A stretch of 64,000 nt of DNA from Eledone cirrhosa (Eukaryota), in contig OZ024755.1 of assembly GCA_964016885.1 (NCBI GenBank), forward strand, positions 310,001 to 374,000, read 5' to 3'. A model generated the notes under the pieces. It was not told the DNA's origin. It did no database searches and worked only from the letters and a program-made list of their open reading frames with translations. The number at the start of each line of letters is the position of its first letter. Positions within the stretch are counted from its first letter, which is position 1. A program made the position numbers and the translations under genes. Positions 1 to 64,000 of this stretch are shown piece by piece.

Positions 1-603
1 TGGTAGTGATGGTGGTGGTAGTGATGAAGGTGGTGGTGGTAGTGATGAAGGTGGTAGTGATGAAGGTGGTGGTAATGATGGTGGTGATGATGAAAGTGGC
101 AGTGATAATGATGGTGAAGGTGGTGGTGATTATGAAGCTGGCAGTGACAACAATATTGATGAAGATGGTGATGATGGTGAAGATTATGACAATGAAAGTG
201 GTGGTGATGATGATGATGGTATTAGTGATGATGACAGCAGATAATATAACAGTTTCCAGTGAATTAAATTGATGGGAGATATTAAATGTCATTATATTTT
301 ACTCATCTATATCAGTAGACTAAAAGAATGCCAGGTATTTACCAATGTAATATCAATATCATAGATATTTGGTTTTATAATCAACTGTTACACACTAACC
401 CTCCCTCCCCTCTATACCACTGCTACCACCAAGATGACAATAACAATGACAACCACCACCATCAATATCATAGCTACCACCACCACCACTACCACTACCA
501 TCACAATGACAGCTACCACTACCATAACCACCTTTGACAATGCTATGACCACCACCACCACCACTACCACTACCATCACAATGACAACAACAATGGCTAC
601 CAT
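1..603. repeat. Degenerate GGT/GAT (1-235) and CAC/CAT (about 420-603) trinucleotide low-complexity tracts
   Basis: Visible gtg/atg and acc/cac triplet runs. These produce the spurious M/V- and T-rich ORFs. Confidence 0.9.
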
Positions 604-680
604 TATTAATCTGGTAACAATATTCAGCTACATGTATGACACTCTTGGAACTTCCAGCTAATGTAATTAACAATTTCATT

Positions 681-823
681 ATAATTGTTTCTACTTTAGG
701 CACAAGGCCAGCAATTACCCAGTACGTTACTGGTACTTTATTTTATTGACCCCATAAGGATGAAAGGTAAAGTTAACCTCGACAGGATTTGAACTCAGAT
801 CGTAAGGGGACGTAACTATGCTG
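681..823 (-). mobile_element. SINE family 1 copy, 5'-truncated
   Basis: Reverse complement of the 11024-11203 element (gagttcaaatcc B-box-like motif through gtgcctaaagtagaaacaattat). Confidence 0.85.
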
Positions 824-1039
824 ACTGGCTGCCACCACCACCACTACCAGCAGCACCACCACCACCGCCACCATCAGCAGCACCACCGCCACACCCACCA
901 TCAGTAGCACCACCACCACCAGCATACTTTGCTTCTGATTTGACATGACCTTAACTAACTCAATTTACACACTTACATGGTTAATCCAATACTAATACAG
1001 CAGCTCATATATGTGTATAATTATATATATATATATATA

Positions 1040-1071
<32 letters not shown>

Positions 1072-1132
1072 AACACCCTTGCAAGCAGGGAAAAGCGGAC
1101 GTAAAATGATGATGATCATGATGATGATGATG

Positions 1133-1182
<50 letters not shown>

Positions 1183-1225
1183 TAAAATAACAGATTAAAG
1201 TTTAAGCAAAGTGGTCGTGGAGGCG

Positions 1226-1380
1226 CCACGGCAAAAAAGCACCCAGCACTCACTGTAAATGAGGTTGGTGTTAGGAAGGGCATCCTGCTGTAGAAATCAA
1301 GCCAGAATCAGTTCCCGTCCCACCCTTGCAAGCAGGGAAAAGCGAATGTAAAATGATGATGATGATGATGATGATGATGA
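1226..1380 (+). mobile_element. RTE-tail-derived SINE or LINE 3' end with (GAT)n tail
   Basis: ggttggtgttaggaagggcatcc...gtaaaatgatgatg. The same motif follows the RTE ORF at 7350-7526, and a near-identical inverted copy lies at about 45806-45935. Confidence 0.8.
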
Positions 1381-3372
1381 TATATATATATATGTATTGT
1401 CATGTCTGTCGACTGGTTGGGAGGATGGTATGGATGGTATTAAGAATGTAGAAATGTGCATGGTCACATCCTAGAGGACTAATGCAGTAATTAAGAAGAC
1501 AATATCAAAAACAATTATGTTTCATATGTTGGAGGCCATTCATAGATTAACTGGTGGAAAGTTGTGACTTGTGAAGGGAATCTGATGAACATGATAAAGA
1601 TTCTTCTAGATTAAAAATGATTCATTAATGCACCCATTATTAATAATAATAATAATAATAATAATAAATATATATATATTCACACACATATAGTAAGTTG
1701 AATGTAATATAATATTTCTTCCGAGACAAACAGTTGCTTAGTACATTAAAACAATACATACAAACATATGCACACACTGATATACATACACACACAAATA
1801 TATACATATATAAATATGTATGTATGCTTCTATGCATATCTCAATGCATGTGTGTATATATGTATGTATGTACATATATATATATATATATATAAATGCA
1901 TGTGTATATATATATATACACACATACATACACACACAATGAATACTATGATTTAGATGTGTTAGCTCAGTGTAACAATGTGAAAATGAGAGAGTGTCTT
2001 CATATATGCGTTCATACGTACATATAAGCAATCAAACATGCATGTATGCAGATGGAAGTATGCATGTGTGCAGATGGAAGTGTGCATGTATGCAGATGGA
2101 AGTTGCATGTGTGCAGATGGAAGTGTGCATGTGTGCAATAATGGAAGCCGGTACAGATAAGTAGTACAAAACGCAATAATACCATCGCTAGATATCAGTA
2201 ATTTTGTTAGATATTCTAACACTATGAACAACAATTTAGTTTGTGTGGATTTCCTTGGAATTTAGGTTAAAACAATTTAAGACAAAAAAAATGGAGAAAA
2301 ACTTAACACTTTTTTTAAAAATTTCCACCCATCTTATGTTTGTGTATAAATGTATAGCTGTATATATATTTATATACACAAACACATATATGTGCTTACA
2401 TATGTGTACACATATACAGACACATATGAGTATGTGTGTATACATACAGACACACATGTGTATGTGTGTATATACACACACACACACACACAGACATACA
2501 TGTATATAATGAGAGAGAGGGTGATAGTGGAGATAGACAAAATATGAGACAGGTGGGGTGGAGAGAGGAGAGAGGGAAGCAAAGGAGAGAAAGAAAGAGT
2601 GGGAGTAATGTTTAAAGACAGAGAAGATGAAGAAAAGAGGGTGACAGAGGAGAGGAGAGAGAAAGGAAAAGAAAGGAAAGAGTGAAGTGAGAGACAACGG
2701 AGTGGAAAGAAGGAAGGTGGGGTGGGTTGAGAGACAGACAGAGTACAGAGAGTACAAACAGACAGACAGAGTAGAGTCCATGAAAATGATGAGGGATAAT
2801 TTAGTCATTTAATTACATTTTCTATCAAATGCAGTGTTTAAATTTCTACTGTAACACAGATTCTCTCTAGTTGTGTGTGTGGGAGGTGAGTGTATATGAA
2901 ATATATGCAGATATGTCAGTATGTGTGGGTATGTATGAGCATGTATTTATATGTATGAGCATGTATTTATATGTATGAGCATGTATTTATATGCACGTGT
3001 GTGTGTTTATATGCATGTGTGTATGTTTATATGTGTGTGTGTGTTTGTAAAATTTAATGGATCATTAGGGAAAACTTTAAAAAAAGCCCCCAAACAAATC
3101 AAAGGCAAAAATGTTGAAACAAGGAAGAAATAAATTTTGTTAAAATTTTAAAAGTTATTTTTTCGTCCTCCTCCACAGACAAGATAACAATGAATGTTAC
3201 CTCTCATAAAACTACTCTTTATTGGCTGATAATTATATTTTTTTAATTATATTTTAATATTTTATTTATTTATCTTTTTAAATGCTATTTCAGTCAGATG
3301 CAAGCATAAAACAGTTGTTTCAAAAATCACACTTCACATATTATCTATTATACGTGCATGTATGTTTGTAGA

Positions 3373-3414
<42 letters not shown>

Positions 3415-6308
3415 CATACACACATCTACACACACCGAGACATGCACAAGAATTAAAAGAAATACAAAGAGAGAATCCATTAAGCCATGGTTCCTAATTC
3501 AGGAACAAAATCTCAAAAACATTTTAATGACAGTGTATTATTATATTAATGTTTAAATTATTTTTTGTAACATTTCCCCTCAATCTATGGAACATTGGTA
3601 TAAATAGATAATTGAGTTATTACAGTGGCACATATATATCATCATCAGCGGGAACAGGGTCAATTAGATGCAGAATTTACGAAGGTTTATTTCACCTTAT
3701 AATTATTCAGCTGACAATCAGTTGTGTAGAATGTTCATTAGCAGTGAAATTAATTAATTTCATAGACAGAAAATTAAGAATGCAGTTCAAGTGACTTGAA
3801 CCTTATTAATACTTGTTGCACATCTGTTATAAATATATTGCATATATTACATACAACACTTGTTGCACATCTGTTTAAATATATGCATATATTGCATACA
3901 ACACTTGTTGCATGTGTGACATACATTGCATACATGTCACACACAGGTGACATATATTACATACATGTCACAAATGTTTAGTCAATATGAGCATTTCACA
4001 TGTTGTCTTGGACTATTTAAACCTGGCAGATCCCATCCCCTCACAACGGCTCAACAATGATTTCTTTGAGAGAGAGAGGGATGAAGAATTGACCCCAGTA
4101 TAAGACTGGTACTTTATTCATATCAAACTTGAAAGAATGAGAAACAAAGTTGACATCGGCAAGATTTCAGATCATATATTCAATCTTTGTTACATTTTAT
4201 AAAGCAATATCAATGATAACAGGAGAAAATAGAATAACTAAATCTATCAACAATATTTTTTTCAACAAAAATAGAAAACAGAATTAGATTTACAATATGG
4301 CATTAATCAATGTCAACCAGGTTTTCACACTATGATTCTACATTCTAGTTTTCCAATTCAACGTTTTAACTCTTGAATATATTTTGAATTGCTAGTTGAT
4401 ATGTCTATCAAGAAGAGAAAATGGTAAAGGCGCAGAACAAGTGACATAAACAAATGACAACAGATATATAAAATTATGAACAGAATATAGACCCAGTGGG
4501 TGGGGGAGAGATGGAGAGGGAGGATTGATAAATTTATGGATGACAGTGTTGCAGGATGAGAATAATTGGCACCAGCTTTGGAAAGGCCTTTACTTTGCAA
4601 TGGGTAGATAATGGATGAGAATGATGGTGATGATGAAGTAATGAGGATGTGATGATGATGTGTAGCAAAAGAAACCAATGATTGTAATTGTACAATTTTG
4701 TAATAAAAAGAGAATATGATTCTGTTTTATCTCCATTATTTAACTTACCATTAATGCTTTTGATATGGAACCACCTACAACAGTCCCTGGGTTCTACAAT
4801 ACACAACTTCTGATTTTAAAATGTTTATATTTATCTAAAAACCTTCAATCAAATTTTATGTTAGAACTTTTATGAATTCATATTTCAAACACCAGCAGAA
4901 CGAGAAAGTTAGTTAATCCATTCGAGGTCAATAAAAAAAAGTACCAGTCTAGTACTAGGGTTGATTCTTCCACTATATCTCTTTCTCACTTCTTCTCTAT
5001 TTCCTTCTCTGGAAGAAATCTGTTGTATTCAGACTTGGAAAGGATTGGGCTCTGACAAGTTTTAAAAAATGCCCTAGAAATGTTGTATATCAATACAGTG
5101 CTCCTATGACTCCCTCGGGAGTTACTGGGGCCCATGCCTGCAATTATTACCATAAAAGCAGTTAATTAGATTTTGGACATGATAACTTGTTACTGTTTTA
5201 AATGTTATGATATTAAGTATTTACTGTGTCAGACACACAGTGGTACTGAATAATGATTATAATGGTTATAATTAACTAGTATGAGAGGGAAGAGGAGACT
5301 GGGAGAGGGCGGGGGTACGAAGCTTAGTTTACTGAGTCAATCAAGTGGGTACGAAGTTTAGTTAAGTAGTGTGAAATATTTGACAACAATTGGTACAAAG
5401 CAGAAGAGATTTTAACTGCATTATCAACATAATCAAGAGCACCAACGAAATGATGTGAAGATCCTTTAGAAATTATGTAAATTAGTTGTCATCTTGTTAG
5501 ATTCTTCATGACAAAGAAAGCAATTCTGCAATCTAACCAGTAATGTATCCAGCAGTGACCTCCATTAAACTATCACAATTAAGGAGCAACATTGAAATTT
5601 ACAAGAAAATTGAAGACTAAAGAAGAAGAGAATATATTAGTGTTTGCTAAATTAGGTAGCTGATGCATATTAAGGTCTGACATTCCTAACAAATTCCAGG
5701 AAAACATTAGCTTCCACTTCAGTTTAGAAGAACTTGAGAAAAACAAAAACAAAATAAAAAATGTAAAATAAATAATAATAATAATAATAAAAATAATACA
5801 AAAATGAATAAAATAAATCAAAATAAACAAACCTAATAAATGGAAATATTTTGATGACAATACAACAAAAAAAAAAAATTTGATTAAAACAAATTTCTTT
5901 GTTCATTTTAAATTCATATTTCCTAAACAGATAAGAGACAAGAAAATATAAGAAGATAGGTTTTTGGACTAGTTATTATAGTTATTATACATTTTATTTT
6001 GTGAGAGTTAGCTTTGCCTTTTATCTTTATGGAGGGAGTTGATGAAATAAAGTACCAGTAACGCACTGGGGTCGATTTAATCGACTTTCCCCTCCCCACA
6101 AAATTGTTGCCCTTGTGCCTAAATCAGAAACCAATCATCGTGAAGATTTCGGCAGATAATGGCAGAGTTGGTAGATTGTCAAGTAGAATGTTTTGTGTCA
6201 TATGTTCTGGTTCTCTGAGTTCCGAGTTCAAATCCTGCAACGGTCAACTTTGACATTTATCTCTTTGGGGTCAGTAAATAAAATACCAGTTCATAGTATG
6301 ATTGATTC

Positions 6309-6346
<38 letters not shown>

Positions 6347-6673
6347 TGGAAAAGTAAATAACAACAACAAAGAGAGAGGGAGAGAGAGAAGAAATTGTTG
6401 AAAACACTACCATATATTACAACAACACTCCTACAATTCCATCAGGAAGTGAAGGCTGCCATATATCACATTCTATACCGAACTCATTTCTTTGAACTGA
6501 CTGCTCTACCAGCTTTGGATATAAACCTTCTGATTGTTCACTACTATATATATATAGATTTATTACTATATATATATAGTAATAAATTTGAAGACTAAAA
6601 TCCAAAGAGGGCTCGATAAGGATAAATATATATCAAATATATAAGAACCGTAGAGCAAATAGTTATTAAAATA

Positions 6674-6749
6674 ACAGATTAAAGTTTAAGCAAGGAATTG
6701 CTGCTTTCACCCTTAACGGGATCTTCTGAAACTAACAAAGTCAATCTGT
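6674..6749 (-). ncRNA. Type I hammerhead ribozyme motif, family A (U4A core variant)
   Basis: Minus strand reads ACAGATTGA-ctttgtt-AGTTT CAGAAGA T CCC gttaa GGG T GAA AGCAG caattcc TTGCT T | AAACT TTAATCTGT. All three stems pair. The core is CAGAAGA rather than CUGANGA. Confidence 0.6.
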
Positions 6750-6867
6750 AAACGCAGAAGTGGATATTTCAAAAAACGTTGCAACCGGAGGAAGACAGGA
6801 AGACGATACTTTGGTTCGTGGAAACGTTCCCTGGCAAAGAACGGGAAAAAACGAATATAATACGTCA

Positions 6868-7526
6868 AGAGGGATCAGATGTTGTTTACTCGAGAGAAGG
6901 CTACGTTGGTATGGACACGTGATGCGCATGAAAGTCGATAGCTGTATAACAAAGTGCAGGGCAATAAAGATAGACGGTAGTCACGGAATAGGCAGACCTA
7001 GAAAAACCTGGGACGAGCTGATAAACTCCGACATCACACACTTACACCTCTCCAAGACAATGTCACTGGACCGAGACCTTTGGCGGTACTCAGTAACAGA
7101 GAAGACCCGCCTTACCTAAATATATAGTAAAACCTACTCCAGCCAGTAGGCATCTCTAACAAAATACACCCCGTCCCACCACCACCACCACCACCACCCC
7201 ATCCACACCACCCCGTTCTATGTAAAGTTATGTTGGTGCCGCGCCATCCAGGCCGAAACAAATGAGATCGTGTAGGTGTCACGACAAAAAAACACACAGT
7301 CCACGCTGTAATGTGGCCGTGTAGGCAACACGGTAAAAACCTCCCAGACCCACACTGTAAATGTGGTTGGTGTTAGGAAGGGCATCCAACTGTAGAAAAC
7401 CTGCCAGACAGTCCTATGCGAGCAAGACAATCACTCTTGCCTCAAGTGGGACTACCCCCGTCCAAACCCATGCAAGCGTGGAACACGGACGTTAAACGTT
7501 GATGATGATGATGATGATGATGATGA
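6868..7526 (+). mobile_element. 5'-truncated RTE-clade LINE (RT C-terminus, 3' UTR and (GAT)n tail) inserted in the left arm of family A
   Basis: Translation RRLRWYGHVMRM...GRPRKTW...DRDLWR, stop at 7119, is typical of RTE C-termini. It ends in gatgatgat. The empty site tacgtca^ttaatagg is visible in the mirror arm. Confidence 0.88.
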
Positions 7527-7993
7527 TTAATAGGAGCGGTGAAAAACAATTACACGCAAAGACAGAACCACGTTTATAAAAGAAGTCGTAGACTAATGTT
7601 CTCTTAGGTGGTTCATAGAGACGTTCTCTGGCAATGAACGGAAAAAACGAAGATAATACGCCATATGTGGAGCCTGGAGAACAATTGCATGCAAAGACAA
7701 AACCACGTAAATGGTATAGCTGAAGTCATAGACTAAAATTCTAACTAGGAAACCGAATGATTCTCAGCTTCAGAGTTAAGAATAAAGTAAATAAAATACA
7801 ATACAGAGGTAATTCTTTTATATCATAAACGTGGTTCTGTCTTTGCGTGTAATTGTTTTTCACCGCTCCTATTAATGACGTACTATATTCGTTTTTTCCC
7901 GTTCTTTGCCAGGGAACGTTTCCACGAACCAAAGTATCGTCTTCCTGTCTTCCTCCGGTTGCAACGTTTTTTGAAATATCCACTTCTGTGTTT

Positions 7994-8069
7994 ACAGATT
8001 GACTTTGTTAGTTTCAGAAGATCCCGTTAAGGGTGAAAGCAACGATTCCTTGCTTAAACTTTAATCTGT
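7994..8069 (+). ncRNA. Type I hammerhead ribozyme motif, family A (U4A core variant)
   Basis: Stem I is 8010-8014/8056-8060 plus 7994-8002/8061-8069, with a 7-nt bulge. Core CAGAAGA at 8015-8021, stem II CCC/GGG, GAAA at 8035-8038, stem III AGCAA/TTGCT. Predicted cleavage after 8055 (CUU). Confidence 0.6.
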
Positions 8070-8076
8070 TATTTTA

Positions 8077-8130
<54 letters not shown>

Positions 8131-9779
8131 CTATATGAGCGAGACACGGTCACCCGACCAGCCTTGCCTCAAGTGGGACAACTCCCGTCTAACCCATGCT
8201 AGCGTGGAAAATGGACGTTAAACGAAGATGATGATGATGATATATATATATATATATAGTAATAACAATAAATTTGAAGACTAAAATCCAAAGAGGGCCC
8301 AATAAGGATAAATATATATCAAATATATAAGAACCGTAGAGCAAATAATTATTAAAATAATAGATTAAAGTTTAAGCAAAGAATCGCTGCTTTAATAAAT
8401 GTTAGAGATATAGCTAAGAGGGTAGGTAGTGTTAAATAAAATGTCTCACTCAGTGCATTCTCAGATTCATTCTTATCTATTAAGAGATCAAATCCTGCAC
8501 TGGTTTATAGTTTTACCTTTTATCCTACTAATCTCAATAAAATAAGCTCTGGTGCAATAAAACTATGGGAGAAATAGGAGTGATGAGGAGGAGAAGGAAA
8601 GGGAGGGGGACTTTGATTAAGTCAACTATACATTTCACCTACAAACATTAGCTTTTGTTTAAAGTCGAAAGAAAAAAAATCAATATTACACTACAAATAT
8701 TCAATTAATAAATATCAAAAATGCTACTTCAATAGAAAAAATACCATTTCAATAAATGAATAAATGAATATATAAAATAAACAGATAAGAAATAAATAAC
8801 AAATAAACAAATGATAATACGAAATAAACAAAAATAACTAATAATAAATAAATAATAATTAATAAATTAAATAAATAAATAAATAAAACCAATCATACTA
8901 AAAGTTCAATACATATCAAATTAAAAATTCCAATTTAATTCAGTTTGTAATCCTGGTTAATATAGTTAACGTATATACACAACAGAATATATATACACAC
9001 ACACATATATATACAACAGAATATATATATACACAACAGAAACAGCCGGACGCTATATGAAGCATTGGATAACATTTCTCACTTAATTAGCACATTAATT
9101 AATACTTTGATATTATTCAATTTAAAAATCTCTTGGTTCATTATTGCTAAACTAGGTGAAAAATAGTTACTTTTTGTATTATTTGTGTTTTGTGTTTTAT
9201 ATTTTTTCTTTGTTTTTATCTAAATTTAATAAATGAGAAAACAGAATTGAAATTTAAGAAGAAAAGATTTGCGAAAACAAAAAAGAAAATAGAAACAAAA
9301 TTGACCACAATAAAATTGAGGAAGAGTATTTATAATTTAATCTAAATTTAATTGCAACATCATATATTCTTTCAATGTCCAATGCCTCTATTGAAAATTA
9401 GCTAATTTTTATGTACTAATTATAAACTCTCAGGTACTTTTAACAGCTAAAAAGAATAAAATAAAAATAAATACCCCCCACCGCACTGACTTTTTATAAT
9501 AAATTTACAAATGGAGAACATTACTTCTGAGACAAACCAATGACAGCCTCTAGATAGTTGTTGGACTTGTTAGAGATACCAGCTAAATTTCCCTAAAATC
9601 ACAACAAATCTTTTAGATTGGGGAGGAAGATCATATTATTGAATAAAAAAAAGCCTGATAAAACTGGATAATTACTGGTAGAACACCTCTGATCAATGGT
9701 CTGCTCAACCTAGGGTTAAACAATAGCAGCAACACCATTTTCTAATTAAAGGTGATTTTATATAATCCCTCATATAGAG

Positions 9780-9980
9780 GGTGGCAATGGCCTAGTGGTT
9801 AGGGTGTTGGACTTACGACCATCATCTTGTGGGTTCGCTTCTTTCCTTCCTTTCACATTACTTTAGTACACTCCGCTGAAAACGAGCACCACCAGTAATG
9901 TAGGAATTAATCCTACGATGGGCTGGTGTCCTGTTTATGGTGGCGTCTTGTACTCTCAGTCACTTAATGCCAAGGAAACT
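9780..9980 (+). mobile_element. tRNA-headed SINE (family 2), degenerate
   Basis: A-box-like tggcctagtgg and B-box-like ggttcgcttc. The body (tcttgtactctcagtc) is shared with 24075-24270. Related minus-strand copies at about 45960-46040 and 53900-54160. Confidence 0.65.
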
Positions 9981-10314
9981 ATTAAATGTTTAAAACAAAG
10001 ATTTCCAAAACTGTAACACAACTCTTTAGTGTGTCACCGATGATCGTTAGATGTGTTGTCAAATTGAATCACGTCTGATTGGTTTTTATGAATATTTAGT
10101 TGTGAATTATATTTGAGATCTAACAACTCTGCATATAATTAGACAGGTGACATGTGACAGATGACATATTTAATTGTTTAATAATTTTGTTAATTTTGTG
10201 TTGCTAACAAAATTTAATTAGTGTGTCATGGGAAATTTTATTTTTGTAAAGTGTGGCAACAATTTGAAAAATTTAGAAAACCAATTTAACAATAAAGTTC
10301 CATTTAATCTAAAG

Positions 10315-10478
10315 CAGTCATGGGCAAACTGTGGCCTGAGAGCCATATGCAGCCATTTGGCTTTCTCAATGGCATATCTAATTTAAAAATTGCCTTGAAT
10401 TTTTTTAGTAGTGTGGCTCATCTTATTATGAGCCACACCCTATGAGGACTACTGCTCAAAAAAGGTTGCCTATGCCTG
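10315..10478. mobile_element. Non-autonomous hAT (Charlie-type) MITE
   Basis: TIRs cagtcatgggcaa / ttgcctatgcctg. Flanks atctaaag / atctaaga resemble an 8-bp NTCTAGAN-type TSD. Confidence 0.7.
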
Positions 10479-11023
10479 ATCTAAGACTTACCAAGATGTT
10501 GTTTATATGAATATTTACGATTTTGCTCAGTTTATTTTTATAACATTGGTCAATTTAAAAAGAATGAAATGGGCTCCTTTGGTAACCCTTTGGATACAAA
10601 ATTCCCCAAAACTATCTTTGGTTCTATGATACAAAACTGTTTTAAAGTAAATATATTTATCTAAAAATCTATTGTAATTTTATATAAGACTCTCTAAGTT
10701 ATGTTCTAGACACCATCTTAATGAGAAAGTTATATTACTAAATACTTTAAACTTTTTTTTATTATTTCCAAAATTATTTGAAAATCATATGCAGTGTCTT
10801 TCATTAGAAAGATGGTAATGGAAGGTTCAACATTGACATTTTTTTCTATTTCAACACATCCTCTGTGGCAATGCGTTCACCGTTCTGTTCACGGGGCATA
10901 GCTGAATCACCACTCAGATTGTGGTGTAGAGTCTGTCCCTCCCCCTCTCTCTCCCTTTCCTTCATTACTTCTTTTTTATTTTTATTTCTCTTTCATTTTT
11001 TTTGTTTCATTTAAATATCATTA

Positions 11024-11203
11024 TTGGCAGTATAGGTAGAGGGTCGGACGCCATGCTTTCCAGCATAGTTACGTCCCTTTACGATCTGAGTTCAAATCCC
11101 GCCGAGGTTAACTTTGCCTGTTATCCTTACGGGGTCGATAAAATAAAGTACCAGTAATGCACTGGGTAATTGCTGGCCTTGTGCCTAAAGTAGAAACAAT
11201 TAT
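11024..11203 (+). mobile_element. SINE family 1, young near-full-length copy
   Basis: B-box-like gagttcaaatccc and central gttaactttgcc...ggggtcgataaaataaagtaccag. Near-identical to the reverse complement of 54897-55078. Confidence 0.88.
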
Positions 11204-11720
11204 TTTGTCTAACTGTTCAATGTTATCTGATGGCACACAAATTAGGATAATAAAGACATTTCAATGATTGATATTTCAAATTTAACTTGATAAAATAATT
11301 TGATTCTTTATTTTTAATTATTATTCACTTTAAATTGTTCTAATACAATTATTAGTATTAGGTTTTAGTGAGGAAGGATTGAACATGAAACCTAGAAAAC
11401 AACACACAGTATGCTGAGAGATAAAAAAAGGAAGGTTTGGCATTTAATTTTGATTAAATATAAAATAAATATTGAAAATAAATATTGAACTGATGCTATT
11501 GTTTTATTAATAAGAGAGGTAAGAAAAAAACTTAAAAAGATTTGCATAAACAGTACAAAATATGATTACTTTTTTTTAAATTTCCAGAATATAGTTCAAG
11601 TTAACATCTTATATGGGAACCAATTGAAATGCTTTTATTCTAAAGTGTATTGTGTCTTTGTAGCAGCATAATATTAGCCTCTTTTAATAACCTTTTCTCT
11701 GCAGGAATACTACAGATACT

Positions 11721-11920
11721 TACAAGGTTTCGCTGAAAAGTTCATAGGCTGACGATGAAGGAATGATGATAGGGCTGTGAAATCTTGCATCCATTAATTT
11801 CAACTCTTCTTATTAATAAAATAACTGTATTGTTTCTTTCCATGTTTAAAACTAAACGTCATTTGGTCATTCCATGAGAGTATCTTGGTCAAACGATGAA
11901 CATTTCAGCTGACCCTCATA
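11721..11920. mobile_element. Tc1/mariner-type MITE, degenerate
   Basis: Ends tacaaggtttcgctgaaaagttcat and atgaacatttcagctgaccctcata are imperfect 25-bp TIRs bounded by TA. Confidence 0.55.
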
Positions 11921-14559
11921 CAAAAGCAGCACCAGAGAAAGTGTTTCAGACGTTAGAATATAAATGTTCTTTTTTTCTATTTGACAAAGCAAGTTTACTG
12001 ATGCTGATGTAAAATCATATTCAATTCCATGAGTTAATTTATTATAAAGTCAAATGAAAGATAATGATTTACAGTAATACTGACAAAATCTACCAGCTAA
12101 CCATTTTCATCAATTTTATCGAAGCTCTATAAAAGGAAAGAATTTTGTATCTGTCACTAAACATCAATTGGACTGCTTTCTAACTGATTCTCAAAACTGC
12201 CCACATACTCAAAATATGTTGCATACCTCCAATTTTGGCTGTCAATTCCTCAACCCAAATTGACTCCTTTGATAACTACTACTGCTACCAGCACCACTAC
12301 TACTACCAACACCACCACACTCATAATTCACACTCCAATAACATTTTATGTAGCACATATTGCACACACTGCATATGTGGATCAATTGAAAGTAACTAGC
12401 AGATGAAGCTATCAATTCTACATTAAAATACCCACAACATCAAACATTTTCACACTTGATCTCATCTAAACACATTAAAACATACTCATACTTTCTTTAG
12501 TCACCCTTTCAGAAGTTGTACAGTAAAATTTACAAGAGACTATAACATAATAAGGTATTACTCTTATTTAAAGACATTTTCCTAAGAAGAAATATTTTTC
12601 TCCCTTCAACAGTAATATCATATTGTAAATACTTACCCCCAACCAAACCCAGGTATTATTATTTTTATTGGATCTTACGACCTTTGTCTTTCCCAACACT
12701 AAAAGGTTCTCATAGTGGTATTTCTGAATCACAGTTTTCACTGCCATTATCTCCTTACCTTCCAACAAGTGTGATATATCAAATAACTATCTTCAATAAT
12801 CATGTTATTTTTGCTTCAAAGTTTTATGAAACTGCCTCTCTACATCAAATGTACATTATAAGAACTAATAAAATGAATTTATATAACGTAAGCCACCAAG
12901 AATTTATAGTTTCTTACTTGAAGTAATAAAAATGTGGTCACACAAGTTATTATTTTTTGTCGGTATATATATATATATATATATATATATGTTTGCCTGT
13001 ATGTATTTATATTAATAGTAGAATGCTAAGAATCTAAAGCAACAATACTTGATCATATATATATATATTAGAAGGAATTGAAAGTAAACAATGACGGAAG
13101 TTTCGAGTAAAATAGAGAAGTAAAACTGAAGATGAAGATTAGAGGACAAAGTAACGATGTTGTGGTCAATGTTTTACATAAAAAAGTGAGAAAACTATAA
13201 AATTACAGAGAGAGAAAATGAAAAAGAATAACAGTTTGTTATGTTATTCAAAGAGTAGAGTGTAGTCATCATTATCATCATCATTGTTATTTAATGTCTG
13301 TTTTCCCTGCCAGCAAGGGTTGGACAGGTTGTCAGCAGACTGGGTTGGTACAAACCCCAGGGTGAACCAGGAGCCTACATCTTACTTATGTTCTTACATC
13401 CTACTGAGTGCTCAGATATGAAAGCAGCCTGCAACGTACATAAGATCACACAGACTATTGTGTACATTTTATCATGACACCAGTGCTGGGGAAGTTGTCA
13501 TGTCTTTAACACATCTGATGCTTTGTTTGGTAGGTTTTCTATAGCTGGATGTCTTTCTTATCACCAACCACTTTATATAATGTACTGGGTGTGTTTATCA
13601 TGTAAACCACCAAAACTAGGGCAGCAAACTGAAGAGTTCTCCTGACATAGTAAGGTTTTAAATATGATCAACATATGAGGGAAACAGGTATATTTGGAGC
13701 TTAAAAAGAATTTTATAAATATAGTAAGGCTGGATTTTGTATGAGTTTCTAAACTGCTAGCATTAATAATGTCATTTGATGAAGGCACACTGGATGTGAA
13801 TATAGTATAGGATTTCAGACTCAGTCACACTGTGTTCTATATTGGGCAAATATATTTTACAATAGACTTGGGTTGACCCAAATCTACAGAGTAAAACTGG
13901 GTTAGGGTAGGCAGAAGCCACACGGAAGCCTATCCAGTAATTAAAAGTACCTGTAATTCAAAGTTCCAGTCTTATCACATCCTGTGTCATACTCGGTCTC
14001 CCAGTGAATTACATTAAAAGTAAATGTGTCTGTGGAATACTCAACCACTTATATGTTCAATTAATATGTTCCATTGACTGGACAACTGTTACACCTGTCG
14101 ATATGGAACCGACAAAGGTTTTTTTTTAATCTTTTATAAACTAAATATACTCTATAATTTACAAAACAGAGAAAGCTGACTGCAAATGCAGAAACTATAA
14201 TAATCTCTCTCTCCTCTCTCTTTCTATTTCTATGTAAACTATTTCAATAAATCTTGGTTTTAAACCAGGGAATTATTGTTCACGGGAAGAGAATATGAAG
14301 ATAAATAGATGGAGGAAAAACTTAACAAGTGGTGAAGACCATTAATAAAAAAAAAAATCTCCATAACTAATTCAGAGTATGTTAGTGTTTTTATTGGCAG
14401 CATGACCCTCTCAAAGTATAACAATATCTGTTTCTATACATGATTTCACATTGAGAATCTTACAAATAAAATACAAAAACATAATTCACAGTAGTTTTCC
14501 ATTTTAATATACACACACATATATATATATATTTATACATATACATATATATGAAAATG

Positions 14560-14751
14560 AGAGTGAGGAGAGCAAAGAGAAAATGAGAGCAAGGGGAAAG
14601 GGAGAGCAATGAGAAAAGGAGAGCAATGAGAGCAATGAGAGCAATGAGAAAAGGAGAGCGAGGAGAGCAAGGAGAGCAATGAGAAAAGGAGAGCAACGAG
14701 AAAAGGAGAGCAACGAGAAAAGGAGAGCAATGAGAAAAGGAGAGCAAGGAG
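14560..14751. repeat. GA-rich minisatellite (aaggagagcaatgagaa, about 17-18 bp unit)
   Basis: Repeated gagagcaa(t/c)gagaaaag units. Confidence 0.9.
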
Positions 14752-15171
14752 AAGTTAAGGCAAATATTGCTCAAGTTATGCTGGAAGCAGACAAAGGTGA
14801 AGAAGAGGAAGAAGAAAAAATGAACTGAAGAGGTAGATTCTGCACCAAAATGACTTTTCTTCCTTTACAAACATCAAGTTTTCATCTTTTGTAACTCCTG
14901 GTACAAAAACTTTCTTCACACGATTTTCTACCAGTACCGATTTCCTCGACAAGACCCTTCAGCATGGAAAGATGATCCTGGTTACAAAAGTGGACTTGGA
15001 AAACTTGAGAAGACAGTTGTTGTGAATGATGTTGCAGAAAGAGGAGTCAAACTCATTCAGGATTACAATAACATTCTCACAAAAGATGAAACTGAGAAAC
15101 AGTTTATTTTACAGATCATTACCAAAAACCGTAAAACATACCCAACTGCCACTAAATCCTCTCTTATGTAA
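14752..15171 (+). pseudogene. Frameshifted C-terminal fragment of a DNA transposase (probably hAT superfamily, hATm-like); element continues to about 15633
   Basis: FVTPGTKTFFTRFSTSTDFLDK, a frameshift near 14952, then DPSAWKDDPGY...VVVNDVAERGVKLIQDYNNILTKDETEKQFILQII...TAA at 15171. The subfamily is assigned from memory of the VVNDxAERGVKL motif. Confidence 0.65.
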
Positions 15172-15830
15172 AAATAATGTTTAATGTTCAGTGTTCACAT
15201 CATGTTTTTGATTCTATAGAAATTATTGTTGTAAATAAAAATGCGCTTCTCTCATAGAAGTTGTGTGCTTTATTAAGAAAACCTAACATTTCTTAAGTTT
15301 TTCATGTTATTTCAGGAATTTTTCAAATTAACTATTGGTAAATTTGATTCAGAACGTTTTTAAACATTTGCTGGGGTTGCTTGGATGTATCCACATAAAT
15401 TTCTCTAAGAAGAAAAGAGAAAATGGTCGAGATAGGGAACAGTAAACCACTTTTGAACAGAAACACTTTTGAACATTAATTGTTGCATATACTGTGTTCC
15501 AACTTCAAGGTATTTGAGGGTCGCCTAACAGTTGTCCGGTTGAACTGAAATTTTGCACACACTGTGATTCTGTTGATTGAAACAGGATTAGGGGGTGGGA
15601 ACAGCAAAGTTTTAACTTTCGGAAAATTACCTAATAAATATATATCATCATCATCTTCGTTTAACGTCCATCTTCCACGCTAGTATGGGTTAGACATATT
15701 TATTTATATATATAAAGGAAGTATGTTTGATATTTGGTGAGCAAAGTTTACAATTGAAATAGAAGCTTGATTGTAACGTTGACTAAATAATACAGTCTAA
15801 TAATGGGTCAAAGAAACTCACTGAAGCTGC

Positions 15831-15946
<116 letters not shown>

Positions 15947-17472
15947 ACAAGCTAACACCAATCATAATACATTTCAAGAGAACCCTCCCACCCAAATCAC
16001 TACTCATACATATATGAAAATGTAATACTTTAATCGGTCCGACACTCACTTGAGATGGCTCTACAACAATTTAGCTATATATTTCATTGAGATCATTAAA
16101 CTAAGCAAAATCTCATTTGTTAACTGGGATTGACCAAGTTATATCACCAGTACTAATAGAATCAGAAATAATTGGAAATCTTCAGAAATCTAAGTGCTAC
16201 ACTGAATAGTGCCTACCTACATCATGTAAGAAGTTATCACAATATTTTAGCTGCTTTTCTTTTTTATCTTTTTCTTTGTTTACTTTATTTTATTTCTTTT
16301 TTACAAAGCAATTTGTATTCCATTAGAAATATTCTCAATTGAATGCAATATTGTGGTATCTAGCTTAGAAGATGGACAAGTGACAAATATGAAGAGGTAA
16401 CATACACACACACATATATATATGTGTGTGTGTGTGAAAACAGGGAACAGCTTTTCTTTCAAAAATACCTTTAATGCACACACACACATATACATACACA
16501 TGCATACATAAACATAGCACACACACACACACACAAATAAAACACAGGCTTGAATTTACAATTGCAGCTTTAGGTTTGGTCCATTACTCTGACAAAGATA
16601 AAATAGCAATTGAGAAAAAAATTCTCGGCTGAGTGAATTCAAAGTTTGCATTAGAAAAACCACTAAACATATTTGTGCCGCAAACTTCCATTTCTTTCAA
16701 GTCATAGGCTTTAATCATGCATATTTACTTTATTAATATTTCAAATATATAGTAATAGAAAGGAAAGAAAAGAAAAAAAAGCCATTTGTAAAATATCAAT
16801 TTTTACCCATTTAACTTAACGTTAGTAGGAGTAAACATTAGAATAATGAAAATAAACAAAATAAAGAAATGATGAATGAAAAAATAAAATGCTGAAGCAA
16901 ATATATAAAGTTAGTACAGAAGTAAATTGGAAATTATAGTTATTGTTAGAAAATGTATATATATATTTCATATTGCTAATATAATAATACACAGTGCAGA
17001 GTATTGTTCTAATTTTGTCTTCATTATGTGAATACGGTGCTCTAAAAACTACCTGGGAGTTGTTTATTAATTACTATCTGTCTTAAATGTATGCAAAAAA
17101 ACATTTTAATTATACAAATAGTTACCTCCACCTACTACTCCAACCACCACAATTCATTTTTTGGGTTTTTGCTTTTTTACTGTTTAGTCAAGGAATAAAG
17201 AATATCATCCCTGTCTCCTCCCCAGACAGGTGTGTATGTGTGGTGTGAGGGGGAATGGAGGGAGAAAGCTATCCTCCTCAAACAGGAGGGGAGACTTTGT
17301 TTCAAAGGTTTACAACAGAGTTTAGTCTCCACCAAAGGCTCCCAAGGACCAGGTGCCAACGTTTTAAAAGAACGGGAAGAATAAATTCTATTGTTCAGAT
17401 AAGATTTGTTGGATTCAATGCTAACTCATTCAGTCTGCAAAATTGTGAAAGAGTAACTGATTATATTTATCT

Positions 17473-17999
17473 ATATATATATAATATATGTGGTCACAAT
17501 ATATATATATATATAATATATGTGGTCACAATATATATATAATATATGTGGTCACAATATATATATATATATAATATATGTGGTCACAATAAATATATAT
17601 AATATATGCGGTCACAATATATATATATAATATATGTGGTCACAATATATATATATAATATATGTGGTCACAATATATATATAATATATGTGGTCACAAT
17701 ATATATATATAATATATGTGGTCACAATATATATATAATATATGTGGTCACAATATATATATATAATATATGTGGTCACAATATATATATAATATATGTG
17801 GTCACAATATATATATAATATATGTGGTCACAATATATATATAATATGTGGTCACAATATATATATATAATATATGTGGTCACAATATATATATAATATA
17901 TGTGGTCACAATATATATATAATATATGTGGTCACAATATATATATAATATATGTGGTCACAATATATATATATAATATATGTGGTCACAATATATATA
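17473..17999. repeat. Minisatellite (AT)n-aatatatgtggtcaca, 24-30 bp unit, roughly 19 copies
   Basis: Near-invariant tgtggtcaca core separated by variable (AT)n. There are no unique spacers. Confidence 0.95.
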
Positions 18000-19865
18000 C
18001 ACAGACACACATAGGGTTGAGTGAGAGGAAGATTCAATCAACTTTCAATTTCTAAAATACAATTGTTTGTATCTGTAGTTACATAATTAAAAGCTTTTAG
18101 TAATTTCCAAGTTCTTATTTCTTTAGATTCCGCTATTGTTGTAGATGTAATTTCATTAAAACAGCAATTTACTAGACGTTACAAACTTCATGGGCAAATG
18201 TTTAACTGATAAATATTTCTGAAAGGTTTCTTTGCTAAGTTTCAAAGAAAAGCCAATTGTCAATGAAATTTCAGAAGACAATAATATATAAACCTTTAAA
18301 GGAAATAAACTTGTAAATTTCTAGGAATTAGAATGTTTAAAAATACTGTATATACTCAAATATAAGCTGACTCCCACCCCCTATTTTATGGTTGAAAAAT
18401 GGGCAAAAATCCAAACTCCATTTATAAACTGGGACAGCTAATCAACACATTATTTAGATAATGTATATTAGATGATGTATATAAGCCAGCCTCCCATTTT
18501 ACCATTGATATTTTTGGTCACATATATGGTATGTATCTTATCTTTGAATTCAAATTCAAAACCTTGAAAAATATTTATGGTTGCCCTGATTGAATATAGA
18601 CTTTCTATCACCAGCAATCTAACATGATCATTGTTTTTTTTTTTTGTTTTTGTTTTTTGTAACTGATAGGTTTCAAAAAGCCGGTACAATTTGGTAGAAA
18701 TATATAAAGGACGACTAGTAAAAGAAAACAAAGTAATGTTTTACCCAGTATATTTCAACATGATATTTCAGGGTAAATACCTTCTTTTCAAATGTGAAAT
18801 GGAAATGGTTCCAAACAAAAACAAATGATCGATGTGTTCTTCCTTAACTGGTCTATGGGTCTGAAATACACATATGTGGAGCAGTTATAGCAGTCAACCT
18901 ACTTTGTGTATTTCCAATCTATTATTTATTGGTATATTTGTATAGTCTATTCTATATTTGTTTTGTATATTTAGGACTACATTTTCCAAAATGTCCTGTT
19001 TTCAAGATAGATAAGTTGTGTAATTTTGAGGGAATTTTGGCTGCCATTATGAGGAGGTTGAACTAAGACAATTGATCTGATTGGAATTATTCTAAAAAAG
19101 ATATTACTGAGTTTTTATAACAGACACATAGTATCCCCGCATGTGGTAGGGGAGGCCACTAAAAGGATTGACATCAGGATGGGCATCCAGCTGTGAAACT
19201 GTCAGAAATGTCACAACCAATGCCAGCACAGAGAGGTAAACATACAGATGATGATCATGATGATGATATGGTGTATATAAACCAGACTCATCTCCATTAT
19301 AATAATTATTATTTCTAATTTTTTTTTTGTTCAACCTCATTCATCATGATCGTAATGAATTTTTAAACAAACACATTGACTTTATTTTTTGCCAGTGTGG
19401 CTGGCTATTATTACACAGGAAAATTATCTAAAGGAACTGGAAGAGTTGTAGGAAGCTTCAAGCAACATTTCAAGAGGAAAGAGAGTCTGCTACTTGAGTA
19501 GAATGACTAACAGTAGCCAGTTCAAGAATTCATTTAAATTTGAATAGTTCTAGAGGACAAATTTGAAATTATCCTATCTTATGTTAAGCCCTAAGGGAAA
19601 AACTCACACTCCAGAGAAAATAAGTAGAATTATTGGCATTATTTATAAATGGCAATTTTACAAAATCAAGTTGAGAAAACAAAAAAGCTAATAATAATTC
19701 AATGTGGCATAATGGTTAAGGTGTTGGGCTTACCATCATGAGGACATGTTTGATTCCTGTCAAGGTGGGCCACTGTGGCCTTTAGCAAGGCACTTTATGT
19801 TTCTATGGCTAGACGCCTTTCCTAACACCAACAACTTTACAGAATGTACCAGGTGCTTTTATCAC

Positions 19866-19990
19866 AGCACCATCACTACCATTTTACAGAGTATACTGTA
19901 TCTAGTTTATTGTAGCACCATCACTACCATTTTACAGAGTATACTGTATCTAGTTTATTGTAGCACCATCACTACCATTTTACAGAGTGT
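19866..19990. repeat. 48-bp tandem repeat, about 2.5 copies
   Basis: agcaccatcactaccattttacagagtatactgtatctagtttattgt repeated. Confidence 0.9.
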
Positions 19991-21493
19991 ACTATATCTG
20001 TACCATCACTTGTGAGGCTGTCATATTTTCAACCAAACTAAAGAATCCTGTCTTCTGTATGTTGTCTTTGGCATTCCCACTGATATTCAATTATATCTAA
20101 GCCTTTAGTGACCATATTACTAATGAAAGACAATCTATTTCAATTAATTAAATGACAACTTTTAGGGATTTTCTAAAATTATTAATTCTTCAATTATTGA
20201 GACAATATAATAGACTTAAAGAAAACAATGTTAGATTTTAATTTAAATAGGAACCCTATAGAATGTGGTTTTGTTTCATAGAAGCAGAGCCAGGATTGGT
20301 CAGGTTGCTATGAAAAGTGTTAACTTGATCGGAATATGAATAAAGTACAAAAGCTCTCAAACATAATATACTGAACAAGCTGACTCCTTTATTGTTGTTC
20401 ATATAATTGTATTATTACTATGGGGGATCAAACTTCTGCCAAATTACAGAATTAGAAGCAAACATTTTACCATATATAGTTAATGAATTTAATTGCTTAT
20501 GCTAATTATATATATATATACATATATACACACAATTATATACACACACACATATATACATATTTACATATACATACATATATAATATATATATATATAC
20601 ACACATATATACATATACATATATATATATATATATATATTTATTTATGGTAGTGTCCCTGTTTGACTATGACAGAAGGTTGAATGGTGTATAGTGCACA
20701 CTGCACAAATAGTGTGTGTGTGTGTGTGTGCATATGTATGTATGTATGTATATCATCATCATCATTCAACGGTTAGTAACAGTTGAATGGGTAACCACAG
20801 TACAATACACAGATGAACAGTCTGCAACCAATCTACGCATTATATATATATTGTGTAGATTGGTGTATATATGTATATATTATATAACTTTATCTTCAAT
20901 ATCAGTGTTTAACATATATTTTCCATGAGGTTAGACAGGTCATGTGACAATGTTTTGCTCCTATATTATATTCTTTCTTCGGTTTTCAATGATGGATGCC
21001 CTTCCTAATAACAGCCACCTTAAAGGGGGCACTGGGAGCTTTTGTGGCATGACCACTATATCATCTTACAGAGAGGAATAGGTTTTTTTTTTGTATTGGC
21101 ACCAGTCTGTGCGGATTTCATTTGATGAGGGAGGGGACAGGACAATAAGTTAATGGCGAGTTTGGAGGGATTTCCTAAAATTATTAATCATTTCATTAAG
21201 ATGGAAAATGTATGACATAACTTTACAAAAGCTTCTTAGACGAAATTATATTAGATATTAATTTATATGAGAACCTTTTTAAAATTGGTGGTTTGGAGGT
21301 GTGGGGACATGGGGTGGCAGGTTGGTATGAAAAGGGTTTAATTGTAAATATATATTGGGAGAGATCAAGAGAGAGATCAAGAGAGAGAGGAATTTCTAAT
21401 TAAAAAAAAAAAGCAATATCGAGAAATGGTTCTAAATTAAAATATGATTGTATCATAAGAGGTGCTGCAGAGGAAGGATAGACAGGCACTATG

Positions 21494-21589
<96 letters not shown>

Positions 21590-21641
21590 AAATGTATATA
21601 TATATATGTGTCAACTACATATGGATATGTGTGTGTGTGTA

Positions 21642-21702
<61 letters not shown>

Positions 21703-22126
21703 TACTGAGAATATCTTATCTCAGTAGATAATTTATTCATGAGTAAACAGCAGAGCCAAATATGTGTAGTTGATATGATGTGGTGTGTAGGAGAAATTAA
21801 ACGGATGTGAACATCAATCGGCTCCAATTTTAAAACTGTGGACATACAGCAACACTGTATCATCAGTGGAAAACATTGTAACATTGAAACAAATATACAG
21901 TATACACACATTTTACTCATGTATTGTCTGTGTGTGTATATATGTGTGTGTGTATGTATATATATATGTGTGTGTATACACACACACACCCCTTGCTTCT
22001 ACTTTTAACCCCATATACATGCATGCACGCACACGCACACACGTATATATATAGCCACACATGTATGTACGTGTATGCATTGATGTTTGTATATATATAT
22101 ATATATATATATATATAAGTTGTTCT

Positions 22127-22229
22127 GGGTTGAATTAGAGGTAACCACAGTAAATAAGGTACTCAATACATAGGATTATTTCTCATGAATGAAACAGTTC
22201 TAGTCCTGTAGAAGCTCTTCTATATTAAA
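22127..22229. mobile_element. Family B element, deleted derivative (inverted tail joined to a hammerhead 3' half)
   Basis: ggtaaccacagtaaataaggtactcaatacatag matches about 63355-63388. It is followed by tttctcatgaatgaaacagttctagtcctgtagaagct without an intact CTGATGA. Confidence 0.7.
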
Positions 22230-22467
22230 ATATATATATGTATGTGTGTGTGTCTATTTGTGTGTGTGTATGCTTGCATGCATGTATGTGGTATTAAACG
22301 TAGAAGCAAGGTCTAGTTTGATGAGTGCTTCTCATATAATTAAAATAAAAGGTAAAGGGAAAGATGTAGAAGTGCTGTGATGATACATGAAGTGTCCTGG
22401 GTAATTTAGTTGTGGTTGAATTCATCCCTCTCCTGATCTTAACACAAATATCTCTTTCTTCTTCTTC

Positions 22468-22527
<60 letters not shown>

Positions 22528-23753
22528 ACTCCACGCAAAGTAAACCGGTACAAATTTAATCCAAAAGTATTTTGGTAAGTTTGAGTAATTCAGTTGATTC
22601 CCTAAAAGTTAAGCTCCATATTTTCGGCTATCTTATTATCAAAGTATATAATATATTTCTATTAGTTATATAAAGCCAACACTTGGTCAAATATGGCTAC
22701 TTGAAAATACTCAACTGAATTGCTGTGGCTATTTCAGAGAGATCAGACTTATAAATAGTTTAACTAATAGATAGATCTAGTCAGTCAGATTAACAGACCA
22801 ACAGAAAATGAAGAAAATAAAGAAGAAATAGAAAGATAGAGTGTGCAGCGGTGGAAATGAAAAAATATATATGAGAAGAAGCAGGTCTGTTTATTTTGCC
22901 ATCTTTTAGATTATATGTATATAAGGGTAAAGATGCCTTTCTGTCATGAATGACCATAGGTTTGCACACAGAAAGTGATATATATATATATACACACATA
23001 TATATGTTGAGTGAAAAAGTTTTGGATTAACACAAAATGACTTGCTTTCAAGGTTTGTTTGTTTTTACTGATTCTCTCCAACTAAATCTTTCTTTCTTTT
23101 ACATTTCCTTGGTTCTTGTGTGGTTCTTCATACAATGAGAATTAACCATATTACCAAAATTGTTCACTAGAAAGGAATTCAAACATTTTTTGTTTTTAAT
23201 TTGAATGTGTGTAACTTATCCATGGAACAAACCACTCTGGAGAGATGCCAAGAGGTTTCTAAAATTTTCAATAGTTGTGACAAGAAGACATTAACTCAGA
23301 TGACAAAGATGATGATGATGATATATATAAGTCTATAAGGCAGCAAATTAGTTGAGTTGTTAATGTGTTGGTTTATAATAGATTTGTGTCTGTTCACTCC
23401 ACTCGGAGTTCAAATCTTACCGGGGTCAACTGTGAAGTTCATCCTTTCAAGGTCTTTAAATGAAGTACCACTCAAGTAATGGGGACAATTGTTCCTCTAT
23501 CTCTCTGGGAGAAATCTGTTGTGTTCCAACACAGTGGAATGGGTTCCATCAGATTAATTTTATATACAAGTTTTACAATGTACCAAATATTTTGAGTTGA
23601 GGTTTTGTGTAAGTCCTGTAGTTAAGTTACATGTATGCTGGTTTGTCAAGTAGTTTGGGGGAACAAGAGGCAACTTATACAGTATATGCACACACATAGA
23701 TATATATAACAGGGAAAGTGAATGTTAAAATGATGATATATATATATATATAA

Positions 23754-23826
<73 letters not shown>

Positions 23827-23908
23827 TAGTTGACAGACGAGAGAAAAGAGCACTCAATACTGAACTGAAGTAGAGTTCTTGTCTGTTGAACCTGTGAAAC
23901 TCCAGAGT

Positions 23909-24040
23909 AATAATTGTTTCTACTTTTGGCACAAGGCCAGCAGTTATCTCAGTACATTACTGGTATTTTATTTTATCGACCCCGTAAGGATGAAAGGCAA
24001 AGTTAACCTCGTCGGGATTTGAACTCAGAAGGTAAAGGGC
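23909..24040 (-). mobile_element. SINE family 1 copy
   Basis: Matches 681-810 and 54897-55025. Confidence 0.85.
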
Positions 24041-25757
24041 CATAATAAAATGAATATATATATATATATATGATGTGTTGTTTCCTTGAGCAAGACACTT
24101 TATTTCACGTTGCTCCAGTTTACTCAATGAAAATGAGTACCAGCAATAGCTGGAGGTTTAACCCTGTCCAGGGGGGGAGTCTTGTACTCTCAGTCCCTTC
24201 ACGCCATGAAACCGGGATAAGCACCGGCCAAATGAGCCTTCTGGCTTAAGACAGACTTTAGACTTTTTTAGTGAGTGTAAGTGAACTTTTGTTTTATTTA
24301 CTGGTCATAGACGACAGCCCCCCTGGGGTGATCATTATCATTTAACATCCAGTTTCCTGCTAGCAAGTGTTGAAGACACACATATGCACACACATGCTCA
24401 CAAGAAAGAACTAATAAGCCAACAAGTGTTGTTTTTTCATATGAAACCACCTGAAACTGCCCCCAGTTCTATCTTACAAAACTGTTTCTTTTCAAATATT
24501 TATATTTATCTAAAAAAAAAAAAAAAACCAACCTTTCACTACGATCTCATGCAAGTAAGAACCTTTGTGAAGTTATGTTCTAAATACCAATTTAATAACG
24601 AGAAGAGGAGTTACATTATTTAATGCCTCAAAATTCTTGATAATTTTGAAAATTATGAGGAATATAGTAAAGAGAGGGTTAAAGACATAAGCAGTGTCTT
24701 TTATGAGGAATATGGTAAGGAGAAGGTTAACATGAACACCTAAAAATGAATATACACGTGGGATTACTTCCGCACATTTCAAGGCTGGCATTCAGTGTGT
24801 ATATGTAATTAGAGGGGGACATTGAGGAGTTAAAGAAATAATAGAACATATGAGAGAGGGGGAGAGAGTGAGAGAGAGTAAGCTTTATACACACTATCTA
24901 GTAGTCAAAATGCAAGTTTTGACTGCTAGCAGTCAACACAAACTACTACTGCTGTTGCTGCTGTTGCTGTTACTGCTGTTACTGCTGCTGCCTTGTCTTG
25001 AGTGTGTTAGTAGGAGAGATGGGCAGTATAGTAGTGAGGTGAAGGGGGGGAACTACACATGTACACATGCACACACACACACACATACATACACAGAGTT
25101 AAAGAGTCACAGAAGTGGGGGTGGAGGGAAGGAATGGAAGAGGTGGAGGAGGAGGAGAGATAGAATGGAAGGAGAGAGTGGAAGAGAGAGAGAGGGGAGA
25201 GATGGGCAAGAGCGGGGGAGGCTGCTGACTGTACATGAAGAGCAAATACAACACTACTTGATTCTTCTTCTTCAGTAGCACATAATAACATTTACCTGTG
25301 AAAGGTAAAACAGGTGAGAGAAAATAACAAAAACAATAATCTATACACAAACACACACACATATTTATATATATACACACACAAATTTATATATATATAC
25401 ACACACATATACACATTTTTATATTTACATATATATTTATATATATGTAAATATAAACTAAACAAAAGGAAATATGTTGGGTCCAAAGAAAAAGAGGAAA
25501 AAGGGCAAAACTCTGATCCTTACATTTGTCTTTAATGATGATGATCATTAAAATAAATTTGGAGAGAAAAATGTGAAGAATTTATATTTCTTAATTTCTT
25601 TATTGTTCGTTAGTTTAGAAGTAACCACCCACACAGACAGTATCAGTGAACTTTTGGATTACAAAGACACATCATTACTGTTATAAATATATATATATAT
25701 ATTTGGCAATAATGGATATTATACTTGTCAAAGGTAAGTTTTTGGTGCTAAACATTA

Positions 25758-25790
<33 letters not shown>

Positions 25791-25919
25791 TTATATAGAT
25801 TAAAAAGAAGAAAACACACATATATATATATATATATACAGACACACACATATATTCATACATACACATATATATATATATATATACATACACACACACA
25901 CATATATTCATACATACAC

Positions 25920-25974
<55 letters not shown>

Positions 25975-26780
25975 CACACACACATATATTCATACATACA
26001 CATATATGTGTAGTGTATAACTTTCACACAAACACATACTTATAGATTAAAAAGAAGAAAAGAACCATGTTATATACCAATATAATTAATTAAATATCTT
26101 TCTATATAGAATTCTTTCTTTATACACACATATACATATTACATCTATAAAACACACATATACATACAGATATGTTTTTGTGCATGTGTGCAACTTCATT
26201 TGAAGGAGTGAATGTGTGTGTGTGTGTGTATGGAATGTATTTATATAAAGACAAATATTAATTTGAGCATGTATAAACAAATAAACATTTTAATACATGT
26301 TAACTATTTACCTACATTTCTATTGCTCTATCTCTCTACCTATCTATCTCTCCATCTATCTATCTATTTATCGATCTATCTATCTATCTCTCTCTCTCTA
26401 TATATATATAAGGACATTTCTATAATAGTGTGTACATGGACACACAACTACACAGAACCACACATAAAAACATTATTTTATGTATCAACAAAGTTATTTA
26501 GGAAGTAGAAATACAAAAACTAACTGAAACAATGTATCTTTAAAAGTTTCAAATATATCAAAATATTCACACTACTCATTTCTTTTCTATTTAACAGCAA
26601 TTATATACACATATATAAAATGTGCATACATATATTTTAGTGTGTGTAGATATGTATATGTTTGTACACATGTATATTTTTACTAACGGAAAACATTCTT
26701 TCTGTCTCTTTATATATACATATATATACACACACACATATATATTGATATATATATAAAATTTAATATACAAATGGCAT

Positions 26781-26815
26781 CTACAGGACTAAAACTGTTT
26801 CATTCAAATCATCAG
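26781..26815 (-). mobile_element. Family B hammerhead fragment with collapsed stem II and no stem I
   Basis: Minus strand reads CTGATGA tttgaat GAAA CAG ttttagtc CTG TA g. Confidence 0.6.
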
Positions 26816-27192
26816 TATAATATATATATATATTGCTATCAGCGAAAGTGGATGTTAAATGCCAATAATAATGATGTATATATATATAAATGTGTGTGTG
26901 TGTGTGTGTGTGTATAGATAAATGTATAATGTATGTGTGCATATGTGTGTATTTGTATGTATCTATACATACATGTATATATATATATATGTATACAGTA
27001 TATACATATACACACAACTTTCTGTTTATGTTTCAATAATGGTTTCTGATTCAGGCACAATGCCAATAATTTGGGGAAAGGGGAAAAGTTGATTAAATCG
27101 ACCCCAGTGTGTCACTGGTACCTTTATTTTATCAAACAATACTACTATCTATTATAAAGTGTCAAAAAGTTCAGATGCTATGTATGTGTGTC

Positions 27193-27223
<31 letters not shown>

Positions 27224-27450
27224 GTGTGTGTGTGTGTATGTATGTGCGTGTATATATATATATATGTGTGTGTGTATACACCGACTGACACATGAGCAGT
27301 TAACATTATAATTTGTACCATACCATGGTTTCATATAAACATCAGCGGTTAAAGTGTGAACATTTTCATCTCTATTGAAAGTGGTCAGCTTTTATACTTC
27401 TAAGAAACATACACTCTATATGTTTGTGTATTATCATCATATACAAATAA

Positions 27451-27484
<34 letters not shown>

Positions 27485-27559
27485 TATAGATCTTCATGCT
27501 TGGGTACACTGTTCTCTATATTAAATTTTTTCCCTCAGCACTTCGTAAAAGTCAAAGAG

Positions 27560-27599
<40 letters not shown>

Positions 27600-27760
27600 T
27601 AGGCATACACCTACATATACATTAGAGGCACATGCCCCCTTGAAGAATGAGAGAGGACAGAGTTGAATAAATTAAACAGCCACTTAATTAGTAGCTTAAT
27701 TGATCAACTGCAGAAAATTATGAGTTAAAATTGACTCCTGTGGGATTTCAAATGAAAATC

Positions 27761-27792
<32 letters not shown>

Positions 27793-27886
27793 GACCAAAG
27801 ATTAATATGGTTAATTGATTACTCAATGAATATAGTTTTACAATAGATTAAAAGCACTCTACAGTTGAAGTTTTCTGGAGTTATTA

Positions 27887-28108
27887 ATATTATTCAGAAT
27901 ATTAATAAATGAAGACATTCACATAATCAAAGTATATGTTTTATTATATATATTTCGAAGGTACTGTGCTGTTTTTTTAGTACGTCCTCAATTCATGTAT
28001 TTTATCTGACGAGGACATACTGAAAAAACAGCACAGTACCTACGAAATATATATAATGAAACATATATTTTGATTATGTGAATGTCTTCATTTATTAATA
28101 TTCTGAAT

Positions 28109-28113
<5 letters not shown>
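27887..28113. repeat. Family C hairpin element: about 103-bp inverted arms and a 21-nt loop
   Basis: 27887-27989 is the reverse complement of 28011-28113 with a handful of mismatches. The right end runs into (TA)n. Confidence 0.92.
27995..28064 (+). ncRNA. Type I hammerhead ribozyme motif, family C (intact core, palindromic stem III)
   Basis: ATG-ta-TTTTAT, CTGACGA (28006-28012), stem II, GAAA (28044-28047), TATATAT A | ATGAAA CAT. Predicted cleavage after 28055 (AUA). Confidence 0.7.
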
Positions 28114-28140
<27 letters not shown>

Positions 28141-28700
28141 AATATATATATATAAGTGAGAGAGAGAAATATATAAATATATATACACACACACTAACAC
28201 GTCTACATAATGAAAGAACAGTTAGTGGAGACAAGGGTGATCTGATATTTAATAAGTTAATAGTAAATTCGAGATTTTAATTAATCACAATTGCAACATT
28301 AGTAATGGGAACAAGTTTTATGTTCATATTACAAGAATTATCTAAATGACTAACGAGCAGAAAGAGACACAAGTGGACAACCTCACCTTTGTAATTAATT
28401 AAGATACATTCAAATGAAATACAGTGGGAAGTTAGATCTTTAACAGTAAAGTAACCATTCTAAACATGTTTCAGTCTTATCAAACCCCATCAGTAAAATA
28501 TTCACGTACATATACACTACACATGTATATATAAAATATAATAGGGTATATATATATATCTTTATTCATTTGATTATGAGTGAAACTATAGAGCAATGGT
28601 CAAGATTAAGAAATATTTTGTGATATATATATATATTCACACACACACTGTGTATTGAGTATTTTCTTTTGTTTCTAAACATAAATGGATTTATATATAT

Positions 28701-28839
28701 ATCTTTATTATATATAGAAATTACTTTTACAGGACTAGAACTGTTTCATTCATATAAAATTTTCAGGAATGTCCTGATGAATTGCCATGAATGAAACAGT
28801 TCTAGTCTTGTAGAAGTCATTTCTATATATGATAAAGAT
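28701..28839. ncRNA. Family B hairpin with a plus-strand hammerhead motif (intact core, weakened stem I)
   Basis: Imperfect palindrome. CTGATGA at 28774-28780, ATT/AAT stem II, GAAA at 28793-28796, stem III ACAG/TTGT, GUA site after 28812. The minus-strand copy has a broken core (CTGAAAA). Confidence 0.6.
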
Positions 28840-28974
28840 GCCTAAACTCTACCAATGTATTGAGTCCCTTTTATCCCCCCCCCCCCACGTGTTGATACAT
28901 GGTAAGGTAGCTTAAAAGTTAACATCATATGTGATCTATTAAGGTCCCACTTTCAGTTCAGTACTGGTCCAGGG

Positions 28975-29205
28975 CCCATCAATGTATCAGTACTACCAGG
29001 ATCAATACTTGTACCACCTTTGTTCATATTCTTCATAGATGACCTGCCAATGCCTGTGAAACTGAGTTGTACCATTACACTGGTAAACCCATGCTGGTTG
29101 TACAAGATGAACAGTGTGGCAGTTGCTAGCTTAAACAGAAGTGTTGTTGAGATGAAAGGTTGTGTAGATGATTACTGGAAGGGAATGCTTGAGGCATTAA
29201 AATAA
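28975..29205 (+). pseudogene. Degraded CR1/L2-type reverse transcriptase fragment
   Basis: VLPGSILVPPLFIFFIDDLP resembles the GVPQGSILGPLLFxIxINDLP RT motif. Confidence 0.55.
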
Positions 29206-30049
29206 AAAGATATGATGAAGCTCATAAGCCCATGAATTGCACAATTATAGATGAATATACCCTAACTCCTGGGGGAGTTGAAAGGTTGCCGTTGTGACAT
29301 ATAGCATTTCTTGGGCATTTTTTAAAACCTGGCAGAGCCCATCTCCTCCCAAGGCCTGAACATATTTCTGGAGAAAGATAGAAAGTGATAGAGAGAAAGT
29401 GAGAAAGAGATATAGAGAAAGAATCGACCTAAATACTAGTCTGGTACTTTTTTTCATCAAGCTTGAAAGGATGAAAGACAAAGTTGAACTGAGACCTCTG
29501 AGAGTTGGAACAAATACAACAAAGCACTTTATCTGATGTTCTAATGACTCTACCAATTTGCTGTCTATGCACAATTACAAACTGTGAAAAAAATCACCTT
29601 GGGGTTCTGGACATAATCATAGACAAGATGGTGTGGGCAACATATAACGCCTGTGGATGCATAACAGATCTCTGTAGAGGCTTCGACAATTAAGCAAACA
29701 TCTCATTTAAGTTAGATTAAAAAGGCAGAATACCATTTTATAAAACATAAATCTAAAACTTTCTGAGTATAGCTGTCTACACTAAAAGAATGAATCAAAC
29801 AGCTGACTGCAGTTCAAAACTTGGAACAATGCTAATGCTGGGTAAGATAGGGTGAAAGTGGTGTAACATGTGTGGCCTATAAGCTACCAGTATAAACAAA
29901 ACCACACATTTATATATCTACAAACACACATATATATGTATGTTATTTGATTCTGAGCTACAATTCAGTTGTATATAGCACAGGGTGTTACTTGCTTTAA
30001 CACCACCACCTAGTCAAGGGATGCTTTTAGCAGAGTTCATTTTTGTTGT

Positions 30050-31480
30050 AAACATTTGTGGTAGGCACTCAGCAAGGAATTTCTCTGACCACTCAATGCA
30101 ATGCCCCCAACCCCAGATGCCAAAAGATAATTCTCCTCCTTTCCTAACATCCACGAACTGATACGACTTACAACCTACACATTACTTACTAACACACAGA
30201 CTCCACCTCCTGTTCCTCTCCATCACACAAATTGCTTAACCGCTGGATATTGGCAACAAAGACTTCCAGTTACCGAGGCTTAAAGTCCTCCCCTTATACT
30301 CCAAACTCCTACCAATTACCAACAACTCTTCAACCATCTTCATTTCTATACTGAGGTCATCTATCTCAGCAACATCTTTGAAGAAGGGTGAACTAACTCC
30401 AATGTGAAGAATTCTTCTTGTTATTCCCACACATCTTACACTGATGCTGCCAGTATACATACTCAATATTTTGCAATTCCCAGCCATATTCCATCAGAAT
30501 TAACTAGGCATGTTTCACATCCTACACACAACAAAACTTTACTATCATCACATGAGTCCCAAGTGATTCACTTATAACTACACCCTACTTCTGCACTACC
30601 CCTAATTATGAATAACACAACTAAACCCTTTAATATCTCTACAACTATGAGGCCTCACAATCACTGAGGATCTCTCATGACAATTCACACAGATTGTAAG
30701 TTCTTCCATAGTCCAAGCTGCTACTGAACCTTTTGGTCCTTTACCTAAAGACTGTCTATCAATAGAATCCTCTTATTTCATTTCTCAATCATGGTGGTTC
30801 TCTGATACTCTCGCGGTGATACCTTTGCTGCCTGCTTTACATCAAACTCTACATTGCAGAGATGAGATAAACCTCTTCCCAAACTACTTAATCCCATGGA
30901 AATATTTCAATCTTTTGAAACATTGTCATTCCCAAGAAGATAATCCAGCTCAACTCGCCATCTATGATCCTATCACACTAATGGAGATTAACAATATCTT
31001 ACAGCACCATAAGTCTATTTTTTTCCTTAATGAGTAACAGCTGTTTTTGTAAAGCTAAATCAGTTCCTCCATTGGAGACCTACTCTGCTATGCCACACTG
31101 TACTGAGCTCTTGCCCTAAAGTAAATTAGTGAAAGCAGTGTTATTACACTCAACATCAGCAAATCCTTCAAGTGCAAACCTGCCAAGTCTGCCATTTATG
31201 TGTTCAGTCCCTCTCACATCTCCTGGACCTCATATACTCTCTCATACAACAATGATCTTACTTGTTATCAACCACAGCATGTAACCTGAGCCTTCACCCC
31301 TCTCCCCAAATTTTAGGCCTTACTATCATTGAGTAGGTCTCTGGTGTACGGACAACCTTAATATAGAGCATCACAAAGACTAGCTCTTCTCTTGAGAGTC
31401 AGAAAATACCTCAGATCTCAACTATAACCAATAATCTACAAAGTTAAGCTGAGACAACTGATCCCACATTTGGGATGCTA
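30050..31480 (+). pseudogene. Highly degraded LINE (L2/CR1-like) remnant
   Basis: C/T-rich coding-like stretch with LNISKSF (similar to LDISKAF) near 31149 and RLALLLRVRKYL near 31377. Many stops. Boundaries are approximate. Confidence 0.4.
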
Positions 31481-31483
31481 ATG

Positions 31484-31519
<36 letters not shown>

Positions 31520-32703
31520 GCTACTACAAAAGGTTACTGAATGAGGAAAATTCACGAGAGGGAGAGAGAGAGACTGCTGTATACAGGTCCAACAGATGGA
31601 CCAGGCTATTGACATTGAGAGGAATATGGTTGAAATGGCCATTAATAATATGACAGCAGAGGAGCGCAGCAAGACCAGGGAGAGTCACTGAGATGGTAAA
31701 TAATAATAAAAATAAAAGACATAACATTGAAGTTATTTGGATTGTCAATCATGTGATACAAGAAGACATTCTCAATGACCAGTATAGTAAAATCTATCAA
31801 CTACTACTACGGTAAATGTGATGCTTGAGAAAGAAACAACTTCTAAGACATCAAACTAATGAACCAAATAAAGTAACAGATAATATTGCAGCAGAATAAA
31901 CTAGAAACGAACATGGCACAAGTACAAAATGGATCTGTTTTGTATCAAGATGCAATACCTATATATATCTTGTTTCTCGGTCTCTTTTTTATGCATTTGA
32001 TATCAGTTGCGAGAATACTGCCTTAAAAGGTCTTGTTTAATTCATGCCAACATGGAAAACTGATGTAAAACAGATGATATATACAGACACATACGACTGT
32101 GTTAAGATGTTTGCTTCACAACCACATGGTTTTCAGTTCAATAACACAATATGTCTTGTACTATAGCCTAAGACTGACCAGTGTTTATATTGGTAAAGGG
32201 AAACTGTGCAGAAGACCACCCTGCATATATGTGTGTGTGTGTGTGTGTATGTGTGCCTGTGGGTGTGTGTGCCTGTGTGTCATCAATCTGACACCACTTG
32301 AGCAGAAAGTGAATACTGTGGGATGATATGTAGAAGGAAGTGTGGAATGAAGTGAATTATAAATGTATTATTGAGCCTATATGGAGGTGGTGGCGGGTGG
32401 AAACTAGTGATTAAGTGACGTGTGAGGCTGGAAGATACAGGAGAATCAGTAAAACATTTGAAAGGGAGCAGAAGTGTGTTTGTAATGAGAAGGCAGGAGA
32501 ATGGGTGTGAGCAAAGATGTGTGAGAGGGTGGGTATACTTCGATGTGTACCTCACAGAGTACAAATGCATACATGCGTACATATGTATGACAAAGTATAT
32601 TTTAAGAGTAGGTAATTTCTGTTGTGTATGTAACTAAGTGTGTGTGTGTGTGAGAGAGTATAACTGGATACAAGTGGATGAACACAATCACAGTTTTCAA
32701 TAT

Positions 32704-32907
32704 TTAACCCTTTTGATACCCAGTTGAAACCTGCTGGGATTCTATCATACAAAGCTGTTCATTTTAAAATGTAAATAGTTCTCTAAACCCCTTCCACCAT
32801 AATTTTATATAAGAATATATATTAAGTTTCAAACACTAGTTTAATAATTGCTCCAAAATCTTTTGATTATTTTAAAAATCATTTAAAAGTGATAATGAAA
32901 TGGTTAA
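32704..32907. mobile_element. TTAA-flanked MITE family (piggyBac-like ends), representative copy
   Basis: ttaacccttttgatacc...gaaatggttaa. Related copies at about 10585-10830, 20130-20325, 21140-21340, 44545-44785, 45350-45690, 51820-51980, 53222-53485 and 61510-61670. Confidence 0.6.
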
Positions 32908-33332
32908 GAAAAACTAAAAACAAACACACAAAAAAATTAATGAAATACAAAGAAAAATCATTTTTTGATTTCTCACTTTTCTGACAATTCAAAAAATTGA
33001 TTCTTTAAGAAAGATCCTGTCATTAACCTGAGCCTCTGACAAATCATATTCACTTAAAGTAGGGATCACTTAGAACAGGTATCAAGTTTACAAAATATCC
33101 ACTGTGAAGATAAAGTTTCATTTAACAGTCTTTAGTCATTCATGAAGATATTTAGAAATTGATAAATTTTAAACACCATATTTAACTAACACATTTTAAA
33201 TGTACAGTATGTGTGTGTTGCAAAAAGGTAGTAAAAATGATGATGATGATGATGATATATTCAATTTTTTAAAGATTAACATTCTCATCAATTGAAAATG
33301 TTTTTCTTTAAATCGGATCTAAATCTATTGTG

Positions 33333-33380
<48 letters not shown>

Positions 33381-33817
33381 AGAGAGAGAGAATGATTATT
33401 TATGTTTTCTTGCGCTATGTTCTTCTCCATAAGAATCTTCATGTTTCCTGAACATATAAATGCCTAAATAAGAGATAGCTATTGAAAATTAAACTCCCAT
33501 TTATATCAATTGACACACATTGCAGACATAAGAGAAGCTAGATGTTAAAAAGAAACCACCACAATATCACCAGTTTCTAGCACACAAAGACATATAATAA
33601 TGTAGAATATGGTGAGATTTTTCTTACTAAAACACTGCTCAACTCTCAGAACATACAAATGTGGTTACTTAGCATGCTAGAAATAGTAGTCAATTAACAT
33701 TCATACTCTCCTAAAATAAATAACACATTGGATAATGCTTATGTTTTTTTTATCAATTTATTTATTTATTATGGTTTAGTGTGCGCTGTGCCCATGATCC
33801 TTTTCAAGGTCTCTGAA

Positions 33818-33868
<51 letters not shown>

Positions 33869-36340
33869 AAATATCCTTAAGCCAGAGAGACCTGGCTTGA
33901 ATGTTTGCTACAGAGTAGCCTCTGTTAAAGCCCCCCAACACCACCAAAAGGCAAAGTGGTGATTGTTAAACTGGGTGACAGATTAACTCAAACTCTCAAG
34001 TAAACTAAAATGGTATTTGCAATGAGGAAGTACCAGGACAAATACTAACAATTCCACCACCGGTACTGAGAGAATGAAAAGTAAAGTTGATCTTGGCAAC
34101 ATTTCAACTTAAGATTACAAAGAATCAGAACAAATACCATGGACAGGGCTGGATTAACTGTTTTTTTGTTTTTGTTTTTTCGGCAGACATTATTAGCAGT
34201 CTTTGAAGTATTTAAGGCTTCAAAAAGATTTAATCTGGCCTTGACCACAAAACATTTCCTCCAATGCTTTAACAAGCATCTTATAATCCTAGATACATTA
34301 GAAAACATGGCAAGATGGTCATGGCTGGAGTACATTTCACAACAGACCTGCTGATGTGTGTGTGGTGGGGGACATCAACAACACCAATATGTCAACCATT
34401 TCACCGTTGAAATCTCAATAATCAATAATTCAGAAGACAAATTTAAATTTATTTTCTTTTTAATTTTCATATTCACTTACCTCTGTCTATCTTTTTTTGT
34501 TTCTCAGCTGTAAGAAGTACTAGATACTTCTTCTAGTCTGCTATGGCTTACTAGTTCTATACAGACGTTTAAAATGATTAAATAGATGCTATTTAATTAA
34601 AGGCTATTTGACCTATTCACTGATATATAGGCTCATACAACTGTTTAACTGAGTCCATTGGTACCTATAATACTCCCCTACAAAGCTGGATGAACCACAA
34701 AGCAAAACATGCACAAATGTAGGGTATCGAGAGAAGAGGGGCACCATTTTATTTAAATTAATTCTATTTGTTATAAAAAAAATAAAATCACTGACTTCTA
34801 CATTCATTCTCTTGTTTTGCCCTTTATTTCATCTTTCTCTTCTTTACAACTTCTTGTTTACTTTCAGTACTTAGGGACCCCAAATCACTTAATCTCACCT
34901 GGTCTATATATTCCAAATCTGATTAGATTATAGAAATTGTATACTCACCAAATAGGTAGAAAAATACACTCTTCTCACTCTTAGATTTGGGGGCACAATA
35001 ACAACAAAATGATGTACAAGCTCTGAATACAACCAAAGTAGTGTTGTGTGTTTTGGTCAAAACCTCACTGTATGACCAGTAGCAATATATGGTGGACTCA
35101 TACTGCCATTAATAGAAAGACTTTTCCAAATGGGTATTAGCATTCACATGTTTAAAACACAAACACATACATATGTTTGTGTGTGTATGTATATATATAC
35201 ATACATACCTGTATTACATTAGATATTTTTTCACTGCTCTTTCTACATTTCTACACAAGTACACAATATTTGTTTAAAAGGTTACAAAATCTGTTGACTA
35301 CCCTCTTCAACCCCACCATCAACCCCACCGTCAACACTACCATCAACCCGAGCATCAAGTAATGCCAATACTTTAAATGAGATAGGGTTAAGTAAATGAA
35401 ATAGATAAAATCAATACCTGTGAGAATTGTACAATTATTCAATAAAAGTACACAAACACATACATCATATATACACATATATATATACACATATATATAC
35501 ATCATATACACAAACATAAACATAAAAAAATATATAGTTGAAAGGAGTTCAATGTTTATCTGGTTACTATAATGAAAGTACAAGTTTTTAAAAAAGCAGG
35601 GTTTTTATCAAAGGGAGTTCTTTTTTCAAAGCTTAACAAACACACATTTCTCCATTGAGAATAAAGAGCAGAAGCTAGTTTTCAATACACAGTCCTTGGG
35701 TTTGTTAACAGCCGAAGCAAAAATCATTATTTATTTAGATACTACCGATCTACTAGAACATCTATTAGTACTATGTTTACGTTTTAATAGTTAAACTACT
35801 AAACCTACCAAAGATAGACTTGACTTATCTGATATCTCCTTGGTAAGCAGAACATAAAATGAATAAATAAATAGATAAATGTAAATAAATAAATAATTAT
35901 ATATACATAAATATATGCAAATATGTATATGTATATATATATATATATACACACACATTCATATATATATATTGATAGGTGTGTGTGTATATATATATAT
36001 ATATACACACATTCATATAAATATATATATATATATATATTCATAGATGTATATATATATGATATATAGTGTGCAATGTTGAATATTTTTATAATTTTTT
36101 TTCAAGTTTTCTATTCATTTTCCTGAACAATAGAAATCTCTGTGGAATTCGGTAAATATGCTAATATAGACAGAATAAGAAGAAGTTTCAGGTCAACATT
36201 AAAATAAATGTGTTTCACAAATGGAAGAAGCCATATATATTCTATTTGAAGTTTAATTGAATATTGTCTTATCTTGAAGAAAATAGATAAATAAATAAAA
36301 GAAAGAGAAAAAGAAAAAGAAGAAATGCTAGATAGATAGG

Positions 36341-36416
<76 letters not shown>

Positions 36417-37326
36417 GGTAGATAGAGAGATAGATAAAGAGAGAGAGATATAGGCAGGTAGATAGAGAGAGAGAGAAAGAGAGAGAGATACAGGCAGGTA
36501 GATAGAGAAGATATTAAAATGTAGACCAGAATGAAAACAGAAACAATCTTTATATTCATATTCAATTGTTAAAATGGTGGAAGAGTAACTGCTGCATGTT
36601 TTGTGTACCTGTACTGAGTAAGGAACAACACATGAAAAGATAACATCAAGTCTCATATATATATATATATTTCTTGGTATATGTTTCTCTCTCTTTGTTT
36701 CTTTGTCAATATATCACTTTCCATCTTTCTCTAATAAAATAATATATGACATATCTAGCTAGACTTACTAAAATAGTTTAACTTATTCAATTTAGCAAAA
36801 GTACTTGGAATTCTATGATGACAAATTGGTAGAGTTGTTAGAGAAGCTGGATTAAAAGCTTTCTAGTTTTCATTTTGGCTCCCTTTCACACTTAAAATCC
36901 TGACAACTTTGCCTTTCATCCTCGTTTTTTTTAAATTTTGCTAAACTGTTTAACTCATTTAATTTAGCAGAAGTTAAGGGTTGACACACTTGTTTTCTGA
37001 AGACCTTCTGCTGTCCAGCTCTCTTGAGTGTGTCTTACCACCATCATCAGAGTTTTAAAGTAAGGGTTTGGCAGAATCAGAGTCTTAGATTACATATTTA
37101 CAGTATTTGTTCTGGTTCCTGGAGCTCAACTCGTGCTGAGTTCAACTCCCAGAACAGAGGCAGTGAATTTACAGAATTAATGGACAAGATACTTTGCAAT
37201 ATCTGTTCCAGCTTTCTGTGTTCCAAGTTTAAATTCTGTATCTTGTAAAAACCTAAGAAATAATGGTCACTACCTACATTGCTTGAATACTCAAATTGCA
37301 GCACAAAATTGGTATCATGCTTCTGT

Positions 37327-37399
<73 letters not shown>

Positions 37400-38269
37400 G
37401 GGGGGGGGGGGCAGTGGTCTAAAAGAACCAACACAAAATGGAGTGAAGGTGCTTTAGATAAGTAGATAGAGTGAAAAAAGATAAAGGGAAAAAGGTCTTG
37501 GTGATAAAGAGAGAGCAGGGGAGAGAGAGAGAGATAACATTTTAAAATCAGTATTGGTGAGGGTGGGGGGAAGAGTGACAAACACCAACACTACTGCTAC
37601 TGCAGTAAATTACATTTACCAAAATTTGTTTAAAGTAATTTCAATTTCTTCCTTTTCTTTCATAGTAAAATGTAGTTTATATAAGTCAAGCTTCTTTCAG
37701 GAAGATTTTCTCTTAAATGGCAAAAAAGCAGCATACTACTCAAAGAAGGATGTAATGATTTTTAATGAGCGATAAATTCTTAACGATTAGGATGCGCAAT
37801 TAATTAAAACTGAGAAATCAATGCACATATTAAAGATAATCGTTCCATCTCTTTGAAAAGTTTAAGTCAGTGTTCCCTCTAGATATATTTATAATTAAGT
37901 CAAAATAATAAAAAAATACATACATCCCATGATTCCGTGAGTGTTTTCCTTATATATGAATGCATGCATGTACACACATTATTTATATATATGTATATAC
38001 ACACACATATATGTATATATATGCACACACATATATATATATATATACATATATGTGCGTGTAAAATGGTGGTTGTTGTTGTTGTTTACTTACAGTAAAG
38101 TAGAAAAGCTACAACAAAAACACAAAAACCACAAAAAATAAAACAGTGTTAGTAAAGCCATGCAACAAAGCTAATGCTTTAATCTGCATTGATCTTTCCT
38201 GTTTTGTTGTTTTTTTTTGGTCCATGTTCTCCTTTTAAGTTGAAAATGAAAATACAGTAAAGCCTTCGT

Positions 38270-38296
38270 TACTAACTTATATATTTTCTCTTTCAG
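38270..38296 (+). promoter_or_regulatory. Branch point, polypyrimidine tract and 3' splice acceptor of the nested gene's coding exon
   Basis: TACTAAC at 38270-38276, then ttatatattttctctttcAG. The exon would begin at 38297, 202 nt before the ATG. Confidence 0.7.
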
Positions 38297-38498
38297 AATC
38301 ATCTAATGATAGAGAAATTGCAGATGAAAAAAAGAAGAACAAACAACAACACAAAAACAAACAAAAACATATATAAATATATATATATATATATGTATGT
38401 ATATATGTACGTATAGTGCCTCAGAAAAACGTGCTTGAATTAAAAAAAAAAAAAAAACAGATAAAAACAATTTAAAGATAAACCAAAAAAAAAAAAAA

Positions 38499-40682
38499 AT
38501 GTCAAGAATGGATTACAAAGCATTTTGCAAACACTTTGCATGTTGGATTAATATTCTACTATTGTGTTACAATACAGTGTCTTCAGCTGTACGTTATCAT
38601 GATACGACAACTGATAGGAGCTTGGAATCATTGCCAGCACAATATAAGAAAATACCAATTACTACAGATAGATTTCCAAATAGAATCAAGAATGTACAAC
38701 ATCTTAGGGTAATGGAAACTGCAAGTTATCATCTACCAGCATTTAAAGATAAGCAGTTGGCACTTAACAACCTTCCAAATTTGATAGCTGCGAGCACAGA
38801 AACACCTTTACATTCTAGAAAGTACCATCAGCACAACAGTAACCACCAGTGGGCTTATAATAAACATAAAGAACGGAAAACTTATGGAAGTAGTCCACAT
38901 CTAAATCTCTCCCTTCGAGACATGAAGACTAAACATGATTCAAAATATTCTAGCAAGTGGCGCCATCTAAGTGCTCTTGGAATACATTCCAGTACAGTAA
39001 AAAGTCCAGAGTTAAGTAAGCTTTCAGCTGGAAATGTTACAGCTTCAGGTCAATCTTCATTTAAGACATTGTTTATTGATGAAGAAAAGCCAGAGACTAG
39101 TCAAGATAATGTAAAGGAAAAAAGGAAAGTTAAAGATAGAATTCTAACATCGTTACATTCAGTTAGAACAACAAACAACATTTCCACAGCTCAGCATATG
39201 GCTTCATCATCAACACTTCAACAAACAGTTTCAGACACTATGTTGGCATTGGATACACAACACAAACAACCCAATAGAGTAATATATCTGTTAACACCAA
39301 CACCAGTGCTTAGTACCCTGACAACAGTGTTTAATGAAACTCAGTTTGAAAACTATACCACAACCGAAGAGATGCCTATCAAAGAGGTAAATTCCAGTGA
39401 TATTCCTGAATATTTAGCTCAGCCACCATTCCTTTTAAATGTCAATGACAAGGACACTTTCAAAGGTTCTCACAGTAAAAAAGAAAGAACATTGTCGACA
39501 GACAAAGACTTCGATCAAAACTTACCTCCCCTTGCACAACCAGCACCGAGCACTGATACTCGATATGGTGCATCAAGGCGAAAACATGATAGTAAAAATA
39601 TACCCTATACAGACCCACCTAAATATGGTACACAACGACCACCAAGGAATATATTATCCTTAGATGTTCATTCCCATCATATTCCAAAAGGAATGAAACC
39701 TACTTTGATGCCTTCAAGAAGTGGTTTGCTTCATTTAACGGAAGATTCAGGAACCACTAACAGTCATAAATCCTTAGTTACAAACAAAATCAAAGGTTTT
39801 ACTAAAAAGGGTTTAAATGGGAAAATGTTGGCTGCAGTGACCACAGAATTTTTGAGACCCTCAGAAATGATACCTGATATACTAATAGTCCCAACAGAGT
39901 CCCAACACACACACCCAACACCAACGAAACATGGATTTATAAAACCTATATTTTCTACTTCTACTTCAGTAACTGCAGCATTATCTTTAAAATCCCAAAA
40001 TAAACATCTTGTTCTAAGTGCCACTGCAACTCTAGACCCTTCTAAAATGACACATCTGTGTACAAAACCTTGTTCTGATGACGCCAACTGCAAATGTTGC
40101 ACAGACAAGCAGATGGTTTCGGTGGAATCAACAGAGCAAGTCATACCAAACGAACCTATGGACAATCTCACACCCCAGACTGATGTATCAACTCAAAAAA
40201 ATCTTTCCAAAAGTTTGACACTCAGTGCAGGTTTTGGTATAGGGATGGGGTGTTTAATTGCTATCTGGCTTATTGTTGGGCCAGTAGTGTGTCTTATCTG
40301 TCATATAAAAGACAAGGCAAAGAAGGAACAAGACATGGACAAAAAATACAAAGCAGTACCACCGGTACAAGAAAACACCATTACCGAAGCACTTGTCATG
40401 GATGAATTGAACAAACAATTTTCAAAGATGAAAACCAATAGAGAAAATGAATATTTGTGGCTTGCAAGAGACAAGTTAGAGTTAGTTAGCCTTTCAAATG
40501 CAGATTCATCAACACAAACAACAAACCAATATTTAGCATCACCTACATATACGTCTGCTTTGTCATATAGTTCTAAGAAATGGTTAGATGATAGTGATGA
40601 CGAAGATTATGAAGACTATGATGATGATAGTGAAGATGAAAAGAAAACTAATCTTAAATATGTACCAACAGTTAGTGTCTGA
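38499..40682 (+). CDS. 727-aa predicted single-pass type I membrane protein with an S/T/P/H-rich mucin-like ectodomain; family not recognised
   Basis: 2184-nt uninterrupted, non-repetitive ORF in AT-rich DNA. N-terminal hydrophobic signal (WINILLLCYNTVSSA), Cys cluster CTKPCSDDANCKCC, TM at about aa 577-601 followed by HIKDKAKK, acidic tail, and C-terminal VSV. Confidence 0.88.
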   Translation: MSRMDYKAFCKHFACWINILLLCYNTVSSAVRYHDTTTDRSLESLPAQYKKIPITTDRFPNRIKNVQHLRVMETASYHLPAFKDKQLALNNLPNLIAASTETPLHSRKYHQHNSNHQWAYNKHKERKTYGSSPHLNLSLRDMKTKHDSKYSSKWRHLSALGIHSSTVKSPELSKLSAGNVTASGQSSFKTLFIDEEKPETSQDNVKEKRKVKDRILTSLHSVRTTNNISTAQHMASSSTLQQTVSDTMLALDTQHKQPNRVIYLLTPTPVLSTLTTVFNETQFENYTTTEEMPIKEVNSSDIPEYLAQPPFLLNVNDKDTFKGSHSKKERTLSTDKDFDQNLPPLAQPAPSTDTRYGASRRKHDSKNIPYTDPPKYGTQRPPRNILSLDVHSHHIPKGMKPTLMPSRSGLLHLTEDSGTTNSHKSLVTNKIKGFTKKGLNGKMLAAVTTEFLRPSEMIPDILIVPTESQHTHPTPTKHGFIKPIFSTSTSVTAALSLKSQNKHLVLSATATLDPSKMTHLCTKPCSDDANCKCCTDKQMVSVESTEQVIPNEPMDNLTPQTDVSTQKNLSKSLTLSAGFGIGMGCLIAIWLIVGPVVCLICHIKDKAKKEQDMDKKYKAVPPVQENTITEALVMDELNKQFSKMKTNRENEYLWLARDKLELVSLSNADSSTQTTNQYLASPTYTSALSYSSKKWLDDSDDEDYEDYDDDSEDEKKTNLKYVPTVSV

Positions 40683-41213
40683 AAATAAAAAAAAATGACT
40701 AATAAAATATCTATCAGTAAAGAATATTTCCCCAAACAAAATCTTTTTTTTTCATGTTTTTTTTCTATGGGGAAAAAAAAATCAATCATAAGTCGTTTGT
40801 AGACTGTGCAGACAAATAAATGATTGTTGGAAAATAATATACACATAGGAGGAGACAAACAACTGGAATGAAGAATAAATTTGGTTTGAAAGAAACCAAT
40901 AACTGATAGAAAAACAAGTACAAATATTTTTTAAAGATTTACTATGAATTTCATCAAGAATTGGAGGAAATATGAAAACAGTTGCAAACAAAAAAATTAT
41001 AATAATAAATAAAATGGGTTTAGTGTTAATCATTATGATCATCAGGTATGAAGTTTTGCAGAAGAACACTTCTAGAAGACAGATATTCCTGGAATGAATT
41101 GAAATGGAAAAGAACAGCAACATCAATGACTACATAATTGTTACAACACAGGAGAAATGAGTGGAAGTTCTTACTTTTGAATCCCTTATGACAATGACAG
41201 TTTAAATTATGTA

Positions 41214-41264
<51 letters not shown>

Positions 41265-41989
41265 GGAAATAAAATTAAAAGCGGTACTGTTTAGTATGTT
41301 ATGTTAAAGGAAGTCTGTTTTAATTTCATATTTACTTTACCTACTGCACACATAAACCTACACATATATATACATACATACATACACACACACACATATA
41401 TATATATATGCGCTGTATATAAAGACATGCACATACACACCTAAATATACCTATATCTTCTGTTATACACATAGTATTTACACATGCATTTATTGTGTGT
41501 ATAAATAAAAGTGTTTACACACATATATATATATCTATATCTATTTTAGATATGTATGTATGTATGTATATATGTACACATGCCTATATCTACTGTGTCT
41601 ATGTAAAATATGCATCTGCATACAGTGACACATATCTATACCTATTTTGTGTATAAAAACATATACACATACCTCTATATCTGCTATGTGTATGTAACAC
41701 ATACATAAACACGTCTACTGGGTATAGAAACATATACACCCATATCTGTATCACCTGAGTGTATAAATACAAGTGCATACATACACACACACACACACAC
41801 ATATATATATAAATACATATATATATACATATATATAATGCTCTGACGCACAAATATATATGATATGCATATAAGCAATAATTATACATACATATCTGCT
41901 GTATGTATAAAGACATACATCAGTTTCTCTTGTATATATACATGTACACACACACACTACTATATATGGAATGAGTATAATACAATACA

Positions 41990-42365
41990 CACACCACTAT
42001 ATATACTGTGTATAACACACACAACACTATATATGATGTGTATAATACACACGCCCTATATATGATGTGTATAACACAAACAACACTATATATGATGTGT
42101 ATAATACATACAACACTATATACGATGTGTATAATACACACAGGCCCTATATACGATGTGTATAACACAAACAACACTATATACGATGTGTATAACACAA
42201 ACAACACTATATACGATGTGTATAATACAAACAACACTATATACGATGTGTATAACACAAACAACACTATATACGATGTGTATAATACACACAACACTTT
42301 ATACGATGTGTATAATACACACAACACTTTATACGATGTGTATAATACACACACGCCCTATATAT
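41990..42365. repeat. 30-bp minisatellite (acaacactatatacgatgtgtataacacaa), about 12 copies
   Basis: Direct tandem units, which explain the repetitive ORFs on both strands. Confidence 0.95.
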
Positions 42366-42517
42366 GCTGTGTGTATAAAGATACTCATACCCTACTGTCA
42401 TTTAATTTTCTCAAAATGTTGTTTAAAATGAAATAAAAAAAAAACAACAGCAAAAACAACTAGAACAACAAGCCAAAACAACTAAGTGTTGTAGCAATAA
42501 ACAAGAGAATGTAATTA

Positions 42518-42565
<48 letters not shown>

Positions 42566-42667
42566 TCAAATTATTATTTCACAGCACAATTCTTCTTCTT
42601 CGTCTTCCTACATGAAAATTGTTGCTAACCATAACACAGTAGCAGGAGAGAGAGTAATATATATATA

Positions 42668-42758
<91 letters not shown>

Positions 42759-45700
42759 GGTGATGAGCTGTGTGAAAATCAGGAGATTCTAGCTTAGTTG
42801 CTAGCAGACACCTATCAACTCAAAACACTACAAATGTCTAATCAACAAAGAAATTTGAATATACATGCAATTCAATATGTCACAAAGACTATTGATTATT
42901 CTTTTTTCTTGTCACACATCCACACACACACACACACACCTATATACTCCCACCCCCACCGTTTCTTCCCGTCTCCCCCACCGTGCCGGAAGGCCACAAA
43001 TTCCAGGATGTGATCCTGCATATATTTATTATATAAACTGATCTTTCAAGAAAGAAAGGAAAGAAAGAAAGAAGCCAAAGAAAATGAGAAAATGTTGTTA
43101 GCAAGTAAATTATAAAAAGTCTCTAACAAGTGTTGTACATTGAAACTACTTACAGAAGATGATTCTGGAGTATTTTGTGAATTAATAACATTAATGATAA
43201 TAAGGATGATGATAAATAAATGAATAACAAAAGAAAAAAGATAGACAAGTTCTATTTGCACATATGTACATATATGGACAGCATATGTACATATATGGAC
43301 ATATATGGACAAATATGTATACATACATGTATATACATGAAAAGCACAAACTATACACTAGATGTTCATTTATTAAGTAGAAGTGGATTGGTTATTTTTA
43401 AGTCTATATAACTTTTTGATTTGCTATAAAAGGGAATTTTTCTGGTTAATAAAAATGAAAGAAAAGTTTTAGAGTGAATGGGGGTGGGGAGAGAGAGAGT
43501 GGCAGATACTCTGAGAAATATTAGAACAAGGTTTAAACTTTCAAATTTTATTTTCTTTTGTAATATTTAATAATAAACATTTTATTGTTAAACGATTTTC
43601 TTCATGTCATGTTTTTTTTTATTTGTTACTTGTAGCCATCTTTTTACCAGAAGTCTTTATAAATTAAAACTAACTTTTTGTAATAAATCTATCAATCATA
43701 ATTTATAAACAATCATATTTGAAGTGATCACCAATAACATTATAATAATCACCAATAACAATATTGATCAAGGGCAGAAAAATATACACAGAAAATGTCT
43801 GAGATTTAGATTGTTTTTCTTTTTTAATTAAGAATATAAGTTGTATGGGGAGAATATTTGGGTTAGGAAGGATTGAAGGATGAATTGGCAGAGTTGTTAG
43901 AATGACAAATAGAATGCTTTGCAGTATTCTATTCGTTCCAGCTTTCAGTTCTCTGAGTTTAAATCCTGCTAAGGTCAACTTTGCCAACCTGCCGAGGTCA
44001 ATAAAGAAAGTACCAGTCAAGTTCTGGGTCAATTCTTCATTTATATCTCTTTCTTACTTCCTCTCTCTCATTCTCTATCGTTCTCTAAATGGAATGAAAT
44101 TTACTGCGTTCAGACTTGGAGAGGGATTGACTCTGACAAGAAATGCTGTGTGCCACTACAGCACCACTCAACTCTCCCAGGAGATACATCACCTACAGTG
44201 TAGAAGTGGTCATTGTCAGAGGTGATGGCAAGTAGGTTGTTGATGTACAAGAAAAAGAGTTTGGGAGAGAAAAGCAAATCTGGGGAACACCAGAGTTGAT
44301 AGTGTGTCAGAAAGAACTCCATCAGAATTAATATAATATAAAGAGGAGGAAAGAAGAATTCTATAATGTTGGTAGAGTTCCTTTTGGCAAGGGACCAAAA
44401 TGATCAGCAGCAGATTTGAAGGCAGGACAGCTTGATGGATGTGAGATGCATGGGGACATCATTTGTGGTTTGGATAATGGCTTTGCAGGAGTTGTAGTGC
44501 TGGATAAGTGATGTATAGTTTTAGCAGGAGAGATTTGCATCTGGTTCTAAATCTGGTCCCAATGTTTGAAGCTGTTTATTTTAAAATGTTTATAGTCATT
44601 TAAAAACCTTCCATCATAATTTTATTTGAGAATATTTCTAAAGTTATGTTCCAAACACTTGATTGATAATGAGAAAATCAATTTTATTAATTACTAAATC
44701 CCTCTAAATTCTCTTTCATTTTCAAAATTATTTGAAAATTATAGGTAGAGTCTTTCGTTAGAAATACAGTAACGAATGGTTCAAGAAATTGTTTAGAAGT
44801 ATACAGTTTCTTAATTCAAAAAGCTAATTTAAACAAATTAATAAACTATTTACAACATAAATGACATCAGTAAACACATATCACAAGTATATTCAATAGA
44901 TCAAAGTTATCTGAATTTTCTGCAGAAGAAATAGAAAATGATTGATAATGAACTGTATTCAATTAAATTGAGCTGAATTAAGAAATGATTCATATTCTTC
45001 ATTAATTTAGTAAAACCTTGCTTACAAAATATTCCTTCTGTGACATTTTAAATATTTTAGTAACTTTTTTGTTACCATATTTCTAATAAAAGAATTTGGC
45101 AATGACTTTGAAATTAATTAAGAATTTGGAAGGATTTAGTAATACAACTAATATTCTTAATTTAGTAAAAGCTTGCTCACAAGATATTACTTCTGTGACA
45201 TTTTGAAATATTTTAGCAACCTTTTTGTTACCAAATTTCTAATAAAAGACTCTGCCTCTGATTTTTAAATAATTTTGAAAATAATTAAGAAATTGGAGGG
45301 ATTTAGTAATACAACTTCTTCATTATTCACCCTTTCATGGTTGTATTTTTAATGAAATGCACTCTATTTCAATTAATTAATGAAAAATTTTGAGGGATTC
45401 AGCAAAATGATTAACTATCCCATTACTAAGATAGTAACTGATATAAAATTATGGAATATTTTAATTTAAATTAGAAGAATGTATAAAGTAATGGGTGGTT
45501 TTGTTTCACAGAACCAGAGCTGGTTTTGGCCAGGTTGGTACCAAAATGTTAAATTATTGATTGGAACAAAACAAAACTCCTATCATAAAATTATGATGAA
45601 AGGTTTTCAAGTAAACATAAACACTTAAAAGCAAATAGTTTTGTATTGTAAAACCAGGGGCAGTTTCAGGCAGGTTGGTATCAAAAGGCTTAAACCTATA

Positions 45701-46064
45701 TTTCAATTATTAACAAGTGATTCTGAATCAACAGTTAATACTCGAACAATGATTTCTTTTTCCATCATACTAATTCAGAGGGGAATATATATATATCATC
45801 ATTTCATTTTACGTCCGCTTTTTCCCTGCTTGCAAGGGTGGGACGGAAACTGATTCTGGCTTGATTTCTACAGCTGGATGCCCTTCCTAACATCAACCTC
45901 ATTTACAGTGAGTGGTGGGTGCTTTTTTGCCGTGGAATGATAGAGACCCCAGTCCCTATCATCTCATTTCTACAGCTGAGTAAACTGGAGCAATGTGAAA
46001 TAAAGTGTCTTGCTCAAGTACACAACACATCACCCGGTCTGATATATATATATATATGGTTTAA

Positions 46065-46185
46065 TTTGTGCATTTGCACTCTGTATGTGAGACCTTCATT
46101 CAGGCATCTATAAAACAAAGATGGCTGACGTTTGTTTTATAGATATCTGTATGAAGGTCTTGCACACGGAGTGCAAATGCACAAA
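46065..46185. repeat. Hairpin with 55-bp inverted arms and an 11-nt loop
   Basis: 46065-46119 pairs with 46131-46185 with about 7 mismatches, mostly transitions. Confidence 0.85.
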
Positions 46186-47053
46186 CCAATGGAAATAAAT
46201 GGTAGTAACGAAACCATGTTGAAGATAACTACACTATAATATTTCAGTTCTGTTTATTGTATAGAGTGCTCTGTTCCCCTTATCTGTTCTACGGAATCAT
46301 TCAACATTACTTATATATATATATATATACCAAAACAAAGACAGTCTGCACTTGATACGGAGGTTCTAATTCTGAATTATGAAATATTAGAGTAAAAACT
46401 ATTGTATTTGATTGTATTTCATATTTTACTATAGTTCCACCATTATATTTGATAAGGGAAGAGGCATAAGTAATAGTTGGCATCAGGAAGGGCATCCAGA
46501 CATAGAATGCTGCCCAATGAATTATTTACCCAACCCATGCCACCATGGAACAGTGGATGTGATGATAATAATGATGGTGATTCACAGTAATATAAATAAC
46601 AATTCTAATATAAAAATTCTGTTGCCAAGACAACAAAATCTAGAATTTGTTTTTAAAAATTTGAAAAGGAGAAATGAAAAAAAAAAAAGTTAAGTTTTAA
46701 TTACAATAATAGTAAAAGAGAGCTTAGGGGTTCTGAGATTTTATTTTGACTCAGTAAAAATTTGAAAATTATTCCTTTTTAAAAAGACGTGTTATAGGAA
46801 GGTTTTAACTAATCATATTGAAAACAGTTCAAAAGAGATTTAGAAAAGTTCTATCAGTTTTATTGATTTTAACGCTTTCGTTTATCAATTATAAAATTAC
46901 ATTTGTTTTTCTAACAGGCAAAGGAATAATAAAACTGTGTAGTAGGAACATACCCAGCTAAAATACCAATATGCTAATTCTTTCCACAGTTACTACTAAG
47001 TTCAATTTACTTTACATGTATCGGAAACACAAACACATATACACACACGAAGG

Positions 47054-47153
<100 letters not shown>

Positions 47154-48249
47154 TAGAGCAACTCTTAACAAATTCATATTATTGTAAGACTCTCAGGGTT
47201 ATAATTATTATATGTGAATATTTTAACATTTTATTGAGAGATAATTCTAGAGTAGAGAGTTAAACTGAAGAAGTAAGAATGTAGCTTTCGATACAATCTG
47301 TTATTAACAATCATTACTGCGCTCTTTTATTTGTTGTTGTTGAAGAAACTGTTGATATATCCTCAATAACGTACCAGTTAACTACTGGGGTTAATGTAAT
47401 CAACTTCTCCCCCCCCCCCCCCTGAAATTGTTGGCCTTCAGTCTAAATTAGAAACCATATATATATATATGTATATATATATATATTATTTTCTTTTTAC
47501 ATCTTTTTATTGGTTTTCAGTGTTTAGTATATGGCCATACTGGGGCACAACATTGAAAAGATTTTACTTTTGATATTAATCTCAATTCACTGTATTATTG
47601 GATTTGTCTCTTTCTTACTCTGGAGGCAAATTAAATTGTCATTGCCGCCACAAATATTATAACCTGTATCATCATCATCATCATTTCAGTCATTAGACTG
47701 TAGACTGCTGGGGCATCATCATCACATCACCATTTTTGTTAAAGTCAATCGATCACTTTCACTGATATGATTGACTGTAGACATGCTGGGGAACCTCATC
47801 ATCATCATCATTGCTATTATTAATATTATTATTATTATTATTATTATTATTATCAGTGTGATAATTTTTATCAAAGCCGATCAATCAGTTTCTTTCACTG
47901 TATTGATACTTGATGCTGCTCTAGCAAAACTATTGTTTCAGACAACAAATGATTTGATAAAACAAAAACAACTTTAGCAACAACCACAACTATTTCATCT
48001 TCTTCAGTTTAACATCAATGAAATGGAAGTTATATTGTTCCATTCTGTCTTATAACGAGACAATAAAACAACAGGAAAATATAAAAAATTATCAATATTG
48101 TCTCAACATGATATATTATATAATAAAGTGTGTTAAAGTTCCAGAGGATATTGGACAGACAAGTAAACAGGGGATTCCTTGCTTAAGTCTTGGTATTGAC
48201 ACTACAACTGTCTCTCAGTTTATCCAGCTGAGTAATAATAATAGTGTGG

Positions 48250-48567
48250 TTAGAAAGCCTGACATTGTTATTGAAGATGAATGACAAGGCAAATATTGTG
48301 GATATTGCTTCACTGTGGGACCATGGGGTGAATGAGAAGGAAAGGTAGAAAGTTGAGAAATACCAGGAGCTGAAGAAAGAAATCAGGAAACTGTGGAGAA
48401 TCAGATACAAAGAAGTGGTTTTGATTGTGGTTGATGCACTGGGAACAGTTAGTAAAAGGTTGGATAAATGGCTTGAGAAGCTAGGAATTACCATCAGGAC
48501 AGGATTGTTGCAGAAAACAGCTTTGACAGGAACAGCAAGAATTCTAAAGAGGGTGTTAGAAAGTTGA
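48250..48567 (+). pseudogene. C-terminal restriction-like endonuclease fragment of an R4/Dong-type non-LTR retrotransposon
   Basis: RKPDIV...DIA...KVEKYQELKKEIRKLW...VVLIVVDALGTV...LQKTALTGTARILKRVL, with internal stops and a frameshift. Confidence 0.8.
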
Positions 48568-48999
48568 AAGAGAAGGAATGACCCAAAGGACCTTTGGCCA
48601 TTGTTTATAGCTTAGTCCATATGTACTTCCTAGATCTATGTTTAATATCTTATTTTTATTGATAACCTCTTAAAAATCTCTAACAGCTATCTTCAATCTT
48701 AAAACGAAACCCAGCTACAAACACCATCACACCATTAAACTACATATTTTCATCTAAATACTGCAAACCAAAAGTCCTGCTGTGTTAAGCTTCAAGACAG
48801 GTAAAAAATAATAACAAAAAAAAAAAAGAACAAAAACAAATAAACAAAAAAAACACATGTGACAGCAGTTATACAATGCATGACTGAATAGAATATATGT
48901 ATATATGCAACTGCATGCATATCAAATCACAGCATTGCACAGGTTAAGAAAGAGAGAGATACAAATAGATATATATAGATATGTGTAGAATTGACTTAC

Positions 49000-49134
49000 C
49001 ATTGACCCAGTGTCAACAAGTGTCTGTGTGACAATTATGTTAAAGACAGCATGAGAGCGGCTGCTCTCACTGTTCATGTTAGTTGCTGCCACAGTTCTAG
49101 ATTTGTTACCTTCATTCATTAAGTTGTCAATATC
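49000..49134 (-). CDS. KIF13: Internal coding exon of a kinesin-3 motor domain (switch I region), KIF13/Khc-73-like
   Basis: [45 protein letters not shown]. Acceptor tttccttgcAG, donor GTAAGT, 135 nt, phase 0-0. EGNKSRT favours KIF13 over KIF1 (GNKART). Confidence 0.93.
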
Positions 49135-49403
49135 CTGCAAGGAAAAATAGAAGAGATATATAAATAAGAGAGAGAGAGAAAGAAACTGATAAATATGATA
49201 GACATAACATAGAAGAAATATGTATGATAAATTGTTGATAATATAAATATGGTAGACATAAAATAGCAGAGATAAATAAGACAGAGAGAAAGAAGCTGAT
49301 AAAGATTTGTTTAATGTTGATAATATAAATATGGTAGACATAAAAGAACAATGGTGGGATATATTAAGTCTTTTTAAAAGAAAATATTGGTGTGGGTGAG
49401 TGT

Positions 49404-49450
<47 letters not shown>

Positions 49451-49564
49451 TACACACTCACCCACACATACATATATACATACTAGCAGGCAAAATGCAT
49501 GTTAAATGACACACACACACATGTATACTAGCAGGAAAATATATGTTAAATAATATATATATAT

Positions 49565-51324
49565 ATAATAATAATAATGAAATTAGTGTGTACAGTGCTC
49601 AGGTGTACTACAACTCATCAAAGGTGCATCTATAGTTCATAGAATAATGTACACATGTCAGGGAAGTGAATAGTGTGAGTCATTATATACATGTGTGTAT
49701 GTGTATGGAAGAAGAATAACAGGTGTAGTGTTGGTGAATTTCAGGCAGTATGGAGGTTTTAAAGGATGCAGTGTCTCGACAGCTAACAACTGATGCAGGT
49801 AGTTTGTTCCATGCTTCAGCAACTCTGAGTGTGAAAATATGTTTCTGAAAGTCATGGGAGCTGTGCTGTTTTCTGACTTTGTAGGCATGTCCACATGTAT
49901 TAGACACATGGAAATCAAAAAGGTGCTCAGGGTTGTTGGCAAGATGGTTAATTATTTTGTGGGTGTTTACCAAGTCAGTTGCCAGACGTCGGAGCTTCAA
50001 TGTATCCATGCCCAGGGAAGCAAGGCATTCAGAGTGTGGTAGGTGTCTGATGGAGGGTATTCGCTTGGTTGCACGTCTCTGAACAGTTTCCAGGCGGTCA
50101 ATGTTCTGAGCAAGATAGGGGTTCCAGACTGGTGATGCAAATTCTAAGTGTGGCTGCACCATAGGTATATACAGCTTTAAATAGATAGCTGGAGAGGGGT
50201 TGACAAAGGTCTTGCTGTGTGATGCTAAGACACCCTCGGCCTTCTTGACAATTTTAGAGATGTGCTTCGTCCAACGCAAATCGCTGATGACAGTAATGCC
50301 CAGGTCACGTTCACAGGAAGACTGCTTGATATTAGTGTTGTGGAGGGAGTATGTGGACGCTGGGTTTTTACTCCCAAAATGCATGGTGGTACACTTGTCC
50401 ACACCTAGCTTGAGTTGCCAGTCACTATTTCTCGGCTTAAAGCAGAAATTATTTGCCGTAATTCCTCAAACACCGTATTGACAGTCAATTTTTGTTGTTG
50501 TTGTTGTTCTTCTTCAACAAGCATGGTAAGGGAAGATACAGTCATTGGTTGTTGTTGTTGTTGAAAACGGGGGAGGAAGACATGGGTTGCTGTTGTTGAT
50601 GAAGTCCTTCAACAGGGGTAGTAGCAGAAGCTACGGTTGTTGGTCTTTTGGTTTTTGGTTTTTGCTGTTGTCCAGGAACAATGGTAGAGGAAGACACGAT
50701 CTTCGGTTTTTGTTGTTGTTCAACAGCAATGGTAGACATACAAGCCAGGCACTGAAAGGACCAATTTGTTAGCTGGACCATTTCCCAGAGCCCATCCATC
50801 ATAGAAGTATAGTGTTTCTTTTTCTGACCTGGGATCTTTCGAAAGTTTGTGGCACGTTGAAGGCAAACAGAAACAGGACATTTGCCACATTTGACCCATT
50901 GATTTCGGAAGGAGTTCTCTGGTTTTGTACATAGATGACAGACGTGATTTTCTGGGCAATGTTCTATTTTATTGCACATTTCATCCATGGATGTCACAAT
51001 AGCTATTTTGTCCTGTCTGTCCAGCCATACAGTAGAACAAAATGTAAATGTAAACAAATACATATGCTGCGTAAGTTTAGCACATTTGTTAACGAGATAA
51101 ATACAATGTTTGTTTATGTTTTGTATTTCTGTTTTTCTATATATTGTGTGTATGCAAAAAGATCTGCACACAAATATATAATTCTATATATACATATAAT
51201 TAAAATGTGTAAGTGGGTTAGAAGCGAAGTCAATGTTCATCTGACACGTGTTAAAAGGGCAGTTTTTGGTGATAATATTACATTTAGTTTGGGAAGACGT
51301 GGTCAGACGTCCTTCCTTGTCGCC

Positions 51325-51329
<5 letters not shown>
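49565..51329 (-). mobile_element. Internally deleted CR1-clade LINE: 5' UTR, PHD-finger ORF1 part, RT C-terminus and (ATT)n tail
   Basis: ORF 49683-50402 has ERDLG, PHLEFASPVWNPY, LETVQRRATK and WNKLP motifs. ORF 50542-51171 has CHLC...WVKCGKC...FQCLAC. The 5' end is aaaatggcg. Both ends abut (TA)n. Confidence 0.85.
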
Positions 51330-51385
<56 letters not shown>

Positions 51386-54300
51386 TTTCAAGAATCAAGA
51401 AAAAAAAATCAGACATGGTCATAATTTTGTTTAATGAAATAGAAAAACAGATCCTAAACAATTACGATAAGACGAAATGATATCATAGAAACTGTGCTGG
51501 AAATATTTGGTAATATTTACACAAATCAAAAAGGATGAGTGATTGAATATAAGGGACACAACTCTGTAACAGTTCTGTCCCCTCCATTTTGTAAAATTAT
51601 ATTTTAATTATTACCGAAGGTTGCTTTGCATGAGAATATATTCCATTATTGTTTTGCTTTACCAAAATCTGGGAGGAGGGTTGACTTAATGCAGTGATGA
51701 CTGACAGGCAGTTTAGAAACAGGACTGTATTTTCTCTCATGAGATTCAATAAATGATCTATCTACACTCCATTAGAACATGTTGGGTACACATATTGCTC
51801 AGTTTCACCTTCTAAACTTTTAACTCTTTCATAACTTTATTTCTAATGAAAAACACTGACTATAATTGTCAAATCATTTTGGAAAATAATAAAAAATTTA
51901 TAGTGATTTAGTCATATATTTATTTACTAAGCTGCTGTTTGGAACATAACAAAGATTCTTACATAAAATTATGTTAAAAGACATTTAGATAAATATGTAT
52001 ATGCAACTGATCTCTTGAACTTTTACAAAGTGCTGATGTGATAAATTTAATATAAAGAATAGCGTTCTCATGTGCAATGATGCTATAAAATAGGGTGAAG
52101 ACCCTTAAAGACAGAAAAAGAAGTTGCCATAAACCATATTGAGGAATTGAACCCCATATCTTCCAGATATGGAACCCCATATCTTCCAGATATGGGGTTC
52201 AATTAAACACTTTAAAATAAACAGTTTCACATCATAGAATAACACAGTTTCAGGCAAGTTAGTATCAAAAGATTTAAACACTTTGTTCATGGTTTGGCGT
52301 AAGGAAGAGTATTTGATGTTAGAATACAACCTCATATAAAAAATTATTGTTCAATCTTTGCCAGTATGGATAAATGATGGATGCAAAAATGACTATTAAA
52401 GGTTAGTAGTGTATATTAATACTGTGTAGCGTTTGGGCTAAAAATGGATGCTTCACTGAACATAAAATCTTTGATAACAATAAGACCTAAAATATATTAG
52501 TGGGTGAGTAATTTCCCAGTTGGTATAGAATATGGAGCTTTAATACATGAGCTTCAATTCAAAGTTAAATCTAGAAGCAGAAAATCGAAATAAACCTTTC
52601 TTATGCAATCAGAATAGGTAAGTAGGCATTGGAAATCTATAACCTTTTAAGTTTGAAATCCCATGACAGTCTCTCTTGTGTCTATTCCCTTTTATTTTTC
52701 CAAACCATGAAAGATTAAATGCTACTGCAAAAATATAAACAGTAAAAAGGGTGAAAATCTAGGCTAAAGAATGCAACATAAATTGGTATAACATAGCTTC
52801 TACTTAATATGTCGCATGGCAGTAGAATGTGAAGTCTTATATAAACAACCCTATTTCAGAGTATGTTAATGAGAGAGAGAGAGAGATGGATATTACAATA
52901 CACTATGATATAAAGTTCCCTTAATAAATAACAGCTTCAAGTTCGGCAAACGCTTTATAACAAGGGGAAACTTTTGCAAGTAGAAATAAAAGGGAAATTT
53001 TTCCTTTATGTTAGCCATTTGACAAGCTTCATTTAGTGCAGCTCAATACAAAGTTGGACATTGTACATTATATGAGCTGAACAGGCTGTCAGATTTCAAA
53101 GCAATTCAATGAATTCTGTAGAATTTCAATTGCATAAGCATTAGCAACATTTTCTCTATGAAACTAGCTTTATTATCCCCGGAATATATTTTAGCATCCT
53201 ATTATACTTTTGTTGATATTATTAACGTCTTTAATACAAAACCCACTACCTGAAACCATTCCTGGTTCTATGACACAAAACTGTTTATTTTAAAGAGTTC
53301 ATATTTATTTATATATAAAAAAAAACCCCTTCCATCATGATTTTATGTAAGTTTGCTAAGTTTATGCTCCAAGCTCCAACTTCATAATGAGAAATGTATT
53401 TATATAACTAAATCAATTCAAATTCATAAACATTAAATGATGATGATGATGTCTTTCATTAGAAATATGGTAATGAAAAGGTTAATGGAAGTGTTTTTAT
53501 TGGTATTAATTTTAGTGCAAAAAGGCCAAATCGCAGAAGGTTTTCAGTAACTTTGAAGGATGAAATAATTGGAGATTGGGACAGAATAATTCCTAACAAA
53601 CATTTGATTCAATTTTTTCTTTTAAAAATTCTGCTGGATATGATGAGTGATGTAGCAGCCCTTAAATATGCTAAATATGAGTGATGTAGCAGCTCCTAAA
53701 TATGCTTCCATTCACCACTAGTGCCATCTTTAATAGTAAATAATCAACCATGACATAGATATAGTATTTAGTTTCAGTTAAATAGTATGGAAGAAAGGAA
53801 AGAAGGGGATGCAATAATGGTTACTGAAAGGTTTGAACTCATAGTTTTGAAATTAGTAGACTAACATCTTAATTTCACAGAAAATACAACATTAGAGTTA
53901 GTCTGTCTTGAGCCTGGAGGTTCATCAGGCTGGTGCTTAAACTGACTAAGAGTTCAAGACTTTCCCCTGGACAGCCTGCCAGCCCACCACAAGGTTAAAC
54001 CTCCACCTATTGCTTTGCTGATGCCCATTTTCAGCTGAGTATACTGGTGCAACATGAAATTATGTATTTTGCTCAAGAACACAACATACAACCCAGTCCA
54101 GGAATCAGACTCACAACATTAAGATGGTTGTAAGTCCATCACACTTACCACTAGAGTTAGGCACATCTAAAACTTTAGCTATAACTGCATAAATTGTTTG
54201 GTTCAAGTTCTAGAAGCTAAAGATAGTTTAGGCATAGGGCAGGAAGAGAAACATGATTGATAGGAAGTCAATGAACAAAAGTATTTGAGATGAACAATTG

Positions 54301-54896
54301 CTGGGATGACAGAAAAGTCAAAAAGAAAACATTATTTAAATAACACAGATTGAAGATAGATTTCCTAGCAGCTGAATTTCAAAACAAACTAAACACAACA
54401 ATACCCAGATGAGATCTAAGTGGGTTTTGTAAAGGTTCACTAACTATGCAGGGATTAAATACTTTTTCACTTGAAAAGGAAATTCACTTCCTTTGTTGCA
54501 ATCTTAGTAATGCTGAGAAATAGCCTCTCCAGGAGAAAAACACAGGAAATCAATAGACCTTTCATATATGGTGAGATCCTTTCATATATAGAGAGTCTAA
54601 CATTTTTTTAATGTTTTGAATCATAGTTCATCCTATACATACAGGGGTCCATAAATAATTATATTTTACTAAATCCTTATTGATGAAGGGCAATAGTAAT
54701 TAAAGACAAACAGGGGTGAAGTTGTATTAGTTAAGGAATTGAAAGTTAAACCGAGAAGGAAGCCATGGTAGGTTAGAACAAGAAGATCAAAGAAAATACT
54801 TGTAGTTATAAATTGGATGGCTTTTAAAAAAATGCTCTCTGAAACTACGTAACCATGGGAACTGCTATTGTAAGCATTGAGATTACCATAATGTAA

Positions 54897-55086
54897 ATAA
54901 TTGTTTCTACTTTAGGCACAAGGCCAGCAATTACCCAGTGCATTACTGGTACTTTATTTTATCGACCCCCGTAAGGATGAAAGGCAAAGTCAACCTCGGC
55001 GGGATTTGAACTCAGATCGTAAAGGGACGTAACTATGCTGGAAAGCATGGCGTCCGACCCTCTACCGATACTGCCAATCCACCACC
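54897..55086 (-). mobile_element. SINE family 1, full-length young copy
   Basis: Reverse complement of 11024-11203 plus a ggtggtggattggcag head. Older copies at about 6030-6290, 43885-44030, 57980-58120 and 61865-62290. Confidence 0.88.
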
Positions 55087-56655
55087 TTCCCTATGTAAAT
55101 AATGAAGTTTTATAATAACTGTTTCTAGTATAGGCACTTCATCACTTCGAGGTCGATAAAATAAGTACCAGTTTAGTACTGAGGTTAGTCTTCCTCTGCC
55201 TTTCTCACTTCTTCTCTCTCACTTTCCATCTTTTACTGGAAGAAATCTGCTGTACTCAGATCTGAAGAGGGATGGGCTCCACCAGGTTTTAAATGCCCTA
55301 GAAATGCGGTATGCCTCTAAAGCACCCCTACAACTTTATCAGGAGATATGAGACCATGCATCCAACATAGACACAATACTAGTAAATTTTGGCCAGGCTG
55401 AAGCACCTCCATTTGGTGAAAAGAGAGTGAGAGACAGGAAGAATGAAATAAAATGGGTTAAACTTGACGATTACAGACCGAGGGGGGGGGGGGGGTTGTA
55501 TTTTGGGGTCGGGTAGGGAGGTAGTGTTGAAAGGGTCTTTTTATGTTTAGGAATGATAGAGCTAAATGCATTAGTTTTTATGGTGAAAGAGCTATTACTG
55601 AAATCATTAGGGTTGAAGAATGAAGGGGTGGTGTGTTGAGAGAGATAGAGAGATAGGTCCAGAGAGGGAAGAGGAGGAAGAGAGAGGGGAGAGAGGAGGA
55701 GAGAGGAGGGAGAGAGAGGAGGAAGAGAGAGCAGCAGTTGGTTATATGCAGAGAAGGAGCATCTAACTACACACAACATATATTGTTGATTAACAGAAAT
55801 AGAAGAACATTTGCCATACACTATAAGTTCTATTCTTTCTCTGAACAACAAGAACAAGAACAACAATAACTTTATATTATTTGTATATAAAACATCTGTA
55901 GAAAGTAGACCATATAGTTTTAGAGATGTGAGGGATATGGTATATACAAAAGGATGGCATGATCGCAGCTGTACCAGTTACTGTTAATAGGTTTGTAATC
56001 AGCGAACACAAATAAACAGTGTGTGTATGTATATATATGTGTGTGTGTGTGTGTGCATGTGTATGCATATACATATACACACACACATATGCCTACATAT
56101 ACATACACGAGGGGTTATCTTACGAAGGTAATGAGGCAATGATCAGAGAAACTTATGGAAATTAAGGGCATGAAATAAAACAGGATTTCTAAATGGTTCC
56201 AGTTTGATTAGAATTCACATCTTTTGTTATTAGTTCTTAGAAGTATTGGGAGAGTTAACTTTCTAGGTTTCTTTCTAGATGATAACAGCTTGTTTCAGAC
56301 ACCAGGACTGAGGAAATAGTGGATATATATAAATAGTGGCACAATGTTGCAGTACCATACATTGGGTGAAACACCTCGTGGTATTGTGATTTTGTCAACC
56401 TACTAATATATATATATATATAAACATAAACAAGAAGTGTAAGTGAAGGTTAAAATTAACTTTGTTTAGTTATATTCGCTGTTATATATATTTTGGTGGG
56501 AACCATTATTCAACAACTATGACCTCATCAGACAGCTAGAACACATACATATGTACATTAATTACTCCAGAGTAAACAGACCCATCTGCATACTTCATTG
56601 ACTGTTCTACCCTGCATACTGAAGTGTCGATAACTAACCAACATATACTCAAATT

Positions 56656-56700
<45 letters not shown>

Positions 56701-57259
56701 ATATGTGAGTCTGTACATATGAATACACACACACACATATATATATATATATAAATATATATACACACACATCAGGATTTATACCTATGTAGAAAATCAA
56801 ATTTGCCTCTAAGCAAATCACTTCACTTATCTCAAGCTCCATAGTTTATTTTAAAAATTGATTATTACGAGCACCAACATGATGATAATAATAATAATGA
56901 TGGTGGTGGTGATAACAACAACGATTCTTATCATCATCATCATCATTATCATTATCATCATTATTTCAAAGAAGTTATTGGATTGCTTAGTAGGAGCAAA
57001 TGTGGATAGAAAAGTTCTCCTGATCTTTAATTAATATCCAATAAAAAATAAAACAAAAAAAAAACAAACCAAGCAATCTTGTGGGAGGTTAGAATATATG
57101 TGGGTGTGGTGGTGTGGTACGAGAAATTAGTCAGAAGAAAGTTGAAATGAAAAAAATCAATAGAAAAATGACACAAAATCTTAAGCTTATTCCCCGTCTG
57201 ATGAAGTATATATATACACAATCATACACACCCGTGTATATTTATTTATATATATCTAC

Positions 57260-57293
<34 letters not shown>

Positions 57294-58124
57294 CACATAT
57301 ATGTATATGTGTGTGTGTATATATATATATGTGTGTGTGCATATATATATATATGCGTGGATATATGTGTATCATTTTCATCATTTCATTTTACGTCCGC
57401 TTTTTCCCTGTTTTTTACTGATTTCATTAGGTAAGATGCCATGAAGAAAAATTAATTAAGAAATGCAAGGGTTGCTAACTTCAGTAAAAGTTTTACCTTC
57501 ACAGAAATAATTGGCCCTAATTGGGGTGACATCGTTACTGACAAAATATATATTATTAGGCAGAACATTTGAAATACAGCTATAGCAAACACTACACAGT
57601 TTGTGAGTTTTGATTGAAGATGATGATGGTGATGATGGTGGTGGTGATGACATGATGGCGGTGATGATGGCAGTGTTGGTGGTGGTGATGATGATGATGG
57701 TGTCGATGGTGGTGGTGATGATGATGATGATGGCAGTGATGGTGATGGTGGTGTTAAAGAATAAACATGATAAAATTACACATATGCTGTTTGTATATTT
57801 TAATAAACCACCATCACTATTTTTATTATTTTAATGTCATTCTTAGTTTTTTACCATTCCAGTTGACGATAGATTAGTTCTGTTTTATATGGCAGAGTTT
57901 TAGAACAAACAACCTCTCTCATAGCTGGAACACCCATCAGGGAAACTGACAAAGGTCAATTCTGTCTATACTATATTCAGGTGGACTGGCAGAATTGGTA
58001 GAGCATCGGACATGGTTTGCAGCATAAAGTTACGTCTCTTTATGTTCTGAGTTCAAATTCCACAGACGTTAGCTTTGCCTGTCATCCTCAAGGGGTCAAT
58101 ACAATAAAGCACCAGTAGCACACT

Positions 58125-58850
58125 GCTGGTGATGGTTGTGATGATGATGGTGATGGTGATGATAGTGGCGGTGATAATATTGGTCATGGTGGTGGCAGTA
58201 GTAGATGATGAATGTGATGATGGTGGAGATGGTATTGATAGGTAGTGGAGGTGTTGATAGTAGTGGAGATGTTGATAGTAGTGGAGATGGAAGTGGAGGT
58301 GGTGGCAGTAATGGTGGAGGTGGAGATGGTCGTTGGGGATGGAAGTGGAGGTGGTGGCAGTAATGGTGGAGGTGGAGATGGTCGTTGGGGATGGAAGTGG
58401 AGGTGGTGGCAGTAATGGTGGAGGTGGAGATGGTCGTTGGGGATGGAAGTGGAGGTGGTGGCAGTAATGGTGGAGGTGGTGGCAGTAATGGTGGAGGTGG
58501 TGATGTTAGTGGAGGTGGTGGAGGTGGTGATGGTAGTGGGGATGGAAGTGGAGGTGGTGGCAGTAATGGTGGAGGTGGTGATGGTAGTGGAGGTGGTGGC
58601 AGTAATGGTGGAGGTGGTGATGGTAGTGGAGGTGGTGGCAGTAATGGTGGAGGTGGTGTTGGTAGTGGAGGTGGTGGCAGTAATGGTGGAGGTGGTGGCA
58701 GTAATGGTGGAGGTGGTGGCAGTAATGGTGGAGGTGGTGATGGTAGTGGAGGTGGTGGCAGTAATGGTGGAGGTGGTGGCAGTAATGGTGGAGGAGGTGA
58801 TGGTGGTGGAGGTGGTGGCAGTAATGGTGGAGGAGGTGATGGTAGTGGGG
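58125..58850. repeat. GGT-rich minisatellite (ggaggtggtggcagtaatggt units)
   Basis: Tandem 21-nt-based units with higher-order variants. Several frames are open as a result. Confidence 0.93.
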
Positions 58851-59019
58851 ATAACAGACTCTATTCTACACAATATCTCCAGTTCAATGATTTAATCAGT
58901 TACAATATTTTATGCTAGTCTCTTCAATCTCAGCTTTAGAAGTCATCCTTAGAAAATTTATTCATGATAACAGCTAAAATTTCATAAATCACAACCAATT
59001 GTGATAACATTGTCGATTA

Positions 59020-59171
59020 ACAATGATATTGATGATGATGATGATGATAGTGAGGGTGATGATGATGATGATGATAGTGAGGACGAGGGTGATGGTGATG
59101 ATAGTGAGGACGAGGGTGATAATGTTGTTGATAATATGAGGAGGATAACACTAATGATGATGATGGTGATG

Positions 59172-59225
<54 letters not shown>

Positions 59226-59460
59226 GTGACGTATATTATGACAATAATGGTGAGGGTGATGATAATAAAGTCAATGATAAAAATAACATTGATGAGGGTG
59301 ATGATGATGGGGATGATGATAATATTGAAGATGAGGATGATAAGGAGGAGGATTATGATAAAGTTAATGATGAGAATGATAACATTGATGATGATGATGA
59401 TAATGGTGGTGATAACATTAAAGTTGTTGATAATGATGAAAATGATGAAGATAAGAAGAG
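59020..59460. repeat. Degenerate (GAT)n tract
   Basis: gat/gtg/aat triplet runs. Confidence 0.9.
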
Positions 59461-62400
59461 ACAATGTCAACAGTGTCATTATTGCGGCCAATTTATAATT
59501 GATCATGATTCAGAAATGTTTAGTCTTTCTGATCAATAAATAGAAGAGTTAAGATATTCAAGACATTTAACCTTCCAATAAATGATTTAAATATTTGGAA
59601 CTGTTTCCAATGAAATGTTAATTGTTGAAGTAAAGTTGCCTGAAGTATGGTCCATGTGGACCATCTTTCTAGAAGTTTCAAACCTCGAGTCAAAACCAAA
59701 CTGAATATTAATGTTGAGAGTAACATCTACATGACAAGGACAGGATATGAAGTGATAAAAGAAGGATTATCATCATCATCATCACTGTCATCATTACCAT
59801 CATCATCATCATTTAACATCTGCTCTCCCTTCTAGCAAGAGTTGGCCGGGTTTACATAGACCAAGTCAGTACTGAAAGAGGGCCACTGACCTCCCAGACA
59901 GGCAGAGGGATCTGTATCCTGCTAATATGGCCATATCCAGTGCAGAGAAGTTGACATATCTTTTGACATAAACATGACTTCTGTAATGTTGACTTAGAGT
60001 TGAACAAGAACAACAACAAATTGAAGCCATTCTTCCATTTTAAACAGGAATTGCAACAACAACATTTGGAATTAAAAGAAGAAAAAAAAAAAGAAATTTG
60101 CAGCACCAGTACTAGCAACACCTCCATCACATTGGGTGCTTTACAGAGTCTGTACTATTGCAAGCATTCAGACCAGATCTTCGGTTTGAGGATATGTTCC
60201 CCCTCCTACCAGGCTTAGAAGCCCTAAAAGGGGTTATGGGCACTTCTCTCACCTCTCTGACTAAACAGAAGTCCTTAAAAGGGTTATTAATCAAAAACCC
60301 TTTAAGAGGCTATGGGCACTTATCTCCCTAACTAAACAGTAAAAAACAAAGAAAAAGGAAATAATTTAATTCCAATATCAGAGACAATTACAGGTAAAAA
60401 TGAAATGCAACAAATATTTCTTAAAGCAAGAATAACTGCTAATTAAGGTGATATTTTTCAATCTTCTTAAAGAAATAATAAATAATATTCCACCTAAAAT
60501 GGTTATTGCATCAATGGGATTACAATGAGTGTAAAAATGTTATTTTCAACAAGAGATTCCATTGATGTAAAAATGTCACAGTTGACATTTTTATGACATG
60601 CTAACATGAAAATATGTTGTTTTTAACCAGGTTGATCTTTCTATCAAAAAGAAGCACTTTTGAAAACTGTGATGATCAGGTGATGAAAGGAAGCAGATAT
60701 TTTAATGAAAAAGAAATGTTTTGCTGTCTAGTCTCAAAAGCTGACAATCCATATAACCCATGCATGGAAAATAGACATTAGTGATGATGATGATGATGAT
60801 GTGTTCTTCTCGGACACCCACATCCTCAATTCACCTTCCCTTGTCCAACCCATACCTGCAGGGAAAGCTAGGTATGTCCCACAATATACTGATAGATGTA
60901 ACTCACTCTTCAAAGCCACCTCTATCACTCAATGTTTGCACTGCTTGTGTGGGATGACACCTTTCTCTTGACAAACAACATGTGGTTCCCCACCCTTCTC
61001 ATCTCATAACTCCACTCTCATCACTGCCTCCCCAGCTGGGCCAAAGACCCTAATTTAAAGTGCTAGCACTGAGGACATGATAAAATATACACAGCCAATG
61101 CTGTGAGTTGGTCATGTTAGTGCCACGATAAAAAACACCTGATTCACCCTGTAAGGTGATAATGCTAGTGCCTCGACAAAAAGCACATGGTCCACTTTGT
61201 AAGATGGTAGTACTGGTGACAGAACAAAAACCACTTCATCTACTTTATAAGGTGGTATTACGGGTACCACAAAAAAAGGTCCCAATACATGGTGTTTCAA
61301 AGGGCATTCGCCCCGTCCAAACCCATGAAAGCGTGGAACACGGACGTTAAACGTTGATGATGATGATGATGATGATTCAACTGTAGAAACTAACCCCAAA
61401 ATGGAATATCTGAACAAGATGTGGTCATTTGACCTGCCTGACCTCATAAGGTGACAACCCATCTAACCCATGTAATAATAGAAAATAGATATTAAATGAT
61501 GATGATGAAAACCTTTCATCATAATTCCATGCAAGTACCTTTGTGAAGTTATGTTCTAAACACCAGCTTAATGAGAAAGTTATTTCACTAAATACCGCTA
61601 AATTCTTAATAATTTTTAATCAAAAGTAACTGAAAATGTATTTCAATAGAAATATGGCAAGAAAGATTTAACCCAGATAATCTTTGATGATAATGATGAT
61701 GATGATGATGATAGGCTCAACATTTATAATTCAAAGACACACAATATCACAATATTTGTATCACTAAAAAGTTACAAGTGATCCACTTCAACAACAAACT
61801 TTCCAATAAGAAGCCTGAATTAATTTTTAAATAGTTATAATAAAAAATAATAATAATAAAAGAATAATGGTTTCTATGTTTAGCACAAGACGAGCAATTT
61901 GAAGGGGAGGGAAAAGTTAATTAAATTGATTCCAGTGCATGACTGGTACTTCATTTTATTGATCCCGTAGGGATGAAAGGCAAAGCTAACTTCGGCTGGA
62001 TTTGAACTCAGAATGTAAAGGGCCAGAAGAAGTTCAACTGACACTTGAATGATTCTGCTAAACCACCAACCTTTAATAATAATAATAATAATAATGGTTT
62101 CTTATATAGGCACAAGGCCAACAATTTTTGGGGAGGGGAAAGTCGATTAAATTGACCCAAGTGACGGATACTTTATGTTAGGATGAAAGGCCAAGTTAAC
62201 CTTGATGGGATTTGAATTCAGTCCATAAAGGGGTGTAACTCTATGCTAGAAACCATGACGTCCGACTCTACTGATACTGCGAATCCACCACATAATAATA
62301 ATAATAATAATAATAGTAACAGACAGAATTCAACTAATAAGACTTAAAACAAATCCCACTTCCTACACAAACCCCCCAAATCCCAAATATCCCTTTAGTG

Positions 62401-62924
62401 GCAGTACAGGTGATATAATTGTATTATATAATAACAACTATAATGTGACTAACAATTCCACAAAACTATATTCTACCATATTTACTATAAAGATCTCATC
62501 ATCGTTTAAAATGTATTTTCCCTGTTAGTAAGGTTTGGACATGTTACAGACGAGTCAACATTCGTAGCAGAGATAATGATGATAGCTTTAGAGTGAATAG
62601 GGTGGAATATTGTTTCGTGGGATGTGTGTGTGTATTAATTTATATATATATATATATATATATGTACATACACACACACTTATATACATATATCTGCATG
62701 TCTATACATTGTGTGCGTGTTTGTATGTGTATATACACACACACATATATATATATAATTATTAAATAAATAAATGCCATTGTTAATTAATAAATATATT
62801 AACTAATACCTTAACACTTCACACAAAGTAAAATATTTTGTTTTAAACATTTTCTAACCCAGAAAAAAAAATAAAATAAAAGGCAAAAGAAATATTTGTC
62901 TTCCTAATAATCGTCTTTTTCTCC

Positions 62925-62991
<67 letters not shown>

Positions 62992-63344
62992 CACACACTC
63001 ATACATAAATACATAAGATGTTGAAAATAGTTTAAATTGTCTAAGCTACTCTTCTAATGTGTAAAGAACGGTAATAAACAGTCGTTGTCAAAGTTATTTC
63101 CCTTGCTAAAACAAGGCAGCTTGCTGAACGAAACGTTCGGTGGAGATTTGTAGTTATATGTGGGTGTAACGTAAAGTTGTTCTTTAAATAACAGGTTTAC
63201 ATTTTATCAAGCAGACCTATCAGTAACGTTATTCCAGATGTGACCACCCAGTCCTTCTAATGGAGGGATATATATATATGTGTCATATATAGAGTATGTT
63301 TAAACTTTAATCTATTATTTATATATATATAAATTATTGCGGGT

Positions 63345-63517
63345 TCAATCGGGGGGTAACCACAGTAAGTAAAGTACTCAATACATAGAGTATAAATGTT
63401 TAATATAGAAAAGCTTCTACAGGACTAGAACTGATTCATTCGTGAGAAATCATCAGGAAGCTACTTCTTGATGATTTCTCACGAATGAAACAGTTCTAGT
63501 CCTGTAGAAGCTTTTCT
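63345..63517. ncRNA. Family B element: 111-bp near-perfect hairpin (63407-63517) made of two divergent type I hammerhead motifs, plus tail
   Basis: 54-bp arms, 3-nt loop, 2 mismatches. Consensus CTTC CTGATGA T TTC tcac GAA T GAAA CAG ttctagtc CTG TA | GAAG. The plus copy has TTGATGA and the minus copy has GAAT. Confidence 0.72.
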
Positions 63518-63779
63518 CTCTCTCTATCTCTCTCTATATATATGAATAAAATCTTTTGTTATTGTTCGCCCTAGGCTGAGGTATCTTGTCTCTAACGCGA
63601 AGAAATACCTATGATTCCTAGCAGACAACTATATATTTGTGACAAGTATATTTTTGAAACAGCGAGCGGGGTTTGAAATTAGAAATAGAAGCCTGCGGTG
63701 AATTTTTTTTTTTAAAGAAATTTTAGCCCGGTAGTGGGGTTTAGAACCCTCTAAGAAATGGAAAAAGATGACTATTGAC

Positions 63780-63835
<56 letters not shown>

Positions 63836-64000
63836 CCCTCCACTAGAAACATACAAAATCAATGAGGAGTAGATCCTAATAAAGTAATCTAAAAAGAACT
63901 CTTCATAAGCTTCTTTCCCTTGAGATAAAGTCTTAGTTAAACAACCTAAAACTAGACGGGTTCAATGTATTTGCTTCTCTTTCAGTGAGATGTTATGTAT

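What the first reader, a model, noticed from the sequence alone, without database searches (positions are those of the whole stretch)
38270..40682. Orphan single-coding-exon membrane protein gene nested antisense in the kinesin intron
Seen: an intact 727-codon ORF with a perfect TACTAAC branch point and acceptor upstream, an A-rich start context, and AATAAA motifs downstream. It has a signal peptide, an S/T/P/H-rich ectodomain of about 545 aa with multiple N-x-S/T sequons (NLS, NVT, NIS, NET, NYT, NSS, NLT), a compact 5-Cys juxtamembrane cluster, a Gly-rich TM (GFGIGMG, GxxxG) and a tail of about 125 aa. Inference: because the KIF13 motor domain must continue at lower coordinates, this gene lies inside its intron on the opposite strand. 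No family was recognised, so it may be a lineage-specific surface glycoprotein or receptor.
Basis: partly seen in the sequence, partly recalled or inferred. Interest (0 to 1): 0.72.

Follow-up and report, generated by a model that had tools for sequence, protein, structure and literature searches.

The report
Unnamed surface glycoprotein inside kinesin intron
An intact gene lies backwards inside a 92-kb intron of the KIF13 motor gene of what is likely an octopus; it encodes a predicted sugar-coated, single-pass membrane protein whose membrane and inner parts match an unnamed family in snails, scallops and an annelid worm, so it is not an orphan.

Summary
The 727-codon ORF (38499-40682, +) is real and single-copy. 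It lies antisense in a 91,990-bp GT-AG intron of a KIF13 kinesin gene, whose flanking exons I mapped and which join in frame. Orthologues exist in Octopus bimaculoides and O. sinensis (about 80% identical, both 'uncharacterized') and in two unnamed 40%-identical clusters. It is not an orphan: the transmembrane helix and cytoplasmic tail match 24 other proteins, among them abalone, scallop, Gigantopelta and the annelid Paralvinella. The match holds for the tail alone (36 bits, best of 2000 shuffles 11). Only the ectodomain, with its 5-Cys cluster, is confined to the octopus group. No Pfam family, solved relative or paper was found. Best reading: a mucin-like type I surface glycoprotein, tethered by a conserved membrane helix and tail with a PDZ-type end. 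It would work like podocalyxin or syndecan, but it fails both membership tests. Its gene layout parallels EVI2B in NF1. Expression, ligand and whether nesting is conserved remain untested. The branch point and AATAAA motifs occur at chance frequency on their own. Verdict: real gene, undescribed mollusc-annelid family, known kind of architecture; moderate interest.

The parts
38270..38296 (+). Putative 3' splice site of an upstream non-coding intron: TACTAAC branch point, pyrimidine tract, CAG
   Evidence: Sequence; use not shown, upstream exon not found
38297..38498 (+). Putative 5' UTR part of the coding exon; five upstream ATGs, TA repeats, A-tract before the start
   Evidence: boundary inferred
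38499..40682 (+). 727-codon uninterrupted coding sequence (P0001), single copy in the genome
   Evidence: full-length orthologues with the same start
38499..38588 (+). Predicted signal peptide (aa 1-30)
   Evidence: Hydropathy in all 5 octopus-group proteins; cleavage site inferred
38589..40220 (+). S/T-rich, likely disordered ectodomain with 8 N-x-S/T sequons
   Evidence: AlphaFold pLDDT 28.5 on a 7-row alignment
39630..40034 (+). Six invariant ectodomain blocks of the octopus group (aa 378-512, e.g. TQRPPRNILSLD, PSRSGLLHLTED)
   Evidence: Invariant in 7 of 7 rows of A3; not matched in other family members
40059..40100 (+). Five-cysteine cluster (aa 521-534)
   Evidence: Kept in the 4 rows of A1; the 17 other members examined have 0-1 ectodomain Cys
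40221..40301 (+). Transmembrane helix with G580-xxx-G584, W590, G594-P595, C598-xx-C601
   Evidence: G580, P595, C598 in 29 of 29 rows; confident helix in model
40302..40493 (+). Conserved part of the tail: basic stretch, E636-L637 motif, Y652, E661-xxx-L665
   Evidence: E636/L637 28 of 29, E661 28 of 29, L665 23 of 29, Y652 22 of 29
40587..40640 (+). Acidic cluster with serines (aa 697-714)
   Evidence: Sequence; similar stretch in all 4 rows of A1
40668..40679 (+). C-terminal TVSV, class II PDZ-type end (rule recalled)
   Evidence: PTVSV invariant in 7 of 7 rows
40684..41009 (+). Five AATAAA motifs; the poly(A) site in use is unknown
   Evidence: near background density
1..48999 (-). Window part of the 91,990-bp KIF13 host intron (G000:C15:358999 to 267010), GT...AG, phase 0
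49000..49134 (-). KIF13 motor-domain exon (switch I region) upstream of the host intron
   Evidence: gene identity from a downstream exon

Best explanation
This is an intact, single-copy gene inside a KIF13 intron on the opposite strand, encoding a predicted mucin-like type I surface glycoprotein of an unnamed mollusc-annelid family that likely works as a membrane tether between an outer sugar coat and scaffold proteins under the membrane. Shown: ORF, nesting, orthologues, family-level conservation of TM and tail, turnover of the ectodomain. Inferred: a signal peptide sends it into the secretory route; N- and O-glycans stiffen the ectodomain into an extended spacer or adhesion surface; the small-xxx-small TM face packs against itself or a partner; C598/C601 at the inner membrane edge are acylated; the basic stretch and the EL motifs bind cortical adaptors; TVSV binds a PDZ scaffold. 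The octopus group added its own conserved ectodomain blocks and a 5-Cys knot, likely a lineage-specific binding surface. The nesting is most likely passive lodging in a very large intron.
For: Conservation is concentrated where a tether needs it. Identity of P0001 to the four 40%-group rows is 17-21% over aa 31-370, 54-56% over 371-520, 89-93% in the TM and 55-59% in the proximal tail. In 29 family rows G580, P595, C598 are invariant and E636-L637 is kept in 28. A tail-only profile from the 24 non-octopus-group rows scores P0001 36.4 bits against at most 10.8 for 2000 shuffles. All 22 rows tabulated have one C-terminal TM (one, P0035, with a further hydrophobic stretch), an ectodomain of 12-34% S+T and a tail of 31-134 aa. 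20 of 29 end in a PDZ-type motif by a recalled rule (13 class I, 7 class II). No Pfam domain at E<=10. Atlas neighbours are all single-pass glycoprotein kinds, scores under 0.9, leads only. Podocalyxin uses this layout: DTHL end binds NHERF, juxtamembrane tail binds ezrin (PMC12922080, passages).
Against: No expression, localisation, glycosylation or binding data. S+T is 23%, lower than in classical mucin domains (recalled comparison). 9 of 29 rows, mostly the gastropod and bivalve ones, lack a PDZ-type end, and the motif class differs between groups. The 29 rows hold near-duplicates, so the counts overstate independence. The TM is more conserved than an anchor needs, which fits a partner-subunit role as well. 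Low pLDDT may reflect the shallow alignment, not disorder. Five upstream ATGs in the presumed 5' UTR could mean the exon boundary is wrong.
Confidence: 0.55

Rival explanations
1. It is a single-pass auxiliary subunit or co-receptor: the conserved TM helix packs against another membrane protein (channel, transporter or receptor), and the ectodomain matters little.
For: TM 89-100% identical within the octopus group; G580, P595, C598 invariant and W590 in 25 of 29 across molluscs and annelids while ectodomains are unalignable and range from under 200 to over 1000 aa.
Against: No partner is known; the tail motifs are conserved independently of the TM; the octopus group keeps invariant ectodomain blocks.
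Confidence: 0.2
2. It is a cycling trafficking protein of TGN and endosomes (TGN38- or TMEM108-like) sorted by a YxxL motif and an acidic cluster; it might even be cargo of the KIF13 motor in whose intron it lies.
For: Y652-L-W-L (YLLL in the 40% group) and a serine-containing acidic cluster occur in all 4 rows of A1. TMEM108 and TMEM154 appear among Atlas leads under 0.9. That KIF13A moves AP-1 cargo is recalled, from no call.
Against: Outside the octopus group the Tyr is mostly not followed by xx-hydrophobic and the acidic cluster is absent (alignment). Nesting needs no functional link: about 10% of Drosophila genes are in nested structures (PMC3814207, passages).
Confidence: 0.17
3. It is derived from a viral envelope gene or a transposon, or is a dead retrocopy.
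For: Intronless CDS, an A-tract before the ATG and a repeat-rich intron; two viral glycoprotein clusters among Atlas leads under 0.9.
Against: Single copy in 3.0 Gb (counts are floors); no second, intron-bearing parent found by distant queries; only simple repeats around it, no LTR- or TIR-like pair; intact full-length orthologues; no Pfam hit; cellular relatives in two phyla. PHROGs and phage records gave nothing, but animal viruses were only covered through the general protein searches.
Confidence: 0.03

Closest known systems
EVI2B / EVI2A / OMG in NF1 intron 27b
   Same: Membrane glycoprotein genes in a large intron on the strand opposite to the host (PMC4171599 passage); EVI2B is a type I TM protein (PMC9953216 passage). 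A cluster with 17% EVI2B members is an Atlas lead at 0.83. Single coding exon and S/T-rich ectodomain of EVI2 are recalled.
   Different: No Pfam hit; host is KIF13, not NF1; one nested gene found, not three. An analogy of layout, not homology.
CD34 / podocalyxin / endoglycan sialomucins (PF06365)
   Same: S/T-rich ectodomain, small Cys-containing region before the TM, basic juxtamembrane tail, PDZ-type end. Several family members end DTEV, DTNL, DTDL, DTAL, close to podocalyxin DTHL (PMC12922080 passages; ends).
   Different: PF06365 does not match P0001 or 20 relatives nor this locus. The Cys cluster is limited to the octopus group, which ends in class II TVSV. The GP-xx-C-xx-C TM end and EL motifs are this family's own.
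Syndecan / neurexin tail family (PF01034)
   Same: Divergent ectodomain, conserved GxxxG TM and tail, class II PDZ end; a neurexin fragment cluster is the top Atlas lead for the TM and tail at 0.87. Seven relatives have one acid-flanked Ser-Gly site.
   Different: PF01034 finds two loci over cut-off on C1 and not this one; P0001 has no acid-flanked Ser-Gly site; tail is 126 aa with other motifs.
Podoplanin (PF05808)
   Same: Weak recurring hits over the stalk and TM: 8 of 20 relatives at E 0.003-0.3.
   Different: All at most 18.5 bits against a cut-off of 30; none for P0001; podoplanin has a very short tail (recalled).
LRRTM genes nested in alpha-catenin introns
   Same: Single-pass surface protein genes on the opposite strand of a large intron of a cytoskeleton-related host (PMC3933685, abstract and outline).
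   Different: No LRR domain here; conservation of the nesting across species could not be tested.
RefSeq LOC106874696 (O. bimaculoides) and LOC115211118 (O. sinensis)
   Same: Full-length orthologues, about 80% identical, same start and end.
   Different: Annotated only as uncharacterized; no paper in the library names them.

Membership tests
Opposite-strand nested gene | Coding sequence wholly inside one intron of a host gene on the other strand | tested here: met
   Host exons at C15:359134-359000 and 267009 join in frame across a 91,990-bp GT-AG intron; ORF at C15:348499-350682. From genomic sequence; no spliced read seen.
Opposite-strand nested gene | Own promoter and 5' exon also inside the intron | not testable with these tools
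   No run on record as RNA; upstream exon not located.
Opposite-strand nested gene | Nesting conserved in other species | tested here: inconclusive
   Only one relative's DNA was obtained (L015, 8 kb): no kinesin exon in it, too short to decide.
KIF13 (host) | Motor domain closest to KIF13 among kinesin-3 | tested here: met
   One exon: KIF13B 108.5 bits, KIF1A 81.2, KIF14 76.
Orphan / taxonomically restricted gene | No homologue outside the lineage | tested here: not met
   Homologues in gastropods, bivalves and an annelid; tail-only control; reciprocal hits E 6.7e-10 and 1.1e-7.
CD34/podocalyxin (PF06365) | Match to the family profile over TM and tail | tested here: not met
   No hit; genome search gives one unrelated hit at E 0.92.
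CD34/podocalyxin (PF06365) | Mucin ectodomain, Cys-containing membrane-proximal region, class I PDZ end | tested here: inconclusive
   P0001 has the first two but a class II end; 13 of 29 rows have class I ends but lack the Cys region.
CD34/podocalyxin (PF06365) | Binding to NHERF or ezrin | not testable with these tools
   Needs experiment.
Syndecan (PF01034) | Match to the syndecan/neurexin tail profile | tested here: not met
Syndecan (PF01034) | Acid-flanked Ser-Gly glycosaminoglycan sites | tested here: not met
   0 in P0001 by a simple rule; present in 11 of the 24 other rows.
EVI2A/EVI2B | Match to EVI2 Pfam profiles; location in NF1 | tested here: not met
   No Pfam hit; host is KIF13; Atlas 0.83 is under its mark.
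Podoplanin (PF05808) | Score above the curated cut-off of 30 bits | tested here: not met
   Best 18.5 bits in a relative; none in P0001.
Viral env / transposon gene | Many copies, terminal repeats, match to env or transposase profiles | tested here: not met

The most novel reading that the evidence does not exclude
An undescribed lophotrochozoan family of mucin-like single-pass proteins fills the role that CD34/podocalyxin sialomucins have in vertebrates, possibly as their remote homologue. Coleoid cephalopods rebuilt its ectodomain with a new motif-and-cysteine module, and the gene has sat in the same KIF13 intron since before molluscs and annelids split, perhaps as cargo of that motor.
Probability: 0.1. 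Interest if true: 0.7.

Novelty: new member of a known kind. Interest (0 to 1): 0.38.

Why it matters
It turns an apparent cephalopod orphan into a member of an unnamed mollusc-annelid family with a definable signature (G-I-xx-G-C...W...GP-xx-C-xx-C, then EL motifs) that no Pfam model covers. It is a clear case of false orphan status caused by a fast-changing ectodomain. The invariant octopus-group ectodomain blocks are a concrete candidate for a cephalopod-specific surface interaction, and a single-copy, single-exon CDS is easy to knock out or tag. The nested layout itself is common and not surprising.

Tried and rejected
Expression: no RNA holder listed (4 runs, 1 study, none on record as RNA). 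Laying them: X1-X3 confirm the ORF sequence without gaps; X4 (88 million letters, kind unknown) covers most of the ORF and on to 41206 but not 37201-38406, which would fit a transcript assembly, yet it also has a hole inside the ORF and no joint, so it is no evidence. A wider lay over the kinesin exon was not obtained, so X4's nature stays open. Dimer of TM plus tail: no answer, score 0.00, controls not folded; no evidence either way. Full-length AlphaFold model unusable (pLDDT 28.5). TM-tail model (pLDDT 74.5, two helices) found no PDB fold match; VIA searches were not run on two helices. PDB sequence search with the family profile: best E 0.26. Atlas on aa 370-545: no usable hit. Metagenome scan with A1: 593 pattern matches, 0 relatives; with A4: 1 of 60. 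Paralogue searches: only this locus, plus one junk hit at E 0.33. Region search with the annelid protein added one member, P0050, and no new phylum name. Papers: accession searches gave 0 (the tool drops underscores); topic searches gave nothing on this gene (listings only); some searches sought comparators. PMC9712504: 3 supplementary files searched, 0 hits, 1 file unreadable. bioRxiv 10.1101/2022.06.11.495763: passages and section 33 read; its uncharacterized markers do not appear to be this gene; its supplements could not be seen and may hold expression data. Earlier findings of the scan: none. dN/dS not computed: no orthologue DNA held.

Full report
1. Observation. The ORF is as described: 38499-40682 on +, 727 codons. 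The other five frames have 27-72 stops and the chance of such an open run is about 4e-23. Three runs of one sample give a contig across 38506-41206 (to 40913 in one) with at most one differing letter and no gap; these may be the source sample and are not independent. The acceptor (TACTAAC 38270, pyrimidine tract, CAG 38296) is present. TACTAAC alone (13 seen, about 13.6 expected) and AATAAA (2.1 per kb) are at background level, and the 202 nt before the ATG hold five upstream ATGs. Eight sequons, the C521-C534 cluster, a TM at about 579-601 and a 126-aa tail are confirmed.

2. Host gene. The window is G000:C15:310001-374000 of a 3.0-Gb genome. Kinesin motor exons lie in order on the minus strand at about 387725, 378793, 359134-359000 (window 49134-49000), 267009, 247505 and 247255. 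The intron between the third and fourth of these is 91,990 bp, begins GTAAGT, ends TTCCAG, and the exons join in frame. A downstream exon matches KIF13B (108.5 bits) ahead of KIF1A (81.2). The ORF lies 8.3 kb inside this intron on the other strand. In the 149 kb scanned, the other frames of 170 codons or more looked like simple repeats or transposon remnants by eye. The organism is inferred to be an octopod from the orthologues.

3. Close relatives. The first protein search gave 3 hits among 7992 candidates: O. bimaculoides LOC106874696 (79%, full length; its cluster holds O. sinensis LOC115211118) and two unnamed clusters, P0003 (46 members) and P0004, about 40% identical over the whole length. 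I take the latter for other coleoids; no call names them. Conservation is uneven (7 rows): 17-21% over aa 31-370, 54-56% over 371-520, 89-93% in the TM, 55-59% in the proximal tail, with invariant blocks such as TQRPPRNILSLD, PSRSGLLHLTED, VMDELNKQF and PTVSV. This pattern is what selection on a protein gives; dN/dS was not computed. The gene is single-copy by protein and DNA searches, whose counts are floors.

4. It is not an orphan. A profile of four rows against 1.84 billion representatives gave 19 hits, 17 of them new, at E 1.8e-11 to 7.7e-4, all over the TM and tail. A profile of TM-tail fragments gave 17 hits, 7 new; a region search added one. Named members are Haliotis rubra, H. rufescens, Gigantopelta aegis, Argopecten irradians, Ylistrum balloti and the annelid Paralvinella palmiformis; the rest are unnamed. 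Two controls argue against mere hydrophobic likeness. A tail-only profile built from the 24 non-octopus-group rows scores P0001 36.4 bits and its four close relatives 31.8-36.9, against at most 10.8 for 2000 shuffles. Two distant members searched against the whole genome hit this locus at E 6.7e-10 and 1.1e-7 with nothing else credible. In 29 rows (P0050 and redundant cluster members left out; near-duplicates remain) G580, P595 and C598 are invariant, G/A584 is in 29, W590 in 25, C601 in 25, E636-L637 in 28, E661 in 28. The ectodomains of the other members do not match P0001 (best E 0.1) and the 17 examined have 0-1 Cys. The tree on 115 columns recovers the octopus group (99/98) but leaves the deep order open. 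One relative's contig, L015, holds an intronless 939-codon frame for ectodomain, TM and tail, so the one-large-exon layout is not limited to cephalopods; it shows no kinesin exon but is only 8 kb. The outer range of the family is a floor: the searches were word-limited or used a narrow profile.

5. Mechanism. Shown: one N-terminal and one C-terminal hydrophobic stretch, an S/T-rich ectodomain without a recognised domain, a long TM-to-juxtamembrane helix and a second tail helix in a model at pLDDT 74.5. Inferred: secretion, glycosylation, surface display, packing through G580-xxx-G584, acylation at C598/C601, adaptor binding at the basic stretch and EL motifs, PDZ binding at TVSV. 20 of 29 rows end in a PDZ-type motif by a recalled rule; 9 do not. 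I put 0.55 on a surface tether, 0.2 on a TM-bound auxiliary subunit, 0.17 on a TGN/endosome cycling protein (YxxL and acidic cluster, seen only in the octopus group), and 0.03 on a viral or mobile origin. That it is a real gene of this family I hold at above 0.9.

6. Comparison. It works most like podocalyxin/CD34 or syndecan by layout (PMC12922080, passages) but matches neither profile. Podoplanin hits are weak and under cut-off. The gene arrangement parallels EVI2A, EVI2B and OMG in NF1 (PMC4171599 and PMC9953216, passages) and LRRTMs in alpha-catenin introns (PMC3933685, abstract). Nesting is common: nearly 10% of Drosophila genes are in nested structures and 71% of nested genes are on the opposite strand (PMC3814207, passages). 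No paper in the library names the gene or six relatives' accessions, and topic searches showed none. Subscription papers and most supplements were not seen.

7. Verdict. Observation confirmed; nesting confirmed from genomic sequence; orphan status rejected. A new, unnamed family within a known kind of protein and a known kind of gene arrangement. Expression and function are untested. Interest 0.38.

Noticed in passing
G000:C2:134302189-134303169, C10:24054200-24055180, C28:62371623-62372762, C3:125247824-125248657: Four kinesin motor domains match almost full length in one open frame (335-889 aa), so they are intronless kinesin genes or retrocopies.
   Followed up: no
P0021, P0028, P0034, P0043-P0046: A subgroup of the family (7 of 7) has one acid-flanked Ser-Gly site near the N-terminus and ends in DTEV: candidates for transmembrane proteoglycans.
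   Followed up: partly
window 49686-51183 (-): A 260-aa frame that looks like a LINE reverse transcriptase C-terminal part, preceded by a 213-aa Cys/His-rich frame; likely a LINE remnant in the previous KIF13 intron. Recognised by eye; Pfam gave no hit at E<=0.1.
   Followed up: partly
window 6659-6867 and 7876-8084: Inverted repeat arms of 209 nt, 98% complementary, 1008 nt apart: likely a non-autonomous DNA element.
   Followed up: partly
window 14854-15168 (+): 105-aa frame that resembles a DNA transposase C-terminus by recall; no supporting Pfam hit.
   Followed up: partly
window 58364-58918 and G000:C15:309444-310241: G-rich simple-repeat tracts that read as long Gly-Ser-Asn or Gly-Asp-Glu frames; probably non-coding repeats.
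   Followed up: no
window 41967-42375: A 30-bp tandem array about 1.3 kb after the stop codon, possibly within the 3' UTR.
   Followed up: no
P0035 versus P0048: The Haliotis rubra protein ends early and lacks the EL motif that H. rufescens has; likely a frameshift in the assembly or model.
   Followed up: no
L015:1999-4818: The relative's large exon has no signal peptide at its start, so that group probably has a separate 5' coding exon.
   Followed up: partly
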